Assembly: GCA_035544675.1 (NCBI GenBank)
Contig: DATKCA010000025.1
Span: 35,776 to 99,775, forward strand
Direction: 5' to 3'
DNA from: Thermoanaerobaculia bacterium
GTDB taxonomy: Bacteria > Acidobacteriota > Thermoanaerobaculia > Gp7-AA8
DNA: 64,000 bases
Shown: positions 1 to 64,000 of the stretch, one piece after another
Position numbering within the stretch: position 1 is the stretch's first letter
Layout of the letters: each line of letters opens with the position of its first letter
Position numbers and translations under genes: made by a program
Notes under the pieces: generated by a model
Told to the model about the DNA's origin: nothing
Database searches by the model: none
Seen by the model: only the letters and a program-made list of their open reading frames with translations

Positions 1-1
1 C

Positions 2-601
2 GAAGTGACCGGCGGGAGCGTCACGTACGAGGGAAGAAATCTCCTGGAGATGGCGCCGGAAGCGCGAGCGCGCGAAGGCGTCTTCCTGGCCATGCAGTAT
101 CCGGTGGAGATCCCTGGCGTCAACAACACCTACTTCCTCAAGGCAGCGCTGAACGCGATGCGCAAGCACCGCGGCGAGGAGGAGCTGGACGCCATCGAGT
201 TCCTGCAGCTGGCGCGGCAGAAGATGAAGGTGGTCGGCTTCGACGAGTCGTTCATGAACCGCGGCGTCAACGAAGGGTTCTCCGGCGGCGAGAAGAAGCG
301 GAACGAGATCTTCCAGATGGCCGTGCTCGATCCGAAGCTGGCCATCCTCGACGAGACCGACTCCGGGCTGGACATCGACGCGCTGCGCATCGTCGCGGAG
401 GGCGTGAACACGCTGCGGAGCGAGAAACACGCGGTGCTGGTGATCACGCATTACCAGCGCCTGCTGCAGTATCTCGTTCCCGACTTCGTGCACGTTCTCT
501 CCAACGGGCGGATCGTCAAGTCAGGCGGGAAAGAGCTGGCCGAAGAGCTGGAGCAGAAGGGCTACGAGTGGCTCGAGACCGAGGTCGCGACGGCGCGATG
601 A
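2..601 (+). CDS. sufC: Fe-S cluster assembly ATPase SufC (5'-truncated at window edge)
   Basis: Translation carries the ABC signature (FSGGEKKRNEI), Walker B/D-loop (ILDETDSGLDID) and H-loop (ITHYQRLL) typical of SufC. It is followed by sufD and sufS. Confidence 0.93.
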   Translation, partial: EVTGGSVTYEGRNLLEMAPEARAREGVFLAMQYPVEIPGVNNTYFLKAALNAMRKHRGEEELDAIEFLQLARQKMKVVGFDESFMNRGVNEGFSGGEKKRNEIFQMAVLDPKLAILDETDSGLDIDALRIVAEGVNTLRSEKHAVLVITHYQRLLQYLVPDFVHVLSNGRIVKSGGKELAEELEQKGYEWLETEVATAR

Positions 602-1848
602 AGACCGCTGTGGAAACCGCAGTCCTGCAACGGCTCCGTCAAGCCGGCGCCGAGCGCTTCAAGGCGCTCGGATGGCCGACCACGCGCATCGAGGAATGGA
701 AGTACACAAGCCTGGCGGCGCTCGCGAAAATGCAGTGGAGCGCCGCCATTCCTGGCGGCGAGGCTCCCGTGCTCACCAACTCGATGGTGGGAGTGGCCGC
801 CGTGGAGATGCTTTTCGTGAACGGACACTTCCATTCGATGCAGGGTGAGCCGCCCCGCGGGATCTCCGTGAGCAATCTCGCCGCGGCCGCGGACAGCGAC
901 GTCGTCGAGCAGCACCTGGGCCGGTACGCGGACCTGGAGCGGTCGGCGATGACGGCGCTCAACGCCGCGAACATAGAGGACGGCGCGGTCATCGTGGCCG
1001 GAGAACGCGTTCCGTTCGAAGGGTTCATCCACCTGATCTTCGCCGGAAGCGGCGACGGAGTGTGGTCGCATCCGCGCAATCTCATCGTGGCCGGGCGGGG
1101 CAGCCAGCTCACGGTCGTGGAGAGCTTCGTCGGCACGGGCGCGTATTTCACGAACAGCGTGACGGAGATCGTGGCCGCGGACGGCGCCGTGGTCGATCAC
1201 TACAAGATCGGCTGCGAGTCGGCCACGGCGTATCACGTCGGGTCGGTTCACTATCACCAGGAGCGGGCCAGCAGCGTCACCTCGCGCAATGTCGTCGCCG
1301 GCGGAGCGCTGGTGCGCAACGACATCACCGGCATCCTGGCCGGGGAGGGCGCGTCGCTGACGCTGGAAGGCCTGTTCGTGATCACCGGCCAGCAGCACGC
1401 GGACAACCACACGCTGATCGATCACGTCAGCCCGCGCTGCGAGAGCCACGAGATCTACAAGGGCATCCTCGATGAGAGCGCGAGGGGCATCTTCGACGGG
1501 CGGATCATCGTCCGTCCCAACGCCCAGAAGACGGTCTCACGGCAGGAGAACAGGAACCTGCTGCTTTCAGAGAAGGCCGTCGTTGATTCCAAACCGACGC
1601 TGGAGATCCACAACGACGACGTCAAATGCAACCACGGCTCGACGATCGGGCAGCTCGACGAGGAGGCCATGTTCTACCTTCGCTCGCGCGGCATCGACGA
1701 GGAGGACGCGCGCACGCTGCTGGTGTTGGCGTTCGCGAGCGAGCTCGTCAACCGCATGAAGATCGAGCCGGTGCGCGAGCAGGTCCGCCGCGCCCTGTTC
1801 CGCCAGATGCCGGAGCGGCTTCCGGAGCAGAGAGAGAAGGGACGATGA
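598..1848 (+). CDS. sufD: Fe-S cluster assembly protein SufD
   Basis: About 416 aa with SufB/SufD-family C-terminal beta-helix. Start ATG (MKTAVE) overlaps the sufC stop, and its stop overlaps the sufS start (ATGA). Confidence 0.88.
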   Translation: MKTAVETAVLQRLRQAGAERFKALGWPTTRIEEWKYTSLAALAKMQWSAAIPGGEAPVLTNSMVGVAAVEMLFVNGHFHSMQGEPPRGISVSNLAAAADSDVVEQHLGRYADLERSAMTALNAANIEDGAVIVAGERVPFEGFIHLIFAGSGDGVWSHPRNLIVAGRGSQLTVVESFVGTGAYFTNSVTEIVAADGAVVDHYKIGCESATAYHVGSVHYHQERASSVTSRNVVAGGALVRNDITGILAGEGASLTLEGLFVITGQQHADNHTLIDHVSPRCESHEIYKGILDESARGIFDGRIIVRPNAQKTVSRQENRNLLLSEKAVVDSKPTLEIHNDDVKCNHGSTIGQLDEEAMFYLRSRGIDEEDARTLLVLAFASELVNRMKIEPVREQVRRALFRQMPERLPEQREKGR

Positions 1849-3104
1849 GCCCCGCACACTCCACACTGCCGAGCCTTCCTGCCGCGAAGTACGACGTGCA
1901 GGCGGTCCGGGCCGACTTCCCGATTCTCTCCACGACCGCGCACGGGCATCCCCTCGTCTATCTCGACAACGCGGCCACCACGCAGAAGCCGAAGGCGGTC
2001 ATCGACCGCATCGTCCGCTACTACTCGTCCGAGAACTCGAACGTGCATCGCGGCGTCCACTACCTCAGCGAGGCGGCCACGTCCGCGTACGAGGACGTGC
2101 GCAGCGTGGTCATGCGCTTCATCAACGCCCGCTCGGAGAAGGAGATCATCTTCACGCGGGGCACGACGGAGGGCATCAACCTGGTCGTGCAGACCTGGGG
2201 GCGGAAGAACATCGGCGCGGGCGACGAGGTGCTGATCTCGGCCATCGAGCATCACTCCAACATCGTCCCGTGGCAGATGCTGTGCGACGAGAAGGGCGCC
2301 AGGCTCAGCGTCATCCCGGTCAACGACAGCGGGGAGCTGTCGATGGACGACTACGCGCGTATGCTCAATCCGCGCGTGAAGGTGGTGGCCGTCGGCCACG
2401 CTTCGAATGCGCTCGGCACGATCAACCCGGTCCGTCAGATCACGACACTGGCCCATGCCAACGGCTCTCTGGTCCTGATCGATGGCGCGCAGGGCGTCCC
2501 GCACATGACGGTCGACGTGCAGGCCATCGACTGCGACTTCTACGCGTTCTCCGGACACAAGGTATACGGCCCGACCGGCGTGGGAGTGCTCTACGGGCGG
2601 CAGTCGCTGCTCGAGTCCATGCCTCCCTGGCAGGGCGGCGGCGACATGATCCTCTCCGTGTCGTTCGAGAAGACCACGTACAACGCTCTTCCTTACAAGT
2701 TCGAGGCGGGTACTCCCAACATCGAGGGTGTGGTCGGTCTGGGAGCGGCGCTCCAGTACGTTTCCGCTCTCGGCCTGGACAACATCTCCGCGTACGAGCA
2801 TGACCTTCTGCTCTACGCCACCAGGCGGCTGCAGGAGATCGACGGCCTCCGCATCATCGGCACGGCCCGGGAGAAGGCCGCCGTCATCTCGTTCGTGCTG
2901 GAGGGGGTGCATCCGCACGACATCGGGACGATCCTCGATCAGGAAGGCATCGCCGTCCGCACGGGACATCACTGCGCGCAGCCGCTGATGATGCGCTTCA
3001 ACGTTCCGGCCACCGGCCGGGCCTCGTTCGGCATTTACAATACGCGCGACGAAGCCGCCCGGCTCGTCGATGCGCTGCGTAAAGTCGTCGAGGTGTTTCG
3101 CTGA
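1845..3104 (+). CDS. sufS: cysteine desulfurase SufS (class V aminotransferase)
   Basis: Contains AATTQKP, the PLP-lysine region SGHKVYGPTGVGVLYG, and the active-site RTGHHCAQP. Start chosen at MSPAHS (ATG 1845) inside a longer ORF; ATGA overlap with sufD. Confidence 0.94.
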   Translation: MSPAHSTLPSLPAAKYDVQAVRADFPILSTTAHGHPLVYLDNAATTQKPKAVIDRIVRYYSSENSNVHRGVHYLSEAATSAYEDVRSVVMRFINARSEKEIIFTRGTTEGINLVVQTWGRKNIGAGDEVLISAIEHHSNIVPWQMLCDEKGARLSVIPVNDSGELSMDDYARMLNPRVKVVAVGHASNALGTINPVRQITTLAHANGSLVLIDGAQGVPHMTVDVQAIDCDFYAFSGHKVYGPTGVGVLYGRQSLLESMPPWQGGGDMILSVSFEKTTYNALPYKFEAGTPNIEGVVGLGAALQYVSALGLDNISAYEHDLLLYATRRLQEIDGLRIIGTAREKAAVISFVLEGVHPHDIGTILDQEGIAVRTGHHCAQPLMMRFNVPATGRASFGIYNTRDEAARLVDALRKVVEVFR

Positions 3105-3553
3105 TGTCCGATCTCCGGGAGCTGTATCAACAGGTCATTCTCGATCACAACAAGAACCCCCGTAACTTCCGTGAGCTGGAGGACGCGCGGCGCGTGGAGG
3201 GCTTCAATCCGCTGTGCGGCGACCACTACACGCTCTTTCTCCAGGTCGATGACCATGATGTGATCAGGGACGTGAGCTTCACCGGCAGCGGCTGCGCGAT
3301 CTCGAAAGCGTCCGCATCGGTGATGAGCTCGACCGTCAAGGGAAAATCGAAGGAGGAAGTGGGCCGCCTTTTCGAGACGTTTCACAGACTGGTGACGGGC
3401 GATACGAGCGGTGTCGATTCGACCGAGCTCGGCCGGCTGGCCGCGTTTTCCGGTGTGTCGGAGTTCCCGGCGCGCGTGAAGTGCGCGACGCTTGCATGGC
3501 ATACGCTGCGGACCGCGCTGGATGGGCACGCCGAGAGCGTCACGACGGAGTGA
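3104..3553 (+). CDS. sufU: SufU/IscU-like zinc-dependent sulfur-transfer scaffold
   Basis: NifU-like N-terminal domain with the three conserved Cys (PLCGD, GSGCAIS, CATLAW). Start overlaps the sufS stop. Confidence 0.88.
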   Translation: MSDLRELYQQVILDHNKNPRNFRELEDARRVEGFNPLCGDHYTLFLQVDDHDVIRDVSFTGSGCAISKASASVMSSTVKGKSKEEVGRLFETFHRLVTGDTSGVDSTELGRLAAFSGVSEFPARVKCATLAWHTLRTALDGHAESVTTE

Positions 3554-3587
3554 ATGGAGCGCCGCCGACCCGGCGGCATTGAACGAC

Positions 3588-4148
3588 ATGAACATGAGAG
3601 AAGAAGTCGTAACCAGTCGCAACTGTGAGGCGGTGATGATTCCCAGCGGGGAGCGAGTCCTCGTCCCCGTCGGCTCTCACGCCACGATCACACAGAGCCT
3701 CGGCGGCACCTATACGCTCATCACCGACCGCGGCCTGATGGTTCGCGTCTCGGGCCATGAAGTCGAGGCCATCGGCAAAGTGCCCCAGGAAGTGCCTCAG
3801 GCCGCCAGCGAGGGTCAGGACCTCACGCCGGAAAAACTGGAAGAGTTGGTGTGGGACCAGCTCAAGACCTGCTTCGACCCCGAGATCCCCGTGAACATCG
3901 TCGACCTCGGCCTCGTCTACCTCTGCGAGCTGCAGGAAGCGGAGGAAGGGCGCAAGGACGTGAAGATCAAGATGACTCTGACCGCGCCGGGCTGCGGTAT
4001 GGGCCCCGTGCTCGCTGGCGACGTGAAGAACAAGATCGAGGCGCTGCCCGGTGTGCGGAACGCCGAAGTGGACGTGGTTTTCGACCCGGTGTGGGATCGC
4101 AGCATGATGTCCGAGGCTGCGAAGCTGCAGCTCGGCATGATGTGGTAG
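3588..4148 (+). CDS. sufT: SufT-like Fe-S assembly protein (DUF59/MIP18 C-terminal domain, long form)
   Basis: C-terminus PVNIVDLGLVY...LTAPGCGMGP...DVVFDPVWD matches DUF59. It is the last gene of the suf operon. Start at MNMREE (about 3588) rather than the ORF track's upstream start. Confidence 0.72.
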   Translation: MNMREEVVTSRNCEAVMIPSGERVLVPVGSHATITQSLGGTYTLITDRGLMVRVSGHEVEAIGKVPQEVPQAASEGQDLTPEKLEELVWDQLKTCFDPEIPVNIVDLGLVYLCELQEAEEGRKDVKIKMTLTAPGCGMGPVLAGDVKNKIEALPGVRNAEVDVVFDPVWDRSMMSEAAKLQLGMMW

Positions 4149-4149
4149 G

Positions 4150-4215
4150 TCCTGCGTGCTGCGTGCTGCGGCATTCGCTCAGCACAGCACCCGGCACGCA
4201 ACTCGCGGCACCTCT
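4150..4215. terminator. imperfect GC-rich inverted repeat downstream of the suf operon (putative terminator)
   Basis: gtgctgcgtgctg ... cagcacagcac lies between the sufT stop and the next gene's RBS (GGAGGTG). There is no clear U-tract. Confidence 0.3.
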
Positions 4216-4253
4216 GGACTACAATCACACAGTCCACACAAACCAGTCCGGAG

Positions 4254-4853
4254 GTGATGATGCCGTTCTGCGCGAATTGCGGCCAACAGGTGACCGCGGT
4301 CTCGTATGCTCCGTGTCCGCATTGCGGGCGCCCTTCGAATGGCGCGCCTCCCCGGGTTGCGGCCCCGCCCGTTCGCGCCACGACGAACACCGCGACGGTC
4401 CTCGTGGTGGTCCTCGTCGGTGGCCTGGTGGTCATCGCAATCCTGGGAATCCTCGCCGCGATCGCCATTCCGAATCTACTCACGGCCATGCAGCGCTCGA
4501 AGCAGAAGCGTTCGATGGCCGACATCCGTTCCGCGGCGACCGCTGTCGAAGCGTGGTCAACGGATACCGGGCACTATCCCGAAGCCTCGACGATGGATGA
4601 GCTCGAGCAACAGCTGTCGCCGAAGTACATCGCCGTGCTTCCGAAGGTCGACGGGTGGGGAAATCCGATCAAATACGCCTGCTGGTCCGTTGCGACCGCC
4701 CGGTGCGACTCGTATGCGTTCGGCTCGGCGGCGAGAGACGGCGTTTTCTCGCAGGATTCTCTGAAGGACTACGCTGGCGGGACCGGGACGACGAACTTCG
4801 ACGACGACATCATCTACTCGAACGGCGGATTCATCCAGTATCCCCAGAATTAG
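4254..4853 (+). CDS. zinc-ribbon / pilin-like bitopic membrane protein
   Basis: N-terminal CxxC...CxxC (CANCGQQ...CPHCG), then a Pro-rich linker, then a TM helix IAILGILAAIAIPNLLTAMQRSKQKR resembling the type IV pilin/GspG alpha1 helix. No prepilin G|FTLIE cleavage motif. RBS GGAGGTG upstream. Confidence 0.6.
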   Translation: MMMPFCANCGQQVTAVSYAPCPHCGRPSNGAPPRVAAPPVRATTNTATVLVVVLVGGLVVIAILGILAAIAIPNLLTAMQRSKQKRSMADIRSAATAVEAWSTDTGHYPEASTMDELEQQLSPKYIAVLPKVDGWGNPIKYACWSVATARCDSYAFGSAARDGVFSQDSLKDYAGGTGTTNFDDDIIYSNGGFIQYPQN

Positions 4854-4864
4854 AAAGGCGATCC

Positions 4865-5221
4865 ATGCACTGCACAAATTGTGGACAACAGATTCCGGAT
4901 ACCGGGTCGATCTGCCCGAATTGTGGCCGCAGCGTTCAGAAATTCTCGTCGCAGGCGGCGGCAACCCCGGCAGGAGCCGCTCCTGTGCAGAACTATCTCG
5001 TGCCGGCCATCCTGGTGACGTTCTGCTGTTGCATGCCGGCGGGAATCGTCGGAATCGTCTACGCCGCGCAGGTCAATGGAAAGCTGGCCGCCGGTGACAT
5101 GGCCGGAGCGCTGGACTACGCCAGGAAAGCGAAGATGTGGAGCTGGATCGGTGCCGGAGTGGGGCTGGTCTTCTCGGCGTTGTACCTCGCGCTCATGGGA
5201 CTCGGAATGATCGATGCCTAA
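4865..5221 (+). CDS. zinc-ribbon + CD225/dispanin-family membrane protein
   Basis: MHCTNCGQQI...CPNCG zinc ribbon paralogous to the preceding gene's N-terminus. The C-terminal part (LVTFCCCMPAGIVGIVYAAQVNGK...) resembles CD225/interferon-induced transmembrane family. Start taken at the internal ATG (MHCTNCG) of the longer ORF. Confidence 0.62.
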   Translation: MHCTNCGQQIPDTGSICPNCGRSVQKFSSQAAATPAGAAPVQNYLVPAILVTFCCCMPAGIVGIVYAAQVNGKLAAGDMAGALDYARKAKMWSWIGAGVGLVFSALYLALMGLGMIDA

Positions 5222-5564
5222 GGTCGCGCTTCTGGCGCTGGTGTCCGCCGCGGCGGCCGCCGTCGCCGTCGTCCTCTACCTGTTCGACCCGGCGGCGGTG
5301 GCCTTTTACCCGCGCTGCATGTTCCACGCTCTGACTGGACTGCAGTGTCCCGGGTGCGGGTTGACTCGCGCGGTGCATCAGGTGCTGCACGGAGACATCG
5401 CCGAGGCCATCCGCCTGAATGCGTTCGGGATCGTGTTTGCTCCGGTCGTTGTGGCGGGGGCGATCGCCGCGCCGCCGCGGGTGCTGCTGCGGCCGTGGAT
5501 CGGCTGGACCGCGGTGGCGCTGGTTCTGGGCTGGGGTGTGGCTCGGAACGTCTTCGAGCTGTAG
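5214..5564 (+). CDS. DUF2752-family membrane protein
   Basis: CMFHALTGLQCPGCGLTRA motif with flanking TM segments. Overlaps the preceding gene by 8 nt, so likely co-transcribed. Confidence 0.68.
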   Translation: MPKVALLALVSAAAAAVAVVLYLFDPAAVAFYPRCMFHALTGLQCPGCGLTRAVHQVLHGDIAEAIRLNAFGIVFAPVVVAGAIAAPPRVLLRPWIGWTAVALVLGWGVARNVFEL

Positions 5565-5602
5565 TGGAGCGCCGCGCCATCTCGCGCGGCGCTCCACAGT
5601 TT
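5565..5602. terminator. bidirectional terminator hairpin between convergent small-membrane-protein operons
   Basis: Perfect 14-bp stem gtggagcgccgcgc / gcgcggcgctccac with a 6-nt loop, followed by AGTTTGT. Sits exactly between the stops of the plus and minus gene sets. Confidence 0.6.
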
Positions 5603-5605
5603 GTC

Positions 5606-5938
5606 CTACACGCCTTTGTTGAACCAGGTCCACTGCCCGATGGACTTGCCCTGCTGAAGCAGCTGCGCCTGCATGTAGCCGTCGATCGCAGCAACGAGGG
5701 CGACGATCCCCGAGGGAATGCCGCACGCGATCAGTCCGAGAACCCATACGACGATGGCCACGATGCCCTTCGTCTTCTGGCCCATGATGATGTACCCGAC
5801 GCCGCCTGCCACCAGCAGGTTCAGCACGAGCACGAGGATCGGATCTTTCGGCGGCGTGCTGGGATGGATGATGTCGCCGCCGCCGGGGCCGCCGGCCGGA
5901 GGAGGATTGGACGAACCGCCGGGTGAAATATTGCTCAT
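5606..5938 (-). CDS. TM2-domain-like small membrane protein with Gly/Pro-rich N-terminus
   Basis: Two TM helices separated by the GQKTKG turn (VGYIIMGQKTKGIVAIVVW) resemble TM2-domain proteins. N-terminal PPPAGGPGGG tract. Confidence 0.5.
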   Translation of the reverse strand: MSNISPGGSSNPPPAGGPGGGDIIHPSTPPKDPILVLVLNLLVAGGVGYIIMGQKTKGIVAIVVWVLGLIACGIPSGIVALVAAIDGYMQAQLLQQGKSIGQWTWFNKGV

Positions 5939-5947
5939 GAACTCTCC

Positions 5948-6382
5948 TTAGAATTTGTCAGCGAAGTCGCTGATCATCGGAACGCGGAAGCGCTGGCCTG
6001 CGACTGCCTTGACGATGCAGATGATCCGGATCACGAGAAATCCGATCCAGACCACGCACTGGATCGTCGCAATTCCGCATCCAAGCCCCATGCCTTCCGG
6101 CATGAGGAACCCGAGGATGAAGAAGAGCATCCAGAGGGCGATCTCCGCGGCGAGGATGACCAGGCCGTTCTTGGCGTGCCACTGCACCTCGCGGTCGTCC
6201 TTCTTGGCGAGAAGCGGGATGAGCGCGAGAATCCACAGGTAGGCCAGGACGACCATCAGCGTGCGATCGCCCCCCGGAGCAGCGGCTCCGCCGCTGGGCG
6301 GTGGAGGAGGAGAATACGATCCGCCGCCGGGAGGAGGCGGGGTGGTCGGGGGGGTGGAGGGCGGCGGAGGGATCGAGCTCAT
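5948..6382 (-). CDS. DUF4870-like small membrane protein with poly-Pro N-terminus
   Basis: N-terminus PPPPSTPPTTPPPPGGG, then LAYLWILALIPLLAKKDDREVQWHAKNG and two further TM helices. Sits 9 nt upstream of the TM2-like gene on the same strand. Confidence 0.5.
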   Translation of the reverse strand: MSSIPPPPSTPPTTPPPPGGGSYSPPPPPSGGAAAPGGDRTLMVVLAYLWILALIPLLAKKDDREVQWHAKNGLVILAAEIALWMLFFILGFLMPEGMGLGCGIATIQCVVWIGFLVIRIICIVKAVAGQRFRVPMISDFADKF

Positions 6383-6427
6383 TGAGTCTCCTTCGTCGGA
6401 TTGTTGGTCTGGTGAGTCGGGGCGATT

Positions 6428-8080
6428 CTAGCCTCTTTGTCCCAGACGTGCGAGACGCTTTTCCGCGACGATCAGGGGCACGACAGCGAGCAGCGCTGAA
6501 ACGACGATCGCGGCGGCGATCGGAATCACCGACGACAGCCACGTTTGATCGTAGGCAATGCCGAGTACGCGCCACATGAAATAGCGCACGATCGGACGGG
6601 CCATGATCAGCATCATCCAGCCCACGTACAGCATCGAGATGGCCATATACGCGAAACCACCCAGCGACAGGCCGACCTGCAGCGGATTCTCGGCGTTGAA
6701 TTGCGGAGCGAACGCCCCCATCCCCACTCCCAGGCACACCAGCGTGATCGCCACGATGGCAGCGCCGGCCATCGTGAACCCCCACACCACGAGGCCTGCC
6801 CCGAGGATGACGTTCGCGAACCCCGTCAGGAGCATGGCCAGGAGCGTGAGCGGCAATCCGTAGACCAGGACTTTCACTCGCAGCAGATCGCGATACGAGA
6901 CGGGAGCCACCTGCACCATCCAGAACGCCTTCCCCTCCGCCGAGACCGAGGGGTAGGCGAAGCGGAGACAGATCGCGGCGACGACGAAGCCGGCCATGCC
7001 GAGGTTCGCGTAGGCGACGAGCGTGGCCCGCGCGTCGCCGCCCAGCGGCAGCATGCGGATGTTGTACAGGTAGATGAAGAGCAGCGCGGCCATCAGAAAG
7101 ACCTGCGACCACTGCGCGACATCGCGCGTGACGGTCCGGATCTCCTTGGCCATGAGCGCGCGCGGTACCGGCCGCGCTCGAGTCAGGAGGCGGTCGACCC
7201 ACCCGGTGACGGCCACCGATCCGAGAGCCACGGGGGCCATGCTCTCCCGGGCACGCACGAAGGCCTGGAAATAGACCGGCGTGGCCACGACCAGCAGCAT
7301 CGCGAACAGGGCGGGCGCCAGGAGCGCGATGCGCGCCGGCAGCATCGGACCGCCGTCGATCATCGTGTCCGCCAGCGCCGATCCCGGATAGATGCTCATT
7401 GCCGGCAGCTCCACCGCGCGAAGCACCGCCACCACGTCGTCCGTGGAGATCTCCGCGAACAACCGCTCGGGGCGGCTGGCGCGAAACGCGACCACGGCAA
7501 GACTGAGGACGATGACGGCGAGCAGAGCCACGATCTGGTGGACGCGCCGCACTGGAAACCATCGAACGAGCAGCACGATGACGATGCACGCCAGCGAGAC
7601 GGGGATGGTCAGCAGAAGCGCGAGATTGCCGAGGATGCGCGGGTAGAACGTCCAGGGATGGCCGTACTGGCGCGCGAACGCGACGAAGAGCGGAACGAGG
7701 AACACGAAGACGACGGTCGCGCTCTGCAGCAGCGTCTTGGCCCACCGCCCTGCCACGATGGCGAGCTTGGAGCGCGGGGCGGCGTGATACGTGTCGAGAT
7801 CGAGGTCGGTGAAGAATGCGCCGATCGATGCGGTCAGCGCCGACGAGAAGAGGACGACCGTGGCCACGAGGAAGACCAGAGAGAGGAGATTGCGCAGCAG
7901 GCCGAGCGCGAAGAATGGCGTGGCCGTCTCGATGTCCGCCGTGGCGCGGAACAACCTCTGGAACAGCGCGTAGTCACCCAGGATGAACAGCGCGAAGACA
8001 CTGGCGACGATGGCGATGCGCGCGAAGGCGCTCCCGTTGAGCGGACGGAGTTTCGACAGCGCGATGCGCAGGGACCACAT
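6428..8080 (-). CDS. polytopic integral membrane protein (about 12 TM; possible ABC-exporter-like permease, no ATPase partner here)
   Basis: 550 aa and almost entirely hydrophobic helices. No recognisable catalytic motif. Confidence 0.55.
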   Translation of the reverse strand: MWSLRIALSKLRPLNGSAFARIAIVASVFALFILGDYALFQRLFRATADIETATPFFALGLLRNLLSLVFLVATVVLFSSALTASIGAFFTDLDLDTYHAAPRSKLAIVAGRWAKTLLQSATVVFVFLVPLFVAFARQYGHPWTFYPRILGNLALLLTIPVSLACIVIVLLVRWFPVRRVHQIVALLAVIVLSLAVVAFRASRPERLFAEISTDDVVAVLRAVELPAMSIYPGSALADTMIDGGPMLPARIALLAPALFAMLLVVATPVYFQAFVRARESMAPVALGSVAVTGWVDRLLTRARPVPRALMAKEIRTVTRDVAQWSQVFLMAALLFIYLYNIRMLPLGGDARATLVAYANLGMAGFVVAAICLRFAYPSVSAEGKAFWMVQVAPVSYRDLLRVKVLVYGLPLTLLAMLLTGFANVILGAGLVVWGFTMAGAAIVAITLVCLGVGMGAFAPQFNAENPLQVGLSLGGFAYMAISMLYVGWMMLIMARPIVRYFMWRVLGIAYDQTWLSSVIPIAAAIVVSALLAVVPLIVAEKRLARLGQRG

Positions 8081-8095
8081 TCTTAGGCCTAAGGC

Positions 8096-9172
8096 CTAAA
8101 CAATGCGCCTGGCTTCGCGCAGCCACGCCATCGCGCTCTGGTGCCTCTCCTCGCGCGCCTTGTGGCGCTCGAGCCCCAGCTCCACGAGGCGCTCGATCAG
8201 CCTCGAGTACTTCAGCTCTGCCGCCTCCCACAGCTTGGGATACATCGAGATGTTCGTGAATCCCGGGATGGTGTTGATCTCGTTGACATAGAGACGGTTG
8301 GTGCCGCGCTCGAGGAAGAAGTCGACGCGAGCGTAGCCGGCGGCGCCGACGGCCTTGAACGCCGCGATGGCGAGGCGGCGAACTTCCTCACTCTTCTCCT
8401 TCGGGAGCCGGGCCGGGATGATGAGCGAGGCTTTGTCGTCGGCGTATTTGTCCGCGTAGTCGTAGAAGTCTCCGCCGGGCACGATCTCGCCCGGCACCGA
8501 AGCCTCGACCGTGGTGTTGCCGAGCACTGAGATCTCGAGCTCGCGGGCGTCGACGCCGCGCTCGACGAGGACCTTGTCGTCGAAGCGGAACGCGAAGTCC
8601 ATGGCCTTGCCCAGCTCCGCGTCGCTCTTCACCTTCACGACTCCGATCGACGAGCCGCTGTTGGCCGGCTTGACGAAATACGGGAGCCTGAGGGCGTTGT
8701 CGACGGCGCGGGAGATCCGCTCTTTCTCGGTCCGCCAGTCGCTCTCCAGCACGGCCACGTGCTCGACCGTCGGCAGCTTGGCAGCGCTGAAGGCGTGCTT
8801 CATGTGGCCTTTGTCCATGGCCACCGCGGAGGCGGCCACGCCGCTGCCGGCGTACGGCGCGCCCAGCGTCTCGAGGTAACCCTGGAGCGTGCCGTCCTCG
8901 CCGCCGGTGCCGTGAATGAGCGGAAACACGACGTCGGCGTTGCCGGCGCGCCACCAGCTCTCGAATGAGAAGTCCGCAGGAGCGCCTTCGACAGGCAAGC
9001 CGCGCAGGACTGCCGCGCTCCGCTCCGGATCGAGGAACGCGCCGTCTTTGCTCATGAAGACGGGGATGATCTGCAGCCGCGACGGCGCGGCCGCGCTCAC
9101 CGAGCGCGCCGACAGGATCGACACATCGTGCTCGGCGGACTTCCCGCCGAAGATCAGCGCGACGCGTGTCAT
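8096..9172 (-). CDS. ddl: D-alanine--D-alanine ligase
   Basis: MTRVALIFGGKSAEHDVS...ATP-grasp...EINTIPGFT. Start ATG at about 9172 chosen inside the 463-aa ORF. 4-nt overlap with the upstream MCE gene's stop. Confidence 0.93.
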   Translation of the reverse strand: MTRVALIFGGKSAEHDVSILSARSVSAAAPSRLQIIPVFMSKDGAFLDPERSAAVLRGLPVEGAPADFSFESWWRAGNADVVFPLIHGTGGEDGTLQGYLETLGAPYAGSGVAASAVAMDKGHMKHAFSAAKLPTVEHVAVLESDWRTEKERISRAVDNALRLPYFVKPANSGSSIGVVKVKSDAELGKAMDFAFRFDDKVLVERGVDARELEISVLGNTTVEASVPGEIVPGGDFYDYADKYADDKASLIIPARLPKEKSEEVRRLAIAAFKAVGAAGYARVDFFLERGTNRLYVNEINTIPGFTNISMYPKLWEAAELKYSRLIERLVELGLERHKAREERHQSAMAWLREARRIV

Positions 9173-10707
9173 CGTCCCAGCGGGATGCTGCCGAGCAGGT
9201 ATTTCAAGTCGTCGTCGCGCCAGCGGATGCCGCCGCCGAAGGTAATGGCCGTGTCGTTGAGGGCGTTGTCCACTCCGGATGTGAAGAAGACCCGGGGCAG
9301 CTTCTCGCTCTCGCGCCGGAATGTGTACTCGCCGAAGACGCGGATGTGGGGGTTGTCGTCTCGTTTCTGGCCGAAGTCGAATACCTCGCCGGACACGCGG
9401 AGCCGATCGCTCAGGGAGTAGTCGGCGCCGACGCCGCCCGCGGAGTCGAAGAGGCCGATGCGCAGGGCCAGGTCGTCGAGGACCCATCCCACCTGCGCGG
9501 AGACGAGGAAGTCGCGGTCGAACTTCGTGGTGCGAGTCGTGATGGTGCGCGTGCCGCCGGTGAGCGAGTCGGTGATGTTCTCGACCGTGACCTTGTCGCG
9601 GCGCTTGCCACGCGGATCGTCGCTCAGCTCGACGTTGTAGAAGCGGTTCTTCTCCGGGTTGGGCACGAGGCGGAGGCCCACCGCAGTGCGCGAGTTCCCT
9701 CCGAAGTCCCCGGCCTCATCGCCGTCTTCGTCCGCGTCGTTGCTGCGTCCCGCGTAGTAGTCCGCCTTGATCCCGATATCGAGACCGATCTGATTGGCGC
9801 GACCCAGCGTCGTGCGCAGCTCGTTCACTCCGCTCTCGACCGATCCGAGTGCGGTGGTCAGCCGCTGGTGGGCCTCCTCGCTGTAGAGCAGCTTTCCGAC
9901 CGTGCCTTCACCGCTCTTCACCTGTCCGGTGATGGCGTTGAGGTTCTCGGTGGTCACCCGCAGGTCCGCCGACAGGGTTCGGAGGTTGTCGACGAGGCGG
10001 CGGACGTCTTCGCGATTCTCTCCCACCGTCCCGCCGACGGAGCCGGCGGCGCGGTCCAGCGATGCCGCGAGCTTCGGAATCTCCACGCGAAGGCTGGCGG
10101 TGATGTCCCGCACGTTGGCCATCGTCGCGTCGACGTTGTTGCGGTTCGCGGCCACGAGCTGGCGCATCTGAGCCGTGATGTCGCGGACGTTCTCGACGAT
10201 GTCTTCCAGGCTCTGCTGGCCCTGCGGGCTGGCCATGACCGTCTTCAGCGACTCGGTGATCGCCTTGATGTCATTGGCGATCTCGGACACCTGTGTGGTC
10301 ACGTCATCGATGCTGGCCGGCTGGCTTCCGGGAAGGCGGATGGACTCGCCGGTCACCACGCCTGCGCCGGGGGTGCCGGGGTCGAGCTCCACGTATTTCT
10401 CGCCGAGGAGCCCGAGGTTCGCGACGCGTGCAGTGGCGTTGCGGTGGATCTGGACGTCATCGTCGACGTCCAGCGTCACCACGGCCTTCCCGCTCTCCAC
10501 GCGCACGTCGGACACTTTGCCCTTCCGCACGCCGGCCACGCGTACGGCCGATTTCACGTCGAGACCAGCCACGTCATCGAATGCCACCGTGACCTTGCGT
10601 GTGCCCTTGCCCCGCCCGACGTCGATGTCTTCGATCTTCAGAACGAAGTAACCCACTATCGCCAGGATGACGAGCATGAGAACGCCGAGTTTCGCTGCGG
10701 ATGACAT
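9169..10707 (-). CDS. MCE/MlaD-family protein with long C-terminal extension
   Basis: N-terminal TM plus MCE domain (VTVAFDDVAGLDVKSAVRVAGVRKGKV), a coiled-coil middle, and a roughly 230-aa C-terminal region with beta-strand-like periodicity (RVFGEYTF, ITFGGGIRW). Confidence 0.78.
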   Translation of the reverse strand: MSSAAKLGVLMLVILAIVGYFVLKIEDIDVGRGKGTRKVTVAFDDVAGLDVKSAVRVAGVRKGKVSDVRVESGKAVVTLDVDDDVQIHRNATARVANLGLLGEKYVELDPGTPGAGVVTGESIRLPGSQPASIDDVTTQVSEIANDIKAITESLKTVMASPQGQQSLEDIVENVRDITAQMRQLVAANRNNVDATMANVRDITASLRVEIPKLAASLDRAAGSVGGTVGENREDVRRLVDNLRTLSADLRVTTENLNAITGQVKSGEGTVGKLLYSEEAHQRLTTALGSVESGVNELRTTLGRANQIGLDIGIKADYYAGRSNDADEDGDEAGDFGGNSRTAVGLRLVPNPEKNRFYNVELSDDPRGKRRDKVTVENITDSLTGGTRTITTRTTKFDRDFLVSAQVGWVLDDLALRIGLFDSAGGVGADYSLSDRLRVSGEVFDFGQKRDDNPHIRVFGEYTFRRESEKLPRVFFTSGVDNALNDTAITFGGGIRWRDDDLKYLLGSIPLGR

Positions 10708-10778
10708 CGTGGAACTCTCCTGATCGTGCTAGCCCACAGGGTAACCGGGGAACGGGGCAACCGGAAACCGGAAACCGG

Positions 10779-11360
10779 TTACCTGTCGTGGAACGGGTCG
10801 ATGCCGGCGTGGCGCAACATCTGAAACAGCGTAGCAAGCGGCAGTCCCACCACATTGGTATAGCTGCCGTGAATCGAGTCGATGAACATGGCGCCGATTC
10901 CCTGGACTGCGTACGCGCCTGCTTTGTCGAGCGGCTCTCCTGTCCGAACATACCACTCGATCTCGGCGGGGGTCAGCTGCAGCATGCGCACTTCCGACTC
11001 CGCGACGCGCGTCTCGCTGTGGCGGACATCGAGATTCTGCAGCGTCAAGCCCGTGTAGACGACGTGGGTTTTTCCGGCGATCGTGCCGAGCATGCGCGCG
11101 GCATCCGGCCCGTCCAGAGGCTTCTCCAGAAGCTGGTCACCGAGGAGCACGGTGGTGTCGGCGGCGATCACCCAACGCGAGGAGTGCTGCGCTGCGACGG
11201 CCTGGGCCTTGTCCCGGGAGAGGCGGGCCACGTACTCCTCCGGCGCCTCGCCGGGCTGGTGAACTTCCGGGACGTCGCTGGGCACGATCTCGAAGTCGAG
11301 TCCGATCGACGCGAGAAGCTCCCGCCGTCTGGGAGATGACGAGGCCAGGATGAACCTCAA
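10779..11360 (-). CDS. maf: Maf-like nucleoside triphosphate pyrophosphatase / septum formation protein
   Basis: RFILASSSPRRRELL...ADTTV...AYAVQG motifs. Probable TTG start (about 11360) 4 nt over the stop of the upstream toxin-antitoxin ORF. Confidence 0.85.
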   Translation of the reverse strand: MRFILASSSPRRRELLASIGLDFEIVPSDVPEVHQPGEAPEEYVARLSRDKAQAVAAQHSSRWVIAADTTVLLGDQLLEKPLDGPDAARMLGTIAGKTHVVYTGLTLQNLDVRHSETRVAESEVRMLQLTPAEIEWYVRTGEPLDKAGAYAVQGIGAMFIDSIHGSYTNVVGLPLATLFQMLRHAGIDPFHDR

Positions 11361-11795
11361 GCCGCTCTCACGATCGCGAACACGGCGATGAAGCGCGCCT
11401 CGGCCACGACGCGGTAGACGATGCGGAGGTGTCCGGCGCGGTAGCTCCACAGCCCGCGCATCGGATCGAAGAGCGGCGCCCCGATGATCGGATCGTCGTC
11501 GATGGCCACCATCGCCGCGCGCACCAGCGTCTGCTCCTCCGCGCTGAGCGAGGTCCACTCCTTCTCCACGGCCGCGGCCATGCGCAGCCGGTCGTTGCCC
11601 CGGGCCATCCCCAGATCCTCGGAGAGGAGCATGGCGCCGCGGCGGATCTCCTCCTCGGCCGCCGCGATGCGGGCCAGGAGGGCGGCGTCGGCGGCGATGT
11701 CGATGGTCTCCCGCAGGGCGAGGTATTCGTCGTGCGAGACCAGGATCGCCACGGCCCGTTCACCGCGGTGAAAGACGGTGCGGCGGCCGGTCAGC

Positions 11796-12737
<942 letters not shown>

Positions 12738-12815
12738 GAGTCGCGTAGCATAGCAGTGCTTGACATAAAACTTGCTTCGAGGGATTGTGATCAAACGTTT
12801 CGGTCATGGGTGGGC

Positions 12816-14741
12816 ATGCGTAAATTCCTGATTCTGCTTATTGTTGTTGCCGCGGCGCTGCCGCTGTCGGCGCAGTGGCGGCGAGCCGGGCTGCACGGTG
12901 CGGACGTTCGCGCGCTGATCGTGGACCCCGGCAATCCCGATGTTCTCTATTTAGGCACCAGTGGAGGCGAAGTCTACGTCTCGAGCGACGGTGCGAAGAC
13001 GTGGTCGACGCCGCGGAATGGCGTCCCGTTCCCCGGTTACGTCGTCGATAACCTCCTGGTGGACCGCGACGGCAAGCTCTGGGCGGCGTCGTGGGGTCTG
13101 TGGGGCGGCGGCGTGATCGCCGTGTCCACGGACGGCGGCCGCACGTGGGCGCGGCGCGACGCCGGGCTGGAGGACTTCTCGGTCCGCGCCATCGCGGTGG
13201 ATCCGAACGACGCCAGCTTCCTTCTGGCCGGCGGTCTCTCCGGCGTGTATCGCAGCACCAGCGGCGGTGTGGCCTGGGAAAAGATCTCCGACCAGATCAA
13301 CGTGGAGTCGCTGGCCATCGATCCGCGCACGCGCGACCGCATCTACGTCGGCACGTGGCGGCAGGGCATGCGCACCGAGGACGGCGGCAAGAGCTGGAAG
13401 CTGATCAACGACGGGATGGTGCTCGACACGGACATGTTCGCCATCACCATCGACCCGAGCAACCCCGACAACCTGTGGGTCTCGACGTGCGGCTGGGTCT
13501 ACAGCAGCGAGAACCGCGGAGACAAGTGGACGCGGTACAAGGACGGGTTCAACAACCGCCGCATTCACGACATCGACATCGTTCCGGGCGATGGCAACAC
13601 GCTCTACGCGGGGTCGGTGGCCGGGCTCTACCGCTCCGACAACCGCGGCAAGAACTGGTACCCGGTGTCGAGCGAGGACCTGGTCATCAACTCCGTCGTC
13701 CTCCACCCGGAGCAGCCCGACCGCGTGATCCTCGGTATCGAAGGCGATGGCGTCTACGTCTCGCACGATCGCGCCGCCACGTTCACGCGCTCGTCCACCG
13801 GCCTGCACAACCTGCGCATCTCGACTCTGATCGCCGATCCGAACGTGAAGAATCGCGTGTATGCGTCCGTCTCGTTCGGCGGCGCCTCGGGCATTTACAA
13901 GTCTGACGATGCCGGCAAGACGTGGGACCGGTCCAGCGTCACGAAGCTCCCGGACGTGCTGTCGCTGGCGATCTCGACGGAGCAGGGCGCCGAGGTGCGC
14001 TTGCTGGCCGGAACCGACAAGGGGTTCTTCTGGAGCACGGACGGCATGGAGTGGACGCAGGCGCCGCCTTCCGACTTCGCCATCCGCGTGGACAAGGTCG
14101 TGCGCCTCAACGCCACGAGGGCGTTTGCGGCGACGTCCGAGGGCGTCTTCACCACGCGTGACTCGGGAAAGAACTGGTATCGCCTCGCCGGTGCTGATAA
14201 TCGAGCGGCCGACATCGCCGTCGGTGAATTCAACGGGCGTCCCGCACTTCTCGCTCTGACCGCGACCGGTCTCTCGGTCTTCGACGGAGAGCAGTGGATG
14301 CCGGTGGTGAACGCTCCGAAGAAGGGGCGAACCATCGCGGTGCGCCGGTCCGGCAACGTCCAGCATGTATTCATCGCCGGGTCGGAAGGTGTGAAGGCGG
14401 GCCGGATCGACTTCGATGCGCACTGGATTCCGTCGGAGGCGCCCGACGCCCGGTACGCATCGGTGTACGGATCGGCGCGCAGCGCGCTGTTTCTGACCTC
14501 CCGGCAGCAGCGAGAGATCCTCGTGGCCACGCCAGAGGATGCGGACTGGCTCGAGCTGACCCTGCCCACGCAGAACACCGAGGTTACGGCAATCGCGCCG
14601 GATCCGTTCACGGACCGCTACTACGTCGGAACGGTCGGAGAGGGCGTGTACGTGTACGACGGAAAGACGCGCCGTTACGTCGCGCACAAGGCCCGGCCGG
14701 AGGAGCCGGTCGTGTCGGCCGGCGGCGGCGGGTCGCAGTGA
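12816..14741 (+). CDS. secreted BNR/Asp-box repeat protein (sortilin/Ycf48-like beta-propeller)
   Basis: Signal peptide MRKFLILLIVVAAALPLSA, then at least 10 Asp-box motifs (SSDGAKTWS, STDGGRTWA, TEDGGKSWK, SDNRGKNWY, SDDAGKTWD, TRDSGKNWY...). Confidence 0.75.
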   Translation: MRKFLILLIVVAAALPLSAQWRRAGLHGADVRALIVDPGNPDVLYLGTSGGEVYVSSDGAKTWSTPRNGVPFPGYVVDNLLVDRDGKLWAASWGLWGGGVIAVSTDGGRTWARRDAGLEDFSVRAIAVDPNDASFLLAGGLSGVYRSTSGGVAWEKISDQINVESLAIDPRTRDRIYVGTWRQGMRTEDGGKSWKLINDGMVLDTDMFAITIDPSNPDNLWVSTCGWVYSSENRGDKWTRYKDGFNNRRIHDIDIVPGDGNTLYAGSVAGLYRSDNRGKNWYPVSSEDLVINSVVLHPEQPDRVILGIEGDGVYVSHDRAATFTRSSTGLHNLRISTLIADPNVKNRVYASVSFGGASGIYKSDDAGKTWDRSSVTKLPDVLSLAISTEQGAEVRLLAGTDKGFFWSTDGMEWTQAPPSDFAIRVDKVVRLNATRAFAATSEGVFTTRDSGKNWYRLAGADNRAADIAVGEFNGRPALLALTATGLSVFDGEQWMPVVNAPKKGRTIAVRRSGNVQHVFIAGSEGVKAGRIDFDAHWIPSEAPDARYASVYGSARSALFLTSRQQREILVATPEDADWLELTLPTQNTEVTAIAPDPFTDRYYVGTVGEGVYVYDGKTRRYVAHKARPEEPVVSAGGGGSQ

Positions 14742-14745
14742 TCGC

Positions 14746-14830
14746 CCTTAGTCCTTAGGCGTTAGTCCTTAGTCCTTAGGCGTAGAGGTACGGTTCTCCT
14801 AACGCCTAAGGACTAAGGCCTAAGGACTGG
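14746..14830. repeat. REP-like intergenic hairpin built from TTAGTCC/TTAGGCG heptamers (convergent-gene spacer)
   Basis: The left arm ccttagtccttaggcgttagtccttagtccttaggcgt and right arm acgcctaaggactaaggcctaaggact are reverse complements. Overlaps the last 5 codons of the minus-strand gene. Confidence 0.7.
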
Positions 14831-15301
14831 ATTTACGGGATCGTAGTACCGCACGGCCAGGTACCCGAATCCCTTGCGCCCGTACTCGGTCTTCGGATCG
14901 GCGGAGACCACGACCATGATGTTGGGAAGGCGGTCGTCGTAGAGCACGATCGACTTCGAGCGCACGTTCCGTTTGGGCTCGCCGTGAGCCTTCTGCAGAT
15001 ACGTCTTCTGCTCGAAGAACGCAGCCTGCACCTCGGGCAGAAGCGCAAAGAGTTCGAAGCGCACCGAGCGCAGCCGCTCTCGCGAGAACTCGAGCGTCAG
15101 CGCCTTCTCTGCCGAGTAGTCGATGACTACCTCGTCTTCGTTGCGGCCAGGCTTGAGTGTCCATCCCGACTCCATGAGCGTCTGGACGGCAGCGCCCCTG
15201 GCCATGCCGATCGTCAGCCGGAACGACTGCGGAGTCATCCATGACGTCTTGCTGGCCGAGGGAAAGGCAGTGGCGAGGAGAAGTGTCAGCAGTACAGGCA
15301 T
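14813..15301 (-). CDS. hypothetical secreted protein
   Basis: Start at MPVLLTLLLATAFPSAS (signal peptide) within a longer ORF. No recognisable domain. Confidence 0.5.
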   Translation of the reverse strand: MPVLLTLLLATAFPSASKTSWMTPQSFRLTIGMARGAAVQTLMESGWTLKPGRNEDEVVIDYSAEKALTLEFSRERLRSVRFELFALLPEVQAAFFEQKTYLQKAHGEPKRNVRSKSIVLYDDRLPNIMVVVSADPKTEYGRKGFGYLAVRYYDPVNPVLRP

Positions 15302-15308
15302 CGCCGGA

Positions 15309-15980
15309 TCAGTGAACGTACGAGTCGGACTCCGCAACGGCACGACGTGACTGCACGATGGAGGCGGCCAGCATGGCCCGACGGCCGATCTCTTCCCACT
15401 GCTGCGTGCGCACGAGCTCGGGAACCGCGAGCGACCCACCCAGGTTCACGGCGATGCAGCCGGAGTCGAGATAGGCGTCGATCATGTCCAGGGGAACCGG
15501 TCCGCCGGCAAGCATCAGCACGTCGCGGATCGGCCCGCGAATGGTGCGGATGTAATCGGGGCCGCCGAGGTGCTGGGCCGGATAGATCTTGACGATGTCC
15601 GCGCCGGCTTCCCATGCCCTTATGATCTCGGTCGGTGTGGAGGCACCGGCGATGGAGAGCAGATCGTTCTCCACCGCGTACTCGATGACGCGTACGTCCG
15701 TGTGCGGCGAAACGATCACTTGCGCTCCGGCGCGGCGGGCCACGGCGGCGTCGTTGGAGTCGCGGACGGTGCCGGCGGCCAACACGATGTCGCTGTATTT
15801 CTGGCTGAGCGAAGCGATCAGGTCGATGGCGTCGGGCGTGGTCATGGTGATCTCCACGATCTTCACCCCGTTCCGCGCATAAGCCTCGGCCACGGCGTGA
15901 GCGGCCTCACGGGAATCCTCCCGGACCACACCGATGATCTGCTCTTTACTGACCTTCTCCAGAAGCTCTTTTCGCGACAT
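15309..15980 (-). CDS. eda: KDPG/KHG aldolase
   Basis: TIM-barrel Eda family (GVKIVEITMTTPDA...AGTV...GAQVIVSPH...IKIYPA). Start at MSRKELLEK. Confidence 0.85.
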   Translation of the reverse strand: MSRKELLEKVSKEQIIGVVREDSREAAHAVAEAYARNGVKIVEITMTTPDAIDLIASLSQKYSDIVLAAGTVRDSNDAAVARRAGAQVIVSPHTDVRVIEYAVENDLLSIAGASTPTEIIRAWEAGADIVKIYPAQHLGGPDYIRTIRGPIRDVLMLAGGPVPLDMIDAYLDSGCIAVNLGGSLAVPELVRTQQWEEIGRRAMLAASIVQSRRAVAESDSYVH

Positions 15981-16063
15981 GGCGGTAGCGTAACACGCCC
16001 CGGAGCAACGCCATTTTCGAGCGCATCGAAATGCTAAGCTTGGAGCGGGTCCAGGAGGATTCA

Positions 16064-16999
16064 GTGGCATTCGCGAACAAAGCCATCAATGAGGTGACGG
16101 TGAAGCTCGTCTATTACGGGCCCGGCCTCTGCGGAAAAACGACCAACCTCGAGATGATCTACGGGAATCCGAAGCTCGAGAACAAGGGCAAGATGATCTC
16201 GATGTCGACGGAAACCGATCGCACGCTCTTCTTCGACTTCCTGCCGATGGAGCTCGGGACGGTGGGCGGGCAGAAGGTGCGCGTTCAGCTCTATACGGTG
16301 CCCGGTCAGGTGTTCTACGACGCGACGCGCAAGCTCGTGCTGCGCGGGACGGACGGCGTGGTGTTCGTGGCCGACTCGCAGGAGTCCATGCGCGAGTCGA
16401 ACCTGGAGAGCCTGGAGAATCTCAAGACCAACCTGCGCGTGAACCGCATCGATCCGGAAAAGGTAGCCCTCGTCTTCCAGTACAACAAGCGCGACCTGCC
16501 GGAAGTCGATACCGTCGAGGAGTTGAACTCGTACCTGAACCCCGGCCATCTGCCGGCCGTCGAGGCGGTTGCCGTGCAGGGCACCGGCGTGACGGCGACG
16601 TTGCGCGCCGCCATCAGCAGGATCCTCGACAACCTCAAGAACAACGTGGACATCAGTCTGGCCGGGGAAGCGCCGCTGGCGGCGCCGGACATGACCGCGC
16701 GCTCGGGCGCGGCGGCGGGAAGCGGAAGGTTGTCGATGCGCGGTGGCGCGCCGGCCGCTCAGGCTCAGGGCCAGGGTCCCTCCGAAGAGGATCCGTTCGG
16801 AGCGGTCGCGGTGGCGGAGATCGAGTCTTCATCCGAGGAGCTCTTCTCCGCGAAGGGGATCGCGGACGTGGTGATGGATCGGGCCCAGCTCGAGAGTCTG
16901 GTCGTGGCATCGCGCGAAGTCGTGAAGGCTCTCGAGGCGGCGCTGGCCCGGGCCAGGGAACAGGAGCGCGCGCTCGCCCAGAAGTTGCAGTCGCAGTAG
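16064..16999 (+). CDS. mglA: MglA-like Ras-family GTPase with about 120-aa low-complexity/coiled-coil C-terminal extension
   Basis: KLVYYGPGLCGKTTN, TETDRTLFFDFLP and LYTVPGQVFYDA/NKRDLP match MglA G1-G4 motifs. Likely GTG start 6 nt after AGGAGG. The tail is Ala/Gln-rich then coiled coil (ALEAALARAREQERALAQKLQSQ). Confidence 0.82.
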   Translation: MAFANKAINEVTVKLVYYGPGLCGKTTNLEMIYGNPKLENKGKMISMSTETDRTLFFDFLPMELGTVGGQKVRVQLYTVPGQVFYDATRKLVLRGTDGVVFVADSQESMRESNLESLENLKTNLRVNRIDPEKVALVFQYNKRDLPEVDTVEELNSYLNPGHLPAVEAVAVQGTGVTATLRAAISRILDNLKNNVDISLAGEAPLAAPDMTARSGAAAGSGRLSMRGGAPAAQAQGQGPSEEDPFGAVAVAEIESSSEELFSAKGIADVVMDRAQLESLVVASREVVKALEAALARAREQERALAQKLQSQ

Positions 17000-17019
17000 C
17001 CGGTGACGCACGACACTCG

Positions 17020-17733
17020 ATGACGTGGTACCAGGAGTGGTTCGGCGAGGAGTACCTCGAGCTCTACTCCTATCGCGACGAGACCGAAGCGAAGAAGCAG
17101 GTCGCGTTCTTCAACAGGCAGTTCGGCTCGATCGGCGGGCCCGTTCTCGACCTGGCCTGCGGGATGGGCCGGCACATGCAGGAGCTCGCCGCCGCCGGGT
17201 ATCAAGGCGTCGGGTGCGACCTCTCCTGGGTCCTCCTCCGAACAGGGGAGATCGAATACGGCGCGATGCCTGTGGCGCGCGCGGACATGCGGATGCTTCC
17301 TTTCCGCGACGCGACGTTCCGCGGCCTGGTCAGCTTCTTCACGAGCTTCGGCTATTTCCCGACCGAGAGGGAGAATGCGCACGTGGTCAGCGAGATGTCG
17401 CGCGTGCTGGACGGCGGTGCGGCCTTTCTGTTCGACTATCTCAACGTTCATCGCGAGCTCGAGAAGATGGTCCAGCGCGAGACACGGCAGACTCCTCTCG
17501 GCGAAGTGGCGATCGAGCGATGGTTCGACGGCTCCGACCGCTCCTTCAACAAACGGATCACGATCGGTGATAAACGCTATCTGGAACGTGTACGCGGCTA
17601 CGATCTCGACGAAATCGCGGTGATGTTCGCCTCATGCAATCTCTCGATTCGCCACGCATTCGGGAACTTCGACGGCTCGGAGTTCACCAGGACTTCGCCG
17701 CGCCTCATCCTCGTGGGGAGCAAGAGCCGGTGA
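17020..17733 (+). CDS. class I SAM-dependent methyltransferase
   Basis: VLDLACGMGRH motif I and methyltransferase fold. Confidence 0.75.
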   Translation: MTWYQEWFGEEYLELYSYRDETEAKKQVAFFNRQFGSIGGPVLDLACGMGRHMQELAAAGYQGVGCDLSWVLLRTGEIEYGAMPVARADMRMLPFRDATFRGLVSFFTSFGYFPTERENAHVVSEMSRVLDGGAAFLFDYLNVHRELEKMVQRETRQTPLGEVAIERWFDGSDRSFNKRITIGDKRYLERVRGYDLDEIAVMFASCNLSIRHAFGNFDGSEFTRTSPRLILVGSKSR

Positions 17734-19232
17734 CCGACCCGGCCTGTCTGAGCATCCCGCTCCAGGACTATCCGGGCATGAACCGGTTCGTCCTCGACTG
17801 GATGAGCGGTGACACACGGTTTCTGCGGCGGGATGAGCGGAGCGACGCGCGGGCCGCGCGGCGACGGCCGCCGCCCCACCTCGTCGACGCGCTCATCGCC
17901 TCCAATCGCCAGTGGGGACTCTTCGTCGACGAGCAGTTGCGCCGGTGGGGCCGCGGCCAGACCGTCACCCTGATTGCGGGCCAGCAGGTGGGCTTCGCCG
18001 GCGGTCCGCTCTACACGCTGGCCAAGCTGGCGTCGCTGCTCAAGATGAAGCGCGAGCTCGAGGCGGCCGGCACGCCGGCGACCGCGTTCTTCTGGATGGC
18101 CACCGAGGATCACGACTTCGAGGAGGTGGCGTCGCTGTCGCTGCCGATGAGGACCGGGCAGCTCGATCTCCTGCGCGTCCGCGCCTCGCTCTCCGTCGAA
18201 TCGAGGGCCATGGTGGGCCCGCTGCCCGTCCCGGAGACGCTCATCGCCCAGTTCCTGACGGTGTTCGAGATGCCGCGACCGCAGTGGCTGCGCGAAGGCA
18301 TCACGTTTCGCGACTCCTTCGCGGAGCTCATTGCCGCCGTGGCCGGTGACGAGATCGTGCTCGTGGACGCGCTTCTCCCCGAGCTCCGCCGGGCCGGCGC
18401 GCCGCTGCTGGAGTCGATCTTCGAGAAGTGGGACGAAATGCAGCGCGCGCTGCGCTACCGCTCGGGCGAGCTCGAGAACAGCGGATACGTTCCCCAGGTC
18501 GCCGCGCGCGATGACGGGATGTACACGCTGTTGTTCGAGATCGCCCACGGGGAGCGGACGATCCTCGACCGGCCGAAGTCGCTCGATCCCCAACGCGTGT
18601 CCACGTCGGCGCTCACGCGCCCTCTCCTCCAGGATTTCGTGTTTCAGCCGGATGTCTTCCTCGGCGGGCCGGCCGAGGTGGCGTATTACGCCCAGCTCGC
18701 GCCGCTGCACGAGATGCTGTCCGTCCCCGTGCCCCGCGTCGGCCTGCGCGGTCACCTGCTCGTGGCGCCGCGGCGTCTCCTGCGCTTCATCGACCGGCTC
18801 GCGATCAGGCCTTCGGAGATCTTCTCGTCCCCCGACGCGCTGCTGGCGGAACGGGAGCCGGAGGCGGTCGGCGAGATCCGCCGCCTCAGCGGGGAGATGC
18901 GCAGGGAGCTGATGGAGTACGTCTCGCGCATCGCCGATCTGGCACTCCCGGCCGATCACTCCCTGGCCCGGGCCATCAATCGTTCCGTCGGGCACCTCGA
19001 GTATCACGTGAACAAGCTCGCCGAGCGCGCGGTCAAGGGCGTAGCCCGGAAGGACCGCGAGCGGTACGCCGCGGCGCGCGATCTCGTGGCCACGCTGTAC
19101 CCCGACGGCCAGGTTCAGGACCGCATCGCGGCGTGGTTCCCGCTCTGGCACGAGCACGGGAGTCACCTGATGACGCGCTTCATCGACGAGGTGGAGCCCG
19201 ATACCGCTTCATTCAAGGTGATTTCTTTATGA
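17730..19232 (+). CDS. bshC: bacillithiol biosynthesis cysteine-adding enzyme BshC
   Basis: About 500-aa BshC-family architecture (N-terminal Rossmann-like region with GQQVGFAGGPLYTLAKLASLL, C-terminal coiled coil). Start ambiguous: GTG 17730 overlapping the upstream stop, or ATG 17778. Confidence 0.78.
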   Translation: MTDPACLSIPLQDYPGMNRFVLDWMSGDTRFLRRDERSDARAARRRPPPHLVDALIASNRQWGLFVDEQLRRWGRGQTVTLIAGQQVGFAGGPLYTLAKLASLLKMKRELEAAGTPATAFFWMATEDHDFEEVASLSLPMRTGQLDLLRVRASLSVESRAMVGPLPVPETLIAQFLTVFEMPRPQWLREGITFRDSFAELIAAVAGDEIVLVDALLPELRRAGAPLLESIFEKWDEMQRALRYRSGELENSGYVPQVAARDDGMYTLLFEIAHGERTILDRPKSLDPQRVSTSALTRPLLQDFVFQPDVFLGGPAEVAYYAQLAPLHEMLSVPVPRVGLRGHLLVAPRRLLRFIDRLAIRPSEIFSSPDALLAEREPEAVGEIRRLSGEMRRELMEYVSRIADLALPADHSLARAINRSVGHLEYHVNKLAERAVKGVARKDRERYAAARDLVATLYPDGQVQDRIAAWFPLWHEHGSHLMTRFIDEVEPDTASFKVISL

Positions 19233-19951
19233 GCGAACCGGTGGATCTGTTGTTTGTGGGCGCGCATCCGGACGACGTGGAGCTCGCCTGCGGCGGCACG
19301 GTCGCGCGCGCGGTGAAGTCCGGCCTGCGCGTCGGTGTGCTCGACCTCACCCGCGGCGAGATGGGCACTCGCGGCACTGCGCAGACACGCAAGCGCGAAG
19401 CCCAGACTTCCGCGCGGATCCTCGGCGCCGCCTTCCGCAAACAGCTCGACTTCGGCGACGGAAACCTGCGCACCGGCCGCGAGGAGGAGATGGAGCTCAT
19501 CGAGCTCATTCGCGCCACGAGGCCGAAGCTCGTCTTCACTCCGCTTCCCGATGACCGGCATCCCGATCACACGCGCACCGGGAAGATCGTCACCGAGGCC
19601 TCGTTTTATGCCGGGTTGAGACAGATCAGGACCGGCACCGCGGCACACCGCCCTCAAACGGTCGTCTATTACCTGCAGAACTATCAGTTTCCGCCGACAT
19701 TCATCGTCGATGTCACGAGGAGCTGGGACACGAAGATGAAGGCGGTCCGGGCTTTCAAATCACAGTTCCACGATCCGAAATCGAAGGAGCCGCGAACGTT
19801 CATCTCCAATCCGGAGTTTCTGAAGGCGATCGATGCCCGGGGCCGTCACTTCGGCATCCTCATCGGAGCGACGTACGGCGAGGCTTACATCACGAAACAG
19901 CCCCCGCGGCTGGATGACATGATCGCGGCATACGGGGGACGGGAGGTTTAG
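19229..19951 (+). CDS. bshB: bacillithiol biosynthesis deacetylase BshB1 (LmbE/PIG-L family)
   Basis: VGAHPDDVELACGGT...HPDH zinc-binding LmbE motifs. ATGA overlap with the bshC stop. Confidence 0.85.
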   Translation: MSEPVDLLFVGAHPDDVELACGGTVARAVKSGLRVGVLDLTRGEMGTRGTAQTRKREAQTSARILGAAFRKQLDFGDGNLRTGREEEMELIELIRATRPKLVFTPLPDDRHPDHTRTGKIVTEASFYAGLRQIRTGTAAHRPQTVVYYLQNYQFPPTFIVDVTRSWDTKMKAVRAFKSQFHDPKSKEPRTFISNPEFLKAIDARGRHFGILIGATYGEAYITKQPPRLDDMIAAYGGREV

Positions 19952-20036
19952 TCGTTAGGCGTTAGTCGTTAGGCGTTAGGAAAGCTGTCGCGCGAAGTTC
20001 CTAAGGACTAAGGACTAAGGACTAAGGCCTGAAGTA
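19952..20036. repeat. REP-like element: TTAGGCG-type heptamer array opposed to CTAAGGA array (imperfect hairpin)
   Basis: tcgttaggcgttagtcgttaggcgttagg ...loop... cctaaggactaaggactaaggactaaggcc fills the entire bshB-bshA spacer. Confidence 0.65.
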
Positions 20037-21158
20037 ATGCGAGTAGGAATCACGTGCTATCCAACATTCGGCGGGTCGGGCGTGGTGGCCACCGAGCTCG
20101 GTCTGGCTCTGGCCAAGCAGGGCGATGAGGCGCACTTCATCAGCTACGCGCTGCCGTCGCGGCTGAACATCCTCCACGAGCGCGTGCACTTTCACGAAGT
20201 GACGGTGACCTCGTATCCGCTGTTCGACCCTTATCCGCCGTACACGCTGGCGCTGGCGACGAAGATGGCCGAGGTCGCGGCGTACGAGAAGCTCGACGTG
20301 CTGCACGTGCACTACGCGATCCCGCACGCCATCAGCGCCTACCTCGCCAAGCAGATCCTCGGCCACAACCGGATCAAAGTGATCACCACGCTGCACGGGA
20401 CAGACATCACGCTCGTCGGACGCGACGCCAGCTACCTGCCGATCACCAAGTTCGGCATCGAGATCTCGGACGGCGTCACCGCCGTCTCGGAATGGCTGAA
20501 GGACCAGACCTCGCGGAACTTCGACACGCAGAAGGACATCGAAGTGATTCCGAACTTCGTCGACCCCGATCGCTTCAAGCGTCATGAGAGCGCTTACTGC
20601 CACATGTTCGGCGGGACGGGCGAGAAAGTCCTCTGCCACGTCTCGAACTTCCGGCCGGTGAAGCGGATCATGGACGTCATCGAGATCTTCGAGAAGGTGG
20701 TGAAGGTCGTTCCCAGCCGCCTGCTGATGGTCGGCGATGGGCCGGAGCGGTCGAAGGCCGAGGCATACTGCCGCGAGCACGGCCTGCGCAAGAGCGTCTT
20801 TTTCCTCGGCAACGTCCCGAATCTCGAAGAGGTGATCGCGGCGAGCCATCTCTTCCTGCTGCCCTCGGAGACCGAGTCGTTCGGAATGGCGGCCCTGGAG
20901 GCGCTGGCGTCGGAAGTTCCGGTGATCGCGACGCGAACGGGGGGCCTGCCGGAGGTGGTCGCGGACGGCGAGACGGGATTCCTGCTGCCGGTCGGCGACG
21001 TGAACGCGATGGCCGCGCGCGCGATCGAGATCCTCTCTGACGACTCGCTCCAGCGGCGGATGGGCATGGCCGGCCGTGAGCTGGCGATCGAGCGCTTCGA
21101 CGAGAACAAGATCGTGCCGCGGTATCGGAAGCTGTATCAGCGGGTTTTGAGCTCCTAG
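20037..21158 (+). CDS. bshA: N-acetyl-alpha-D-glucosaminyl L-malate synthase BshA (GT4)
   Basis: MRVGITCYPTFGGSGVVATELG... GT-B fold with the EX7E-like motif (ETESFGMAALEALASEVPVIA). Confidence 0.85.
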   Translation: MRVGITCYPTFGGSGVVATELGLALAKQGDEAHFISYALPSRLNILHERVHFHEVTVTSYPLFDPYPPYTLALATKMAEVAAYEKLDVLHVHYAIPHAISAYLAKQILGHNRIKVITTLHGTDITLVGRDASYLPITKFGIEISDGVTAVSEWLKDQTSRNFDTQKDIEVIPNFVDPDRFKRHESAYCHMFGGTGEKVLCHVSNFRPVKRIMDVIEIFEKVVKVVPSRLLMVGDGPERSKAEAYCREHGLRKSVFFLGNVPNLEEVIAASHLFLLPSETESFGMAALEALASEVPVIATRTGGLPEVVADGETGFLLPVGDVNAMAARAIEILSDDSLQRRMGMAGRELAIERFDENKIVPRYRKLYQRVLSS

Positions 21159-21212
21159 AGCTCAGGGTCTCCCGAGGCCCGAGGCCCGAGACCCGAGACC
21201 CGAGGCCCGCCT
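21159..21212. repeat. tandem heptamer array (RCCCGAG)x5 in convergent spacer
   Basis: ccgaggcccgaggcccgagacccgagacccgaggccc lies between the bshA and slt stops and is preceded by gagctcctagagctc. Confidence 0.65.
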
Positions 21213-23594
21213 TCAAGGCTCGATGCGGATCCCGCCGGCCGGCCCGCCCTGGCCGTAGATCTCGTTGTAGCGTTTGTAGCTGTTCATGACCTTGCGGACG
21301 TAGTGCTTCGTCTCGTCGAAGTTGATGGCCACGAAGAACCAGTCGTCGCCAGGCGCAGCGGCCAGGCGCGACCAGAGCGCGACCTGCTTCGGTCCGGCGT
21401 TGTATGCGGCCGCCGCTCGATAACGATTGCCGCCGAACTGCTGCGAGAGCTCGCTGACGTACTTTGCGCCCAGCCGGATGATCACGCGGGGGTCGTACAG
21501 GTCTTCCGCCGTGACGTCGACGAGGCCGACCTCGCGGCCGATCTCGCGCGCCGTGGTGATGATGAACTGAAGCAGGCCGCGCGCGGCTGCCTGCGACTTT
21601 GCGCGCGGATTGAACCGCGACTCCTCGCGCATGATCGACAGGACCAGGGTGGGGTCGGCGTCGTACCGCTCCGCGTCCGAGACGATGTACGACAGGAAGT
21701 AGCGTGGATAAAGAAGCTGGCGGACGCTCATCGGCAGCAGGTCGGGAACGTAGTCGGCCGGCACCGACCTCATGAGAATCTCGATGGCGCGAATCGACTC
21801 CCTCGAGGCGCTGCCGCGATTCAGGGCGATCGCCTGGGTCAGGGCCGAGCGCGGCTCGTTCAAGGGGAACTTCTGGCGAATCTCATCCACGGCCTCGTCA
21901 TGGAGACCCATGGCCATGAGGATCGTGGCGCGGTCGGCATCCTCGGGCAGCGGGAAGCGCGGCAGCGGCTGTGGCTGAAGCTCCAGGATGGCGCGGTACT
22001 CCGGCAGCTCGCGGTAGATCGCGGCGAGACGTTGCAGCTCGCCGGCGCGATTGCTCGATGACAGGAGGATGCGATCGGTCTCGACGTCCTTCGCTTCACC
22101 GAATCTCTTCGACGCCATGAGACTGGTCACCTGCGCTTCTCTCGACTGCAACTCCTGGGTGAGGCGCGCTGCAAGCGGCGGGGAGTCCAGCCGCTCCCGC
22201 GCAAAATACGCGTAGTGCGCCGGCGCGCTGGACCGCAGCACGGTGAGATACGACGCGAATGCGGCTCTGGCATCGCTCGCCTCGAGCGCTCGCGCCTTCC
22301 AGTACGCGAACTCGGGCCGGTCGTAATCATTGAGGAGCCCCGCCGGAACCGTGTTCAGGACCGAGACGGCGGCCGCACCGTTCCCCGCGGCGAGCATTCC
22401 CACGGCGTAGGCGAGGGATCCCTCGACGAGGGCGCGGTCGGAGGGTGCGATCCTGCGGAGCAGCACCACATCCGTGGCGGCCTCGCTGAGGCGCCCGGCT
22501 TTGACACGGGTGCGGATGCGCTGGGTGAGAGCGGTCGTGGTCTGCGGAAACGTCCCGGGGATGGCGATCGTCGCGGTCATCAGACGTTCGGCGCCGGCAT
22601 CGTCGCCGAGAAGCTGCGCCGCGCGAGCGGCATGCCACAGAAACATGGCCTTCCACTTCGGATCGGAGGTGGAGTTGGCGCCTCGCATGTACGCCTCGCC
22701 GGCGGCGGTGAAGTCCTCGCGGCCGAAGTGACTCCGTCCCAGGGCGTACTGCAGCTCATCGCGCCGGGCGGGAAGGTTCGGGATGGCCGAGGCGATGAAG
22801 GCGGCGGCGCGATCGAAGTGCCGGTGCTGCTGCATGGTCTCGCCGAAGAGGGCGCGCTGCTGCGGCGTCATCGTGCGCACGATCTCGGGCCGGTCGAGAG
22901 CGCGGGCCACGCGATCGGCCGCATCGTCTGTAATGGACGCGCCCAGCACCGCCAGGCCGGCCGTGAACGCGGCGGGAAGCTCGCCGCGGCGCACCAGGAC
23001 TTCGACCATCAGGGCGTCGAGGTCGCGGCTCGGCCCGGCCCTGGCGATGAAGCTGGCCAGCCTGTCCTTGTCGTTGACCGCCGCGAGAAGGGCGGCCTCC
23101 TCATCGATGGCCTCGTCGCGGTACATCGAGCCGTCACTCTCGAAGATCACTGCCTGCCGCACAGTGCTCGCCGCCCGGTCGTTGTTCCGGGCTGCATGAA
23201 TGGCGGCCTGGTGATACAGCGCCAGGGAGCGAAACGGGCTCCCGGCGTCGAGGAAGGGGCGGAGAGCGGCTTCGGCGTCGTCGAGCTCGTTCTCCTCGAG
23301 CAAAGCGCGCCCGTGCAGGTAGCCGAGCGACAGGCGGGCATACTGCTGCGGCTGCGTGGTCCTGATCTGGTCCAGCAGCGCGGCGAGATCCTCCGCATTC
23401 AGTGCGGCGAACGTTTCGCTCCACTGGTCGAGGGGCGGGACTGTCCGCGGTGGCTCCGTTCGCGTTTCCGCCGGCGCGACACGAAACAGACGGTGCCGCT
23501 GAAGGCGCTGCCTGGAAAGAATCACGGCGAAAACGACGATTGCCAGCAGGACCGCGGAGGCCGCTGCGAGTGTGACGAGTTTTCGTTTTGTCAA
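21213..23594 (-). CDS. slt: soluble lytic murein transglycosylase (Slt family) with superhelical N-terminal domain
   Basis: C-terminal SLT domain (LVLSIMREESRFNPRAKS...AAAAYNAGPKQV). Probable TTG start at MTKRKLVTLAAASAVLL (signal anchor), forming a TTGA overlap with the upstream gene's stop. The ORF track extends to 23777. Confidence 0.8.
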   Translation of the reverse strand: MTKRKLVTLAAASAVLLAIVVFAVILSRQRLQRHRLFRVAPAETRTEPPRTVPPLDQWSETFAALNAEDLAALLDQIRTTQPQQYARLSLGYLHGRALLEENELDDAEAALRPFLDAGSPFRSLALYHQAAIHAARNNDRAASTVRQAVIFESDGSMYRDEAIDEEAALLAAVNDKDRLASFIARAGPSRDLDALMVEVLVRRGELPAAFTAGLAVLGASITDDAADRVARALDRPEIVRTMTPQQRALFGETMQQHRHFDRAAAFIASAIPNLPARRDELQYALGRSHFGREDFTAAGEAYMRGANSTSDPKWKAMFLWHAARAAQLLGDDAGAERLMTATIAIPGTFPQTTTALTQRIRTRVKAGRLSEAATDVVLLRRIAPSDRALVEGSLAYAVGMLAAGNGAAAVSVLNTVPAGLLNDYDRPEFAYWKARALEASDARAAFASYLTVLRSSAPAHYAYFARERLDSPPLAARLTQELQSREAQVTSLMASKRFGEAKDVETDRILLSSSNRAGELQRLAAIYRELPEYRAILELQPQPLPRFPLPEDADRATILMAMGLHDEAVDEIRQKFPLNEPRSALTQAIALNRGSASRESIRAIEILMRSVPADYVPDLLPMSVRQLLYPRYFLSYIVSDAERYDADPTLVLSIMREESRFNPRAKSQAAARGLLQFIITTAREIGREVGLVDVTAEDLYDPRVIIRLGAKYVSELSQQFGGNRYRAAAAYNAGPKQVALWSRLAAAPGDDWFFVAINFDETKHYVRKVMNSYKRYNEIYGQGGPAGGIRIEP

Positions 23595-24046
23595 GAATCG
23601 TCGCGGGCGAGCGTCCCGCTCAGAATGGCCTGCGGGGCCCGCCTCAGGATCTCGGCCCGTGCAATCGCGTAGCCAAGGATGGCGTCCACGAGCATCCGCC
23701 GGCCGTCGCGCGAGAGGAGGATCAGCACTCTCTGGCGCACTTCCCGGATCTCGATGATGTCCTCCCACCGCATCCACCGCCCCCGCCTGCCGAACAGCGA
23801 CAGAAGCCGGTTCTCGTACATCACGCCCTGCTCGCTGAAGTAGATGTGGTCGCCGTACTGGATGACCGCCGCGGCGAGAGTGCCGAGGAACAGCAGGACC
23901 AGGCCGATGATGGGGAGGGGACGGATGTCGCCCGCGTTGTCGGCCAGGTAGGTGAAGAAGAGAGCCGCGGAGCCAAACGCCGCGGCACAGGAGACCAGCC
24001 TGGCGATGGGAGGCCGGTCGAACTTGAGGATCGTGTTTCTCTCCAT
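23591..24046 (-). CDS. hypothetical membrane protein (possible bacterial PH-like domain)
   Basis: Two N-terminal TM helices, then a small soluble domain. Start/stop coupling with slt. Confidence 0.45.
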   Translation of the reverse strand: MERNTILKFDRPPIARLVSCAAAFGSAALFFTYLADNAGDIRPLPIIGLVLLFLGTLAAAVIQYGDHIYFSEQGVMYENRLLSLFGRRGRWMRWEDIIEIREVRQRVLILLSRDGRRMLVDAILGYAIARAEILRRAPQAILSGTLARDDS

Positions 24047-24107
24047 TCAGTGCGGAACGTTACAACGGCGAGCGGCAGTGTAGAATGCCGCGTTTTTCGG
24101 ACCCGCT

Positions 24108-25820
24108 ATGCGCTGGACTCACTCCTTCATCAACACGTTACGGGAAGTTCCCGCCGACGCGGACGTCATCAGCCAGAAGCTGATGATGCGAGCCGGCATG
24201 ATCCGCAAAGTCGCCGCCGGAATTTATACCTATCTGCCGCTGGGGTTGCGATCCGTCCAGAAGCTCGAGGCCATCGTGCGCGAGGAGATGAACCGCGCCG
24301 GCGCGATCGAGCTGCTCATGCCCGCCATCCAGCCGGCCGAGCTCTGGAAGGAGTCCGGCCGCTGGCAGCAGTACGGAAAAGAACTGCTCCGCATCAAGGA
24401 CCGTCACGAGCGCGACTTCGTGTTCGGCCCGACGCACGAGGACGTGATCACCGAGACCGTGCGTGACGCCATCAACTCGTACCGGCAGCTGCCGGTCAAC
24501 CTCTATCAGATCCAGACCAAGGTCCGCGATGAAGTACGCCCCCGCTTCGGCCTGATGCGCGGTCGCGAATTCATCATGAAGGACGCGTACTCCTTTCACA
24601 CCACGCGAGAGTCGCTCGACGAGGTGTACGAGAAGATGCGCGACGCCTACAGCCGCGTCTTTCAACGATGCGCGCTCGATCATGTCCCCGTCGAGGCCGA
24701 CACCGGGAACATCGGCGGCTCGGCATCGCACGAGTTCATGGTGCTGGCGCAGTCGGGCGAGGACGCGGTGGTGAGCTGCCCGAGCTGCCGCTACGGCGCG
24801 AACATCGAGAAGGCCACCTCGAAGTTCTTCGCCGGCGAGCCGGAGCCGGCGCCGATGACCGAGATGGCTCCGCTCCACACGCCCGGCACGCAGTCGATCG
24901 ACGACGTCGGCAGATTCCTCGGCAAGCCGACCTCCGAGCTCGTGAAGACGCTCGTGTTCGACACCGACAACGGCGCGGTCATGGTTCTCGTGCGCGGCGA
25001 CCGCGAAGCCAACGAGGTCAAGGTAAAGAACTTCCTCGGCGCCGGCACTCTGGAGATGCTCGCCGACTCCAGCTTCGAAGCCGCAACCGGCGCCCCGGCC
25101 GGCTACTGCGGCCCGGTCGGTACGAAGTGTGCCCGCGTGCTCGCGGACGTCGCGCTCAAAGGACGCGTGAACTGGATTGTCGGCGGCAACAAGCGCGACA
25201 CGCACATCGGCGGTGTGAACCCCGGCCGCGATTTTTCGGAGCCCGAGTACGGAGACTTCACCACCGTCTTTGCCGGCGATCCCTGTCCGCGCTGCGGCAC
25301 GGCGCTGGAGATCTACCGGGGCATCGAGGTCGGCCACGTCTTCAAGCTCGGCACCAAGTACTCGGAGAAAATGAACTGCGTCTTCCTCGACGAGAAAGGC
25401 GAGCGCCAGCCCATGATCATGGGATGCTATGGCCTGGGGATCGGACGCACGGTCGCGGCTGCCGTCGAGCAGAGCCACGACGCCGACGGCATCATCTGGC
25501 CCATGCCGGTCGCCCCGTTCGAAGTGGTGGTCACCTCACTCGGAAAAGAGGAGAGCGTGCTCCGTACTGCTACCGAGGTGTACGAGAAGCTGGCGGAGAG
25601 CGGGATCGAGGTCCTGTTCGACGACCGGGACGAGAGACCGGGGGTGAAATTCAAGGATGCCGATCTGATCGGTTTTCCGCTCCGGATCGCCGTAGGCGCG
25701 AAGAGCCTCGCCAACGGGCAGATCGAGTGGAGCTGGCGCCGCGACAGGGCGAAACAGCTTGGCGCGCCCGTGGCGGTCATCGAGACTGTGATCTCCTCGG
25801 TGCGGGCCGCCCGGGTCTGA
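24108..25820 (+). CDS. proS: proline--tRNA ligase (bacterial type with INS editing domain)
   Basis: Class II aaRS motifs (FGPTHEDV, FIMKDAYSFH, GCYGLGIGR) plus anticodon-binding C-terminus. Confidence 0.96.
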   Translation: MRWTHSFINTLREVPADADVISQKLMMRAGMIRKVAAGIYTYLPLGLRSVQKLEAIVREEMNRAGAIELLMPAIQPAELWKESGRWQQYGKELLRIKDRHERDFVFGPTHEDVITETVRDAINSYRQLPVNLYQIQTKVRDEVRPRFGLMRGREFIMKDAYSFHTTRESLDEVYEKMRDAYSRVFQRCALDHVPVEADTGNIGGSASHEFMVLAQSGEDAVVSCPSCRYGANIEKATSKFFAGEPEPAPMTEMAPLHTPGTQSIDDVGRFLGKPTSELVKTLVFDTDNGAVMVLVRGDREANEVKVKNFLGAGTLEMLADSSFEAATGAPAGYCGPVGTKCARVLADVALKGRVNWIVGGNKRDTHIGGVNPGRDFSEPEYGDFTTVFAGDPCPRCGTALEIYRGIEVGHVFKLGTKYSEKMNCVFLDEKGERQPMIMGCYGLGIGRTVAAAVEQSHDADGIIWPMPVAPFEVVVTSLGKEESVLRTATEVYEKLAESGIEVLFDDRDERPGVKFKDADLIGFPLRIAVGAKSLANGQIEWSWRRDRAKQLGAPVAVIETVISSVRAARV

Positions 25821-25858
25821 TATTCTTTTCGCGGTCCCGATATTTATATGGAGGTTGC

Positions 25859-27247
25859 ATGCGCAGAGCGCTGATCCTGTCTCTGGGTGTCGTTCTCATG
25901 GCGTTTCCGGCAGTGGCTCAGAATACGAGTATCGAGTCGCTATCGGGTTTGCAGTTCAATTTCGGAAACCCCGGTGCCCGTGCCCTCGGAATGGGTGGCG
26001 CATTCCTCGGCCTGGCCGACGACGCGTCGGCTGCCGAGGCGAATCCGGCCGGTCTCACCATCCTGCGGAAGGCCGAGTTCACGATCGAAGCCCGCAACTA
26101 TCTCGAGCAACAGGTACTGACGACGAGCGGCACCTTCCCCGAACTGGAGCGCACCGGCTTCAATAACCACAGCCGGCGCGCGCCACTCGCATTTGCCAGC
26201 GCCGTGTTCCCGATCCGGAACCGGGCCACGGTCGGCGTGTACTTCCACCAAACGCTGCGCAATGAAGGCGCGGGCATCGTCTTTCCGACAGAGGACGAGA
26301 TTACGGGCCGGATCACGCCTCTCCCGAACTTCTTTCTCCCGGCCAACGGCACGCCGGTGACGCAGCAGGAGTGCATCGACATCGTCCGGAACACGGGCGA
26401 CTTCTTCTCCTGCCTCGAATACACCGTCAATCCGTTCATCTCCGCGGTGGACGTGGACATGAAGACCTACGGCATCGCGGGGGCGCTCCAGCTGCATCCG
26501 CGGTTCTCGATCGGCGTCACGGCCCGCTACCAGACCTTCACCGAGACGGCGCTCACGTTCCGTTTCGACCCGAATACCTTCGCGTTCCAGAACATCACCG
26601 CGCAAGCGACGGGCGAGATCGACGAAAGCGGGGCGTTCGTCGAGAAGACGGAGACGGACATCACGTTCGCGGCCGGATTCAAGTGGAGCCCGACCGACAA
26701 GTTGAGCTTCGGCGGCGTCTACAAGGTCGGCGCGGAGTTCGATGCTCCGACTCTTTTCGCCAGCCCCGACACCGACTTTCTCGTGGTGGACCAGACGCGG
26801 TTCCATATTCCCGACGTGGCCGGCCTGGGAGTCTCATTCCGGCCCATCCCCAGTCTGACCATCAACGTCGACGCGGTCCACGTGACGTATTCGAATCTCG
26901 TTGACGACTTCTTCTCGTTCTCGGAGGCGGTGCGCGAAGTCCCGAACACATTCGAGGCCAAAGACGTGACCGAGATTCACATCGGTGGCGAGTACTACTT
27001 CCCGACTCGGATCCCGTTCGCGCTGCGAGCCGGCTACTGGCGTGATCCGGCACACTCGACGCAGTACGTCGGACCGCTGAACCATCCGGACCGCGTTGCC
27101 GAGGCCCTGCTGTTCCCGAAGGGCGAGGATCAGGATCACTTTTCGATCGGGGCAGGCCTGGCCTGGCCGCGCTTCCAGATCGACATCGCCTACGACACAT
27201 CGGACCGCTACAAGGTCGGCTCGATCTCCGCGGTCACCCGCTTCTAG
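25859..27247 (+). CDS. outer-membrane beta-barrel protein, FadL/TodX-like transporter family
   Basis: Signal peptide MRRALILSLGVVLMAFPAVA, alternating amphipathic strands, and a C-terminal Phe (AVTRF). RBS GGAGG upstream. Confidence 0.62.
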   Translation: MRRALILSLGVVLMAFPAVAQNTSIESLSGLQFNFGNPGARALGMGGAFLGLADDASAAEANPAGLTILRKAEFTIEARNYLEQQVLTTSGTFPELERTGFNNHSRRAPLAFASAVFPIRNRATVGVYFHQTLRNEGAGIVFPTEDEITGRITPLPNFFLPANGTPVTQQECIDIVRNTGDFFSCLEYTVNPFISAVDVDMKTYGIAGALQLHPRFSIGVTARYQTFTETALTFRFDPNTFAFQNITAQATGEIDESGAFVEKTETDITFAAGFKWSPTDKLSFGGVYKVGAEFDAPTLFASPDTDFLVVDQTRFHIPDVAGLGVSFRPIPSLTINVDAVHVTYSNLVDDFFSFSEAVREVPNTFEAKDVTEIHIGGEYYFPTRIPFALRAGYWRDPAHSTQYVGPLNHPDRVAEALLFPKGEDQDHFSIGAGLAWPRFQIDIAYDTSDRYKVGSISAVTRF

Positions 27248-27264
27248 AGTCCGCAATGGAATGG

Positions 27265-27297
27265 GAGCGGCGGTGAGGACACCGCCGCTCCATTTCT
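27265..27297 (+). terminator. intrinsic terminator after the OMP gene
   Basis: ggagcggcgg-tgaggaca-ccgccgctcc, a 10-bp GC stem followed by ATTTCTT. Confidence 0.6.
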
Positions 27298-27317
27298 TGC
27301 GCTACTCTCCGTCGAAC

Positions 27318-28523
27318 ATGGAGTTCGACATCTTCTTCTCCATCTGCCAGACCGAGGTGAACGGCTACCTGCCGAGCGAGCGGGTCATGTTCGAGAACTT
27401 CTTCGAGCAGGTGGAACTTGCGGACCAGCTTGGTTTCAATACGGCGTGGGTCGCCGAGAGCCATCTCTCCACCGAGGTGCAGAAGACCAATCCCGGAGCA
27501 GTCATCCCGCACTTCGTGGGCGAGATCGGATTGAACACCGACATCCTCCAGCTCGCGCATCGGGTGTTCGCGCGGACGAGCGGCCTCGGCATCGGCTCGG
27601 CGATCATGAACATCCTCTGCAACGGCGGCCCGATCGCCGCGGCGGAGCGGGTCAAGACGTTCCTGGCGCTGCACGGTCTCGATCCGGAAGAGAAACGCAC
27701 GCTGACGGTCGGCTTCGCATCGGGCCGCTTCCCTTTCATCAACGTGCCGTACGGCATCGTCCCGCGCAGTCCCCTGGAGACCGCGGCGTGGCCTGTCGTG
27801 AAGAACCGGATCTTCGAAGAAGCCACGGAGATCTTTCTAAGGCTGCTGAAAGGGGAGACCCTGAGCTCGGACGACGTGGCGCGGCGGATACTGCGCCGCG
27901 CCGACTTCCGCTCCGACGCCGACTGGCAGCGGGTGGTCGAGGCATATGGGACGGAAGCCGCCGAGATCGTGCTGGAGCCGCGCTGGCGGTTCCCGAATCT
28001 CAAGATCGTGCCGCAGGAGCCGCGCATGGAGCTGCTGAGGCTCTCGATCGGCTCGCACGATCCGGCCACGCAGATCTTCGCGAACACTCTCATGCCCGTC
28101 GGCGTCTTCAACCTGTCGATCACGCCGGGCGACGAGATCGAGAAGACCAACGAGCGCATGCGCACGCACTACCATCCCGGCGGCGGGGGATGGCATCGCC
28201 GGCTGATGCCGCGCACCGTCCTCTGCTTCATCAACGACGATGCCGCCGCGGCCGCCGGAGAGGCCCGCCAGGCGTTGTCGAACTACTGGCGCGCTCTGGA
28301 GGGGACGCTGGACGAGGAGAAGGTGCGGCGGGCCACGAACAACGCTCTGGTCGGCGATGCCGCGGCCATCCTGGCCCAGATGGAGCAGCGGTTTGACCCC
28401 GAAGACCGGCTGATGCTCTGGTTCGACTTCAACAATCACGACTCGAAACGCGTGATGCGCAACATGGAGGCCTTCATGACCCGCGTCGCTCCGCGCTTCG
28501 CATCGATGGGAATCGCCCGGTGA
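27318..28523 (+). CDS. LLM-class (luciferase-like) flavin-dependent oxidoreductase
   Basis: MEFDIFFSICQ... TIM-barrel LLM family. Start placed after the terminator hairpin. The ORF track's upstream extension is rejected. Confidence 0.78.
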   Translation: MEFDIFFSICQTEVNGYLPSERVMFENFFEQVELADQLGFNTAWVAESHLSTEVQKTNPGAVIPHFVGEIGLNTDILQLAHRVFARTSGLGIGSAIMNILCNGGPIAAAERVKTFLALHGLDPEEKRTLTVGFASGRFPFINVPYGIVPRSPLETAAWPVVKNRIFEEATEIFLRLLKGETLSSDDVARRILRRADFRSDADWQRVVEAYGTEAAEIVLEPRWRFPNLKIVPQEPRMELLRLSIGSHDPATQIFANTLMPVGVFNLSITPGDEIEKTNERMRTHYHPGGGGWHRRLMPRTVLCFINDDAAAAAGEARQALSNYWRALEGTLDEEKVRRATNNALVGDAAAILAQMEQRFDPEDRLMLWFDFNNHDSKRVMRNMEAFMTRVAPRFASMGIAR

Positions 28524-29656
28524 TGGCGTTCGACGAGCACCTTCCCGTCAACTTCGCCCGGGCCATGCCGAACTGGCAGCCGCTCGTCGAGTACCGGCGC
28601 AACGGCGTCGCCGAGAACACCGTGCACGGCGCCGTGTCGTGGGTCTCCGGCCGCAACGTCATCTACTCGTTCGGCGGAAACGTCGAGGTCTACGGCCGCT
28701 CCATGGTCAAGCCGATCATGATGAAGGTGTTCCGCGGCGAGTTCGCCTCCGCGCTCTCGCCGGAACAGCAGGCCATCTCCGTCGCCTCCCACAACGGCGA
28801 TACCGAGCACGTCCGCGTGGCGCGCTCCATCCTCATGGAGGGCGAGTGGGGACTCATGCAGGCGCCGCACGACGTTCCACTCGTGCAGTTCGGCCGGCAG
28901 GTGCGGCGTCCGCGCCGCTGGTACCACTGCTGCTCGGGCGAGCACGCCGCGATTCTGAGAGGCTGCAAGCTGAAAGGATGGTCGAGGGTCGGCTACGTCT
29001 GGCCTCATCACCCGTTCTTCCAGGAGTACATGGCCTACATCCAGGGCGTGCTCGGAGACGGATGGAAGCCGGGACGCATCGCCAAGGACGGATGCGGGCT
29101 CCCGACGGTGAGCATGACGGTCACGGACCTGGCCAGGCTGTTTGCGAACCTCGTCACCGAGAAGAGTGGCGACTGGATCTGGCGCGCCATGGCCGAGCAT
29201 CCCGATCTGATCGGAGGATTCAACCGGCTGGACTCGACGATCCTCAAGGCCTGTCACGGCCGCGTCATCGCCAAGGAAGGCGCGGACGGACTCCTCGGCC
29301 TGGCCATCGAGCACCCTCAGTATCCGGAGGGGCTGGGCGTCGTGGTGAAGGTCGCGCACGGCTGGAATCCGCAGGCCACCTGGTACATCGCCCGCTACAT
29401 CCTCGGCGTCCTCGGATTCGAGTTCCGGAATCCGTACAAGCTGCGCCGCCAGAAGGCCTTCATCGTGCCGGAGGTGATCCCGCCGGACCTCCGCGACCGA
29501 ATGACCGGGATCGTGCCGTGGGACTCGTGGGATCCGGATATCGATCGCTGGGAGTTCGAGCCGGAGGAGTACGTCGCCAGCGGTCATTCCGGGCGCAGCG
29601 GGAGATCCGGGGGAGGGGCGGTCCCCGAGTTTCCTGCGTCGCTACGGTCGGGATGA
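28520..29656 (+). CDS. asparaginase-II family (PF06089-like) protein
   Basis: RSMVKPIM, SHNGDTEHV, CSGEHAAIL, GCGLPTV and AKEGADGL match the Rhizobium-type asparaginase II family. GTGA/ATGA overlap with LLM. Confidence 0.55.
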   Translation: MMAFDEHLPVNFARAMPNWQPLVEYRRNGVAENTVHGAVSWVSGRNVIYSFGGNVEVYGRSMVKPIMMKVFRGEFASALSPEQQAISVASHNGDTEHVRVARSILMEGEWGLMQAPHDVPLVQFGRQVRRPRRWYHCCSGEHAAILRGCKLKGWSRVGYVWPHHPFFQEYMAYIQGVLGDGWKPGRIAKDGCGLPTVSMTVTDLARLFANLVTEKSGDWIWRAMAEHPDLIGGFNRLDSTILKACHGRVIAKEGADGLLGLAIEHPQYPEGLGVVVKVAHGWNPQATWYIARYILGVLGFEFRNPYKLRRQKAFIVPEVIPPDLRDRMTGIVPWDSWDPDIDRWEFEPEEYVASGHSGRSGRSGGGAVPEFPASLRSG

Positions 29657-31089
29657 CCATGAAGACACTGCACAACTTCGTCGACGGCGAGCTCGTGCCG
29701 CCGGTCTCCGGCGCGTATATCGACGACGTCGGTCCGGCCACCGGCGACGTGATCGCGCACGTTCCCGACAGCGATGCTGCAGATGTCGATCGAGCTGTGG
29801 AGGCGGCACGGCGGGCATTCCCGGCCTGGTCCGGCACGCCGGCCGCGGAGCGCTCGCGGCTGCTCCTGAAGCTCGCTGATCTGGTCGAGCGCGACTTCGA
29901 CGAGCTGGCGCGCTGCGAGAGTCTGGACAACGGCAAGACCGTGGCGCTGGCGCGACGCATGGACATCCCGCGCGCCATCGCGAACTTCCGCTTTTTCGCC
30001 ACGGCCATCCTGCACGAGGCGTCCGCGGCCCATCACACCGACGGCGTCGCCCTCAACTACACGCTGCGGCGCCCTCTCGGTGTGGCAGGGCTCATCTCGC
30101 CCTGGAATCTCCCGTTGTATCTGCTGTCGTGGAAAATCGCGCCTGCCATTGCGGCAGGCAACTCGTGTGTGGCCAAGCCTTCGGAGCTGACGCCTCTCAC
30201 CGCGGACAGGCTCGCGGCGCTGTCGGTCGAGGCTGGGATTCCCCGCGGCGTCATCAACATCGTTCATGGCTACGGGGCGAAAGCCGGCGCCGCGATCACC
30301 GCGCATCGTGACGTGCCGATGATCTCGTTCACCGGCGGCACGGAGACGGGAGCGAAAGTGGCGATGTCCGCGGCCCCGCACTTCAAGAAAGTCTCGCTCG
30401 AGCTGGGCGGCAAGAATCCGAACATCGTCTTTGCGGACGCGGACCTGGAGCAGGCCGTGACCACGTCGATCCAGTCGAGCTTCGCGAACCAGGGGGAGAT
30501 CTGTCTCTGCGGATCGCGGATCTTCGTGGAGCGCGCCGCGTACGACACGTTCCTGGAGCGTTTTGTCGCCGCGGCGAAGAGGCTTCGCATCGGTGACCCG
30601 GCCGACGAGACGACTGACGTCGGTGCGCTCATCAGCGAGTCGCACCTCGAGAAGGTGATGCGTTACGTCGAGCTGGCCAGAAGCGAGGGCGGCCGGATCG
30701 TCACAGGCGGCCGCCGCGTGCCGCGGCCCGGCTTCTTCCTCGAGCCCGCGGTGATCACCGGTCTGGACTGCACCTGCCGCGTGCTGCAGGAGGAGATCTT
30801 CGGTCCGGTGGTCACGATCACTCCGTTCGACTCGGAAGAACAGGCGGTGGCCTTCGCAAACTCGACGAGGTACGGACTCTCGGCGTCGCTCTGGACGCGC
30901 GATCTCCAGCGGGCGCACCGCGTGGCCGCCGCCATCGAGAGCGGTACTGTGTGGGTGAACTGCTGGCTCCTGCGAGACCTGCGGGTGCCGTTCGGAGGGA
31001 TGAAGGAGAGCGGCGTGGGCCGCGAGGGCGGCTTCGAAAGCCTGAATTTCTTCACCGAGGCGAAGAACGTCTGCGTGAAGCTCGCTTGA
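29653..31089 (+). CDS. NAD(P)-dependent aldehyde dehydrogenase (2-amino/2-hydroxymuconic semialdehyde dehydrogenase-like)
   Basis: ALDH catalytic region (CLCGSRIFVE with catalytic Cys) and GxGxxG NAD(P)-binding. ATGA overlap with the preceding gene. Confidence 0.88.
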   Translation: MTMKTLHNFVDGELVPPVSGAYIDDVGPATGDVIAHVPDSDAADVDRAVEAARRAFPAWSGTPAAERSRLLLKLADLVERDFDELARCESLDNGKTVALARRMDIPRAIANFRFFATAILHEASAAHHTDGVALNYTLRRPLGVAGLISPWNLPLYLLSWKIAPAIAAGNSCVAKPSELTPLTADRLAALSVEAGIPRGVINIVHGYGAKAGAAITAHRDVPMISFTGGTETGAKVAMSAAPHFKKVSLELGGKNPNIVFADADLEQAVTTSIQSSFANQGEICLCGSRIFVERAAYDTFLERFVAAAKRLRIGDPADETTDVGALISESHLEKVMRYVELARSEGGRIVTGGRRVPRPGFFLEPAVITGLDCTCRVLQEEIFGPVVTITPFDSEEQAVAFANSTRYGLSASLWTRDLQRAHRVAAAIESGTVWVNCWLLRDLRVPFGGMKESGVGREGGFESLNFFTEAKNVCVKLA

Positions 31090-32046
<957 letters not shown>

Positions 32047-32052
32047 TCAACC

Positions 32053-33414
32053 ATGATCCAGAAAGCGTACATAGTCCCCGGCCAGCCCCACATCCTCCTC
32101 GGCGCAGACCGGAATGCCGGGTGGGGAGCGCTGCGGCGTGCCTACGAGGCCGTCGGGCGCGAGATCGAGAAGAGCGACGCGGAGCTGCTCCTCGTCTATT
32201 CGACCCAGTGGTTCTCGGTCATCGGGCACCTCATGCAGGTCGATCCGCGTCCGCAATGGGTGCTCGTCGATCAGAACTGGTATGAGCTGGGAGAGATCCC
32301 GTACGAGTTCCGCATCGACCCGGAGTTCGGAAAGCTGTACTGCAGGATCACCCGGGAGAACGGCATGCAGGCATCGACGGTGAGCTATCGCGGCTTTCCG
32401 ATCGACACCGGGACGGTCGTCGCGCTCAAGCTGCTGAACCCGAACAACCGCATCCCGGCATCGATCGTCTCCTGCAACATCTACGCGGAGCGCGAAGAGA
32501 CCCGCGCCCTCGGCTTCGCGGCGCGCGCGGCCATCGAGCAGTCCGGCAGGAAGACGATCGTGGTCTGCGTGACGAATCTGTCGAACCGCTACGAGGTCGC
32601 GGAGATCGACGTGGCCCGCGACCGCATCTCGTCGGCCAAGGACGACGAGTGGAACCGCAAGATCCTGGAGATGCTCGGTGAAGGGCGGCTGGAGGATGTG
32701 GCCCAGGTCGCGCGCGAGTTCGGGCGCGAGGCCAACGCGGACATGGGCTTCAAGGCGATCTGGTGGCTCGGCGCGGTGATGGGAGAGCACAACCGGTACG
32801 ACGGGAAGGTCTGGGAGTATCAGCCGGTGTGGGGAACGGGCAGCGCGATCGTCGGGCTGACCCCGTCGGCCAAGGAGCTGGACTTCGAAAAGGAGTTCGA
32901 CGAAGCGGCCGCGCCGGCTTTTGCCGCAACCGGAAGCGGAACCGGACTGGAGTCGCACAACGTGCTCGCCGAAGCCCCGCAGCGCGACGAAGGAAGCACC
33001 GCCCCGGTGGTCATCAGAAGCGAGCGCGCCCCGAAGCCGGTCGGCCCATATCCGCACGCGCGGCGTGCCGGAGGCATGCTCTTCCTGTCAGGCATCGGGC
33101 CGCGGAAGCCGGTCACCGGGGAGATTCCGGGTCTGGTGCGCGACGCGGCCGGCAACGTCACCGGCCACGACATCGAAGTGCAGACGCGCGCATGCATCGA
33201 GAACATCCGCGCCATCCTCGAGGACGCGGGAAGCTCGCTGGAGAAGGTGCTCGACGTGACCGTGTACCTCACGGACATGGACGGCGATTTTCAGCGCTTC
33301 AACGCGATCTATGCCGAGTATTTCGGCGCCGTGCAGCCGACGCGGACGACAGTGGGCGTGGACTCGCTGCCCACACCGATCGCCGTGGAGTTGAAGGTGA
33401 TCGCCACGGGGTGA
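32053..33414 (+). CDS. fusion: LigB-like dioxygenase alpha-type subunit + RidA/YjgF-family deaminase domain
   Basis: N-terminal ~290 aa are LigB-like without the full His set (alpha-like). C-terminal ~130 aa (PVGPYPHARRAGGMLFLSGIG...VDSLPTPIAVELKVIA) are RidA/YjgF/TdcF-like. Confidence 0.7.
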   Translation: MIQKAYIVPGQPHILLGADRNAGWGALRRAYEAVGREIEKSDAELLLVYSTQWFSVIGHLMQVDPRPQWVLVDQNWYELGEIPYEFRIDPEFGKLYCRITRENGMQASTVSYRGFPIDTGTVVALKLLNPNNRIPASIVSCNIYAEREETRALGFAARAAIEQSGRKTIVVCVTNLSNRYEVAEIDVARDRISSAKDDEWNRKILEMLGEGRLEDVAQVAREFGREANADMGFKAIWWLGAVMGEHNRYDGKVWEYQPVWGTGSAIVGLTPSAKELDFEKEFDEAAAPAFAATGSGTGLESHNVLAEAPQRDEGSTAPVVIRSERAPKPVGPYPHARRAGGMLFLSGIGPRKPVTGEIPGLVRDAAGNVTGHDIEVQTRACIENIRAILEDAGSSLEKVLDVTVYLTDMDGDFQRFNAIYAEYFGAVQPTRTTVGVDSLPTPIAVELKVIATG

Positions 33415-33425
33415 CCCACTAGGGA

Positions 33426-33510
33426 GCCTCTGCGTGAGCTTTGTGATCTCTGTGACTCTGTGGTTGACGTCAAACCACAGAGTCACAGAGGACGCAGAGC
33501 TTACGCAGAG
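33426..33510. repeat. nested perfect palindrome (16-bp stem, 11-nt self-complementary loop, inside an outer 14-bp inverted repeat)
   Basis: The inner stem ctctgtgactctgtgg pairs with ccacagagtcacagag around the loop ttgacgtcaaa. The outer arm cctctgcgtgagctt pairs with gagcttacgcagagg. Confidence 0.7.
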
Positions 33511-33512
33511 GT

Positions 33513-33580
33513 TCCTTAGTCCTTAGTCCTTAGAGGCCTTAGGCCTTACTTAGTCCTTAGTCCTTAGTCCTTAGTCCTCT
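33513..33580. repeat. TTAGTCC/TTAGGCC heptamer array abutting the GGDEF-EAL gene stop
   Basis: ccttagtccttagtccttagaggccttaggccttacttagtccttagtccttagtccttagtcct. Confidence 0.7.
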
Positions 33581-35615
33581 AGGCGTTGGCGGCTTTGCGC
33601 TCGATGAGGAACGACTCGAGGGCATTGGCAGGCAGCGGCGGGCTGAATAGATATCCCTGAATCACATCGCAGTGCTGCCGGCGCAAAAAGTCGAGCTGCT
33701 CTTCCGTCTCCACGCCCTCGGCCACGACCTTGAGATTCAGGCTGTGAGCCATGGAGATGACGGCGCTGACGATGGCCGCGTCGGTGGGATCGGTCGTCAC
33801 GTCGCGCACGAAGATCTGGTCGAGCTTGAGCGTGTCGATCGGAAAACGCTTCAGGTAATTGAGAGACGAGTAACCCGTCCCGAAGTCGTCCATGGAGATC
33901 CGGATCCCGAGGGCCTTGAGCTCGCGAAGCGTGTACATGGTGTTCTCGGCGTTCTGCATCGCGTTGCTCTCGGTGATCTCGACCTCCAGCGAAGAGGGAT
34001 CGATACCTGTCTCCATCACGACATTGCGGATCTGGCTGACGAGGTCCGGCTGCTGGAACTGGCGGGCCGAGAGGTTGACCGCGACCGTCAGTTCCTTGTC
34101 GATCTTCTTCTGCCAGATCTTGATCTGCCGGCAGGCCGTGTAGATCACCCACTCGCCGATGGGCACGATCAGTCCGGAGACCTCGGCCACCGAGATGAAC
34201 CGCGCCGGAGAGAGCAGCCCTTCTTCCGGATGCTGCCAGCGGATGAGGGCCTCCACGCCGATGGTGGCGTTGGTGCGCGAGTCGATCTGCGGCTGGTAGT
34301 AGAGGACGAGCTCGTTCTGGCTGAGCGCCTTGCGCAGCGAGTTCTCTTTGGCCAGGCGTTCCACGGCCCGCGCGTTCATGGCCGGAGCGTAAAGCTGGTA
34401 GTTGTCGCGACCCTGGTCCTTGGCCCGGTACATGGCCGTGTCGGCGTTTCTTACGAGCGTCTCCGGATCGAGTCCGTCGCCGGGAAAGAGGCTGACGCCG
34501 ATGCTCGTGGTGACGAAGAGCTCCTGATCGTGAATGACGAAGGGGATCTTCAGGGTCTCGATGATCTTGTGAGCGATCTTCGCGGCGTCCTCGATGTTCT
34601 CGATCCTGGGGATGAGAAGCGTGAACTCGTCGCCGCCGAAACGCGCGACGGTGTCACCCTCGCGCACGCAGCGGCGGATCCGCTCCGCGACCGATTTCAG
34701 CAGCGCGTCGCCCATGGAGTGCCCCAGGGAGTCGTTGATGTCCTTGAAGCGGTCCAGATCGAGGAAGAAGACGGCGAGCTTCTGGTTGCCGCGATTGGCC
34801 TGGGCGAGCGAGATGATCAGGCGGTCCATGAAGAGCGGCCGGTTGGGAAGACCGGTCAGGGCGTCGTGGTAGGCGAGATGCTCGATCTCGACCGCTGCCA
34901 GCTCCGCCGCCTCGCGCTCATCTTCGAGCAGGCAGGCGATCATGCCGACGCCGACGAGGGTCTGAATCAGGAGATCGATGAATCCGGAATGGGCGGCCAG
35001 TAGCTCCATGCCCCGGCCCGACAGCCAGAAGCTGCCGATGAATGCGTGCTCGAGCTGCTGCAGCGCCGTCGCGGCAAACGCGATGCTGAGGATGATGGAG
35101 CCGACGCCCGAATGCCTGCGGCGCACGCGCCACAGCACTACGGCCGCCGTGGCGAACCCCGCCGCGCCGATGATCGCGAAGGTCCCGTTGCGCGCGAAAT
35201 GCCGGGCCAGCGGCGACGAATCCGCCGTCACGAACAGCAGCGCCGTGAGCGATCCGAACACAGCAAGACCGATGAGAATCCGGCGCGACTCGACGATCCT
35301 CACCGGACGCCGGCGCGTGAACTCGTAGACGCCGAACAGGACCCAGCCGACGTAGAGGTAGCTGCCCGCCATCGCAATCGCTGCCGGGATCAGTCGCGCC
35401 GGGTGAGCCGCGGCCAGACCGGCCCCGATGGCATTCGTTCCGGAGATCGCCACCGCCAGGTGAACCATCGTGAGCGCCGCCCAGGACAGCGTCCAGTGAA
35501 GCAGGTAGGTCTTCCGGTAGGAGAGGTAGAAGCTGAGGAGCAGGCAGGCCATGACCGCCGCGCCGATCATCTGCGCGGTAAAGCTCAAGCCTGCGGCAAG
35601 CTTCAACTCAGGCAT
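33579..35615 (-). CDS. membrane-anchored GGDEF-EAL protein (diguanylate cyclase/phosphodiesterase)
   Basis: N-terminal multi-TM sensor region, then GGDEF (RFGGDEF) and EAL (EVEITES...DDFGTGYSSL) domains. Confidence 0.9.
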   Translation of the reverse strand: MPELKLAAGLSFTAQMIGAAVMACLLLSFYLSYRKTYLLHWTLSWAALTMVHLAVAISGTNAIGAGLAAAHPARLIPAAIAMAGSYLYVGWVLFGVYEFTRRRPVRIVESRRILIGLAVFGSLTALLFVTADSSPLARHFARNGTFAIIGAAGFATAAVVLWRVRRRHSGVGSIILSIAFAATALQQLEHAFIGSFWLSGRGMELLAAHSGFIDLLIQTLVGVGMIACLLEDEREAAELAAVEIEHLAYHDALTGLPNRPLFMDRLIISLAQANRGNQKLAVFFLDLDRFKDINDSLGHSMGDALLKSVAERIRRCVREGDTVARFGGDEFTLLIPRIENIEDAAKIAHKIIETLKIPFVIHDQELFVTTSIGVSLFPGDGLDPETLVRNADTAMYRAKDQGRDNYQLYAPAMNARAVERLAKENSLRKALSQNELVLYYQPQIDSRTNATIGVEALIRWQHPEEGLLSPARFISVAEVSGLIVPIGEWVIYTACRQIKIWQKKIDKELTVAVNLSARQFQQPDLVSQIRNVVMETGIDPSSLEVEITESNAMQNAENTMYTLRELKALGIRISMDDFGTGYSSLNYLKRFPIDTLKLDQIFVRDVTTDPTDAAIVSAVISMAHSLNLKVVAEGVETEEQLDFLRRQHCDVIQGYLFSPPLPANALESFLIERKAANA

Positions 35616-35672
35616 TCCTGGCGACCCTCGGCGATTGTGCTCTGGATAACCTTTGTTTGCAAAGCGGGCTCA

Positions 35673-36746
35673 TCACACTGAGTCCTGGTACGCGGCGATG
35701 AGTCTCCGGGCGGAAGGGGCGTAGTGAAAATGTCTTGCGCGCTCAATGATTTGGGCGCGCAACGGAGTCCCGTCCCGAAGAACGGAAGCCACGATCTGAG
35801 CCAGGTCCTGCGGCTCCATCGTGCGGGCCATGAGCCGCGGCGTGAGGGCCGGGCCAAGAACCGCCTCCACCCCTTCGACGGGGAAGGTCGCGGCGGCAAT
35901 GCCGCACCCCAGCGCCTCGATGACGGCACGGTGTCCTTCATCCGATCCGGGCGCGGTGAAGAGGAGCGCGTTGGCGGCTCGGTAGTACTCGGCGAGGTCC
36001 TCCTCGTGATAGCCGGCCCAGATGACGTCGCCACCGACACCGAGCTCGTACGCGAGCGACTCGAGAGCGGCCTTGTGCTGACGGGCGTGCCCGATGATCA
36101 TCAGCTTCGCGCCCGGAGTGGACGTTCGTGCGTGCGCGAACGTCCGCAGCGCCGACTCGAACCCGCGGCCGGGCACGATCTTGCCGATCACCGCCACGAC
36201 CGGCACTCCTTCGTCCAGGCCGAGAGTGCGGCGGGCGTTGGGACCGTCCGGGGAGAATAGACGCTCGTCGAGCGGCGGCGGCGTGTAGTGCGCGAAGCGC
36301 CCGCCCAGGCCGGGCGAAGTTCGGAACGTGTCGTTGACGACCAGAATGCGCTCCGTGCGGCGGAGAAGCGTTCGCGTGTACGCGTCGGTTCGCAGCGTCC
36401 GGCGGGAGTGAAACGTGCGGGCGATCTTCACCTTGCGCCCGCGCGCCGCGAATCGCGCCAGCGAGTGATCGTAGGTGAGATGCGCGTGAATGAAATCGAT
36501 GTGCTCGCGGTCGATGATGCGACGGACCGCCGCGACCGTTTTCACGAAAGCCACCGGGTTCTGGGCCTTTTCGATGATCGGATGCGCGAAGCCGGCGCCG
36601 GCCAGTTTGGTCTGGAGACGGTAGCCGCCGACATACGCGTAGTGTGCCTCGACTCCCGCCGCGCGCAGCGCTTCGACCTCGGCGAATGCCGGCGCCGCGG
36701 CGCCGGTCCAGCGGTTGCCGGCCGCCAGGTGAAGGATTTTCATCAT
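35673..36746 (-). CDS. glycosyltransferase family 4
   Basis: GT-B fold, MMKILHLAAG... and C-terminal donor-binding motif. Confidence 0.78.
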   Translation of the reverse strand: MMKILHLAAGNRWTGAAAPAFAEVEALRAAGVEAHYAYVGGYRLQTKLAGAGFAHPIIEKAQNPVAFVKTVAAVRRIIDREHIDFIHAHLTYDHSLARFAARGRKVKIARTFHSRRTLRTDAYTRTLLRRTERILVVNDTFRTSPGLGGRFAHYTPPPLDERLFSPDGPNARRTLGLDEGVPVVAVIGKIVPGRGFESALRTFAHARTSTPGAKLMIIGHARQHKAALESLAYELGVGGDVIWAGYHEEDLAEYYRAANALLFTAPGSDEGHRAVIEALGCGIAAATFPVEGVEAVLGPALTPRLMARTMEPQDLAQIVASVLRDGTPLRAQIIERARHFHYAPSARRLIAAYQDSV

Positions 36747-36765
36747 GGGTTATAGTGGCGCCTCC

Positions 36766-37005
36766 ATGGCGGTCGACCAGGAACTGCTGGAGATTCTAGC
36801 CTGCCCCATCTGCAAGGAAGAGGTGAAGCTCGTTCCTCTTTCCGCAGTGCGCAGCGATGCCGTGCGCGACAAATACCGCGAGAAGTTCCGCGGCGAAGCG
36901 CCCGTCGTCGAGCAGGGCCTGCAGTGCGTCAAGTGCCGCCGGATCTACCCGGTCGTCAGCGACATCCCGGTGATGCTCGTCGACGAAGCGTTTGATGAGG
37001 GGTAG
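36766..37005 (+). CDS. Trm112-family small protein
   Basis: LLEILACPICKEEV...LQCVKCRRIYPVVSDIPVML zinc-ribbon-like Trm112 fold. Start at MAVDQELL rather than the ORF-track ATG, which overlaps the divergent GT4 start. Confidence 0.68.
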   Translation: MAVDQELLEILACPICKEEVKLVPLSAVRSDAVRDKYREKFRGEAPVVEQGLQCVKCRRIYPVVSDIPVMLVDEAFDEG

Positions 37006-37026
37006 CTCGGCGGTTCACCGTGAACT

Positions 37027-38229
37027 GTGATCTCCCTTAGATTCCTCGGCGGCCTTTCCCCGGCGCTCCGCGTGGCCGTCGTCTTTTATCTCCTCCACAT
37101 CCTTCTGCAGGGCAAGATCGCGCTTTTGCAGATCACGGCGTTCGTCACGATCCTCTTTCTGGGCTGGTCCATCGCGCGTGGCGAGATGCGCGCATCGTTC
37201 CACATCCTCTTCTTCCCGCTCGCGCTCTACGGTCTCGCCTCCAGTCTCTCCGCGCTGGCCAACGGCGTCTCGATCCATCGGTTCGCCGACGCCGGCATCT
37301 GGTTCAAGATGCTCATCTTCCCCGCCGCGCTGCTGATCTTCCGCCAGGTCCCCCAGACCAGAGAGCTCGCCCTGCGCGCGCAGATCGTGTTCGCGACATC
37401 CATCGCCCTCGTCGGTCTGTACCAGTACTTCGCTCTCGATCGGCGCGACCTCGAACATCGGATCACCGGCACCTCCACGCACGTGATGACGTACTCGGGG
37501 CTGCTGCTGCCTGCGTCACTCCTTCTCCTGGTGCTGGCCATTCACCGCCAGCGCTGGTGGCTGTGGGCGGCGGCAGGGATCACCTCGTTTGCGCTTCTCC
37601 TCACGTTCACACGGAGCGTATGGGTGGCCTGGGCGGTGGCCGCGCTCGCCCTGTTCGCGCTCACACGGCCGCGGTGGCTGATGTTCGCCGTTCCTCTGCT
37701 GCTGATCTTCGTGACGCTGATGCCGCTCGACCTCTTCGGCCGGCTGATCTCGTCCTTCGATCTGGAGGTGACGTCGAACTTCGACCGCGTGCGCATGGTC
37801 GAGGCCGGCGCGGAGATCATCAAGGACTACCCGACCACCGGCGTCGGCCCGGCCAACGTGAAGGAGATCTACCCCCTCTACCGCAAGCCGGATGCCCCCC
37901 GCTTCCGCCCGCCCCACCTCCACAACAACGTGGTCCAGATCTGGGCCGAGCGCGGAATCCTCGGCCTCTCGGCGTATCTGCTGCTCCTGGGGCTGTTCCT
38001 GCGGGAATGCGCGCGGGGGTGGCGCGGGGGCGGGCGGATGTGGGCGGAGGGAGGGGTGGTGGTGGCGGTGGGGCTGACCTGCGCGGGCCTCTTCGAGTTC
38101 AACTTCGGGGATGCCGAGGTCTTCTACCTGATGCTCGAGTATTTCGCCCTGATCGTGGCCTCCCTGGAGGCCACGCCCGAGCCCGCCCCGAATGAACCCG
38201 CCCCCTCCCTTGTTCCAGCAGGTTCGTAA
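37027..38229 (+). CDS. O-antigen ligase/polymerase-like (Wzy_C) membrane protein
   Basis: About 11 TM with the FTRSVWVAW Wzy_C loop motif. Confidence 0.68.
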   Translation: MISLRFLGGLSPALRVAVVFYLLHILLQGKIALLQITAFVTILFLGWSIARGEMRASFHILFFPLALYGLASSLSALANGVSIHRFADAGIWFKMLIFPAALLIFRQVPQTRELALRAQIVFATSIALVGLYQYFALDRRDLEHRITGTSTHVMTYSGLLLPASLLLLVLAIHRQRWWLWAAAGITSFALLLTFTRSVWVAWAVAALALFALTRPRWLMFAVPLLLIFVTLMPLDLFGRLISSFDLEVTSNFDRVRMVEAGAEIIKDYPTTGVGPANVKEIYPLYRKPDAPRFRPPHLHNNVVQIWAERGILGLSAYLLLLGLFLRECARGWRGGGRMWAEGGVVVAVGLTCAGLFEFNFGDAEVFYLMLEYFALIVASLEATPEPAPNEPAPSLVPAGS

Positions 38230-38274
38230 CCTTTGAGACATGGTCCCGTCGAACAACATAGAGACGCTGGGGAA

Positions 38275-38853
38275 ATGAAACACCTGAGCGATCAGGAGCT
38301 GATGCGTATCGTTCAGGGTGGTGACTACTCCCCTGCATCCGAGATTTACGACCGGTACAGTGCGCGGATCTATAACTTCGCGTTTCGATTCTTGAAGAAC
38401 GCCGAAGCGGCCGAGGACGCCACTCAGGAAGTGTTCGTCAAGATGATGAAGCACGCCAATCAGTTTCAAGGCGACGCCAAGCTGTCGACGTGGCTGTTCT
38501 CGATCACCGCGAACTGGTGCCGGGACTACCTGCGGAAGTCCGACAACAAGGCCAAGGAAGCGGAGGACGTCCTGATTCAGCTCCCTACCCCCCCCGAGCT
38601 GTCGCCGGAACGGAATCTGGAGAGACGTGAAGACGAGTTACGCGTGCAGCGCGCGTTGTCGGCGCTGACGCCTGAGCAGAGAGAAGCGATTCTTCTGTCC
38701 CGCTACCAGGGGTTGTCGTATGCCGAGATCGCCCAGATCGCCGGCTGCTCCGAGGGTGCGGTCAAGACGCGGGTGTTTCGCGCGATGGAGACGCTGAAGA
38801 AGACTCTGACCGGCGAGTCGCGTGGAGGTGACAGATGTCTGAATGCAGTGTGA
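38275..38853 (+). CDS. ECF-type RNA polymerase sigma factor
   Basis: sigma-2 (FVKMMKH...WLFSITANWCRDYLR) and sigma-4 (LSYAEIAQIAGCSEGAVKTRVFRA) regions. Start at MKHLSDQ. Confidence 0.85.
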   Translation: MKHLSDQELMRIVQGGDYSPASEIYDRYSARIYNFAFRFLKNAEAAEDATQEVFVKMMKHANQFQGDAKLSTWLFSITANWCRDYLRKSDNKAKEAEDVLIQLPTPPELSPERNLERREDELRVQRALSALTPEQREAILLSRYQGLSYAEIAQIAGCSEGAVKTRVFRAMETLKKTLTGESRGGDRCLNAV

Positions 38854-39845
38854 TGAGACAGAGCATGCCGTTCCTGCTGACCGAGTCGCTCGACCGCGAC
38901 CAGCGGGAGCAGACACACCAGCACATCGAGAGCTGCGCAGTCTGCGGCAGCGAATGGGCTGCGTACAGGGACACCTGGGGCGTCCTGGGCGAGCTGCCCA
39001 AGGTGGAAGTGCCGGCCCGCGTCCGTGACCGGTTTCTCGTTGCGATCGGCGCGCCCGCTGCCGCCGCTCCGGTGGGAGGGGCGCAGGTCGTTGCCTTCCA
39101 CCGCCGCAGCGCGGCCAGGTGGCTCGCCCAGGCCGCCGCGGTCGTCGTCATCGCTGGCGGTGCCTACTTCGCCGGACACCGCACGGTGCCGGTCACGCTC
39201 GCTCCGACAGGACCGGTCATCAGCTCGATAACCCCTTTCTCCATCGCCGAGACGCGGGTCCTTTCCGCCAGCGCGATCAACCCGAACATCGAAGGGCGGC
39301 CGAACATCCAGAACGTGCAGTTCGTCGACGCCGATCCAAACGACAACACCGTCGGTCTCTCGTTCGACGTCACGTCCAGGATGACTGTGACGGGGAGTCC
39401 GACCGACAAGAGTCTCGTGCGCCTCCTCTCGTATGTTCTCGAGAACGAGGACGGCGCGGCGCCCTCGCGCTCACGCACGATCGACTGGGTCAAGCAGACC
39501 TACTCCGAGCCGGGGTATGTCGATCCGGAGATCGCCAACGCGCTGGCCAAGGTGCTGCGCAACGACGAGCACGAGGGCGTGCGCATTCGCGCCGTCGATA
39601 CGCTGACGACGCTGTCGGGGCCGGGCTCGGTGTCTACGCGCGACGCCCTGATCGAGGCGCTGAAGAACGATCCCAATCCGGCCGTCCGCATCAAGGCCGT
39701 GGAGGCGCTGGCCAACATGGCCCGCAGCGGCAGTGCGTTCGACTCTGCAACCGTGGCCACGCTGCGCCAGAAGGCAGCGCAGGATGACGAGAACCTGTAC
39801 GTCCGCGTGAAGGCGGCCGAGGTATTGAGCAGCATCCGTCCGTGA
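38835..39845 (+). CDS. anti-sigma factor (zinc-finger anti-sigma domain) with C-terminal HEAT repeats
   Basis: HIESCAVCGSEWAAY zinc-binding anti-sigma motif, a TM, then three HEAT-like repeats (VRIRAVDTL, VRIKAVEALANM, VRVKAAEVLSS). Overlaps the sigma gene. Confidence 0.65.
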   Translation: MSECSVMRQSMPFLLTESLDRDQREQTHQHIESCAVCGSEWAAYRDTWGVLGELPKVEVPARVRDRFLVAIGAPAAAAPVGGAQVVAFHRRSAARWLAQAAAVVVIAGGAYFAGHRTVPVTLAPTGPVISSITPFSIAETRVLSASAINPNIEGRPNIQNVQFVDADPNDNTVGLSFDVTSRMTVTGSPTDKSLVRLLSYVLENEDGAAPSRSRTIDWVKQTYSEPGYVDPEIANALAKVLRNDEHEGVRIRAVDTLTTLSGPGSVSTRDALIEALKNDPNPAVRIKAVEALANMARSGSAFDSATVATLRQKAAQDDENLYVRVKAAEVLSSIRP

Positions 39846-41410
39846 CAATGACCAGGAGACTCGTTCTTTTCGCCGCTCTGATTGCCGTCGCCACGACGGC
39901 CTCGGCGGACCGTTTCTCGGGCCTCGACCGGTTCCATCGCGAGATCCCGATCTTCATCGGAGGCGCGTTCAGCCTCGACAACCGTGAGGCGTCGGGCGAC
40001 ATCGACATCATCGGCACCGACGAGCCCCGTGCCAACATCACGATTGTCCGGACGATTCGGGGACTCGACGACGCGGCCGTCACCGAGGGCAAGCAGATGA
40101 CGCAGCCCTCCTTCACTGGAGACGACCGGCACAGGATCGTGCGGACATGGCTCTCACCGATGCGGAGCGGGCGGTGGTCGGCGGACTTCGCATACGTCGT
40201 GAAGGTGCCGCGAACCGTCAACGTCACCGTGTCCTCGACGACGAGCAACCGCATCCGTGTGAGCGACATGCGAGGCACCGTCCGGATCAGCAACATGAAC
40301 GGCGGAATCGTGCTCGAGCGCTTGTCGGGAGCGGTCCTGGTGGAGAGCGTCAACGGCAACATCTCGTTCCAGGCGCCGGCTGAAGTCGGCAACATTCAAC
40401 TCACCACCATCAACGGCACCGTGGAGGTTCACGCTCCCACAGAGGCGGCGTTCCGGTGGGTGGCCGAGGCGGTCAAGGGCGACATCCGGACGACGTTCCC
40501 GATCCAGGGCAACTTCCGCGGGAACACCTTCAGCGGCTACGTGAAAGAGCCCGGGCGCGCCACGATCCTCATGCGGACGCTCCTCGGTAACGTGTTGCTG
40601 CTGCGGAACGGATCGACGGGAGCCCAGGCGCAGTCCGTGAAGAACGTCATCCAGCCGACCGCGCCGGCCGCGCAGCAGCAGCCGATGCGTGGCCTCGTGG
40701 CCCGCAGCCTGACCGAGGCGGTTGTGAACGGGAACCTTCAGTACGCCACATCGATGGGCGATGTAACCATCGGCGAGGTGCGAGGCTGGGCCATCATCCG
40801 CACCGGAGCCGGCTCCGTGGAGTTCGGATCGGTACAGGGCGACCTGCAGGTCGAGTCGAACGGCGGTCCCCTCAGCCTCGGCAACATCTTCGGCCAGCTC
40901 ACGGCGAGGACCGCGGCCGGCGACGTGGTGGTGGAGTCGGCGCGGCGCGGGGGAAGCATCTTCACCGGCGGTGGGATCATCAGGCTGCTCTACAGCGGCG
41001 GACCGATGCGGCTGGAGTCGGGCGGTGGCGACATCGTGGTGCGCCGGGCAGCGGGACCGGTCAGCGCCGAGACGCGTTCGGGCGACATCACGATCACGCT
41101 CGACCATGCCTCCCGCAGCCAGCGCGTCGGCGCCAAGACCCTCAAGGGGAATCTGCTGCTGAATGTAGGCGCCGGTTTCGGTGCGGACGTCGAGGCGACG
41201 ATCCTGACGAACGACGCCAACGCGCATGCCATCCGCTCCGACTTCCCCGGCCTGACCGTGCGGCGGGACCAGGTGGGGGGCAAGACGCGGATCCGCGCCA
41301 CCGGCCGTATCAACGGCGGCGGCGAGCGCGTGGAGCTGTCCGCCGAGAACGGCGGGATCCAGATCGCCTCGCAGTTGTCCGCGACCAGCGTCGTGAACGC
41401 GCCTCGCTAA
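39842..41410 (+). CDS. DUF4097 ('putative adhesin', beta-helix) protein
   Basis: Signal peptide followed by repetitive GxI/V beta-helix strands. Typical third member of ECF sigma/anti-sigma modules. Confidence 0.62.
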   Translation: MTMTRRLVLFAALIAVATTASADRFSGLDRFHREIPIFIGGAFSLDNREASGDIDIIGTDEPRANITIVRTIRGLDDAAVTEGKQMTQPSFTGDDRHRIVRTWLSPMRSGRWSADFAYVVKVPRTVNVTVSSTTSNRIRVSDMRGTVRISNMNGGIVLERLSGAVLVESVNGNISFQAPAEVGNIQLTTINGTVEVHAPTEAAFRWVAEAVKGDIRTTFPIQGNFRGNTFSGYVKEPGRATILMRTLLGNVLLLRNGSTGAQAQSVKNVIQPTAPAAQQQPMRGLVARSLTEAVVNGNLQYATSMGDVTIGEVRGWAIIRTGAGSVEFGSVQGDLQVESNGGPLSLGNIFGQLTARTAAGDVVVESARRGGSIFTGGGIIRLLYSGGPMRLESGGGDIVVRRAAGPVSAETRSGDITITLDHASRSQRVGAKTLKGNLLLNVGAGFGADVEATILTNDANAHAIRSDFPGLTVRRDQVGGKTRIRATGRINGGGERVELSAENGGIQIASQLSATSVVNAPR

Positions 41411-41560
41411 GTCGGTCCTTCGTCCTTCCTTCGTCCTTCGTCCTTCCTTAGTCCTTAGTCCTTAGGAGACCCGCCTAAGGCCTAACCCCCCTAAGGCCTA
41501 AGGCCTAAGGACTAAGGGCCTAACGCCTAAGGCCTAAGGCCTAAGGCCAAAGACGTAGGG
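41411..41560. repeat. large REP-like element: (TCCTTCG/TCCTTAG)n arm opposed to (CCTAAGG)n arm
   Basis: gtccttcgtccttccttcgtccttcgtccttccttagtccttagtccttagg ... cctaaggcctaaggcctaaggactaagggcctaacgcctaaggcctaaggcctaaggcc. Confidence 0.75.
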
Positions 41561-41604
41561 TGTTCTGCTACGATCCGCGCTCAGATTTTGCGAAGGGGGA
41601 ACTC

Positions 41605-42309
41605 TTGAAACAGCATTTTGCAATCGCTCTTCTCGCTTGCGTCCTTGCCGCCTGCAGTCCGGCCGGTCAGGACATGGCTACGAGCACGGGCACGCAGGCG
41701 GCGAGCACGACCACCGAGACGATGAGCAGTGACCCCGCGGCCGCGACGACAACGGCGCAGCCGGCCGATGAGGAGAAACCGATGAGCTATTACCAGGACA
41801 AGGTCGCCGAGATCCAGACCACGAAGGGCAGCATCGTCATCCGCTTCTTCGCCGACAAGGCGCCGAACCACGTCAAGAACTTCGTCGACCTGGCCGAGAA
41901 AGGCTTCTACAACGGCACCAAGTTCCACCGTGTCATCCCCGGGTTCATGATTCAGGGCGGAGATCCGAACACGAAGAGCGCCGACTCGAGCCAGTGGGGC
42001 TTCGGCGGTTCCGGGAAGAACGTGGCGGCGGAGTTCAGCGACACGCGGCACGTTCGAGGGATCGTCTCGGCGGCGCGCTCGCAGGATCCCAACAGCGCCT
42101 CCTCGCAGTTCTTCATCGTCGTGGGTGACGCCGGCTTTCTCGACCGCCAGTACTCGGCATTCGGACAGGTCCTCAGCGGGATGGACGTCGCGGATGCCAT
42201 CGTGGGCGCGCCGCGCGGAGCGCAGGACCGTCCGAACGATCCGGTGGCCATTCAGGCGATCAAGATCCGCGCTGCTTCGGACGCGGAGAAGAGCGGTTCG
42301 GCGAAGTAA
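41605..42309 (+). CDS. ppiB: cyclophilin-type peptidyl-prolyl cis-trans isomerase (lipoprotein)
   Basis: FHRVIPGFMIQGGDP and SQFFIV cyclophilin motifs. Lipobox LLACVLAAC. Probable TTG start after AGGGGG. Confidence 0.85.
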   Translation: MKQHFAIALLACVLAACSPAGQDMATSTGTQAASTTTETMSSDPAAATTTAQPADEEKPMSYYQDKVAEIQTTKGSIVIRFFADKAPNHVKNFVDLAEKGFYNGTKFHRVIPGFMIQGGDPNTKSADSSQWGFGGSGKNVAAEFSDTRHVRGIVSAARSQDPNSASSQFFIVVGDAGFLDRQYSAFGQVLSGMDVADAIVGAPRGAQDRPNDPVAIQAIKIRAASDAEKSGSAK

Positions 42310-42351
42310 TCCGCGGCTCTGTGCACCGTTGGTGCATCTGATTGACCTCGG

Positions 42352-43344
42352 ATGACAACGGCTTCACTTCCGCACGAGGCCACTGGCTTCGTGAACGAGT
42401 GGCTGGGCGAGAGATGGACGGCCCGGCCGCTCGCGGGCGACGCCTCCGTGCGCGCGTATTACCGGATTACCACGCCGGACGAGAAGACGTACATGCTGGC
42501 GTACTACCCGCCCGAGGTTCGCTCGCAGCTCCGGCGCTTTCTCGATGCGTACCGGGCCGTTTCGCCGCACGGGCGGATCCCGGAGGTGCTGCGCCACTGC
42601 GGGTTCGCGGTGATGCAGCACGACGTCGGCGACAGGACGCTTTTCGATCTGCTGCACGCCGATCGGCAGCAGGGGTTGCGCCTCTACCGGAAGGCCATCG
42701 ACCTGTTGGTCGGCTTCCAGCGGGCGCCGGCCGGGGAGATCAACCCGCCGTTCACGGCCGGGTTCTTCGTGGACGAGATGGAGATGGCCCGGGAGTATTA
42801 CGCGGAGAGGCTCATGGCGGTGCCCGAGAACGTGGCGGCCCGGCTCGATCCGCTGTTCAGGAAGCTTGCTGATAATCTGTCACGACATCAATATATGCTG
42901 TGTCATCGTGATTTTCATGGTCAGAATATTCATATTTATGATGACTCTCTTTTCCTGATTGATTATCAGGACCTGAGAATGGGTCCTGATACCTACGACA
43001 TGGCGTCCCTGCTGCGCGACCGCGGCGTGGGCCGCATCATCCGCGACGAGACGGAGCTGGAGCTCATCGACTACTATGCGCTGCGCTCCGGCGCCGCCGG
43101 TCCGGTGCGCCAACGCTATTTCGAGACGCTGCTGCAGCGTTCGATCAAGATTCTCGGAACGTTCGCCAGGCAGCCCATCGCGCGCGGACGGATGCACTAT
43201 CTGGATTTCATCCCCCCCACCATGGAAAGCATCCGGCGCTGTCTGGAGGAGCTGCCCGAGTTCGCGCAGCTCTCGGACCTTCTGCCGATGGATTTCTCGA
43301 TCGACGCGGCGCGCCAGCGCGCGGCAAGCATCAAGGAGACGTAG
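42352..43344 (+). CDS. aminoglycoside-phosphotransferase-fold kinase (APH/choline-kinase family; possible anomeric sugar kinase)
   Basis: Brenner motif HRDFHGQN and IDYQD. Confidence 0.68.
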   Translation: MTTASLPHEATGFVNEWLGERWTARPLAGDASVRAYYRITTPDEKTYMLAYYPPEVRSQLRRFLDAYRAVSPHGRIPEVLRHCGFAVMQHDVGDRTLFDLLHADRQQGLRLYRKAIDLLVGFQRAPAGEINPPFTAGFFVDEMEMAREYYAERLMAVPENVAARLDPLFRKLADNLSRHQYMLCHRDFHGQNIHIYDDSLFLIDYQDLRMGPDTYDMASLLRDRGVGRIIRDETELELIDYYALRSGAAGPVRQRYFETLLQRSIKILGTFARQPIARGRMHYLDFIPPTMESIRRCLEELPEFAQLSDLLPMDFSIDAARQRAASIKET

Positions 43345-43349
43345 AGGAA

Positions 43350-44378
43350 ATGGCTCAGCACAAGATCACCCTGCTTCCCGGAGACGGTATCGGGCCGGAG
43401 GTCACGGCTGCGGTCGTGGCGATCATCGAATGCGCCGGCGTGGACGTGGAGTGGGAGAAATTCTTCGTCGGCGCCGAGGCGATCTCGCGGTTCGGCGACC
43501 CGCTGCCGCAGGAGGTGCTCGACTCCATCCTCCGCAACAAAGTGGCTCTCAAGGGGCCGGTGACGACGCCGGTCGGCACCGGGTTCGCCTCCATCAACGT
43601 GCGCCTGCGGAAGAGCCTCGACCTCTACGCGAACCTGCGGCCCGTCAAGTCGCTGCCGAGCATCAAGACGCGCTACGAGAACATCGATCTCATCGTCGTC
43701 CGCGAGAACACGGAAAGCCTCTACGCCGGCCTCGAGCACGAGGTGGTCCCGGGCGTGGTGGAGTCGATCAAGATCATCACCGAGCGCGCTTCCACCCGCA
43801 TCGCCCGCTTCGCCTTCGAATACGCGCGCACACACGGCCGGAAGCGCGTGACGGCCGTCCACAAGGCCAACATCATGAAACTGTCCGACGGCCTCTTTCT
43901 CAAGTGCTTCCGCACCGTGGCCCAGGACTATCCGAACATCACGGCCGACGACCGCATCGTCGACAACCTGTGCATGCAGCTGGTCATGGACCCGAACCAG
44001 TTCGACATTCTCCTTCTGGAGAACCTCTACGGGGACATCGTGTCGGACCTGACGGCCGGACTGGTCGGCGGTCTTGGTGTGGTTGCCGGCGCCAACATCG
44101 GTGAGAACGGGTCGGTCTTCGAGGCCGTGCACGGCAGCGCCCCCGACATCGCCGGCCAGAACAAGGCCAATCCGCTGGCCCTGCTGCAGTCAGCGGTCAT
44201 GATGCTGCAGCACATCGGCGAGATGGATGCAGCCAATCGGATTCACAGCGCGATCCTCAGGCTTCTGGACTCCGGACCGCAGCACCGCACCCGGGACATC
44301 GGCGGCACGGGCAACACATCCGATTTCACGACCGCGATCTGCGACATGCTGCGCCGGGGGACGAGGGCGGGGGATTGA
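43350..44378 (+). CDS. isocitrate/isopropylmalate dehydrogenase-family protein (NAD-IDH-like)
   Basis: LPGDGIGPEV and NLYGDIVSDL motifs. About 340-aa size class. Confidence 0.82.
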   Translation: MAQHKITLLPGDGIGPEVTAAVVAIIECAGVDVEWEKFFVGAEAISRFGDPLPQEVLDSILRNKVALKGPVTTPVGTGFASINVRLRKSLDLYANLRPVKSLPSIKTRYENIDLIVVRENTESLYAGLEHEVVPGVVESIKIITERASTRIARFAFEYARTHGRKRVTAVHKANIMKLSDGLFLKCFRTVAQDYPNITADDRIVDNLCMQLVMDPNQFDILLLENLYGDIVSDLTAGLVGGLGVVAGANIGENGSVFEAVHGSAPDIAGQNKANPLALLQSAVMMLQHIGEMDAANRIHSAILRLLDSGPQHRTRDIGGTGNTSDFTTAICDMLRRGTRAGD

Positions 44379-44391
44379 GGATCTACGATCC

Positions 44392-44808
44392 ATGAAGCCG
44401 GACTTCAGTACGCACTACCTGCGCGGAGTGGAGCATTTCAACGCCCGGGAGTTCTGGGATGCGCACGAGTCGTGGGAGACGATCTGGCTCGTGGCGGCGT
44501 CGGACGCCGAACAATTCCTGCAGGGGCTGATCCAGATCGCGGCGGCCTACCATCACGTGCAGCGCGGCACGTTTCGCGGCGCGGTGAGGCTCTTCGATGC
44601 CGGCCTGCGTCGGCTCAGTGCGTTCCCGCATCCGTACTGCGGCACGGACCGCCGGCCGCTCGAAGCGGCGGCGCGAGCGCACCGCCAGTGGACCGCGGCG
44701 CGCGTCGATGCGGAGGAGTGGCAACAGCGGCTCGAAGAGGGCGATTATCCGCGAATTGCTCTCATAGCGCCTGATGGATCGGTGTCGCCACCGTCGAGCA
44801 ATTGGTAA
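44392..44808 (+). CDS. DUF309-domain protein
   Basis: FNAREFWDAHESWETIW...AAYHHVQRG helical hairpin motif. Confidence 0.55.
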   Translation: MKPDFSTHYLRGVEHFNAREFWDAHESWETIWLVAASDAEQFLQGLIQIAAAYHHVQRGTFRGAVRLFDAGLRRLSAFPHPYCGTDRRPLEAAARAHRQWTAARVDAEEWQQRLEEGDYPRIALIAPDGSVSPPSSNW

Positions 44809-44890
44809 TTTTCCCTTGCGCCGTTCGGGATCACGATACAATCCGGTCGTCGCCTCAGCTCAAAAAATACACCTCGCGTGAGGATCCGAT

Positions 44891-45916
44891 ATGCAGGATA
44901 ACGATCAGCGGGACCGTGAGCTTTTGGGTGTTCTGCAGGGTGAGCTTCCGCTCGTTTCCACGCCGTACGCGGTCATCGGACAGATGATCGACATGTCCGA
45001 AAAAGAGGTGATCAAACGGACCGAGAGGCTCAAACGGGAGGGCATCGTCCGTCAGATCTCCGCCCACTTCGATACCCGCTCGGTTGGCTATCGCTCCTGT
45101 CTGGTGGCGGCCCGCGTCCGCGCCGATCACATCGATGAGGCGGCCGGCGTCGTCAGCGCGCATCCCGGCGTCTCGCAGAACTACCGGCGCAACAACGACT
45201 TCAATCTCTGGTTCACGATCGCCGTGGCCCCCTCCTCGAAGATCGGACTCGACAAGACCATCGACGTCCTCGGCGAAGAGGCCGAGTGCGACATCATCCG
45301 CCCCCTCCCCACGCTGAAGTTGTTCAAGAGCGCCGGCGCCGATGCCTCCGATGCTCACAGCGGGGAAGAGAATGCGCAAGGCGAGTTTCCGCCGCTCAGC
45401 ACGACCGAGATCGAGGCCGTCCGCATCCTCCAGCGCGATCTGCCGCTGCAGCCGCGCCCGTTCGACGTCGTGGCACGTCTGGCCGGCATCGCCGCGGACG
45501 AGATCCTGGGAGCCGCGCGCTCGATGCAGAAGCGCGGTCAGCTCCGCCGGTTCACAGCCACCGTGCAGCCGCGCAAAACCGGATTCCTGGCCAGCGCGAT
45601 GGGCGTCTGGATCGTCCCGGAGGACCAAGTCGACGAGTACGGCGCGAGACTCTCGCAGAACAAGGCCGTGTCGCACTGCTATCTCCGGCCTGTGTACGAA
45701 GACTGGCCGTACAACCTCTACACCATCGTGCACGGGCGCTCGGTCGACGAATGCGAGTCGATCATCAACGACCTGGCCATCGATACCGGCCTCTCCGAGA
45801 AGATCGCGCTCTATCCAACCAAGGAGTACAAGAAGTCGCGCATCAGCTTCTTCTCGTCCGAGGCGGAGGAGTGGGAGTCCTCGCGCGCGGCGCGACTGCA
45901 GGCCGCGGCCTCGTAG
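44891..45916 (+). CDS. siroheme decarboxylase, fused AhbA/AhbB (NirDL-like) tandem Lrp/AsnC-like domains
   Basis: Two tandem AsnC-type HTH plus RAM-like halves with the ...WPYNLYTIVHG signature. Confidence 0.65.
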   Translation: MQDNDQRDRELLGVLQGELPLVSTPYAVIGQMIDMSEKEVIKRTERLKREGIVRQISAHFDTRSVGYRSCLVAARVRADHIDEAAGVVSAHPGVSQNYRRNNDFNLWFTIAVAPSSKIGLDKTIDVLGEEAECDIIRPLPTLKLFKSAGADASDAHSGEENAQGEFPPLSTTEIEAVRILQRDLPLQPRPFDVVARLAGIAADEILGAARSMQKRGQLRRFTATVQPRKTGFLASAMGVWIVPEDQVDEYGARLSQNKAVSHCYLRPVYEDWPYNLYTIVHGRSVDECESIINDLAIDTGLSEKIALYPTKEYKKSRISFFSSEAEEWESSRAARLQAAAS

Positions 45917-45922
45917 TCCCGG

Positions 45923-46243
45923 TTGTTCGAGAGCATCCAGCCGCCTGACCTCGCTGCCCGTCTGCGGGTCGCGACGGTCGTTCCGCTGGCCGCGTTTCTC
46001 ACATCGGAAGCGTATTTCTCTCTCGCTCCGCTCCTCGGACGCGTTCCCGCTCCGCTGTTCTGGGCCATTGCCTTGACCACTCTGGCTGGCGCCGGTTCCG
46101 GCCTCTTCCTCACGACCTCGCTCGCGCTGCGGCGCCGCTCGGAGGTGCGCGGCGGCCGCGCCATCTCCTGGCTGCTCGCCGCAGGCGCGGCCAGTCTGCT
46201 CTGTACCTGGAGGTTCCTCGGGCTTACGCTGCCGTGGCTATGA
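45923..46243 (+). CDS. hypothetical small membrane protein
   Basis: Three predicted TM helices. No known motif. Confidence 0.4.
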   Translation: MFESIQPPDLAARLRVATVVPLAAFLTSEAYFSLAPLLGRVPAPLFWAIALTTLAGAGSGLFLTTSLALRRRSEVRGGRAISWLLAAGAASLLCTWRFLGLTLPWL

Positions 46244-46908
46244 CTTCACCGTTTCCGACCATTCCGTACCGGCGCCGGCGACTCGATGCGGAGGCTGCCG
46301 TGGCGGCGGCCCGGGAGTTTCTCGACACGATCCGGCTCAGACGAAGCGTCCGCGAGTTCTCGAGCGAGCCCATTCCGCTCGAGGCGGTCAGACTCGCTGT
46401 CGCTGCCGCCGCGGCTGCACCGTCCGGCGCGAACATGCAGCCCTGGACGTTCGTCATCGTCACCGATCCCGATCTGAAGCGCCGCATCAGGATCGCCGCC
46501 GAGGAAGAGGAGAAGGAAAACTACGGCGGACGGATGCCGGCGGAGTGGCTCGCGGCACTGGCGCCTCTTCAGACGGACTGGCGCAAGGAGTTCCTCGAGG
46601 TGGCGCCGGTGCTCATTGTCGTGTTCAAGACCGACTATGGCATGGCGCCGGACGGTCGCCGGATCACTCACTATTACGTCAACGAGTCGGTCGGCATCGC
46701 GTGCGGGTTTCTGCTGGCGGCGCTCAACGCTGCCGGCCTTGCCACGCTCACCCACACCCCTTCGCCGATGGGGTTCCTCCGCGACATCCTCGACCGGCCG
46801 AAGAACGAGAAAGCGTACCTCCTGATCCCGGCGGGCTACCCGGCCGATGGCTGTCGCGTACCGGACATTGCGCGCAAGCCGCTCCACGAGACGGTCATCG
46901 AGCGATAG
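46234..46908 (+). CDS. nitroreductase-family flavoprotein
   Basis: RRSVREF...PSGANMQPW... nitroreductase fold. Confidence 0.8.
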   Translation: MAMTSPFPTIPYRRRRLDAEAAVAAAREFLDTIRLRRSVREFSSEPIPLEAVRLAVAAAAAAPSGANMQPWTFVIVTDPDLKRRIRIAAEEEEKENYGGRMPAEWLAALAPLQTDWRKEFLEVAPVLIVVFKTDYGMAPDGRRITHYYVNESVGIACGFLLAALNAAGLATLTHTPSPMGFLRDILDRPKNEKAYLLIPAGYPADGCRVPDIARKPLHETVIER

Positions 46909-46985
46909 CGCAGAAGTTTTTGACGTCGCGGCAGGCCAGCGCACGGTACGGGCGCGCGGAATGCCTCTTGATCAGGATCCGTGTC

Positions 46986-47114
46986 GATGGATCTCGACTT
47001 CGTCATCCGGGAAGCTGAGGAGGACCCGCGACGACCGCCCTCGGCAGTGAATCTGACGGGATGGGAGTCGGTCGTCTTCGAGGTGGCCGACGATGACGAG
47101 GAAGCAGAGGACTA
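46986..47114 (+). CDS. possible 42-aa acidic small protein
   Basis: MDLDFVIREAEEDPRRPPSAVNLTGWESVVFEVADDDEEAED. Followed directly by a hairpin. Not in the supplied ORF track (too short). Confidence 0.25.
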
Positions 47115-47140
47115 GTGGCCTGTGACGGCCACTAGGTTCG
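47108..47140. terminator. bidirectional hairpin terminator
   Basis: actagtggcc-tgtgac-ggccactag followed by a T-rich run. Lies between the small ORF and the convergent CDGSH gene. Confidence 0.5.
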
Positions 47141-47150
47141 CTCTCCCCCG

Positions 47151-47366
47151 CTACTTGTTCTCTTCGGTCTTCTGCACCGCGGCGATCGCTCCCTGAAAGC
47201 CGATCTTCGAGTGCGTTCCGTCGCAGAAGGGCTTCGTCGTCGACCCGCCGCAACGGCACAGCGCCCTCTTCGCGACGGGGATCTCGTTGCCCTGCGCGTC
47301 GACGAGCGTGAAGTCGCCTTCCACCACCAGCGGCCCGTTGTCCTTGATCTTGATCGTGACGCTCAT
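47151..47366 (-). CDS. CDGSH-type iron-sulfur domain protein
   Basis: CRCGGSTTKPFCDGTHS motif. Start at MSVTIKIKDNGPL. Confidence 0.75.
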   Translation of the reverse strand: MSVTIKIKDNGPLVVEGDFTLVDAQGNEIPVAKRALCRCGGSTTKPFCDGTHSKIGFQGAIAAVQKTEENK

Positions 47367-47373
47367 CGTCGTC

Positions 47374-47736
47374 TCAGAAGATCGGATTCGCGGCGCGGTG
47401 GTGGAACTTCCATTTGTACGTGAAGCCCGGATAATCGACGGGCACCACATACTGGACATCCACCGTGATGTCGTTGTTGCCGCGTCTGATCTTCACGTTG
47501 TCCTCCGAGACCGGCAGTTCGAGGTCGGCTGCCTTCTTCAGAATCGTGGCCATGATGCGCTTATCGCTGTGCATCCCGGCCGCCTTGGCTTCGTTGACGA
47601 CTTCACTCCTGAGCTCGGCGGCCTTCACCTTGATCGGGATCATCTTGTACGCGACGAAGATCCCCGCGAGGAGCAGCAGGAGCCCGACCACACACCCGAA
47701 CTGACCCTCCCCACGTTGACCGCGGAATCGATGCAT
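47374..47736 (-). CDS. hypothetical membrane-anchored protein
   Basis: Single N-terminal TM, then a soluble domain. Tight spacing with the CDGSH gene and lepB. Confidence 0.45.
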   Translation of the reverse strand: MHRFRGQRGEGQFGCVVGLLLLLAGIFVAYKMIPIKVKAAELRSEVVNEAKAAGMHSDKRIMATILKKAADLELPVSEDNVKIRRGNNDITVDVQYVVPVDYPGFTYKWKFHHRAANPIF

Positions 47737-47769
47737 GCAAAACCTCCAGCCTGAAGCCAGAGTAGCAGG

Positions 47770-48291
47770 TCACTCGATCCATTTGAAGATGCGGCGGCCG
47801 CTGCCGTTCGACCAGAGTACGAGGCGCGCGCGGCCGACGATCAGTTGTCGCGGCAGGGAGCCCCAGTGGCGGCTGTCGAGTGAGTTGTCCCTGTCGTCGC
47901 CGAGCACGTAGTACCTGTTGGCGCCGACGAGCTGGGGCGACACGCTCTCGGTGCTGGCCTGCCGGCGGACGTAGGGCTCCGGGACGGTGTAGCCGCCGAT
48001 GCGCAGCCGGCCGAGCCTGCTGTCGATGAGATCGCCCGGAGCTGCGACGACGCGCTTGACCATCCACTCCGAAGGGCGTTGCGGCGAGCGGAACACGACG
48101 ACATCACCGCGTGCCGGGCCGGCCGGCCCGTATGGAATCACGATGATGTGATCGCCCACGCTCAGCGTGGGCTGCATGGAGCCGGAAGGGATGGCGTAGA
48201 GCCGCACCGTCGAGCGGACCAGGACAGCGAGCACGATCGCCACGCCCAGAGGCTGGAGGATCATGCGGAGAACGGATTTCTGCCGCGGCAT
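47770..48291 (-). CDS. lepB: signal peptidase I
   Basis: IPSGSMQPTL (catalytic Ser), VKRVVAAPGD (Lys) and GDDRDNSLDSR boxes. Confidence 0.9.
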   Translation of the reverse strand: MPRQKSVLRMILQPLGVAIVLAVLVRSTVRLYAIPSGSMQPTLSVGDHIIVIPYGPAGPARGDVVVFRSPQRPSEWMVKRVVAAPGDLIDSRLGRLRIGGYTVPEPYVRRQASTESVSPQLVGANRYYVLGDDRDNSLDSRHWGSLPRQLIVGRARLVLWSNGSGRRIFKWIE

Positions 48292-48360
48292 GCTTCTCTG
48301 GAAAAACGAACGGGCGGGGAGGAAAGTTCCCTGGTGTGGTGAATTAGAAATACGTAGCAG

Positions 48361-50034
48361 CTAGCGGCTTCCGCTCGTGGCGTGCATCGTGTCGCGCGAG
48401 CGGCCCGGGCCCGGCGTTTCGGCGGAGGTGCCTTTGACCATGTACACGGGCATTTTCTGTTGCAGGCCCTTGAGCGCGAACTCGCCGAGCGACTCGGTCT
48501 CGAAACTGCCGGCCAGACGTTCGAACGTGTTTTGTGAAATCACGAGCTGCCCCGGCTTTGCCACGCCGCTCTCGAGCCGCGAGGCGATGTTCACGGCGCT
48601 GCCCAGGACGGTGTAATCGACGCGCTTCTCGGTGCCGACGTTGCCTACGACCGCGGGCCCGCTGTTGATGCCGACCCGGATCCGGACCTGCTGGAGACCG
48701 GCCTTCTCGCGTTCGGCGTTCCACTCCCCGACGAGGCGCTGCATCATCAGGCCGGCCAGGACGGCCCGGTCGGCGTGGTCGTCCTGCGGGATCGGCGCCC
48801 CGAAGAACGCCATGACGGCGTCGCCGATGAACTTGTCGAGCGTGCCGCCGTACGCGAAGATCGACTCCACCGCGCACGAGAAGAAGTGCGACAGAAACTC
48901 CGCCACTTCCTCCGGCTTCTTCGTCTCCGAGACCGTGGTGAATCCCGAAATGTCCGCAAACATGATCGACAGCTCGGCGTTGCGGATCTCGGTCTCGTCG
49001 GCGCTGATGATGCCTTTCACGATCTCGTCGATGACGGCCGGCGAGTGATAACGCTCCATCTTCGAGCGGATCTTGCGCTCCTGCTCGATCTTCTCGGAGA
49101 GCTGCGCGCGCTCGATGGCCACCGCCGCGAAGTTCGCCAGAGCGGTCAGAAGGTCGAGGTCCTCTTCCTTGAAGCTGCCGATGTGAATGCGCGAGTCGAC
49201 CTGCACCGCGCCGATGACGCGCTGACGGTTCCACAACGGCACGCACATCGCCGAACGGATCCCGTGAATGGCGATCGACTTTCCGCCCAGAAGGCGCGCA
49301 TCTTCGAGAGCGTTCGACGTCATCAGCGCGACCTGCTGGTCCGCCACCATCTTCAGGATCGTGCGCGAGATGGGGATGTCCTGCGCTTCCGAGTCGTCGA
49401 GGAACTTCGTGAGCTTGGGAACGGGCTGCCCGGTTTCGTCGAAGAGGATGATCAGCCCGCGCTCGACCGGCAGGTACTTGAAGATCATGTCCATGACCAC
49501 TTCGAGCAGCGACTGCAGATCTTCCGTCTGCAGAAGGGCCTTGGCCACCTGGATCAGGACCTGGAAGATCTTCTCGCGCGTAAAGTCGGCAGGCTTCACC
49601 GCCGCGGCGCTGGATGCCGGGGCCGACGACTGCTGCGCGACCTCGGCCAGGTCGAGGCCGAACTCGGAATTGAAGTCGGAGATGCGCCGGATGACCGTGC
49701 CGGAAGGGTTGTCGAACATCGACTCGGCTCGGAACTCCACTGAGGGAAGTGCGCGGATCTCCACCTGAACCGACCCGATGTGAATCTGGTCTCCCGCGTT
49801 GACCTGCGCCTCGGTGACGAGGTTGTTGTTGAGCTTGACGCCGTTCGTCGACTTCAGGTCGATGATCCACCACCTGCTGTCGCGAGGCTCCAGGCGGGCA
49901 TGTTTCCGCGACACGGATGGGTGGTTCAGGATGATGTCATTGCCCTCGGTGCGACCGATGGAGAGTGGCCCTTTCAGATCCGTCACCCGGGGCACGCCGA
50001 GGTCGAGGTAGTGGATCTGGAGCTGGTCGGTCAT
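48361..50034 (-). CDS. FHA-GAF-class III adenylate/guanylate cyclase
   Basis: N-terminal FHA (GRTEGNDIILNHPSVSRKHARL...STNGVKLN), central GAF, and C-terminal cyclase domain (FADISGFT...GDAVMAFFG). Confidence 0.85.
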   Translation of the reverse strand: MTDQLQIHYLDLGVPRVTDLKGPLSIGRTEGNDIILNHPSVSRKHARLEPRDSRWWIIDLKSTNGVKLNNNLVTEAQVNAGDQIHIGSVQVEIRALPSVEFRAESMFDNPSGTVIRRISDFNSEFGLDLAEVAQQSSAPASSAAAVKPADFTREKIFQVLIQVAKALLQTEDLQSLLEVVMDMIFKYLPVERGLIILFDETGQPVPKLTKFLDDSEAQDIPISRTILKMVADQQVALMTSNALEDARLLGGKSIAIHGIRSAMCVPLWNRQRVIGAVQVDSRIHIGSFKEEDLDLLTALANFAAVAIERAQLSEKIEQERKIRSKMERYHSPAVIDEIVKGIISADETEIRNAELSIMFADISGFTTVSETKKPEEVAEFLSHFFSCAVESIFAYGGTLDKFIGDAVMAFFGAPIPQDDHADRAVLAGLMMQRLVGEWNAEREKAGLQQVRIRVGINSGPAVVGNVGTEKRVDYTVLGSAVNIASRLESGVAKPGQLVISQNTFERLAGSFETESLGEFALKGLQQKMPVYMVKGTSAETPGPGRSRDTMHATSGSR

Positions 50035-50067
50035 TGAACCGCGAATTATACCTTTCCGACCCCGGGG

Positions 50068-51888
50068 CTAGTGCCGCGCGGAGCGCCGCCGGGTCACCGG
50101 TTCGACGACGAAGTGCAGCGTCGCGTTCGGCATGGAGGAGACCGTGACGGGGCTGGCCTCCCGCAGCGCGCGCGCGTTCTGGTAGTAAACCGTCGTGAAG
50201 CGTCCCACCGGGTCCTGGGCCGCGAAGATGTAGGTGCCCGGCAGGACGACCAGGTCGAACCGGCCGCCGAGGCCTTCGGTCGTCACGATCCGATCGCCGT
50301 CGGGTGTGAGCGCGTAGATCTCGACGCCGGAGACCTGGGCGCCGCTCGGATCGGTGATATTGCCGGAGACTCGTGTTCCGCGCCTGACGCTGAAATCGAT
50401 CGCGGCGATCTGACCCATTTCGAGAGTGCGTGCGGGCGAAACCTCGAACGTGAGCGCATTCCCGAGGTACGAGGTGGCGTAGCGGAGCCGCGGGTCGAAA
50501 GCGAGAAGCTTGTACGTGCCGGGAGTGACGACGAGACCGTAGCGTCCGGCGGCATCCGCCTCGCTGCTGCCGGCCATGATCCCGTCCAGAGTGTAGGCGG
50601 CGACCAGGACACCGGGCGCCTGCCGCGTCGAACCGTCTTCGAACACGGTTCCCCGGATGTGGGCGGAGCGAACGAGCGCGAAATCGGCGAACAACGGAGC
50701 GTCCTGAGAGGCTGCGACGATCGTCGAGGCGTGGAACGTGATCTGGCCCTCATGGAACGCCGTCGCGTACACGCCGCTCTCGTCGTAGGCAATGAGCTTG
50801 AAGGAGCCGGGCGGCAACACGAGGCTGTACGAGCCGTCCGCGGAGGTCCTGGCCGAGACGCGCTGCGTTCCGTCGAGGTTGTACGCGCCGACGGTGATCA
50901 CCGGCAGTGCCGCCGATGTGACGCTGTCGACGACTCTTCCGCTCAGTCGTGTTCCTGGCGAGACCGTGAAGGACAGGCCGGAGCGCAACTCCCCTCCGGT
51001 GACGGTGACGAGCGGCGACTTCTCGAACGACGTGGAATTGCCGAGGTACGCAGTCGCGTAAACGCCCTGCTGGTCCGTGGCCACGAGCCGGTACGCGCCC
51101 GCCGGAAGCGAGAGCGTGTACTGCCCGCCGCCATTCGTCAACGTCGAGCCGGCCTCGTCCGCCTCGGGCGTGAAGGCGAAGATCCGGATGCCGCTGACGG
51201 GCTGGCCGGCCGGATCGTCCACGCTGCCAACCAGAGAAGCCGCGGGCTGGAGATCGAAGTTGACGTTCTGAACGGTTCCGCGGGCCGTCACGACCACTTT
51301 GTCGGCTGTGTCGAACGTCTGCCTGCCGCTGTAGAACTGGGATGAATACAGCCCGCTGTTGTGGTAGGCGATGAGCTTGTACTCGCCCGGGGGAGCGACG
51401 AGCGAGTAGAGGCCGTTGACGTCCGTGAACGTGAAGCCGCGCTGCGTCCCCGACAGGTTGTAGATCTCGACCGCGGAATCGCGGAGAGGAGCGCCTTGGA
51501 GTGTGACGCGCCCGCTGACGGAGCCGCCTGGCACGAGGATGAAGTCGATCAGTCTCGACTGGTTGGCGGTCAGCGAGACGATGGGGGACGTATTGAACGA
51601 GTCGGCATTCCCATCGAACGACGTTGCGTAGAGCCCGGAGAGGTCATACGCCAGAACGCGATAGTCCCCGGCCGGGAGGTCGAGGCCATAGCGGCCCAGG
51701 AAGTCGGTCTTCCCGGTGGCCTGCAGTGTGCCGTCTGCGTTGTAAGCGGCCACAACCATGGCCTCCAGGGGCGTGGCGGAACCGTCCCGGACCACCCCTC
51801 CGACATTCGCCGCGATCAGCGGCTGCGCCGCGAGCAGAAATGCCGCGATCAGGGCGTACTTCCGTCCCGCACATTTCTGGACAGTCAT
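50068..51888 (-). CDS. secreted protein with about 8 carboxypeptidase-regulatory-like (transthyretin-fold) repeats
   Basis: Repeated ~80-aa units (G.V.D..G.PL.GA.V.AY..DGT...T.TD..GRY.L.L..G.Y...A.D..G.YA). Signal peptide MTVQKCAGRKYALIAAFLLAAQPLIAA. Start ambiguous because of a 21-bp tandem duplication (alternative start about 51912). Confidence 0.62.
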   Translation of the reverse strand: MTVQKCAGRKYALIAAFLLAAQPLIAANVGGVVRDGSATPLEAMVVAAYNADGTLQATGKTDFLGRYGLDLPAGDYRVLAYDLSGLYATSFDGNADSFNTSPIVSLTANQSRLIDFILVPGGSVSGRVTLQGAPLRDSAVEIYNLSGTQRGFTFTDVNGLYSLVAPPGEYKLIAYHNSGLYSSQFYSGRQTFDTADKVVVTARGTVQNVNFDLQPAASLVGSVDDPAGQPVSGIRIFAFTPEADEAGSTLTNGGGQYTLSLPAGAYRLVATDQQGVYATAYLGNSTSFEKSPLVTVTGGELRSGLSFTVSPGTRLSGRVVDSVTSAALPVITVGAYNLDGTQRVSARTSADGSYSLVLPPGSFKLIAYDESGVYATAFHEGQITFHASTIVAASQDAPLFADFALVRSAHIRGTVFEDGSTRQAPGVLVAAYTLDGIMAGSSEADAAGRYGLVVTPGTYKLLAFDPRLRYATSYLGNALTFEVSPARTLEMGQIAAIDFSVRRGTRVSGNITDPSGAQVSGVEIYALTPDGDRIVTTEGLGGRFDLVVLPGTYIFAAQDPVGRFTTVYYQNARALREASPVTVSSMPNATLHFVVEPVTRRRSARH

Positions 51889-51940
51889 GGGTGCGTCCTG
51901 GACAGTCATGGGTGCGTCGTGGAACAGCCGTTTCCTTGCG

Positions 51941-51954
51941 AACATTGCAATGTT
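51941..51954. promoter_or_regulatory. 14-bp perfect palindrome AACATTGCAATGTT in divergent promoter region
   Basis: Lies between the repeat-protein gene (minus) and the sensor GGDEF-EAL gene (plus). Candidate dimeric TF operator. Confidence 0.3.
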
Positions 51955-51979
51955 GTGGTGAGAGAGATGACGCGGCACA

Positions 51980-54574
51980 ATGAGTGTATCCGTCTCGTGC
52001 AAAGACGCCAAGATGGGCATTTTCTCGAGCCTTCGCATCCGCACCAAAACGGTGCTGATCATGACCTTGATCCTGGCGGTCATGTCGCTGGCCGTTTATC
52101 TGTACTTTCCCTCCCGGCTCAAACAGCGCGGAATTGACGACATCACCGAGAGAACGGCGGTGCTGAGCGAAATGGCGGCCTACGCCATCGCTCCGGCGCT
52201 GAATGGGAACGATCGGGTGGCGGTCGCCGAGGCGCTGGTGGGGATGCGCCGCAGCTCGGGCGTCGCCTACCTCGTGGTTCTGGACGCGAAAGGGATGCTG
52301 ATGACTGCGGTCGGCGATCTCTACGCCGAGGCGGTCGATTTCCGCGAGCTTCCGATGAAGCCGATCGCGGCAGTCGCGTTCGCCGACCGCCGGGAACGCG
52401 GCCAGCCGCCTGGGGAAGGGGAGGCCACCCCGCGCGGCGGCTTCTCCCGCGACGGCTCGGTGTATCAGGTTGTCTCACCAGTGCGATATCGCGGGCGGCA
52501 AGTCGGTTCGATCTACGTCGGTACGGCGATGGGCAGCGTGGATGAGGAGACCTCGCGCAGCCGGGCCACGGTCGCGCTCGTCACGACTCTGGCGTTCGGG
52601 CTGGGCGTCGCGGCGACCTATCTGCTGAGCACTCTCATCACGGGGCCGCTCAGCAGGATCGCCGAGACTTCCGAGCGCATCGCCGAGGGCGATCTGGAGC
52701 AGCGCGCGCAGATCGACTCCACCGATGAGGTCGGGCAGCTGGCCCGGTCGTTCAACGTCATGGTCGACCGGCTGGCGGCGGCACAGTTCGAGCTGGAGGG
52801 GCTGAACCGCACCCTCGAGGATAGAGTGGACGAGCGGACCGCCCAGCTCCGCGAGGAGTTCGAGGAACGGCGCCGGGCCGAGAGCGCCCTGCGCGTCTCC
52901 GAGGAGCGCTACCGGCTGTTGTTCGATCGCAATCTCGCCGGCGCGTACATCGCCACGCCCGATTTCCGCATCATCAGCTGCAATCAGGCGTGCGCGCGTC
53001 TGTTCGGCTACGACTCGATCGAGGAGTTCCTCTCCAGTGGCGGCGAGATGGCCTACGGCAGCGACTCCCAGCGCGAGGCGATCGCGCGGCGCCTTCAGGA
53101 AGAAGGCACGGTCATGAACGAGGAGGTCGAGTTGCGCTTGCGGGACGGGCGCACGCTCTGGGCTCTCGAGAACGTCCGCCTCATCCGCGATCCCAAGAGC
53201 GGGGAGGCCACGCTGGAAGGTGTGCTTCTCGACATCTCCGAGCGCAAACGCGCCGAGAGGGAGATGGAATACCGCGCCTATCACGACGTGCTCACAGGCC
53301 TGCCCAACCGCTCCCTCTTTCTGGATCGAGTCAGCGTGGCGATCGCTCGCGCGCAACGCCTTTCCGGACACGTGGCCGTGATGTTCCTGGACCTCGATTA
53401 CCTGAAGACCATCAACGACACGCTGGGGCACGCCGTCGGCGACGAGCTGCTGAAACGCGTGGCCGCCCGCCTGGCGGACACGCTGCGCGGCGAGGATACG
53501 GTGGCCCGGGTCGGCGGCGACGAGTTCCTCGTGCTTCTACCGGAGGTTCGGGATGAGGAAGGCGCGTCGATCGTGGCTCGCAAAATCCACGACTCGCTGC
53601 TCGAGGCGTTCGTCGTCGACGATGACGAAATGCACCTCACCGTGAGCATCGGCATGGCCATCTATCCCGAGGACGGAGCGGATCCGGAGACGCTGGTCCG
53701 CAGCGCGGACGCCGCGATGTATCGGGTCAAGGAATCGGGTGGCAACGACTACAGGCTGTCCAGCCGGATCGGAGACGCCGGAGTGGTCGGCCGCATGACG
53801 CTCGAGCAGGAGATCCGCGACGCCCTCGAGAACGATGAGTTCACCCTCTACTTCCAGCCGCAGGTCGAGCTCGACACCCGTCGGATGTCGGGGGCCGAAG
53901 CGCTCGTCCGTTGGAATCATCCCAGCCGCTCCCTCGTCGCGCCGGCCGGCTTCATCCCGATCGCCGAGGCCACCGGCTTGATCACACTGGTGGGCGAGCG
54001 TGTCCTCTACAAAGCCTGTGAGCAGGTCGTGCGATGGCGCAGTGCCGGACACGAGCCGCCGCTGGTATCGGTGAACGTGTCGGCCCGCCAGTTCTATCAG
54101 CGCGACTTCATCGGCATGGTGAAGCGCATCCTGGACGAGACGCACGTCGAGCCGCAGTGGCTGGAGCTGGAGATCACGGAATCGGTCACCATGCAGAAAG
54201 GCGAGCACGCCCTCCGCATGCTGCGCCGCCTCCGCGACCTCGGCCTCTCCATCGCCATCGACGACTTCGGCACCGGCCAGAGCTCGCTCAGTTACCTGAA
54301 GTCATTCCCGATCGACACGGTGAAGATCGACAAGAGCTTCGTGAACGACATCGGCCGGCGCAACACGAGCGAGTCCATCGTCGCCGCGGTGCTGCTCCTG
54401 GGGCGGCAGCTCAAGATGCGGACCGTGGCGGAGGGTGTCGAAAGCGAAGAACAGTGCGACTTCCTGCGCCGGCACCACTGCCGCGCCATCCAGGGATTCC
54501 TGATCAGCCGGCCGATCGAGGCCAGCGACTTCGAGGAGAGGTTCCTCCGGCCCGCCATGAGCATCGAGGCCTAG
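51980..54574 (+). CDS. membrane sensor HAMP-PAS-GGDEF-EAL protein
   Basis: TM, periplasmic-like region, TM, HAMP, PAS, GGDEF (RVGGDEF) and EAL (ELEITES...DDFGTGQSSL). Start may be the internal ATG at about 52013 (MGIFSSL). Confidence 0.9.
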   Translation: MSVSVSCKDAKMGIFSSLRIRTKTVLIMTLILAVMSLAVYLYFPSRLKQRGIDDITERTAVLSEMAAYAIAPALNGNDRVAVAEALVGMRRSSGVAYLVVLDAKGMLMTAVGDLYAEAVDFRELPMKPIAAVAFADRRERGQPPGEGEATPRGGFSRDGSVYQVVSPVRYRGRQVGSIYVGTAMGSVDEETSRSRATVALVTTLAFGLGVAATYLLSTLITGPLSRIAETSERIAEGDLEQRAQIDSTDEVGQLARSFNVMVDRLAAAQFELEGLNRTLEDRVDERTAQLREEFEERRRAESALRVSEERYRLLFDRNLAGAYIATPDFRIISCNQACARLFGYDSIEEFLSSGGEMAYGSDSQREAIARRLQEEGTVMNEEVELRLRDGRTLWALENVRLIRDPKSGEATLEGVLLDISERKRAEREMEYRAYHDVLTGLPNRSLFLDRVSVAIARAQRLSGHVAVMFLDLDYLKTINDTLGHAVGDELLKRVAARLADTLRGEDTVARVGGDEFLVLLPEVRDEEGASIVARKIHDSLLEAFVVDDDEMHLTVSIGMAIYPEDGADPETLVRSADAAMYRVKESGGNDYRLSSRIGDAGVVGRMTLEQEIRDALENDEFTLYFQPQVELDTRRMSGAEALVRWNHPSRSLVAPAGFIPIAEATGLITLVGERVLYKACEQVVRWRSAGHEPPLVSVNVSARQFYQRDFIGMVKRILDETHVEPQWLELEITESVTMQKGEHALRMLRRLRDLGLSIAIDDFGTGQSSLSYLKSFPIDTVKIDKSFVNDIGRRNTSESIVAAVLLLGRQLKMRTVAEGVESEEQCDFLRRHHCRAIQGFLISRPIEASDFEERFLRPAMSIEA

Positions 54575-54579
54575 GGAAC

Positions 54580-55749
54580 TCATAGCGCCGATCGCCGCGC
54601 CAGTTCCGCCGCCACCAGCGCCGATGCGCGTGGGCTCTGAGTCACGGTCCAGTCCAGCGCGATCGAGGACATGGTGGTGTCGGCGGGCTGATTGAAGAAG
54701 ACCACGGCCTTGATGCCGCGGCCGTAGTGATGGTCGATCATGTAGAACGCCTGCCGGTACCACTCGGTGGCATCGCCCCCGGCGGTCAGCGTTCCGAACT
54801 CGCAGACCATGATCGGCCTGTTCAGCTTCTGCAGCGCCGGGTAGGCCTTCTCCACGATCTGGTGGAATGTCCACCAGCGCGACCATTGCGCGACGTTGCC
54901 GTAGTTCAGGACGCCGATCCCGATCCAGTCGACGAACTCCGCGCCCGGATAGTAGTACTCGAACCACGGCATGGAGATGTGGGGCGACCAGACCCACAGG
55001 ACGTTGTTGGCGTTCATCTTCTGAAAGACGAGGTGCACGTGTCTCCACGCCGCGATGAAGTCCTCGGGCCGGTTGCCGTTCTGCGGGCCCCAGGGGTAGC
55101 GGTACGGATCGTTCATCTCGTGCGCGAAGCGAAGCAGGATGGGCTTCTTGTACTGCGCAGCCGCCCTGGCCCACGGAACGATGTAGAAGTCGTACTCGCC
55201 CTTCGCGATGGCGGCCAGGCTTGCGTACTCGCGCTCGGCGAGACGCGGCAGATTGCGCCGCAGACGCTCGTCGAAGTCGCTCACCCACGGCTCCCACGTG
55301 ATCATCGGGACGGATCCCATACGGCTGATCGTCTCGACCATGCGCACCGGGAACTGCTGCTGCGGCTTGTCTCCCCACGCCGAATAGAGGGAGATGATCG
55401 GAAACCGGTAGCGGATGTCCTTCTCGAATGTCTCCAGGCCGGCAAACGTGTTCGGGAACCCGCCGTCGTAAGCGCCGAAGAGAACCCGGGGCGGATTGGC
55501 GAGGGCGGCCTTCGAGTCGAGAATGGGGCGCAGAGGCTCGAGGTACTCGGCGCGCGAGCCGCGCCGGACCGACTGGAGCGCGTCGCCCTGCGCATCGGAG
55601 AAACGCTGCGCCACGCGCGTCAGGCTCTCCGCGATGGAGCGAAAAAACGCCTGGAACCCGCTGCCGAATCCGATCTGGAACAGGACGCCGACCGCGATGA
55701 GCCATCCCAGCGCGAAGAATGCGATCTGATAACGGCGTCTGGCGCTCAC
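54580..55749 (-). CDS. membrane-anchored glycoside hydrolase, GH26-like
   Basis: LRFAHEMNDPYRYPWG and WVWSPH motifs resemble GH26 catalytic strands. N-terminal signal anchor. 4-nt overlap with the GT2 gene. Confidence 0.55.
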   Translation of the reverse strand: MSARRRYQIAFFALGWLIAVGVLFQIGFGSGFQAFFRSIAESLTRVAQRFSDAQGDALQSVRRGSRAEYLEPLRPILDSKAALANPPRVLFGAYDGGFPNTFAGLETFEKDIRYRFPIISLYSAWGDKPQQQFPVRMVETISRMGSVPMITWEPWVSDFDERLRRNLPRLAEREYASLAAIAKGEYDFYIVPWARAAAQYKKPILLRFAHEMNDPYRYPWGPQNGNRPEDFIAAWRHVHLVFQKMNANNVLWVWSPHISMPWFEYYYPGAEFVDWIGIGVLNYGNVAQWSRWWTFHQIVEKAYPALQKLNRPIMVCEFGTLTAGGDATEWYRQAFYMIDHHYGRGIKAVVFFNQPADTTMSSIALDWTVTQSPRASALVAAELARRSAL

Positions 55750-57302
55750 TCTTCCGATCTCTCCCGATCCACCCAGGCCGCGTAGATCCGCCCTGACATC
55801 AGCATCGTATTGATGATCATAAATGCCGTCATTCCCACGCGCACTTCCGTCGTGATCAGCACCTCAGACTCCGCAAGCACGAAGAGCTGCATGAACAGGG
55901 TCCATAGGAACGTGAGCAACGAGATTACAACGATGCCGATCGGAACGCGCGCCAGTTTCCAGAAACTCGCTCGCCGCCGCCGCTTCGATGTCGGGATGTA
56001 TGGCACGGTGATGCGAACGATAGCCAGTAACAGACCCTTCAGGTACACCGTCCACGACCCGATCTTCAGCAGCGTGCCCCGCCAGTGCCAGCCGGCCTCG
56101 CGGGCCGGGTCGCACGTCCAGCGCTGCAGAAACCGGTAGATCACCGCCCCGAAGAATCCCACCGGCGCTGCATGCTGCAGGTACTCGGCGAGAACGAACG
56201 CCGCCGGCTGCGCGCCAACCCAGAGAAAGAGCATCGGGATGCTGAGGTAGATCAGCGTCGTGAACCCGACCATGTAGTAGCTCCCGATCATGAAGTACGA
56301 GATCTTCTGATGCGCGCTCAGGCGCCGGAACGCACGCGGGTACTCCTGAAACAGCACATCGTGGACGCCGCGGGACCACTTCAGCTGCTGCTTCAGCAGG
56401 GAGTCCAGATCCGACGGCACCAGTCCGCGCGAAACGATCTCGGGCACGTAGATCGACTTCCATCCCGCCGCGTGCAGCCTGATCGACGTGACCAGGTCCT
56501 CAGCCAGTCCGATGCCATGTCCGCCGATCGACTCCAGTGCCGCCCGCCGGAACGTGCAGTTCGCGCCGATCGCCACCGCGGTGCCCGTTCCGTTCATCCC
56601 CTGCATGATCGGGCCGTAGAACGCGAAGGTCTGCTCGGCCGCGGCGCGGGCCACGAACGACTCCGGCGGATTGTAGTAGGCCTGCGAAACCTGGACGAAG
56701 CCGACCTGTGGGTCCTCGAAGTATCCGAGGACCCGATCGAGGAACTCCGGGAAGGGGATGTGATCGGGATCGAGGACGAGGATGAACTCCTCGTTCGTCA
56801 ACTTCAGAGCCGCATTGATCTTGCCCGCCTTCGCCCCCGGAACGCCGAGCAGTTCCAGGTGCACCGCTCCCATGTCACGGGCCAGGGCGCCGAATCGCGG
56901 ATCGCGCGTGTCGTCGAGAAGATAGGTCGTGTGCGGGTAACGCACCTGGCGCAGGGCCTCGAGCGTCCGCACGAACATCTCGTAGGGCTCACCCGGAGCC
57001 GAGGTGGTGAAGATCGCCACTGGCAATCCAGGTGGCGCCGGAACCGGCGCCGGCTGCTCCACGTGGAATCCGTTGTACCAGCCCACCATGAGACGGAACA
57101 CGCCGTACCACGTGGCCAGCGACAGCAGGATGAACAGGGCCGGGTCGTTGACGTGCTCGAGGCGGAACCACCACAACGCAAATGCGACCACGCTCTGCAC
57201 GCCGAGGAAGAGCAGGAAGCCGAGGACCCAGCGCTCCCAGCTCTTCACCCCCGGTGCACGGCGGTGGCGGAAAATCTCAGCGCTGTCTGACCAAGGATGC
57301 AT
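55746..57302 (-). CDS. processive family-2 glycosyltransferase (polysaccharide synthase)
   Basis: D, DxD and QxxRW (QQLKWSRG) motifs with flanking TM helices. Start chosen at MHPWSDSAEIF. The ORF track extends to 57371. Confidence 0.78.
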   Translation of the reverse strand: MHPWSDSAEIFRHRRAPGVKSWERWVLGFLLFLGVQSVVAFALWWFRLEHVNDPALFILLSLATWYGVFRLMVGWYNGFHVEQPAPVPAPPGLPVAIFTTSAPGEPYEMFVRTLEALRQVRYPHTTYLLDDTRDPRFGALARDMGAVHLELLGVPGAKAGKINAALKLTNEEFILVLDPDHIPFPEFLDRVLGYFEDPQVGFVQVSQAYYNPPESFVARAAAEQTFAFYGPIMQGMNGTGTAVAIGANCTFRRAALESIGGHGIGLAEDLVTSIRLHAAGWKSIYVPEIVSRGLVPSDLDSLLKQQLKWSRGVHDVLFQEYPRAFRRLSAHQKISYFMIGSYYMVGFTTLIYLSIPMLFLWVGAQPAAFVLAEYLQHAAPVGFFGAVIYRFLQRWTCDPAREAGWHWRGTLLKIGSWTVYLKGLLLAIVRITVPYIPTSKRRRRASFWKLARVPIGIVVISLLTFLWTLFMQLFVLAESEVLITTEVRVGMTAFMIINTMLMSGRIYAAWVDRERSEE

Positions 57303-58776
57303 GAATGGTCCTGGCCTGGTAATCGATCGTCCGGCTGTACTCGTAACCGGCCCTGAGTGAGAACCCGGCAATGGGCCGTGTGGTGAGGTCGAGCCGGGCC
57401 CGGAAGGGCTCGTACACCCGCTCGAAGGCGAACGGCACGATCGTCGCGGGCAGAGGCTCGGCGCCGGCGCCCGGCGCGAACGCGATGCCCTTGTCGCGCG
57501 CCTGGCCGCCGTCCAGCTGCGCGCGAAGCGCTCCTCCTCCCGGCCACTTCAACTCTCCGCCGATGATGCCGCGACCCTCTGTCAGATCCACCGGCGTCCA
57601 ATACGGGATGTAAAGGCCGCGATAGGTGTACCGGAATTGACCGGAGGGCAGGCGCGACGACGACACGGAAATCTCGAAGAAGCGCGCGTCATCGGTATCC
57701 CGGTGCGCGGCGGAGAGTCCGGCCCAGATGCCGAACCGGTCATGCCGGACGATCGGGACGATTCCGTACGCGTACGCCAGCGTGCCGCGGTTTCTGTCCT
57801 CGTACTGGAGGCGCTCGAGATGCACGGCGGCGCTGCGGCCGCTCGCGTCCTCTCGCTTCCACTCCAGCGTCGTGCTGCGCACCATGGCGTACTTCTCCGC
57901 GGGATTGGTGAGGATCTCGCGCTGGCCCGCCGCTGCCGAGATCGCCGAGCGCCCTGCTCGCAACGTGAGCACGATGCTGCCGATCGGCTCCGTCTGGCCG
58001 GCCGGAAGCCGGATGGCCCCTGCCGAGGCGGAGAGCGTGAGCCGCTGCCAGGGAAATGCGCGCTCGACTCCGGCCGTGATTCGCGGAGCCGTCGACGTCC
58101 GGCCGTCGAACGGCCGGTGCAGCCGCCACGTGCCTGCAGAGAGGTCCCATCGCGTCAGTGGATCGGCGAACCCGGTCGCGGCGACTCCGGCCAGGGCGGC
58201 GTGAAACGGCTGATCGTCCCTGGTCGCCGTTGCCTCGATCCGTTGGGTGGGACGCATCGCAGCCTCGATCTCGGTCACGCTTTTGCGCGCCAGCTCGCGG
58301 GCCGGATCCTTCGCCAGCACGCGCCGGAACTCGCGCAGCGCCGTGGTGTAGTCACCCTGCCAGTACGCAGCGGTGGCGCCTCCCTCGAGCGCTTCGACCC
58401 CTTCGGCCGCCTGGAACTGCCGGCGCGCCTCGGCGTACCGGCCGCTCCACAGCAGCGCCCGGGCCAGGCCGAGGCGGGCGCGCGGGGGTGGTAGCGGGCC
58501 ATCCAGCAGCGCGCGATACCGCCGCACGGATTCGTCGAGCTCGTTGTTCCACGCCAGCGTCTCCGCAAGTATGATCTCGTCTTCCGCGGTGCCTTCGGGA
58601 GAGGCGACGACCACCCTCAGCAATGCGATGGCCGGCCCGAATTCGCGGCGGTCCCGGTGCTCGAGTGCGGACTTTCTCGCGTCTGCGGTTGTAAGCTGTG
58701 CTTCGGAGGTACGCGAGGGGCTGAGCAGGATCAACACGATTACGGCGCCCAGCACGCCCGTCCGCGAGGATTGCAC
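57277..58776 (-). CDS. TPR-repeat protein with beta-rich C-terminal domain (putative exopolysaccharide export component)
   Basis: Signal peptide, about 4 TPR-like repeats, then roughly 300 aa of alternating beta-strand pattern. Does not end in an aromatic residue, so barrel assignment is tentative. Confidence 0.5.
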   Translation of the reverse strand: MQSSRTGVLGAVIVLILLSPSRTSEAQLTTADARKSALEHRDRREFGPAIALLRVVVASPEGTAEDEIILAETLAWNNELDESVRRYRALLDGPLPPPRARLGLARALLWSGRYAEARRQFQAAEGVEALEGGATAAYWQGDYTTALREFRRVLAKDPARELARKSVTEIEAAMRPTQRIEATATRDDQPFHAALAGVAATGFADPLTRWDLSAGTWRLHRPFDGRTSTAPRITAGVERAFPWQRLTLSASAGAIRLPAGQTEPIGSIVLTLRAGRSAISAAAGQREILTNPAEKYAMVRSTTLEWKREDASGRSAAVHLERLQYEDRNRGTLAYAYGIVPIVRHDRFGIWAGLSAAHRDTDDARFFEISVSSSRLPSGQFRYTYRGLYIPYWTPVDLTEGRGIIGGELKWPGGGALRAQLDGGQARDKGIAFAPGAGAEPLPATIVPFAFERVYEPFRARLDLTTRPIAGFSLRAGYEYSRTIDYQARTIHASLVRQR

Positions 58777-58834
58777 GCCGCGAGATTAGCAGACCTCGCA
58801 AACGAAACAGGTCTTTGCACACCAATGAATAACG

Positions 58835-58840
58835 TATAAT
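58835..58840 (+). promoter_or_regulatory. candidate -10 box TATAAT in AT-rich divergent spacer
   Basis: ttgcac-N14-tataat sits 33 nt upstream of the PP2C start. The short spacer lowers confidence. Confidence 0.25.
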
Positions 58841-58873
58841 CGGCAGCCGTCCGCCTAAGGGGAAGCCGTCCAA

Positions 58874-60214
58874 ATGTCAGATCAAACGGCGAATGCCGTT
58901 TTTGATAGCCGTCTCATTGTCCGGGCAGCGCTCCGCACCGACGTGGGAAAAGTGCGCTCGGAAAACCAGGATTTCGGCACGCTGACCAGCGAGCAGGAAG
59001 AGCGCAACAGTCAGCCCGGTGGAAGGCTGCTCGTCGTCGCGGACGGCATGGGTGGGCATCGCGGCGGAGCCACGGCCTCGCGCCTGGCCGGAGAGACGGT
59101 CAAGGCGAAGTACCTGGGAAGCAGCACGAGGGACATCCCTTCCGCGCTCCGCGATGCGCTCTCGGTCGCGAACCGGCGCATCTTTTCCGAGGCCCAGGCC
59201 AATCCTGATCTGCGTGGGATGGGAACGACGACCTCCGCATTGGCCGTGCGCCAGAATCAAGGCTGGTTCGCGCACGTCGGCGACTCGCGGATCTACATGA
59301 TCCGCGGCGAGGAGATCCGGCAGCTCACCGACGATCACTCGCTCGTCGCAACGATGATGCGCGAAGGGCTCCTCACCGCCAAGGAGGCCGAGAACCATCC
59401 GCGACGCAATGTCCTGCAGCGTTCCATCGGAGTCGGCGAAGAGGTCGAGATCGACATCAAGGGCCCGATCGACCTGCACGAGGGCGACATGTTCATCCTC
59501 TGCAGCGACGGCCTTCATGGCCTGGTGAAAGAGGATGAGCTGAAGGAAGTGGTGCAGATGGGCGTCGACGAGGCGGCGGATGAGTTCGTCAAGCGCGCGC
59601 TCGAGCGCGGCGCGCCGGACAACGTCACCGTCATCGTCGCGCGTGTCGAGCGCGCCACTGCTGACGACGATACCATCGCCGCAGCCACGCTGGACGGGAG
59701 GACGCTCGATCAGGCCGCGTTCGACGAGACGATTTCCGACGACACGGTGCGTGAAGTCCCGACGCCGACGTTGCCGGGCCAGATCCCGCTGGCCGCAACG
59801 GCCGAGGTGGCACTCCCTTCTGCCGGGGCGCTGCCGATCACGGCCGAAGTGCCCCTGCCGTCCGCGCCGGCGAAGGACGAGAGCAACGTCTCGACGGAAA
59901 AGATCGTCGCGTTGAAGGAAAACACGGACAAGATCCCGGCCCTGGCCGTGACAGCCGAAGTGCCTCTGAAGCCGGAAACACCTTCGCGCGCGGGAGCGAA
60001 GGCCGACGTCGACGCGACGATTCGCGTTGCTCCGGTCACGATGCCGGCGACGCCGCCGAAGCGACCGGTGGGGAAGCCGGTGCGCAAGTCCGGACGCAAT
60101 CTCGTGAAGTGGACGCTGATCTTTGTTGTCGTGCTCGCCGCGGCGGGCGCCTGGCTGTTCTGGAGCCAGCAGCAGGGGTTCGCCGATTCGTCATCGACCT
60201 CTCAGCGGCGGTAA
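58874..60214 (+). CDS. PP2C-family Ser/Thr phosphatase with repeat-containing linker and C-terminal TM anchor
   Basis: VADGMGGH, HVGDSRIYM, DGLHG and APDNVTVIV PP2C motifs. The tail has AEVPL repeats and one TM. Confidence 0.9.
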   Translation: MSDQTANAVFDSRLIVRAALRTDVGKVRSENQDFGTLTSEQEERNSQPGGRLLVVADGMGGHRGGATASRLAGETVKAKYLGSSTRDIPSALRDALSVANRRIFSEAQANPDLRGMGTTTSALAVRQNQGWFAHVGDSRIYMIRGEEIRQLTDDHSLVATMMREGLLTAKEAENHPRRNVLQRSIGVGEEVEIDIKGPIDLHEGDMFILCSDGLHGLVKEDELKEVVQMGVDEAADEFVKRALERGAPDNVTVIVARVERATADDDTIAAATLDGRTLDQAAFDETISDDTVREVPTPTLPGQIPLAATAEVALPSAGALPITAEVPLPSAPAKDESNVSTEKIVALKENTDKIPALAVTAEVPLKPETPSRAGAKADVDATIRVAPVTMPATPPKRPVGKPVRKSGRNLVKWTLIFVVVLAAAGAWLFWSQQQGFADSSSTSQRR

Positions 60215-60218
60215 CCCT

Positions 60219-61859
60219 ATGTTGACCCGTTCCCTCGGTGCAATGGGTCTGATCGCCGTGGCCGTCGGCGTGAGTGGCTGCCGCAGGGATGAAGTGCGGC
60301 TCGACGAGGTTCAGAAGATGGCTTATAGCGTCAAGCCTGCCGTTGTGCGCGTGAACGCGTTCGCGACGGCCGAGTTCCGCTATTCGGGCCGGGCCATCTT
60401 CGAAGTCGCCGCGCAACTCACGCGCGACGGCCGTGATGTCGATCCGCGCAGCATCCCCGATCAGGAGGTCGGCGTGGAGACCGGCGCGGGCGGATCGGGC
60501 AGCGGCTTCGTGGTCAATCCGAACGGGTACATCCTCACGAACCTCCACGTGGTGGCGCCTACGCGCGACGCCGCCTCGCTCGAGCGTGACCTGCGCAGGA
60601 ACGGGGCGATCTCCGCGCTGGTCCGGCATTTTCCGATCGACCAGCTGCGCGCGCTTTATCGCGACGACGTCCTGGACCGTTACATCGACGTCGTGGCCAG
60701 GGCGGGACGCCTCGCCAAGACCAAAACGGTCAACGAGGTCGAGCTGTCGAACGGCGAGAAGCTGCCTTTCACGATCCAGCGGTTCTCCCCCGCGCTCACC
60801 GAGCGCGGGAACGACCTGGCCCTCCTGAAGATCAACCGGAAGAACCTTCCGGTGCTGCGCCTCGGCGACTCCGAGGCGGTTGGCGTCGGGGAATCGATCT
60901 GGTCCGTCGGCTATCCGGCCGTGGCCAGCAGCACCGACGACATCATCGGCGGCTGGCTCTCCCGGGAGAGCGACCTCGAAGCGACGTTCAACCCGGGGAC
61001 GATCACTGCGATCAAGAGCAATGTCGCGAATGCGCCGGTATTTCAATCGAACGTCGCGATCTATCGAGGCAACTCCGGCGGACCGGCCGTGAACCGCAAC
61101 GGCGAGGTGATCGGTGTCTCCACATGGGGCCACACGAGCGCCGAGCAGATCAAATTCCTCGTTCCGGTCAATGCGGCGCGGTCGCTCGTCACGTCCGCCG
61201 GTGTGCAGCCGAACGTGGAGAGCGACTTCGATCGCTACTACCGCGCGGCGCTCGACGCAGCCGCGGAAGGGCGGTGGGCGGGGGCGCGAAAGAACCTGGC
61301 CACGGCATCGCAGCTCTTCCCGAACTCGCCGGACCTCATTCGATTCCGCCGCGACACCGACCGCGCCATCACCCGTGTGCCGGGCTGGCAGCAGTATCCG
61401 CTCGCGGTGGCGGTTCTGGGCGGTGGAGCCGTGGCGATCGCGTTTGTCGGGGTTGTGGCCATCGTGGCCGGGAACCGCCGGCACAAAGCCCCTCGAGAGG
61501 TGCTGAACAGCCAGGCGGTGGAGTCTGTGGTGGCGCCGGCGGGAACCTCGCCCAACAGGATGCTCGGGCGTTTCACCATCCTCAACGGCCTTCGCGCTGG
61601 CGAGAAGCTGGGACTGGGCGGGTCAGGCATCCGGATCGGGCGTGAGTCGGCCATCTGCGAGATCGTGCTGGAGAATCCAAAGGTGTCACGGCTTCATGCC
61701 GAAGTGGTATTGCTCGACGGCAAGGTGATGCTGATCGACAGGAATTCCTCAAACGGTACATACGTAAACGATCAAAAGATCGATCGGCGATATCTCAGAG
61801 ACGGCGACATCATTCACTTCGGTGGGCGCAATGCCGTGGCGGTGGCGTTTCATGTTTAG
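60219..61859 (+). CDS. trypsin-like serine protease (S1C) - TM - FHA domain fusion lipoprotein
   Basis: Lipobox VGVSGC. Catalytic triad: His in TNLHVV, Asp in NDLALLK, Ser in GNSGGP. Then a TM and a C-terminal FHA (RIGRESAICEIVLENPKVSRLHAEV...SSNGTYVND). Confidence 0.8.
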   Translation: MLTRSLGAMGLIAVAVGVSGCRRDEVRLDEVQKMAYSVKPAVVRVNAFATAEFRYSGRAIFEVAAQLTRDGRDVDPRSIPDQEVGVETGAGGSGSGFVVNPNGYILTNLHVVAPTRDAASLERDLRRNGAISALVRHFPIDQLRALYRDDVLDRYIDVVARAGRLAKTKTVNEVELSNGEKLPFTIQRFSPALTERGNDLALLKINRKNLPVLRLGDSEAVGVGESIWSVGYPAVASSTDDIIGGWLSRESDLEATFNPGTITAIKSNVANAPVFQSNVAIYRGNSGGPAVNRNGEVIGVSTWGHTSAEQIKFLVPVNAARSLVTSAGVQPNVESDFDRYYRAALDAAAEGRWAGARKNLATASQLFPNSPDLIRFRRDTDRAITRVPGWQQYPLAVAVLGGGAVAIAFVGVVAIVAGNRRHKAPREVLNSQAVESVVAPAGTSPNRMLGRFTILNGLRAGEKLGLGGSGIRIGRESAICEIVLENPKVSRLHAEVVLLDGKVMLIDRNSSNGTYVNDQKIDRRYLRDGDIIHFGGRNAVAVAFHV

Positions 61860-61885
61860 GATGGGTATGGGCAGGAGAGGACGTC

Positions 61886-62596
61886 GTGGCTGATAAACGG
61901 TGCGCCAACGGGCACTTCATCGACGAGTCATGGGATCTGTGTCCCTATTGCCCGGTCGAGAACGTCGAGCCGGACATCCCCATCGTGCGCCCGACCAGGG
62001 CCGTACCGCAGCCCGAGCCGGCGCGCGCCGTCGCGGTGCCGCCAGCCCCGCCCATCCGGCGCGAAGTTCCGCAGCCGCTCCCGGCGGTGGTGCCGGCGGC
62101 CATCCCGCCACCCACCGCCCCCGTGAGCGCGCAGCCTGCGGCGACGGCGGCCGCTCCACCGGTCGCTCCGGTGGCCGACCGTCCCTCCACCCCTCCCATG
62201 GAGAGGACCATCGCCGTTCCGAAGATGGAGACCGGAGCGGCTGCCAAGCGATACGTTGTCGGCTGGCTGGTGGGGCTGAACGGGGCGTTGCGGGGTGAGT
62301 CGTACGCGGTCCGGATCGGGCGCAACGTTCTTGGCCGGGACAAGAAGTCGGACATCGTCGTCAACGACGATCAGGCCTCGGCGCATCACGCCGATCTGGT
62401 GTTCCGGCCGGAGGAGCGCCGCTTCATCCTGATGGACCACAACTCCACCAACGGCACTTACGTGAACGAGAGCGAGATCGAGCCGCGGCGCGATCTGGCC
62501 GGCAAGGACGTCATTCGCATCGGGTCGCACAGGTTCCTCTTCATGCCGCTGTGTCATGACGGCTTCTACTGGGATGATGAGGGCGCGTTGAAATGA
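61886..62596 (+). CDS. zinc-ribbon - Pro-rich linker - FHA domain protein
   Basis: N-terminal C..H....CPYCP ribbon, about 90-aa Pro/Ala linker, then FHA (RIGRNVLGRDKKSDIVVNDDQASAHHADL...STNGTYVNE). Confidence 0.75.
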   Translation: MADKRCANGHFIDESWDLCPYCPVENVEPDIPIVRPTRAVPQPEPARAVAVPPAPPIRREVPQPLPAVVPAAIPPPTAPVSAQPAATAAAPPVAPVADRPSTPPMERTIAVPKMETGAAAKRYVVGWLVGLNGALRGESYAVRIGRNVLGRDKKSDIVVNDDQASAHHADLVFRPEERRFILMDHNSTNGTYVNESEIEPRRDLAGKDVIRIGSHRFLFMPLCHDGFYWDDEGALK

Positions 62597-63843
62597 TCGG
62601 TAACGTCATCGGCAACTACCGGATCGAGCGCGAGCTCGGCGAAGGAGGGATGAGCCACGTGTACGTGGGTCGCACTCTGGCCGCGAACGAGACCCTGCCC
62701 ACGGACTTCCAGGTCGTGCTGAAAATCATGTCCGAAGAGCTGGCCGGCGAGCTGACGGCGCGCAAGCGCTTCGTGAAAGAGGCGCAGATCCTGTCCAAGC
62801 TGCGTCATCGCTACATCACGCGTTTCTACGAGTTCATCAACAACGACAGCGGAGCGACGCTGGTCATGGAGTTCGTCGACGGCATGCCTGTCGACATGCT
62901 GATCGCCGAGAAGGGCGCGCTGCCGCTTCGCGACGCCATCACCATCACACAATGCATGCTGGAGGCGCTCGTCTACGCTCACGGCAAGGGGATCGTGCAC
63001 CGCGACATCAAGCCGGCCAACCTGATCCGCGAGAAGGGCGGGACGGTGAAGGTCACCGACTTCGGCATCGCCAAGATCAAGGAAGGCGCCGGCGTGACCG
63101 GCCAGACCGTGCTCACCAAGTCCGGATTCCTCCTGGGCACACCGCACTACATGTCGCCGGAGCAGATCCGCGAGCCGAAAGACGCCGGCGCGAAGTGCGA
63201 CATCTACTCCGCGGGAGTCGTTCTGTACGAGATGCTCACGGGGACGCTGCCGTTCAACAGCCGGTCGCTTCCGAAGCTCATTGACGCGATCTATCGCGGT
63301 GACAAACCGGTGCCTTCGTCGCTGCGCCCCGAGATCGACAAGGCACTCGAGGCGATCGTGCTCAAGTCGATGCACCCCCGTCACGATCAGCGCTACGAGA
63401 CCGCGCGCGAGTTCTACGAGGAGCTGGAGGAGTACACGGCCCGCCAGCCCATCGCCGGCGGCCTCGGTCCGACCGCACCCGCCTCCTCCCCGGTGTTCGG
63501 CTCGTCGCCGAACCTCGCGGCGCCCCAGGCGTCTCAGGCGGCCCCGCAGCAGTGGGCCCTGGTCAACGTCAAGCCCGAAGGAAACGAGAAATACCCGATT
63601 CAGGGCGAGAACATCATGGTCGGGCGCGATCGCACCTGCGCCATCGTCCTCACCCATCCGGCCGTTTCGCGGCGGCACGCGCGCATTACCCTCACCGGCG
63701 CCTCGCCCGTCCTGGAAGACCTGAAGTCGGCCAACGGTACGTACGTCAACAACACCCGGGTCGACCGTGTGAAGCTCAAGGCCGGCGACGTCGTCCGTTT
63801 CGGCGCTGACCCGTCATGCAGTTACGTTTTGAGGGATCACTGA
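62593..63843 (+). CDS. Hanks-type Ser/Thr protein kinase with C-terminal FHA domain
   Basis: GEGGMSHVY, VLK, HRDIKPANL, DFG and SPE kinase subdomains. C-terminal FHA (MVGRDRTCAIVLTHPAVSRRHARI...SANGTYVNN). Confidence 0.94.
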   Translation: MIGNVIGNYRIERELGEGGMSHVYVGRTLAANETLPTDFQVVLKIMSEELAGELTARKRFVKEAQILSKLRHRYITRFYEFINNDSGATLVMEFVDGMPVDMLIAEKGALPLRDAITITQCMLEALVYAHGKGIVHRDIKPANLIREKGGTVKVTDFGIAKIKEGAGVTGQTVLTKSGFLLGTPHYMSPEQIREPKDAGAKCDIYSAGVVLYEMLTGTLPFNSRSLPKLIDAIYRGDKPVPSSLRPEIDKALEAIVLKSMHPRHDQRYETAREFYEELEEYTARQPIAGGLGPTAPASSPVFGSSPNLAAPQASQAAPQQWALVNVKPEGNEKYPIQGENIMVGRDRTCAIVLTHPAVSRRHARITLTGASPVLEDLKSANGTYVNNTRVDRVKLKAGDVVRFGADPSCSYVLRDH

Positions 63844-63865
63844 TGAATGCCCCCCAGGAGTCGTC

Positions 63866-64000
63866 ATGAGCCAGATCAATTGCCTTCGCTGTAAAGAGCC
63901 GATCGACGAGCAGCTGGAGCAGTGCCCGGCGTGCGGCGAGAAGGTGACCAGTTTCCAGAGGACGTATGCGACGCGTCTAATCGATGGCAAGTACCAGATC
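63866..64000 (+). CDS. zinc-ribbon protein (3'-truncated at window edge)
   Basis: MSQINCLRCKEPIDEQLEQCPACGEK. RBS CAGGAG upstream. Confidence 0.45.
   Translation, partial: MSQINCLRCKEPIDEQLEQCPACGEKVTSFQRTYATRLIDGKYQI

Follow-up and report, generated by a model that had tools for sequence, protein, structure and literature searches.

A conserved five-gene operon of Thermoanaerobaculia and its possible role in the degradation of kynurenine through 2-aminophenol

The operon described here, from a Thermoanaerobaculia MAG, is read, with somewhat more speaking for this than against it, as the form taken in Thermoanaerobaculia by a conserved catabolic module that would degrade tryptophan-derived kynurenine through 2-aminophenol. 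It lies in a stretch of 64,000 nucleotides, called the window in the following, and was compared with a set of 82 related loci, from which 51 Thermoanaerobaculia-type loci and 31 loci from other phyla were used as subsets. Most of the 82 loci have their genes in the same order, and the arrangement is therefore not due to chance.

Gene set and borders of the operon

All five reading frames are present on the + strand between 27318 and 33414, where the initial annotation had placed them, and each of the five proteins matches its own Pfam family above the gathering score. The operon and its immediate surroundings hold the following elements:

25859..27247, + strand: FadL/TodX/PorV-like outer-membrane beta-barrel gene, with signal peptide and GGAGG Shine-Dalgarno sequence
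27264..27291, + strand: GC-rich hairpin (12-bp stem, 10 G-C pairs), then ATTTCTTG
27318-28523, + strand: LLM flavin enzyme, 401 aa (PF00296, 39 bits, cut-off 27.9)
28520-29656, + strand: PF06089 protein, 378 aa (PF06089, 170 bits)
29653-31089, + strand: ALDH (PF00171, 577 bits)
31123-32046, + strand: LigB beta, AmnB (Pfam match, 92 bits)
32053-33414, + strand: LigB alpha::RidA, AmnA::RidA (PF02900, 49 bits; PF01042, 96 bits)
about 32059-32859, + strand: AmnA-type alpha domain (7txy_A, E=2.9e-54)
about 33025-33408, + strand: RidA-family deaminase domain (6izh, E=4.1e-25)
33418..33520: long inverted repeat (48-nt arms, 85% complementary)
33513-33578: (TCCTTAG)x9.6 array, just after the inverted repeat

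The genes had been described as a translationally coupled operon, and the reading frames, the GTGA and ATGA overlaps and the 6-nt gap can indeed all be seen. As read at the junctions, the LLM stop codon (TGA, 28521-28523) overlaps a GTG at 28520 (GTGA), with an in-frame ATG at 28523 (TGATG) as an alternative start of the PF06089 gene, the PF06089 stop codon (29654-29656) overlaps the ALDH ATG at 29653 (ATGA), and AmnB and AmnA are spaced by 6 nt (32047-32052). The gap between ALDH and AmnB, previously given as 34, measures 33 nt (31090-31122). The N-terminus of LLM, M-x-FDIFFSICQT, is kept across phyla, which supports its start at 27318. GC3 is 0.84-0.88 in the four reading frames that could be scored whole; ALDH, which sits within a longer mixed-frame ORF, was left out.

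The upstream beta-barrel gene matches PF03349 (E=7e-11, on a longer ORF) and, weakly, PorV_fam. Homologous DNA is found in 31 of the 51 Thermoanaerobaculia-type loci, and a Toluene_X gene lies 5' of LLM in loci L001 and L002. The product of the beta-barrel gene may be an uptake channel; that this gene is part of the operon unit is uncertain. The hairpin ends 26 nt 5' of the LLM start codon and looks like a terminator. A sigma-70-like promoter was not found between 25700 and 33700, nor a Shine-Dalgarno sequence before the LLM ATG. At the other end, the inverted repeat, situated between the operon and a convergent GGDEF-EAL gene, is likely a bidirectional terminator; loci L001, L011, L018, L021 and L046 carry a lipoprotein gene and kynB in its place. 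The locus is chromosomal and lies amid housekeeping genes (in the window, proS, glycosyltransferases and a sigma factor). Within the window neither mobile-element genes near the operon nor lower meta-pathway genes nor a flavin reductase partner gene for LLM were found.

The ring-cleavage core and its association with tryptophan genes

The amn-type core of AmnB, AmnA, ALDH and RidA is secure by sequence. AmnB is predicted to be the catalytic beta subunit of a 2-aminophenol 1,6-dioxygenase type enzyme (class III extradiol, LigB fold): it matches CnbCb (3vsg_B) with E=2.8e-133 at 63.8% identity and AmnB (8ihg_A) with E=2.1e-125, and retains H13, H62, H195 and E251. At the positions of these residues the AmnA domain, probably the non-catalytic alpha subunit, has substitutions (H13->G, H62->Q, H195->N, E251->D). 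It is joined by a low-complexity linker to the RidA domain, which alone reaches 110.7 bits with TIGR00004 (cut-off 106.25) and resembles the 2-aminomuconate deaminase 6izh; in 41 of 42 loci a single open frame runs through both domains. By a further count, three of the four beta residues are lost in the AmnA domain. The ALDH appears to be an NAD-dependent, AmnC-like member of the 2-amino/2-hydroxymuconic semialdehyde clade. Its best NCBIfam match is TIGR03216 (566 bits, below the 693-bit cut-off), AMSDH 4u3w, 7bzv and 4i1w are among its PDB matches, and it is 48% identical to the dehydrogenase of pCNB. Thus the amn-like core proposed in the initial annotation is upheld in its AmnB/AmnA-type subunits, in the ALDH and in RidA, and the two findings named there as contrary evidence, a dioxygenase of a non-aminophenol LigB clade and missing amn synteny, did not appear.

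The 2-aminophenol cluster of Pseudomonas sp. AP-3 has the order amnBACFEDHG; for the amn/cnb/nbz type we used the sequence of plasmid pCNB of Comamonas testosteroni CNB-1. Its cnb cluster likewise holds adjacent beta and alpha LigB-fold subunits, a muconic-semialdehyde dehydrogenase and a RidA-family protein, but with a free-standing RidA gene 5' of cnbCb instead of the fusion to the alpha subunit seen here. Both LLM and PF06089 genes are missing from the cnb cluster, which agrees with the earlier statement that they lie outside the described amn pathway. On pCNB, a conjugative plasmid, hydratase, decarboxylase, tautomerase and amidase genes stand beside a Tn3-family transposase gene, in contrast to the chromosomal locus here and its window devoid of lower pathway genes.

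LLM adjoins PF06089 in 75 of the 82 loci. The order LLM-PF06089-ALDH-AmnB-AmnA-RidA occurs in Thermoanaerobaculia, Holophagaceae, Eisenbacteria, Myxococcota, Bdellovibrionota, an alphaproteobacterial MAG and marine archaeal MAGs, and the fused form, LLM-PF06089-ALDH-AmnB-AmnA::RidA, is shared by loci of Acidobacteriota, Bdellovibrionota, Myxococcota, Eisenbacteria and marine archaea. KynB, the kynurenine formamidase, comes after RidA in 25 loci (the L001 protein scores 238 bits with the equivalog TIGR03035, cut-off 223). In the 31 loci from other phyla, TDO (tryptophan 2,3-dioxygenase; PF03301, E=2e-57) is found upstream in 10, and an SDR, with adh_short_C2, an enoyl-reductase-type family, as its best Pfam match, precedes LLM in 23. 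Locus L054 combines all of these in a single direction: TDO-SDR-LLM-PF06089-ALDH-AmnB-AmnA::RidA-KynB. Furthermore, PF06089::PF04199 (KynB) fusions account for at least 50 among the 120 top matches to P0130. A minimal module in L084 consists of LLM, PF06089::KynB and TDO, with amnBA, ALDH and RidA absent within 9 kb; in L083 these three are joined by RidA, ALDH and two FAA_hydrolase genes. These two modules indicate that LLM and PF06089 belong with the upper, kynurenine-forming steps, and the tie of the module to TDO and KynB by neighbourhood and gene fusion points to kynurenine as feedstock. In L087 the cluster lies in a region of aromatic amino-acid catabolism, beside genes for Phe hydroxylase, HPPD and homogentisate dioxygenase. 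The only extra families that recur in the loci are SDR, TDO, a Fre-like reductase and a pyrophosphatase; kynureninase, KMO, cupin HAO and ACMSD-like families are not recurrent there. TDO and SDR are absent from the window and from all Thermoanaerobaculia-type loci examined, and KynB is absent from the window and from 9 of 15 such loci with at least 5 kb downstream. Therefore, the tryptophan link for the host genome rests on orthology, the identity to the relatives' orthologues being 61-70% for PF06089 and 51-64% for LLM.

The LLM enzyme and the PF06089 hydrolase

We infer that LLM (group C) is a flavin-dependent oxygenase of the Baeyer-Villiger type acting on kynurenine or N-formylkynurenine. 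It is 83-87% identical over more than 100 Thermoanaerobaculia clusters, and in a profile search of the PDB it matches solved structures marginally (best E=1e-4). Compared with luciferase-like monooxygenases that attack carbonyls, namely bacterial luciferase, RslO1 and 3,6-diketocamphane monooxygenase, a type II Baeyer-Villiger monooxygenase, it is about 70 residues longer and of marginal sequence similarity. Since RslO1 and several non-Baeyer-Villiger LLMs score equally or higher in a fold comparison, the chemistry of LLM is not fixed by fold similarity.

The PF06089 protein is, judged by its sequence, a Ser-Lys amidohydrolase of the class 3 L-asparaginase family, and its closest solved structures are ReAIV (E=1.4e-20) and ReAV (E=6.6e-15) of Rhizobium etli, from the same family. 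Across 82 orthologues there is no variation at R60, S61, K64, S90, D190 and K252, and 81 of them keep C138 and C192. In ReAV, the alpha-amino-acid head of asparagine is held by Arg47 and by both Cys at the metal site (PMC12292245); the equivalents of Arg47, Ser48-Lys51, Ser80-Lys263, Asp187, Cys135 and Cys189 are conserved here. With the catalytic Ser-Lys tandems, the Arg47 equivalent and both metal-site Cys kept, the protein fits an unchanged aspartyl acyl group and a new leaving group. In 74 of 82 orthologues Glu takes the place of the ReAV metal ligand Lys138, and the head group may therefore be bound in another way than in ReAV. Unlike ReAIV and ReAV, the gene here is always embedded beside LLM and often fused to kynurenine formamidase. 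We propose a beta-aspartyl-(2-aminophenol) hydrolase that would set free L-aspartate, with aminophenol instead of ammonia as leaving group.

Proposed route and competing explanations

Gene identities, synteny, fusions and catalytic residues as observed were combined into a route whose substrates are throughout assigned from context, as is the chemistry of LLM and PF06089. TDO and kynurenine formamidase, whose genes belong to the cluster in many relatives and are absent from this window, would make kynurenine. With reduced flavin and O2, LLM would put an oxygen between aryl ring and side-chain carbonyl, giving the 2-aminophenyl ester of L-aspartate, which can rearrange to N4-(2-hydroxyphenyl)-asparagine. 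From this beta-aspartyl compound the PF06089 hydrolase would release L-aspartate and 2-aminophenol. Should LLM act on N-formylkynurenine, the product would be 2-formamidophenol, then deformylated by KynB. AmnB/AmnA would open the ring to 2-aminomuconate 6-semialdehyde, ALDH would oxidize this to 2-aminomuconate, and the RidA domain would deaminate the latter, yielding 4-oxalocrotonate and ammonia. Of the new upstream feed suggested in the initial annotation, the hydrolytic step giving an aminophenol is thus retained, and nothing supports an N-oxygenation.

The logic resembles what is generally known of the hap route for 4-hydroxyacetophenone in Pseudomonas fluorescens ACB, in which a Baeyer-Villiger monooxygenase turns an aryl ketone into an aryl ester, a hydrolase frees the phenol, and a ring-cleavage dioxygenase and a semialdehyde dehydrogenase follow. 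There the oxygenation is done by HAPMO, which is not an LLM but an FAD/NADPH type I Baeyer-Villiger monooxygenase; a common esterase then frees hydroquinone as the phenol, and the dioxygenase belongs to another family than AmnBA. The kynurenine pathway of the Burkholderia cenocepacia type runs through TDO, KynB, KMO, kynureninase, HAO, ACMSD, AMSDH and 2-aminomuconate deaminase. It shares TDO and KynB, linked in the orthologous clusters, and the final AMSDH-type ALDH and RidA-type 2-aminomuconate deaminase, but where it uses KMO, kynureninase, cupin HAO and ACMSD the clusters here have LLM, the PF06089 hydrolase and AmnBA, and the predicted by-product is aspartate instead of alanine and CO2. 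The RidA-type deaminase of that pathway has been described in a preprint (10.64898/2026.06.05.730449).

A variant of the standard kynurenine pathway would hydroxylate the ring first, with LLM in place of kynurenine 3-monooxygenase, an AmnBA-like enzyme cleaving 3-hydroxykynurenine or 3-hydroxyanthranilate, and PF06089 then removing the side chain or amide. The linkage to TDO and KynB would suit it, both substrates are o-aminophenols too, and the Burkholderia pathway has the same ALDH and RidA-type end (10.64898/2026.06.05.730449). Yet the non-recurrence of kynureninase, HAO and ACMSD-like families, the C-C cleavage of kynureninase, which is beyond a Ser-Lys amidohydrolase, and the 64% identity of AmnB to enzymes acting on 2-aminophenol make it unlikely. 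Moreover, aromatic ring hydroxylation is not a reaction for which LLM enzymes are known. Alternatively, LLM and PF06089 may not act upstream at all: PF06089 would be a true L-asparaginase or general amidase for nitrogen salvage, and LLM and SDR would work downstream on 4-oxalocrotonate or 2-aminomuconate, for instance by reduction towards 2-oxoadipate. This would account for the lack of decarboxylase, hydratase and aldolase genes in the window, which holds no lower meta-pathway genes, and both the enoyl-reductase-type match of SDR and the complete asparaginase catalytic residues of PF06089 agree with it. However, the KynB fusions, present in many lineages, and the L084 module tie LLM and PF06089 to the kynurenine-forming end, LLM in L083 coexists with two FAA_hydrolase (decarboxylase/hydratase-type) genes and is no simple replacement, and kynurenine would have no route to the AmnBA substrate without a new step. 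We regard this as unlikely.

A reading along the lines of the initial annotation, a classical amn/cnb/nbz cluster for xenobiotic 2-aminophenol or nitroarenes in which LLM and PF06089 prepare a man-made or plant N-acyl or N-oxygenated aminophenol precursor, draws on the closeness of the core to CnbCab, CnbD and RidA of pCNB and on the upstream FadL/TodX-like channel, typical of aromatic uptake. It is nevertheless unlikely: the operon has no nitroreductase or mutase, the repeated TDO and KynB linkage and fusion point to tryptophan, and the cluster, with housekeeping flanks, no mobile-element genes nearby in the window, a highly conserved LLM and a distribution over several phyla, does not resemble a xenobiotic island. 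Tryptophan, rather than a xenobiotic, is the most likely feedstock.

A literature search for the LLM/PF06089/AmnBA kynurenine route found no description; the module is widespread and the route apparently undescribed. If the kynurenine route is true, ring-opening enzymes known so far mainly from nitrobenzene degraders would serve the breakdown of tryptophan.

The operon and its setting

The five genes named in the initial annotation do lie on the + strand at 27318–33414, and each of them scores above its Pfam gathering threshold. They encode a luciferase-like flavin enzyme (LLM), a hydrolase of family PF06089, an aldehyde dehydrogenase (ALDH), the dioxygenase subunit AmnB and a fusion of AmnA with a RidA domain (AmnA::RidA). 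GC3 is 0.84–0.88 in the four operon ORFs that could be scored whole. Going by the names of near-identical LLM proteins, the window belongs to a metagenome-assembled genome of the Thermoanaerobaculia (Acidobacteriota).

Features of the operon and its surroundings
24108–25820: prolyl-tRNA synthetase gene, upstream of the operon
25859–27247: gene for a FadL/TodX/PorV-like outer-membrane barrel with signal peptide, upstream of the operon; ribosome-binding site GGAGG
27264–27291: terminator-like hairpin with a 12-bp GC-rich stem (10 G-C pairs) and a T-rich tail, ending 26 nt 5' of the LLM ATG
28520–28523: LLM/PF06089 junction, LLM stop TGA (28521–28523) overlapped by GTG at 28520; alternative in-frame ATG at 28523
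29653–29656: PF06089/ALDH junction, stop (29654–29656) overlapping the ALDH ATG at 29653
33418–33578: inverted repeat with 48-nt arms, 85% complementary, and a 7-nt loop, followed by the tandem array (TCCTTAG)x9.6
33579–35615, − strand: GGDEF-EAL gene, convergent with the operon; position kept in the related locus L001
51980–54574, + strand: second GGDEF-EAL gene

For the two later junctions gaps of 34 and 6 bp had been claimed; the latter is correct, but the former reads 33 nt in the sequence. The LLM start at 27318 is backed by the N-terminus M-x-FDIFFSICQT, which is kept across phyla. A Shine-Dalgarno sequence was not found before this ATG; the upstream outer-membrane protein gene has its GGAGG. 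With the hairpin in front of an LLM start of this kind, expression may be controlled by read-through, or the transcript may be leaderless. A promoter scan gave no sigma-70-type promoter in the operon or its vicinity, and nothing was detected there in the Rfam and tRNA scans.

The inverted repeat at 33418 is the only one of its kind in the window. Together with the tandem array it takes up the 165 nt that separate the operon from the convergent GGDEF-EAL gene, the position at which a lipoprotein gene and kynB, coding for kynurenine formamidase (KynB), stand in the five related loci L001, L011, L018, L021 and L046. The 193-aa protein encoded before kynB in L001 was considered as a further enzyme and rejected, as it has a lipoprotein-like N-terminus and only a weak match to ZirU. 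On the other side of the operon, L001 and L002 contain DNA homologous to the FadL-like gene of the window, as shown by their Toluene_X gene calls.

The remaining window is of housekeeping character, with suf genes and genes for D-Ala-D-Ala ligase, glycosyltransferases, an ECF sigma factor, isocitrate/isopropylmalate dehydrogenase and signalling proteins. Judged by its counterpart in L002 (BshC, PIG-L deacetylase, GT4), the region at about 17634–21158, upstream of an SLT transglycosylase gene, looks like a bacillithiol biosynthesis trio, of which the GT4 gene (20037–21158) is the one scanned directly in the window. At 44891–46908, about 11–13 kb off the operon, a nitroreductase-family gene comes after the gene for a NirD/L-like (siroheme decarboxylase-type) AsnC-family protein; this pair shows no linkage to the operon in its relatives. 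The nitroreductase-family gene (46234–46908, 13 kb from the operon) is the sole one of its family among the scanned window ORFs. In classical amn/cnb clusters a nitroreductase and a hydroxylaminobenzene mutase provide the aminophenol; a gene for either was not found in or beside the operon.

An amn-type core and its upstream module

The initial annotation had recognized the core of an amn-type meta-cleavage pathway, and here the LigB pair, the ALDH and the RidA domain each resemble their counterparts in that pathway (PDB, NCBIfam and pCNB, the Comamonas testosteroni CNB-1 plasmid with the classical cnb cluster). PF02900 is found in both adjacent LigB-fold genes, in the order beta then alpha, and the two products are 29% identical to each other. 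The best PDB matches of the beta subunit are AmnB/CnbCb chains (E=2.8e-133 for CnbCb, 3vsg_B; 2.1e-125 for AmnB, 8ihg_A), those of the alpha subunit AmnA/CnbCa chains. The residues H13, H62, H195 and E251 are kept in AmnB, and the alignment to 3vsg_B is gap-free across these positions. In the CnbC structures 3VSG–3VSJ we take His13, His62 and Glu251 to be the Fe(II) ligands and His195 to be catalytic. In the alpha domain the metal site is lost: the equivalents of beta H13, H62 and H195 are G10, Q52 and N, and that of E251 is D. From its identity of 63.8% to CnbCb of pCNB, AmnB is predicted to cleave 2-aminophenol to 2-aminomuconate 6-semialdehyde.

At its N-terminus the last gene product has a domain that matches the alpha subunit 7txy_A at 2.9e-54. 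Its RidA domain, when isolated, reaches 110.7 bits on TIGR00004 (cut-off 106.25) and matches the 2-aminomuconate deaminase 6izh at E=4e-25, with the generic RidA protein 2dyy scoring slightly higher; the fusion to AmnA supports a role of this domain as the deaminase. In 41 of 42 loci from several bacterial phyla and archaeal metagenome-assembled genomes (MAGs), the fusion is read in one frame without interruption, for instance at 13387–14679 in L054 and 13994–15346 in L072. As a conjecture, the fusion may serve the handling of the unstable 2-aminomuconate semialdehyde and 2-aminomuconate within one complex. The ALDH is closest to 2-hydroxy- and 2-aminomuconic semialdehyde dehydrogenases, at scores below the NCBIfam equivalog cut-offs.

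The cnb cluster of pCNB shares with the operon the beta and alpha dioxygenase subunits, the dehydrogenase and the RidA protein. However, AmnA and RidA are encoded by separate genes there, and the cluster is plasmid-borne, whereas the operon is chromosomal among housekeeping genes. Furthermore, pCNB holds the genes of the lower pathway, but none for 4-oxalocrotonate decarboxylase, 2-oxopent-4-enoate hydratase, the aldolase or the acylating dehydrogenase was found by Pfam among the about 48 ORFs of the window. Both LLM and the PF06089 hydrolase are missing from the cnb cluster, in agreement with the earlier statement that they stand outside the described amn pathway. We regard the operon as one for amn-type meta-cleavage whose upstream module is new and conserved.

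The first enzyme of this module has both the PF00296 match and the TIM-barrel fold of LLM (group C) flavin-dependent monooxygenases. It is remote from known LLMs by sequence, and in the PDB neither sequence nor profile searches went beyond marginal matches to luciferases. The AlphaFold2 model, built from an alignment of 29 sequences, is confident (pLDDT 86.4). The group to which the enzyme belongs is highly conserved, with more than 5,000 database matches. An LLM homologue on the megaplasmid pCLA1 of the cultured actinomycete Streptomyces clavuligerus (L086, 532574–533779), 48% identical, was set aside since none of the partners is encoded within 10 kb of it; this protein is probably a paralogue that acts on a different substrate.

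The PF06089 protein is a relative of the class 3 asparaginases. In the class 3 L-asparaginase ReAV of Rhizobium etli, two Ser-Lys tandems, an Arg positioning the substrate carboxylate and a Cys-Lys-Cys zinc site have been described (PMC12292245). None of 82 orthologues deviates at the equivalents of ReAV Arg47, Ser48, Lys51, Ser80, Asp187 and Lys263. By the numbering of the window protein, R60, S61, K64, S90 and K252 are invariant in this set and also kept in a wider alignment of the subfamily. The equivalents of Cys135 and Cys189 (C138 and C192) are present in the window protein and in 81 of the 82 orthologues, and at the position of the zinc ligand Lys138 the window protein has Glu, as do 74 of the 82. 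Among 1.84 billion cluster representatives, only 81 clusters matched the PF06089 protein at E<=1e-30. One of them is represented by P0130, a homologue which carries a C-terminal kynurenine-formamidase domain. This fusion of PF06089 with PF04199 (KynB) is a common architecture of 498–546 aa, seen in at least 50 of the best 120 matches to P0130.

Related loci and their tryptophan genes

It is mainly comparative genomics, which we consider the decisive evidence, that leads us to a tryptophan/kynurenine reading of the operon. Screening the GTDB species genomes with an alignment of the subfamily yielded 80 loci. Those of Thermoanaerobaculia type (L003–L051) are 79–90% identical, and those of other lineages (L052–L082) 61–70%; the latter comprise Eisenbacteria, Myxococcota, Bdellovibrionota, Holophagaceae, Sericytochromatia, an alphaproteobacterial MAG and marine archaeal MAGs. 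All 80 matches are labelled as MAGs, and a cultured host was not identified among them; the long contigs that bear the module, L087 and L089, are likewise assembly or metagenome records.

The order LLM-PF06089-ALDH-AmnB-AmnA-RidA is kept in nearly all loci of sufficient length. By tblastn with the window proteins, the LLM gene adjoins the PF06089 gene in 75 out of 82 related loci; this coupling and the KynB fusion argue for a leaving group other than that of free L-asparagine. A kynB gene is located 3' of RidA in 25 out of 82 loci, and the copy in L001 scores above the TIGR03035 equivalog cut-off.

Clustering of the neighbouring genes covered the 31 loci from other phyla and gave only four recurrent families. 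A short-chain dehydrogenase (SDR, about 263 aa) is encoded directly upstream of LLM in 23 of these loci, with ends often overlapping or abutting (for instance L054, 7968–8753); its matches in PDB and NCBIfam are of the generic FabG-like kind. The gene for tryptophan 2,3-dioxygenase (TDO; PF03301, E=2e-57) is located upstream of the SDR gene in 10 of the 31. The other two families, a Fre-like reductase and an inorganic pyrophosphatase (assigned by sequence motif and a Pfam call in L087), are recurrent in Bdellovibrionales only. Kynureninase, KMO, HAO and ACMSD were not among the recurrent families of the examined loci.

In L054 the arrangement is TDO-SDR-LLM-PF06089-ALDH-AmnB-AmnA::RidA-KynB. 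A minimal module is present in L084, where LLM, PF06089::KynB and TDO are found and amnBA was not found within 9 kb. In L083 the same three are accompanied by RidA, ALDH and two FAA_hydrolase genes. In both loci the PF06089::KynB gene (L083, 9001–10566; L084, 9001–10587) ends beside a convergent TDO gene. In L087 (positions 1–2424 of a 3.9-Mb contig, GCA_963852775.1) the cluster stands beside genes for Phe hydroxylase, 4-hydroxyphenylpyruvate dioxygenase (HPPD) and homogentisate dioxygenase, which is an aromatic amino-acid catabolic neighbourhood.

Three archaeal MAGs labelled as Poseidoniales/Methanobacteriota (L070, L072, L076) carry LLM-PF06089-ALDH, with PF06089 proteins 65–69% identical to that of the window; L072 and L076 additionally have the SDR gene upstream and AmnB-AmnA::RidA downstream. 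This occurrence suggests transfer between domains or mis-binning.

Within the Thermoanaerobaculia the module can be split. In L003, L005–L007 and L010 LLM is inverted with ASNII (the PF06089 gene) and ALDH still paired (for instance L006, 8031–12476), and amnBA was not found in the 8–10 kb downstream in L003, L005 and L006; L004 was too short to be scored for the inversion. In L006, which is from the Thermoanaerobaculia chromosome OY970284.1, a gene for an M15 D-Ala-D-Ala dipeptidase comes after the inverted LLM gene, and the other scanned neighbours are unrelated housekeeping genes.

Neither TDO nor KynB was found by tblastn anywhere in the 64-kb window. A kynureninase gene was not found in the window either. 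TDO and SDR are also absent from every examined locus of Thermoanaerobaculia type, SDR from the window as well, and KynB from 9 of the 15 such loci whose downstream sequence reaches 5 kb or more. Therefore, for the genome of the window the link to tryptophan is based on orthology, not on local context.

A proposed route from kynurenine to 2-aminophenol

In known bacterial tryptophan catabolism, kynurenine has two exits, one by way of kynureninase to anthranilate and the other by way of KMO, kynureninase and HAO. We propose, at what we regard as an even chance of being correct, a kynureninase-independent pathway in which LLM cleaves kynurenine or N-formylkynurenine in a Baeyer-Villiger reaction, followed by the asparaginase-family hydrolase and by AmnB/AmnA::RidA and the AMSDH-type dehydrogenase, down to 4-oxalocrotonate. 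Its lower half can be read from the sequence matches together with the known biochemistry of amn pathways: 2-aminophenol would be converted to 2-aminomuconate semialdehyde, then to 2-aminomuconate and finally to 4-oxalocrotonate and ammonia.

For the upper half we infer the roles from linkage and fusion, which put LLM and the PF06089 hydrolase between the formation of kynurenine and the substrate of AmnBA. Kynurenine itself is an aryl ketone without a hydrolysable bond. The flavin peroxide of LLM would attack the ketone and, by migration of the aryl group, yield the 2-aminophenyl ester of the aspartate beta-carboxyl, from which N4-(2-hydroxyphenyl)-asparagine should form by rearrangement. Either product, ester or anilide, would be an analogue of asparagine that differs in the leaving group only, and the PF06089 hydrolase would then release L-aspartate and 2-aminophenol. 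An asparaginase-like hydrolysis is proposed since the hydrolase keeps the catalytic residues of class 3 asparaginases, the carboxylate-positioning Arg and both Cys of the metal site by which the head group is anchored. Alternatively, N-formylkynurenine may be the substrate of the oxygenase, with the PF06089 hydrolase and KynB acting consecutively, which would rationalize their frequent fusion.

A mechanistic precedent for the proposed upper half is the 4-hydroxyacetophenone pathway, in which a Baeyer-Villiger enzyme is followed by an esterase, a ring-cleavage dioxygenase and a semialdehyde dehydrogenase. Compared with the kynurenine pathway of the Burkholderia type, the beginning (in the relatives) and the end are common and the middle is replaced. 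In the open-access literature we found no description of a route from kynurenine to 2-aminophenol, which is absence of evidence.

If the proposal is true, the release of 2-aminophenol and aspartate would be a new reaction of kynurenine and a third exit from it. It would also give the small PF06089 family its first function other than that of an asparaginase and the large, conserved LLM group a physiological role. The amn genes of nitrobenzene and chloronitrobenzene degraders would then have been borrowed from an ancient, widespread amino-acid pathway, which would provide the "xenobiotic" 2-aminophenol dioxygenase genes with an origin. Such a pathway would span soil Acidobacteriota, predatory Bdellovibrionota and Myxococcota and marine archaea, and the annotation of tryptophan and kynurenine turnover in abundant uncultured lineages of soil and sea would change.

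Follow-up and report, generated by a model that had tools for sequence, protein, structure and literature searches.

The window, by which we mean the whole 64-kb stretch of DNA analysed here, contains a tight five-gene operon that encodes, in order, a luciferase-like monooxygenase (LLM), an asparaginase-II-like protein, an aminomuconate-semialdehyde-type dehydrogenase (ALDH), AmnB and, as the last gene, a fusion of an AmnA-type dioxygenase subunit to a RidA-family domain (amnA::rid). The features of the locus are as follows.

27264..27291, + strand: terminator-like hairpin, 12-bp stem with 10 GC pairs, then a T-rich tail
27318..28523, + strand: luciferase-like flavin-dependent monooxygenase (LLM), 401 aa, operon gene 1 (Pfam Bac_luciferase, 37.9 bits; cut-off 27.9)
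28520..29656, + strand: Asparaginase_II-family (Rhizobium etli type) hydrolase homologue, 378 aa (PF06089, E = 8.6e-50)
29653..31089, + strand: AmnC-like (amino/hydroxy)muconic semialdehyde dehydrogenase-type ALDH, 478 aa (Pfam Aldedh, E = 3e-173)
31123..32046, + strand: amnB, catalytic beta subunit of 2-aminophenol 1,6-dioxygenase, 307 aa (PDB 3vsg_B, E = 2.8e-133)
32053..33414, + strand: amnA::rid fusion ORF, ATG start, 453 aa plus stop
32053..32856, + strand: alpha (LigB) domain, aa 1-268, AmnA/CnbCa-type non-catalytic LigB fold
32857..33009, + strand: linker, aa 269-319, length-variable, predicted disordered, in frame in every sequence
33010..33411, + strand: Rid domain, aa 320-453, RidA-family enamine/imine deaminase domain of AmnD/AmnE type
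33418..33578, no strand assigned: long hairpin and TCCTTAG heptamer array, between the fusion stop and a convergent GGDEF-EAL gene

The terminator-like hairpin sits 3' of an upstream outer-membrane protein gene and before the LLM start at 27318, and is likely the 5' boundary of the operon. LLM homologues start at this same ATG, the stop codon of the LLM gene overlaps the start of its downstream neighbour, the end of the asparaginase-II-like gene and the start of the ALDH gene share an ATGA overlap, and 6 nt separate the end of amnB from the fusion ATG. The probable end of the operon is the hairpin and repeat at 33418..33578, which comprises a hairpin at 33418-33520 with 47 paired bases (minimum free energy of −100.9 kcal/mol for 171 nt, z = −11.2) and a tandem heptamer array at 33513-33578 whose repeat family recurs within the window; it stands where relatives have kynB. 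We find by tblastn no kynB, tryptophan 2,3-dioxygenase (TDO) or FAA_hydrolase-type gene in the 64-kb window, and no 4-oxalocrotonate decarboxylase or hydratase was found there. The classical amn/cnb operon (amnBACDFEHG) has a decarboxylase, a hydratase, an aldolase and an acetaldehyde dehydrogenase, whereas the window operon is devoid of lower-pathway genes and adds the LLM and the asparaginase-II-like gene.

AmnB also matches 8ihg_A (2.1e-125) and 7txy_B (2.4e-110) and keeps the HPPH, SPHW and SEVK motifs. The ALDH matches the 2-aminomuconate 6-semialdehyde dehydrogenases 4u3w (2.3e-136), 7bzv (1.7e-135) and 4i1w (1.7e-132), and scores 565.6 bits against TIGR03216, below the cut-off of 693. 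The asparaginase-II-like protein matches 8cly (1.4e-20) and 7os3 (6.6e-15) and retains the S-x-x-K motif, which aligns with theirs. The LLM returns no sequence match in the PDB at E ≤ 0.01, and its AlphaFold2 model is weak (pLDDT 66), with Foldseek hits at a target-normalised TM-score of ~0.5 and an rmsd of ~10 Å; these hits are uninformative on its chemistry because they give, at low confidence, a generic luciferase-like fold alone, a type II Baeyer-Villiger enzyme ranking 36th.

The sequence-only reading had proposed that one 453-aa ORF carries both a LigB-like and a RidA domain, and the ORF lies exactly at 32053-33414, with a strongly coding-like GC3 of 0.88 as judged from codon-position GC. 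Pfam maps LigB to aa 17-261 (E = 6.2e-13, 48.9 bits; cut-off 26.3) and Ribonuc_L-PSP (PF01042) to aa 325-452 (E = 2.6e-27, 95.6 bits; cut-off 27.3), both above cut-off, and the proposed junction near nt 32950 falls within the linker (nt 32857-33009). The alpha domain matches solved alpha subunits (7txy_A, 2.9e-54 over aa 6-268; 3vsg_A, 6.9e-46; 8ihg_B, 1.2e-45) better than solved beta subunits (1.4e-25 to 1.9e-21), and alpha chains rank first in Foldseek with target-normalised TM-scores of 0.88-0.89. Beta-subunit residues His13, His62 and Glu251, which from knowledge of the LigB family we take to be the iron ligands, align with alpha-domain Gly10, Gln52 and Asp230, all three invariant in 87 sequences over which the domain has a mean identity of 0.79; Gly and Gln also occupy the first two ligand positions in the solved alpha subunits. 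On these alignments the N-terminal domain is an iron-free, non-catalytic alpha subunit of the aminophenol dioxygenase type, as had been proposed.

This locus shares with AmnBA, CnbCaCb and the ARO dioxygenase (8ihg, 3vsg-3vsj, 7txy) adjacent genes for homologous LigB-fold subunits, beta then alpha, with iron-ligand motifs in beta and Gly and Gln at those positions in alpha; relative to these systems the window beta subunit is ~70% similar (E = 1e-133) and the alpha domain is matched from end to end (E = 1e-46 to 1e-54). The known alpha subunits stop at 270-279 aa, whereas the window alpha domain runs on via the linker into the Rid domain. That the two are separate proteins in characterised systems also holds, with amnA and amnD encoding 270 and 145 aa (PMC3790839) and PDB chains of 271-279 and 142 aa. 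Known parts that are separate in those systems, an AmnA-type subunit and a RidA-family domain, are fused here in one polypeptide. Gallate dioxygenase (GalA) is another natural fusion in the LigB superfamily, of a LigB-type domain and a partner that are separate in related systems; GalA joins two subunits of a single enzyme, whereas amnA::rid joins a subunit to a different pathway enzyme. We found no description of this fusion in a literature search that was thin on subscription journals, and tandem Rid-Rid fusions are named in the Rid survey by Niehaus et al. 2015 (PMC4433059), whose consulted passages do not mention a LigB-Rid architecture.

The C-terminal part scores as a RidA-family domain, as expected from the earlier reading, and scores 105.9 bits against NCBIfam TIGR00004 (Rid family detoxifying hydrolase), just under the cut-off of 106.25. 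Its closest solved structures are the RidA 2dyy (4e-29, 49% identity) and the 2-aminomuconate deaminase 6izh (4e-26, 42% identity), to which it superimposes in Foldseek with a target-normalised TM-score of 0.87 and an rmsd of 1.9. As in the RidA/YjgF/UK114 family, with which it shares the PF01042 domain, the equivalents of RidA Tyr17, Arg105 and Glu120 are kept: Tyr333, Arg431 and Glu446 align with the GPY, PARxxV and E motifs of solved RidAs and are invariant wherever sequences cover those columns. The domain also has an 11-12-aa loop insertion in common with 6izh, to which it aligns nearly without gaps, whereas the solved RidAs shown in the alignment (2dyy, 2csl, 2b33, 5yu2) need an 11-13-residue gap at this loop. 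NbaF-type deaminases, which act in the kynurenine pathway of bacteria, may be a comparable system (Colabroy & Begley 2005, cited in PMC4433059). AmnD/AmnE of Pseudomonas sp. AP-3 (6izh) likewise has the RidA fold, the extended Lp2 loop (residues 49-59 of AmnE; PMC6742747) and the operon company of AmnBA and a dehydrogenase of AmnC type. AmnE, 142 aa long, is free-standing, and two of its trimers assemble into a hexamer held by an Arg56-Met96 contact (PMC6742747), whereas the window domain is tethered and has Val at the position of Arg56, so this hexamer contact residue is not kept. We infer that deamination of 2-aminomuconate in this pathway falls to the Rid domain; the compound is unstable, and the authors of the AmnE study could not assay its deamination (PMC6742747).

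The two domains are joined by a linker of ~50 aa in the window protein and of 19-104 aa (median 60) over 88 sequences, with a mean identity of 0.51 in 87 sequences and an in-frame GC3 of 0.78 in the window. AlphaFold2 gives pLDDT < 50 over aa 279-317 of the window protein, and the motifs EKEFDE and GxGLxxHNV are invariant among Thermoanaerobaculia. A GTG at codon 319, with AAGGAAG ahead of it, is a possible internal start for a separate Rid protein in the window; this idea was rejected because a start with a Shine-Dalgarno-like motif occurs in 11 of the 88 sequences, a rate equal to the 11% in control windows.

The fusion, which the earlier reading had asked to be sought in relatives, is present in 87 loci from independent assemblies and at least four lineages (Thermoanaerobaculia, Bacteriovoracia, Oligoflexia and Planctomycetota), as well as in unbinned metagenome contigs; looking up the exact sequence of the window protein returned no contig. 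LigB and Rid lie in one frame with zero stops between them in all 88 sequences (the window plus 87 loci), a split alpha/Rid version is found in none of them, clustering at 90% identity yields at least 120 clusters with the fusion, drawn from assemblies of NCBI, ENA, JGI and Logan, and all 80 of the species genomes that were retrieved carry it, in some cases on contigs as long as 5.08 and 5.89 Mb. Gene tables for the NCBI MAG loci L081, L084 and L086 list a Rid gene alone (137-143 aa) with no alpha gene, as might be expected had mis-assembly or gene calling fused two separate genes; however, the DNA of L081 and L084 holds a single uninterrupted ORF and that of L086 is likewise in frame and stop-free, and an artefact would also have to contend with the agreement of independent assemblers and long-read chromosomes. 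In-frame fusion in 88/88 sequences, across independent assemblies and 5-Mb contigs, rules out this reading as far as sequence data can, and we attach a negligible probability to it. The natural fusion is upheld, with linkers of 19-104 aa throughout, and amnA::rid is confirmed as one real, widely conserved gene.

Gene order around the fusion varies among relatives. In 62 Thermoanaerobaculia loci the sequence extends 3 kb or more upstream; amnB lies directly upstream of the fusion in 44 of these, and the other 18 (type B) have no amnB, ALDH, asparaginase-II-like or LLM gene upstream; in 17 of these 18 an Eda-type aldolase gene is directly upstream, and kynB is usually 3' of the fusion. Locus L079 lacks amnB between the ALDH gene and the fusion. 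Pairwise identity of the alpha domain is 0.85 in loci without adjacent amnB and 0.83 in the others, and this comparison reveals no relaxed selection on the alpha domain where amnB is non-adjacent. In the tree, the operon-linked arrangement is basal, and it is also the state in all other phyla. An AmnB protein search places Thermoanaerobaculia in one cluster of 1469 members. Downstream of the fusion, 45 of the 77 Thermoanaerobaculia loci have kynB, as do most other phyla; this 'cyclase' is a kynurenine formamidase (match to 4cob, 5e-53). The operon of L084, L087 and L088 also encodes TDO, and FAA_hydrolase genes border the cluster in L081 and L087.

We propose that amnA::rid encodes a two-job polypeptide, a dioxygenase alpha subunit and a Rid deaminase, that serves one catabolic pathway. 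The alpha domain would pair with catalytic AmnB to form a LigB-type 2-aminophenol 1,6-dioxygenase, the flexible ~50-aa linker would tether the Rid domain to alpha, the AmnC-like dehydrogenase encoded two genes upstream would carry out the intermediate step between ring cleavage and deamination, and the Rid domain would convert 2-aminomuconate and water to 4-oxalocrotonate and NH4+. The fusion is old, with the operon-linked form basal, and has been maintained in several bacterial phyla. Rid proteins are trimers or hexamers. The solved dioxygenase is an (alpha-beta)2 dimer joined via beta (PMC10470539), so the fusion should form a higher-order assembly, one that we predict to be large and to gather several enzymes around two unstable intermediates. 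The direct coupling of ring cleavage to deamination of its product, as proposed in the sequence-only reading, is not borne out: in the known pathway AmnC first oxidises 2-aminomuconic semialdehyde, and deamination acts on 2-aminomuconate only (PMC3790839, PMC10470539), and an AmnC/AMSDH-type gene lies two genes upstream of the fusion. With the dehydrogenase step in between, the fusion joins steps 1 and 3, which are non-consecutive, and simple channelling is therefore not the obvious gain; the most likely effect would be a fixed 1:1 stoichiometry and the co-localisation of these two steps around the two unstable intermediates. Related operons encode kynurenine formamidase and TDO, so in physiological terms the aminophenol probably derives from tryptophan via kynurenine and not from a xenobiotic. 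The earlier label of a 2-aminophenol system stands as to AmnBA/AmnD-type identity and is too narrow as to what the relatives carry. We put the probability of this model, including the assembly and the tryptophan source, at roughly 0.7; counterpoints are that the Rid domain is by sequence equally near to generic RidA (2dyy, 49%) and to AmnE (42%), that Arg56 of AmnE corresponds to Val, that the TIGR00004 score stays slightly short of its cut-off, that the fused steps are non-consecutive, that 18 of the 62 loci have none of the other operon genes upstream, and that kynB, TDO and 4-oxalocrotonate decarboxylase or hydratase genes were not found in the window.

Direct coupling could be rescued if Rid acted on 2-aminomuconic 6-semialdehyde and hydrolysed its enamine/imine, giving 2-hydroxymuconic semialdehyde ahead of cyclisation to picolinate, with the ALDH then oxidising the hydroxy compound. 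A deaminase-dioxygenase fusion would make the best kinetic sense if the steps were consecutive, and 2-aminomuconic semialdehyde is the intermediate that is spontaneously lost to picolinic acid (PMC3790839), but characterised pathways deaminate 2-aminomuconate, not the semialdehyde. In NCBIfam the ALDH best matches 2-hydroxymuconic semialdehyde dehydrogenase, and among named PDB entries its top match is a hydroxymuconic semialdehyde dehydrogenase (4go3, 8e-139), although the match to AMSDH structures is nearly as good (2e-136). In RidA-type sites the conserved Arg binds the substrate alpha-carboxylate; both candidate substrates have one, and this residue therefore does not discriminate between them. 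We regard this order of steps as unlikely.

The fusion might instead have no kinetic meaning, with loss of a stop codon having merged operon neighbours that were kept together for co-expression and equal dosage, and with Rid tethered yet free-acting, possibly as a general RidA-type scavenger of reactive enamines. The long, variable (19-104 aa) and predicted disordered linker, a similarity of Rid to generic RidA that equals that to AmnE, and classical amn clusters that function with Rid genes as separate ORFs are all consistent with this, but retention of the fusion over several phyla (0/88 split), the invariance of the EKEFDE and GxGLxxHNV linker motifs in Thermoanaerobaculia, and an AmnE-type loop insertion that favours a pathway-specific over a housekeeping deaminase make it improbable. 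A further reading, in which the alpha domain acts independently of AmnB, e.g., as a ligand-binding or scaffold module for Rid or kynurenine formamidase, draws on the 18/62 loci with no nearby amnB (17 with Eda directly upstream), on equal conservation of the alpha domain there (0.85 vs 0.83) and on L079. Against it, the operon-linked form is basal and found in all other phyla, each subunit of the homologous ARO dioxygenase is insoluble if expressed alone (PMC10470539), and amnB may lie elsewhere in type B genomes; we consider this reading highly unlikely.

Returning to the two-job model, the cluster suggests a tentative extension, which we hold to be doubtful though worth setting out, namely that amnA::rid marks an undescribed, multi-phylum route of tryptophan catabolism via kynurenine and 2-aminophenol. 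In this putative chemistry, TDO would convert tryptophan to N-formylkynurenine and KynB would convert the latter to kynurenine, whose aryl ketone the LLM would then oxygenate in a Baeyer-Villiger reaction to give a beta-aspartyl 2-aminophenyl ester or, via an O-to-N acyl shift, N4-(2-hydroxyphenyl)asparagine. The asparaginase-II-like enzyme would hydrolyse this product to L-aspartate and 2-aminophenol, which AmnB/AmnA::Rid and the AmnC-like dehydrogenase would take to 4-oxalocrotonate and ammonia. Such a route has a role for every conserved gene of the cluster and dispenses with kynureninase, kynurenine 3-monooxygenase and 3-hydroxyanthranilate dioxygenase. Cross-phylum gene order, the identity of KynB, TDO in three operons and the retained S-x-x-K motif count in its favour. 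A kynurenine-to-aminophenol route was not found in the literature by a search that was thin on subscription journals.

The amnA::rid gene is a 'Rosetta stone' that ties a RidA-family domain independently to an aminophenol ring-cleavage enzyme, and so supports a pathway-specific deaminase role in a family that is hard to assign. Database names cover half of the protein, as 'Rid family hydrolase' or 'dioxygenase alpha subunit', and one source labels AmnB a tRNA-modification protein; many MAG annotations could therefore be corrected. Because the fusion couples a module that dimerises to one that trimerises, a large multi-enzyme assembly is predicted and, if formed, would be a natural test case for metabolite channelling. 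For the uncultured soil Acidobacteriota, Bdellovibrionota and Planctomycetota that carry 'pollutant-degrading' amn genes, the company of kynurenine formamidase and TDO suggests amino-acid catabolism, a role that, if true, alters how amn genes are read in metagenomic biodegradation surveys.

The fusion gene amnA::rid starts with ATG and comprises 453 codons and a stop; as in genuine genes, G and C are strongly favoured at third codon positions (GC3 of 0.88; window GC, 65%). It is the last of five genes whose ends overlap or nearly abut, with 6 nt separating the end of amnB from the fusion ATG.

The five-gene operon and its flanking elements
27264-27291, terminator-like hairpin preceding the five-gene run
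27318-28523, luciferase-like monooxygenase (LLM; Pfam Bac_luciferase)
28520-29656, Asparaginase_II-family hydrolase homologue (AsnII-like; PF06089, E = 8.6e-50; S-x-x-K motif retained)
29653-31089, aldehyde dehydrogenase (ALDH; nearest are muconic-semialdehyde dehydrogenases, AmnC and AMSDH among them, at about 1e-136)
31123-32046, amnB, catalytic beta subunit (3vsg_B, 2.8e-133)
32053-33414, plus strand, amnA::rid (Pfam and PDB matches of both halves)
within 33412-33582, hairpin with a 47-bp stem directly after the fusion gene (MFE -100.9 kcal/mol for 171 nt, z -11.2)
within 33412-33582, TCCTTAG heptamer array after that hairpin, 9.6 copies

Downstream of the hairpin and heptamer repeat lies a convergent GGDEF-EAL gene. 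The TCCTTAG array is also present at 14752-14826, 20001-20028 and 41445-41518 (11 matches versus 0 expected) and resembles a family of REP-like intergenic repeats. The AsnII-like protein retains the two Cys residues that lie in the R. etli enzyme's CSGxH and DGC motifs and carries Glu in place of the Lys of CSGKH in solved enzymes, a substitution that suggests an altered metal site; we take the roles of these residues to be those seen in ReAV structures.

Pfam places LigB at residues 17-261 (E = 6.2e-13) and Ribonuc_L-PSP at residues 325-452 (E = 2.6e-27), both above the gathering score, while the NCBIfam Rid subfamily model TIGR00004 gives 105.9 bits, just under its 106.25 cut-off. Residues 3-269 match alpha subunits of 2-aminophenol 1,6-dioxygenases in the PDB (7txy_A, 2.9e-54; 3vsg_A, 6.9e-46; 8ihg_B, 1.2e-45) clearly better than beta subunits, a ranking repeated in a structure search with the AlphaFold model (mean pLDDT 71.5), which gives target-normalised TM-scores of 0.88-0.89 to alpha chains. 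In a pairwise alignment of the window's AmnB with the alpha domain (29% identity), His13, His62 and Glu251 of AmnB, which we take from established LigB-family knowledge to be the iron ligands, align with Gly10, Gln52 and Asp230 of the fusion. These three residues are invariant across 87 of 87 aligned fusion proteins, and the same Gly and Gln occupy the first two sites in solved alpha subunits, which justifies calling the domain non-catalytic. AmnA-like LigB domains also occur at about residues 410-680 of other putative fusions (50%-identity representatives P0148, P0149 and P0151), with an N-terminal Liv-type ABC permease domain (BPD_transp_2) and, in one, a C-terminal alpha/beta hydrolase.

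The C-terminal 140 residues match RidA proteins (2dyy, 4e-29) and 6izh (4e-26), the structure of AmnE, a 2-aminomuconate deaminase from Pseudomonas sp. AP-3 (PMC6742747). Foldseek superimposes the Rid domain on 6izh with a target-normalised TM-score of 0.87, an rmsd of 1.9 Å and 42% identity, and Tyr333, Arg431 and Glu446, equivalent to the RidA Tyr/Arg/Glu, are invariant among fusion proteins. The two share an extra loop of 11-12 residues that is missing from the ordinary RidA structures aligned; AmnE assembles into hexamers through this loop, named Lp2 (residues 49-59; PMC6742747), although its contact residue Arg56 is not conserved in the fusion. The sequence-only reading, which had placed a non-catalytic LigB-like subunit and a RidA/YjgF domain in one ORF at these coordinates, is thus borne out on position and on both domains.

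Conservation is lowest in the linker (mean identity 0.51; N-domain, 0.79; Rid, 0.72), which has an in-frame GC3 of 0.78 and predicted disorder at residues 279-317 (pLDDT <50). Despite that prediction, two motifs invariant in 42 Thermoanaerobaculia sequences may be docking motifs: E-K-E-F-D-E (32887-32904, residues 279-284), also found in metagenome locus L083, and G-x-G-L-x-x-H-N-V (32938-32964, residues 296-304).

Four independent data sources yield at least 120 clusters (90% identity) with this architecture, which is also present in all 80 of the best species-level genomes among 557 confirmed matches, including contigs of 5.08 and 5.89 Mb. In the window and 87 further loci, both domains lie in the same frame with no intervening stop, separated by 19-104 residues (median 60). 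Since architecture and frame are kept across lineages, the fusion is old and spans several phyla; we regard this comparative sequence evidence as decisive for a real fusion, and the earlier proposal of a natural, non-artefactual one is confirmed by these 88 sequences. Stored gene tables of Bacteriovoracia, Oligoflexia and Planctomycetota MAGs list a short Rid gene only; the DNA of two (L081 and L084) holds a single continuous ORF, contrary to those tables, and the third (L086) is in frame without a stop in the locus survey. A free Rid protein from an internal start is unsupported by the data. Databases hold many copies of the fusion under half-correct names. Several AmnB orthologues (P0271, P0282, P0299, P0317 and others, from several phyla) are likewise named 'tRNA U-34 5-methylaminomethyl-2-thiouridine biosynthesis protein' at NCBI, probably a propagated misannotation given their identity of about 70% to an aminophenol dioxygenase beta subunit of known structure.

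The order LLM, AsnII-like, ALDH, amnB, amnA::rid recurs in other phyla at ~57-78% protein identity. A PF04199 gene named 'cyclase' usually comes next there and is clearly homologous to kynurenine formamidase (kynB; 4cob, 5e-53). Tryptophan 2,3-dioxygenase heads three of these operons (L084, L087 and L088), and a minimal unit of amnB, amnA::rid and kynB is found at 43% identity. One of the operons in other phyla is flanked by two genes of the FAA_hydrolase family, which includes 4-oxalocrotonate decarboxylase and hydratase. Within Thermoanaerobaculia, 45 of 77 loci have kynB 3' of the fusion gene; kynB was not found in the window, where the hairpin/heptamer element occupies its place. Of the 62 loci whose contigs extend 3 kb or more on the upstream side, amnB is upstream in 44 and missing there in 18, 17 of which carry a KDPG-type aldolase gene (Eda) in its stead. 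This Eda, amnA::rid, kynB arrangement (L065 9311-11982 and 16 other loci), with no amnB, ALDH, AsnII-like or LLM gene within as much as 10 kb on the upstream side, has two or three origins in a neighbour-joining tree in which the operon-linked state is basal and present in all outgroups. Because the N-domain is equally conserved with and without adjacent amnB, amnB is expected elsewhere in the genomes of amnB-less loci. In the window, an Eda homologue is encoded on the minus strand at 15312-15980.

Two insertions were seen in relatives. A predicted membrane protein of 406-447 residues with no Pfam match lies between ALDH and amnB in L003 (6138-7481) and 16 other operon-linked loci, and is absent from the window. 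A small '23S rRNA intervening sequence protein' ORF sits between operon genes in L016 (9319-9675; PF05635 match) and L079 (9530-10000), the latter flanked by inverted TTGAAAA-type repeats, with amnB absent between ALDH and the fusion.

The alpha subunit, AmnB, the AmnC-like dehydrogenase and the AmnD/AmnE-like Rid domain are co-transcribed, alpha and Rid being covalently joined. We infer that AmnB and the alpha domain would cleave an o-aminophenol to 2-aminomuconic 6-semialdehyde, which the dehydrogenase would oxidise to 2-aminomuconate, and that the tethered Rid domain would hydrolyse the latter to 4-oxalocrotonate and ammonium. Cleavage, oxidation, then deamination is the established order in the amn and cnb systems (PMC3790839, PMC10470539); the direct coupling of cleavage to deamination in the sequence-only reading omits their dehydrogenase step, and we consider it improbable that the Rid domain deaminates 2-aminomuconic semialdehyde itself, directly after cleavage. 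In solved aminophenol dioxygenases, two alpha-beta heterodimers pair via beta, with alpha peripheral (PMC10470539), and Rid proteins are trimers, AmnE a hexamer (PMC6742747). The fusion should therefore tie dioxygenase units together in a larger assembly, which would fix stoichiometry and hold the deaminase close to where two unstable intermediates arise.

Unlike a classical amn operon, the window's operon is without lower-pathway genes and carries two extra conserved genes; it is not a classical amn operon, though its parts belong to known families. The literature searched yielded no paper on the alpha::Rid architecture and none connecting amnBA with tryptophan catabolism, and the Rid family survey, in its accessible text, names Rid-Rid tandem fusions only (PMC4433059). 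From gene context, the gene content could, quite tentatively, fit an undescribed kynurenine route ending in amn steps: LLM would carry out Baeyer-Villiger oxygenation of kynurenine, the asparaginase-like enzyme would hydrolyse the resulting beta-aspartyl aryl ester or anilide to aspartate and 2-aminophenol, and the amn steps would act on the latter. This route is chemically coherent and accounts for every conserved gene; a fold search with LLM did not discriminate reaction types. The fusion is genuine and its identification correct: it joins domains of a known pathway and is conserved across several phyla, and it gains value as a marker of a possibly new tryptophan-linked aminophenol pathway.

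What the first reader, a model, noticed from the sequence alone, without database searches (positions are those of the whole stretch)
58874..64000. Ser/Thr phospho-signalling island with three FHA fusions (protease-FHA, zinc-ribbon-FHA, kinase-FHA) and a PP2C phosphatase
The genes are tandem and tightly spaced: PP2C-TM, lipoprotein S1C protease-TM-FHA, ZnRibbon-PRich-FHA, Hanks kinase-FHA, then another zinc-ribbon gene. An FHA-GAF-adenylate cyclase lies 9 kb upstream (48361-50034). An FHA domain on a trypsin-like protease implies phosphothreonine-directed proteolysis. This resembles but does not match actinobacterial FhaA/FhaB-PstP-PknAB or T6SS Fha-PpkA-PppA modules.
Basis: partly seen in the sequence, partly recalled or inferred. 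Interest (0 to 1): 0.55.

Follow-up and report, generated by a model that had tools for sequence, protein, structure and literature searches.

The report
Kinase-phosphatase operon with FHA-tagged periplasmic protease
A conserved operon of an uncultured Acidobacteriota lineage combines two protein kinases, a phosphatase and phosphothreonine-reader (FHA) proteins, one of them an HtrA-like protease that sits outside the inner membrane with its FHA domain inside the cell, so phosphorylation probably positions or switches the protease across the membrane rather than choosing its substrates.

Summary
HMMs confirm PP2C-TM (58874-60214), lipoprotein HtrA-like protease-TM-FHA (60219-61859), zinc-ribbon-linker-FHA (61886-62596) and Hanks kinase-FHA (62593-63843). 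Gene spacing is 4, 26, -4 and 22 nt. Two corrections. The cut last gene (63866-64000) is the N-terminus of a second, zinc-ribbon receptor kinase. The FHA-GAF-cyclase (48361-50034) is on the minus strand.

PP2C, protease-FHA, ZnR-FHA, kinase-FHA, receptor kinase and a periplasmic TPR protein lie in order in 51/51 sufficiently long Thermoanaerobaculia loci. The cyclase is divergently adjacent in 43/62; here an 8.8 kb c-di-GMP/exopolysaccharide block separates them. Distant protease-TM-FHA homologues (27-38% identity; relatives named Geobacteraceae, Acidobacteriaceae, Bryobacteraceae) again sit with kinase, PP2C and ZnR-FHA genes, in other gene orders.

The protease lies between a lipobox and a TM helix, opposite its FHA, so "phosphothreonine-directed proteolysis" fails topologically. 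It has an HtrA fold and triad but no PDZ. The unalignable PP2C tail keeps repeated [DE][DE]T motifs (124 versus 17.6 expected). The receptor-kinase linker keeps T-V-M-E-R repeats (162 versus 0.9).

Best reading (inferred): a membrane phosphothreonine/FHA assembly that tethers or activates a periplasmic protease. I found no published study of it. New variant of a known kind; moderate interest.

The parts
48361..50034 (-). FHA-GAF-class III nucleotidyl cyclase (557 aa). Probable cAMP output arm of the module.
   Evidence: Pfam FHA 1.1e-18, GAF 1.8e-15, Guanylate_cyc 1.4e-30. Divergently adjacent to the PP2C gene in 43/62 related loci. Metal-binding Asp residues and the Lys/Asp/Asn/Arg substrate and transition-state residues were read from the sequence by eye (inference).
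50068..58776 (.). Five-gene block lying between the cyclase and the operon. It is not part of the conserved module. Genes: CarboxypepD_reg-repeat protein (-), HAMP-PAS-GGDEF-EAL (+), 467-aa protein with no Pfam hit (-), GT2 cellulose-synthase-like glycosyltransferase (-), TPR protein (-).
   Evidence: Pfam. Present in only 7/62 related loci plus this window.
58874..60214 (+). PP2C Ser/Thr phosphatase with a long disordered tail and a C-terminal TM anchor (446 aa). PP2C domain aa 22-256, linker aa 263-408, TM aa 409-433.
   Evidence: Pfam PP2C_2. NCBIfam Stp1/IreP equivalog 246 bits against a cut-off of 230. Hydropathy.
59666..59962 (+). Cluster of threonine motifs in the PP2C tail: DDT-I (aa 265), DET-I (284), DDT-V (289), TAEV x3 (309, 323, 360), TEKI (341), TDKI (351). 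Candidate phospho-acceptor and FHA docking sites.
   Evidence: Coordinates. In 60 orthologous linkers, [DE][DE]T occurs 124 times against 17.6 +/- 3.9 in shuffles, while the Ser equivalent occurs 7 times against 10.3. The linker is only 11% identical across orthologues.
60219..61859 (+). Lipoprotein HtrA-like serine protease, helical stalk, TM helix and cytoplasmic FHA domain (546 aa). Signal peptide and lipobox aa 1-21; protease aa 42-326 (H110, D199, S286); helices aa 336-392; TM aa 394-418; disordered linker aa 419-447; FHA aa 448-546 (R475, S490, H493, N512).
   Evidence: Pfam. Alignment invariants. AF2 model with pLDDT 89.3. Foldseek matches to HtrA1/DegS/DegP protease domains with target-normalised TM 0.73-0.78 for protease-domain-only entries. 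No PDZ domain.
61886..62596 (+). Zinc-ribbon, Pro/Ala-rich linker and FHA protein (236 aa). CxxxH...CxxC at aa 6-22; invariant R107-T108 motif (MERTIAV, nt 62198-62218); FHA domain from about aa 126 to 236 (Pfam match aa 148-213).
   Evidence: Pfam FHA 3e-17. Zinc ribbon present in 74/74 orthologues and [ED][RK]T[IVL] in 57/74. R107 and T108 invariant in 57 sequences. A homologous ZnR-FHA protein occurs in distant operons L087, L091 and L095.
62593..63843 (+). Soluble Hanks-type Ser/Thr kinase with a C-terminal FHA domain (416 aa). Kinase aa 9-267 with canonical HRDIKPAN and DFG; FHA aa 342-404.
   Evidence: Pfam Pkinase 4.4e-47 and FHA 1.9e-21. No TM segment. HRDIKPAN in 72/73 orthologues.
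63866..64000 (+). First 45 codons of the second kinase (cut by the window end). In orthologues it is zinc ribbon, Hanks kinase (HRD[IV]SPEN), Thr-repeat linker, TM helix and a ~120-aa periplasmic domain, followed by a periplasmic TPR protein gene.
   Evidence: Zinc-ribbon hits below the Pfam cut-off. 74% mean identity to 69 Kin2 orthologues. Ortholog anatomy.

Best explanation
This is the 5' two-thirds of a vertically conserved six-gene operon. The operon encodes a PP2C-TM phosphatase, an HtrA-like protease-TM-FHA protein, a ZnR-FHA protein, a kinase-FHA protein, a ZnR receptor kinase and a periplasmic TPR protein. Together with the FHA-GAF adenylate cyclase, it builds a membrane-proximal phosphothreonine/FHA signalling assembly.

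Proposed mechanism:
1. The receptor kinase senses a periplasmic or envelope cue through its ~120-aa ectodomain, possibly together with the TPR protein.
2. Threonines in repeated short motifs become phosphorylated. These motifs are T-V-M-E-R in the receptor kinase's cytoplasmic linker, [DE][DE]T in the phosphatase tail, and E-R-T-V in ZnR-FHA.
3. The four FHA domains dock on these multivalent phospho-linkers.
4. Docking recruits the soluble kinase-FHA, which amplifies the signal. This may matter because the receptor kinase has Ser in place of the catalytic-loop Lys.
5. Docking also modulates cAMP synthesis through the FHA-GAF-cyclase.
6. Through the TM helix, docking tethers or oligomerises the periplasmic HtrA-like protease. 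In this protein a stalk-TM-FHA unit takes the place of the usual regulatory PDZ domain. Cytoplasmic phosphorylation would then control where or whether periplasmic proteolysis happens (inside-out control).
7. The PP2C resets the system.

Shown: the domain identities, the topology prediction, the intact catalytic and pThr-binding residues, the operon conservation, the recurrence of the module in distant lineages, and the conserved Thr motifs. Inferred: that these threonines are phosphorylated, which FHA binds which motif, that docking activates the protease, and what the protease cuts.
For: Topology: the lipobox Cys is invariant, there is a single TM helix, and basic residues follow it. The AF2 model has pLDDT 89.3 and shows protease, three helices, TM helix, disordered linker and FHA in that order.

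Protease: HtrA fold with H110/D199/S286 invariant and no PDZ domain.

FHA domains: the GR/SxxH/NG residues are intact in the sequences of all four and alignment-invariant in the protease-FHA orthologues. In the three operon proteins the FHA domain is among the best-conserved regions (0.78-0.87 identity, against 0.67 for the protease domain); the cyclase FHA is lower at 0.71.

Synteny: the six genes are in order in 51/51 loci and the cyclase is adjacent in 43/62.

Distant systems: homologues at 27-38% identity with the same architecture are embedded with kinase, PP2C and (ZnR-)FHA genes in at least four gene orders. Of 29 such loci, 14 have a kinase, PP2C or FHA gene on the same strand within 5 kb.

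Motifs: [DE][DE]T occurs 124 times against 17.6 +/- 3.9 expected in a linker that is only 11% identical, with no enrichment for Ser. T[VILM][MLIVQ]E[RKSQT] occurs 162 times against 0.9 expected, and 56/62 receptor-kinase linkers carry at least 2 copies. R107-T108 is invariant in ZnR-FHA.

Precedent: Rv1747/PknF in M. tuberculosis shows FHA domains reading pThr in an unstructured linker of a membrane protein (PMC3138270 and PMC8339232, abstracts seen).
Against: There is no experimental evidence for phosphorylation, binding or proteolysis.

The shuffle controls ignore relatedness among orthologues, so the z-scores overstate independence. The 11% linker identity mitigates this.

The acidic Thr motifs could be non-phosphorylated interaction motifs.

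The juxtamembrane motif of the protease is TVETVVAP in most orthologues but AVESVVAP (no Thr) in this window. It is therefore not a universal pThr ligand. AF2 gave it low confidence, so no docking was predicted.

Among the 11 distant protease-FHA loci with at least 2.5 kb of flank on both sides, only 4 have kinase, PP2C or FHA neighbours, and a soil subclade has none at all. The protease can evidently work with partners encoded elsewhere.

PP2C proteins of the distant operons often lack the tail and the TM helix, so the multi-Thr tail is a clade-specific elaboration.

The protease substrate is unknown.
Confidence: 0.5

Rival explanations
1. This is an envelope-growth or cell-wall control module, functionally equivalent to the actinobacterial fhaA-fhaB-pstP-rodA-pbpA-pknA-pknB cluster. 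The kinases and FHA proteins would regulate peptidoglycan synthesis (the class A PBP encoded downstream). The protease would process cell-wall enzymes, as mycobacterial HtrA and MarP are reported to do (from my own knowledge).
For: The locus has a membrane-anchored PP2C, two kinases and small FHA proteins, as in the actinobacterial operon. A class A PBP gene (Transgly + Transpeptidase) follows on the same strand in 39/45 loci, and an S41 C-terminal peptidase follows in L001-L003, with a weaker hit (412 bits) in L031. The best NCBIfam hit for the small FHA protein is FhaB/FipA.
Against: No PASTA domain and no SEDS/bPBP pair were found. The FhaB/FipA and PknB_PASTA scores are far below their cut-offs: 63 against 125 and 262 against 450. 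The PBP1A gene lies 0.5-1.2 kb beyond the operon. Its cytoplasmic tail is about 12 aa and carries no Thr motif. PBP1A is absent from the distant operons.
Confidence: 0.2
2. The first reader's model of phosphothreonine-directed proteolysis: the FHA domain captures phosphorylated proteins and delivers them to the fused protease.
For: The FHA and protease are fused in one polypeptide, with an intact triad and intact pThr-binding residues.
Against: A conserved signal peptide or lipobox and a single TM helix place the two domains on opposite sides of the inner membrane. This holds in the close family and in the distant homologues.
Confidence: 0.04
3. The signal flows outside-in through the protease. 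The periplasmic HtrA-like domain acts as a sensor of unfolded or mislocalised envelope proteins. Its state is transmitted through the TM helix to change FHA availability, so the protease protein is an input to the kinase network rather than an output.
For: HtrA-family members such as DegS act as stress sensors (established knowledge). The helical stalk runs straight into the TM helix in the AF2 model. The FHA domain is more conserved than the protease domain.
Against: A 26-residue disordered linker separates the TM helix from the FHA domain, which makes conformational coupling unlikely. The operon already has a dedicated receptor kinase with an ectodomain.
Confidence: 0.15
4. This is an accessory system: either an anti-phage defence island or a T6SS-type threonine phosphorylation pathway.
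For: Kinase and protease domains hit PADLOC models (PD-T4-6, mad6, RT-Protease). FHA, kinase and PP2C trios regulate T6SS in Pseudomonas (established knowledge).
Against: The PADLOC hits are generic domain matches and no system-specific partner is present. TagH scores 20-42 bits across the four FHA proteins against a cut-off of 120. No T6SS genes are present within +/-10 kb in L001 or between 40 and 64 kb of the window. The operon occupies a fixed position among housekeeping genes in about 80 species, and GC content is flat at 0.63-0.68.
Confidence: 0.03

Closest known systems
Actinobacterial fhaA-fhaB-pstP-rodA-pbpA-pknA-pknB operon (M. tuberculosis Rv0014c-Rv0020c)
   Same: Both have a PP2C phosphatase with a membrane anchor, two Hanks kinases of which one is a receptor type, small FHA-domain adaptor proteins, operon organisation, and a peptidoglycan synthase gene nearby.
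   Different: This locus has no PASTA sensor and no RodA/PbpA pair. One kinase carries its own FHA domain. The small FHA protein has a zinc ribbon instead of a TM helix. There is an additional HtrA-like protease-TM-FHA gene and a linked FHA-GAF-cyclase. Scores against the curated FhaB/FipA and PknB models are below their cut-offs.
HtrA/DegP/DegS family (MEROPS S1C) periplasmic serine proteases
   Same: Same chymotrypsin fold. Sequence hits to HtrA/DegP reach E 2e-16. Foldseek target-normalised TM is 0.73-0.78 for protease-domain-only entries (HtrA1, HtrA3, DegS delta-PDZ) and 0.40-0.56 for PDZ-containing chains. The protein has the GNSGGP serine motif, an invariant His-Asp-Ser triad, a periplasmic location and a membrane anchor as in DegS.
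   Different: There is no PDZ domain. The regulatory C-terminus is replaced by three helices, a TM helix and a cytoplasmic FHA domain. A ~55-residue helical insert lies in the N-terminal barrel (aa 109-162). The protein has both an N-terminal lipid anchor and a C-terminal TM helix. It scores 92 bits against a cut-off of 416 for TIGR02037.
Rv1747/PknF of M. tuberculosis (ABC exporter with two cytoplasmic FHA domains)
   Same: Both are membrane proteins whose cytoplasmic FHA domains read pThr sites in an unstructured linker, with a kinase in the same operon (PMC3138270, PMC8339232). The protease FHA domain hits the Rv1747 FHA domain in the PDB. Both offer multivalent pThr/FHA pairing.
   Different: The effector here is a periplasmic protease, not a transporter. 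The pThr motifs and the FHA domains are spread over several proteins rather than lying within one.
T6SS threonine phosphorylation pathway (PpkA-PppA-Fha1/TagH)
   Same: Both combine a receptor Hanks kinase, a PP2C and an FHA protein that assembles on a pThr site at the membrane.
   Different: No T6SS genes were found, no vWA domain is present on the kinase, and the TagH model scores far below its cut-off.
FraH of Anabaena (zinc ribbon, Pro-rich linker, FHA); FHA-kinase fusions of cyanobacteria and Chloroflexus; FHA-FHA-trypsin of Bacteroides thetaiotaomicron
   Same: These show the same kinds of domain fusion. Kinase+FHA fusions are catalogued in PMC1262709. A trypsin+FHA fusion is catalogued in PMC2605481. 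The FraH architecture is recalled from memory.
   Different: The domain order differs: FHA is N-terminal in the catalogued kinase and trypsin fusions and C-terminal here. Homology to FraH was not tested. None of those proteins has been tied to a protease-TM-FHA partner.

Membership tests
FHA domain (PF00498), phosphothreonine reader | HMM match above the gathering score, with conserved Gly-Arg, Ser-x-x-His and Asn-Gly pThr-binding residues | tested here: met
   All four proteins score 63-77 bits against a cut-off of 20.7. GR/SxxH/NG(T) motifs are present in all four sequences. R475/S490/H493/N512 are invariant in orthologues of the protease-FHA.
HtrA/DegP/DegS (S1C) proteases | Chymotrypsin-fold protease domain with a His-Asp-Ser triad | tested here: met
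   H110, D199 and S286 are invariant. PDB sequence hits reach E 2e-16. Foldseek target-normalised TM is 0.73-0.78 to protease-domain-only entries for HtrA1, HtrA3 and DegS.
HtrA/DegP/DegS (S1C) proteases | One or two C-terminal PDZ domains | tested here: not met
   There is no PDZ hit in Pfam. The AF2 model shows only three helices, a TM helix and an FHA domain after the protease.
HtrA/DegP/DegS (S1C) proteases | Curated family HMM cut-off (TIGR02037 Do family, DegS, HhoA/HtrA equivalogs) | tested here: not met
   The protein scores 91.6 bits against 416 (Do family), 47.7 against 423 (DegS) and 88 against 450 (HhoA/HtrA).
HtrA/DegP/DegS (S1C) proteases | Trimeric or higher-order oligomer as the active unit | not testable with these tools
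   No multimer prediction was available.
Stp1/IreP/PstP-type PP2C phosphatase | Curated equivalog HMM cut-off | tested here: met
   NF033484 scores 246.1 bits against a cut-off of 230.
Hanks-type Ser/Thr kinase | Pkinase HMM match plus Gly-loop, VAIK Lys, HRDxKxxN, DFG and APE-like motifs | tested here: met
   This applies to kinase-FHA. Pkinase scores 161 bits. The motifs GEGGMS, VVLK, HRDIKPAN, DFG and SPE are present in the sequence and are conserved in 72/73 orthologues.
Hanks-type Ser/Thr kinase | Catalytic-loop Lys (HRDxK) in the second, receptor kinase | tested here: not met
   Orthologues read HRD[IV]SPEN in 66/67. The other motifs are present. Whether the kinase is active is unknown. 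In the window itself only the first 45 aa are visible.
Actinobacterial FhaA/FhaB-PstP-PknA/PknB division-wall cluster | PASTA-domain receptor kinase | tested here: not met
   No PASTA domain was found in either kinase. PknB_PASTA_kin scores 262-274 bits against a cut-off of 450.
Actinobacterial FhaA/FhaB-PstP-PknA/PknB division-wall cluster | rodA and pbpA (SEDS + class B PBP) inside the operon | tested here: not met
   Neither gene is among the called genes of L001-L003. Only a class A PBP lies downstream.
Actinobacterial FhaA/FhaB-PstP-PknA/PknB division-wall cluster | FhaB/FipA equivalog | tested here: not met
   NF049868 scores 63 bits against a cut-off of 125.
T6SS threonine phosphorylation pathway | TagH/Fha1 equivalog and adjacent T6SS core genes | tested here: not met
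   TIGR03354 scores 20-42 bits across the four FHA proteins against a cut-off of 120. No T6SS families appear among the neighbours.
Class III adenylate/guanylate cyclase | Guanylate_cyc HMM match above the cut-off | tested here: met
   106.7 bits against a cut-off of 21.9. Nucleotide specificity was not tested; the Lys/Asp pair read by eye suggests ATP.
FraH-like ZnR-Pro-FHA proteins | Sequence homology to Anabaena FraH | not tested
   No FraH sequence was available. The homologue search returned only generically named proteins. The resemblance is architectural and recalled from memory.

The most novel reading that the evidence does not exclude
The protease-TM-FHA protein would be a new type of inside-out transmembrane effector: an HtrA-class protease whose PDZ sensor has been exchanged for a cytoplasmic phosphothreonine reader. 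A Hanks kinase and PP2C pair inside the cell would then directly gate proteolysis in the periplasm. The gating would work by clustering protease protomers on multivalent pThr linkers; three T-V-M-E-R repeats is the commonest count, and HtrA proteases are trimers. This four-part module (protease-FHA, ZnR-FHA, kinase, PP2C) would be an uncharacterised signalling system shared by Acidobacteriota and by lineages whose named relatives include Geobacteraceae.
Probability: 0.3. Interest if true: 0.75.

Novelty: new variant of a known kind. Interest (0 to 1): 0.55.

Why it matters
Hanks kinase, PP2C and FHA modules are well known, but their outputs in Gram-negative environmental bacteria are mostly unknown. 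Here one output is explicit and unusual: an extracytoplasmic HtrA-like protease wired to cytoplasmic phosphothreonine signalling. It is conserved with its partners in every long-enough locus of a whole class, and it recurs with the same partners in distant lineages. If the inferred mechanism holds, it would be a clear case of phosphorylation-controlled periplasmic proteolysis.

The finding also supplies defined, testable short motifs (DET-Q/V-x-L/D, A/P-T-V-M-E-R, E-R-T-V) and four FHA domains for binding studies. Finally, it shows that database names such as 'serine protease Do' or 'trypsin-like peptidase' hide a distinct family. In each of two searches that scored 8,000 candidates, about 900 proteins passed the E-value threshold, and all 120 listed from each carry Trypsin_2 plus FHA. 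There are 157 cluster representatives at 50% identity with E below 1e-30.

Tried and rejected
1. Exact look-up of the window's own contig through P0001 and P0398, to read the genes beyond 64000. Neither protein is on record. Orthologous loci were used instead.
2. AF2 model of ZnR-FHA, to see whether the invariant ERT motif docks on its own FHA domain as in GarA/OdhI. The model was poor (pLDDT 57, motif region below 50) and is uninformative. In the good protease-FHA model the juxtamembrane motif is also disordered.
3. AFDB Foldseek search, to obtain organism names. The library was unavailable.
4. Search for Thr motifs in the cytoplasmic tail of PBP1A, to link the operon to wall synthesis. None were found.
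5. Rfam and terminator scans of the operon and of the gap before PBP1A. Nothing was found.
6. PADLOC scan for a defence-system identity. Only generic domain hits were returned.
7. Literature searches for a described trypsin/HtrA-TM-FHA protein. None was found. The only related record is a catalogued FHA-FHA-trypsin protein in B. thetaiotaomicron.
8. Search for FraH's domain description in the paper library. It was not retrievable.
9. Homologue search with ZnR-FHA. It returned only close orthologues with generic names.
10. The idea that the protease juxtamembrane motif (TVETVVAP) is a universal pThr ligand. This was rejected for the present genome, which has AVESVVAP.

Full report
**1. What is in the sequence**

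Five plus-strand ORFs fill 58874-64000.

- 58874-60214 (446 aa) has a PP2C domain (Pfam PP2C_2, 1.8e-15). It passes the curated NCBIfam Stp1/IreP equivalog cut-off (246 against 230 bits).
- 60219-61859 (546 aa) has Trypsin_2 (2.5e-26) at aa 94-300 and FHA (3.8e-19) at aa 471-535. I take ATG 60219 as the start; the mechanical ORF opens at TTG 60123.
- 61886-62596 (236 aa) has FHA (3e-17).
- 62593-63843 (416 aa) has Pkinase (4.4e-47) and FHA (1.9e-21).
- 63866-64000 gives sub-threshold zinc-ribbon hits.
- The FHA-GAF-Guanylate_cyc gene exists at 48361-50034 but on the minus strand.

The genes are separated by 4, 26, -4 and 22 nt. Terminator-like sites are not in excess (5 against 3.1 +/- 1.9), and no Rfam family matches. 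A scan of all window ORFs with domain HMMs built here finds FHA, kinase and PP2C domains only in these genes.

**2. Topology**

Hydropathy finds a single TM segment at the PP2C C-terminus (aa 409-433). It also finds a single internal one in the protease protein (aa 392-420), followed by NRRHK.

The protease N-terminus, MLTRSLGAMGLIAVAVGVSGC, is a lipoprotein signal. The Cys is invariant in 12 orthologues, and L001 reads LLLLAC.

An AlphaFold2 model built on 60 sequences has mean pLDDT 89.3. It shows:
- a signal helix at aa 2-19;
- a protease domain at aa 42-326, with a helical insert at aa 109-162;
- three helices at aa 336-386 that run into a TM helix at aa 394-418;
- a disordered stretch at aa 419-444;
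- an FHA sandwich at aa 448-545.

The protease domain is thus periplasmic and the FHA domain cytoplasmic.

**3. What kind of protease**

By sequence, the nearest solved structures are HtrA/DegP proteins (E 2e-16).

By fold, the best matches are protease domains of HtrA1, HtrA3, DegS, DegP, DegQ, MucD, AlgW and M. tuberculosis HtrA. Target-normalised TM is 0.73-0.78 for protease-domain-only entries and 0.40-0.56 for PDZ-containing chains. Identity is 18-24%.

H110, D199 and S286 (GNSGGP) are invariant. There is no PDZ domain, and every curated HtrA-family model scores far below its cut-off. The protein works like an HtrA protease domain but is not a member of the PDZ-bearing family. The position of the regulatory PDZ is taken by a stalk, a TM helix and an FHA domain.

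**4. Conservation in the close family**

The protein is 100% identical to an NCBI entry from a Thermoanaerobaculia MAG. 880 of the 8,000 scored candidates passed E <= 1e-5, and all 120 listed carry Trypsin_2 plus FHA.

A scan of one genome per species found 102 loci. The 80 kept are all Thermoanaerobaculia or Acidobacteriota MAGs.

I searched the ORFs of these loci with the window proteins and with the downstream proteins of L001.

- The order PP2C, protease-FHA, ZnR-FHA, kinase-FHA, second kinase, TPR protein is complete in 51 of 51 loci with enough flank.
- A class A PBP follows in 39/45.
- The FHA-GAF-cyclase is divergently adjacent to the PP2C gene in 43/62.
- In 7/62, and in this window, an ~8.8 kb block lies between them. 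It encodes a CarboxypepD_reg protein, HAMP-PAS-GGDEF-EAL, a protein with no Pfam hit, a GT2 glycosyltransferase and a TPR protein.
- In 12/62 neither arrangement is present.

The window's truncated last ORF is the start of the second kinase. It shows 74% mean identity to 69 orthologues, all of which continue into LGVGGMG.

In orthologues this kinase has a zinc ribbon, a kinase domain, a ~150-aa linker, a TM helix and a ~120-aa ectodomain with no Pfam match. Its gene overlaps the gene of a TPR protein that has a signal peptide.

**5. Conservation in distant lineages**

An exhaustive search of 1.84 billion cluster representatives gives 157 with E below 1e-30. Many are full-length matches at 27-38% identity and 520-600 aa. 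They have a signal peptide, a GNSGGP protease, a helical stalk, a TM helix and an FHA domain.

Named relatives include Geobacteraceae, Acidobacteriaceae and Bryobacteraceae MAGs.

Their gene contexts differ in order but not in content:
- protease-FHA, kinase, unknown, FHA, PP2C (L084);
- FHA, FHA, PP2C, kinase, protease-FHA (L086);
- kinase(DZR), PP2C, ZnR-FHA, protease-FHA (L087);
- protease-FHA, ZnR-FHA, PP2C, kinase (L091, L095; the 5' part of the same order is seen in L098, L100 and L101, whose contigs end at the PP2C gene).

The small FHA proteins in L087, L091 and L095 share the window's zinc-ribbon signature, C-x-[NK]-G-H-x5-W-x2-C-P-x-C.

Of 29 protease-FHA loci outside the close family, 14 have a kinase, PP2C or FHA gene on the same strand within 5 kb. 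Many contigs are short. A soil subclade with long flanks has none. The module recurs, but the association is not obligatory.

**6. Threonine motifs**

The PP2C tail between the catalytic domain and the TM helix is 60-240 aa long and only 11% identical to the window's across orthologues. It nevertheless carries [DE][DE]T 124 times in 60 linkers, against 17.6 +/- 3.9 in composition-preserving shuffles. 58/60 linkers have at least one and 45/60 at least two. [DE][DE]S is not enriched (7 against 10.3). The consensus is roughly [LF]-D-[ED]-T-[QLV]-[PRK]-[DLEI].

The window's tail has DDT-I, DET-I and DDT-V, plus three TAEV motifs and the T[DE]KI motifs TEKI and TDKI.

The receptor-kinase linker carries T[VILM][MLIVQ]E[RKSQT] 162 times in 62 linkers, against 0.9 expected. 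The commonest count is three copies (31/62). It also carries GGT[MF]P repeats.

ZnR-FHA has an invariant R107-T108 in an otherwise variable linker. [ED][RK]T[IVL] is present in 57/74.

In the three operon proteins the FHA domain is among the best-conserved regions: 0.87, 0.84 and 0.78 identity to the window. The kinase domain of kinase-FHA is comparable at 0.81. The protease domain is at 0.67 and the cyclase FHA at 0.71.

Caveat: the shuffles ignore shared ancestry. The strongest argument is therefore that the motifs persist, and repeat, in linkers that no longer align.

It is established knowledge that FHA domains bind pThr with selectivity at +3, and that Hanks kinases often favour acidic residues upstream and hydrophobic residues downstream. 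That these particular threonines are phosphorylated is inference.

**7. The two kinases differ**

Kinase-FHA is soluble and canonical: HRDIKPAN in 72/73 orthologues. The receptor kinase reads HRD[IV]SPEN in 66/67, so it lacks the catalytic-loop Lys.

This suggests a division of labour. The receptor would act as sensor and phospho-scaffold. The FHA-bearing kinase would be recruited to primed sites as the main catalyst. This is inference.

**8. Mechanism proposed**

See the best explanation. In brief:
- a periplasmic cue acts on the receptor kinase;
- Thr motifs on the receptor-kinase linker, the PP2C tail and ZnR-FHA become phosphorylated;
- the four FHA domains assemble on these multivalent linkers at the membrane;
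- the outputs are kinase amplification, cAMP synthesis (FHA-GAF-cyclase) and tethering or oligomerisation of the periplasmic HtrA-like protease;
- PP2C resets the system.

The nearest mechanistic precedent is Rv1747/PknF, where FHA domains read pThr in an unstructured linker of a membrane protein (PMC3138270, PMC8339232).

Evidence against the proposal:
- the protease juxtamembrane motif lacks Thr in this genome (AVESVVAP, against TVETVVAP in most orthologues);
- no docking is predicted by AF2;
- orphan protease-FHA genes exist;
- the substrate is unknown.

**9. Comparison with known systems**

Actinobacterial FhaA/FhaB-PstP-PknA/B cluster. Shared: a membrane PP2C, two kinases and FHA adaptors. 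Missing: PASTA, RodA/PbpA and equivalog-level similarity.

T6SS PpkA/PppA/Fha1. No T6SS genes are present, and TagH is far below its cut-off.

Defence systems. Only generic domain hits were found, and the operon sits in a fixed core-genome position.

Catalogued fusions. Kinase+FHA fusions have been catalogued since 2005 (PMC1262709). One FHA-FHA-trypsin protein was catalogued in 2008 (PMC2605481). I found no paper describing a trypsin/HtrA-TM-FHA protein or this module. This is absence from the searchable library, not proof of absence.

**10. Verdict**

The feature is real, ordinary in its parts and unusual in its assembly. It is a new variant of the Hanks-kinase/PP2C/FHA kind, with a conserved, uncharacterised transmembrane protease-FHA effector. 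Interest is moderate (0.55). It would rise if phosphorylation-gated periplasmic proteolysis were shown.

Noticed in passing
window 50068-58776: A five-gene c-di-GMP/exopolysaccharide-type block lies between the FHA-GAF-cyclase and the PP2C operon. It comprises a CarboxypepD_reg-repeat protein, HAMP-PAS-GGDEF-EAL, a 467-aa protein with no Pfam hit, a GT2 cellulose-synthase-like glycosyltransferase and a TPR protein. It is present in only 7 of 62 related loci, so it was either inserted or lost differentially at a fixed site.
   Followed up: partly
window 54302-55705 (-) against 51980-54574 (+): The 467-aa ORF with no Pfam hit converges on the GGDEF-EAL gene and overlaps its 3' end by about 270 nt. 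Its relatives in other loci match only in fragments (35-160 bits). The true extent of the gene is uncertain.
   Followed up: no
L001 13529-15394 and 66 orthologues (the window holds only codons 1-45, at 63866-64000): The receptor kinase has HRD[IV]SPEN instead of HRDxKxxN in 66/67 orthologues, so the catalytic-loop Lys is replaced by Ser. It may have weak or altered activity, or act mainly as a scaffold.
   Followed up: partly
L001 14600-14900 (receptor-kinase linker) and orthologues: Besides the T-V-M-E-R repeats, the linker carries tandem GGT[MF]P repeats (54 observed against 2.9 expected in 62 linkers). It also carries a conserved MVTLSGAQTLADLPK segment. The function of both is unknown.
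   Followed up: no
L001 16557-17405 (-), in the gap between the TPR gene and PBP1A: A 282-aa ORF encodes an extremely Lys/Ser/Gly-rich, repeat-built protein (KSSAASRGG-type repeats). It overlaps a low-complexity ORF on the opposite strand. It could be a histone-H1/AlgP-like basic protein or an artefact of repetitive GC-rich DNA. No Rfam match was found in this gap.
   Followed up: partly
L001 17524-19677 and 45 orthologues: The class A PBP downstream of the operon has a strongly conserved ~45-aa C-terminal extension (HFDEP[PA]AITF[ED][KQ]FRRWANEVDRNRQ...) after the transpeptidase domain. Its function is unknown.
   Followed up: no
L094, L096, L105, L113, L122, L126, L127: A soil or rhizosphere subclade of protease-TM-FHA proteins (about 575-670 aa as ORFs) has no kinase, PP2C or FHA gene within the available flanks. 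This differs from the other distant homologues.
   Followed up: partly
window 60543-60704 (protease aa 109-162): A ~55-residue helical insert lies within the N-terminal barrel of the protease domain. It is conserved in the family and predicted with high confidence. It could act as a lid or as an oligomerisation element.
   Followed up: no
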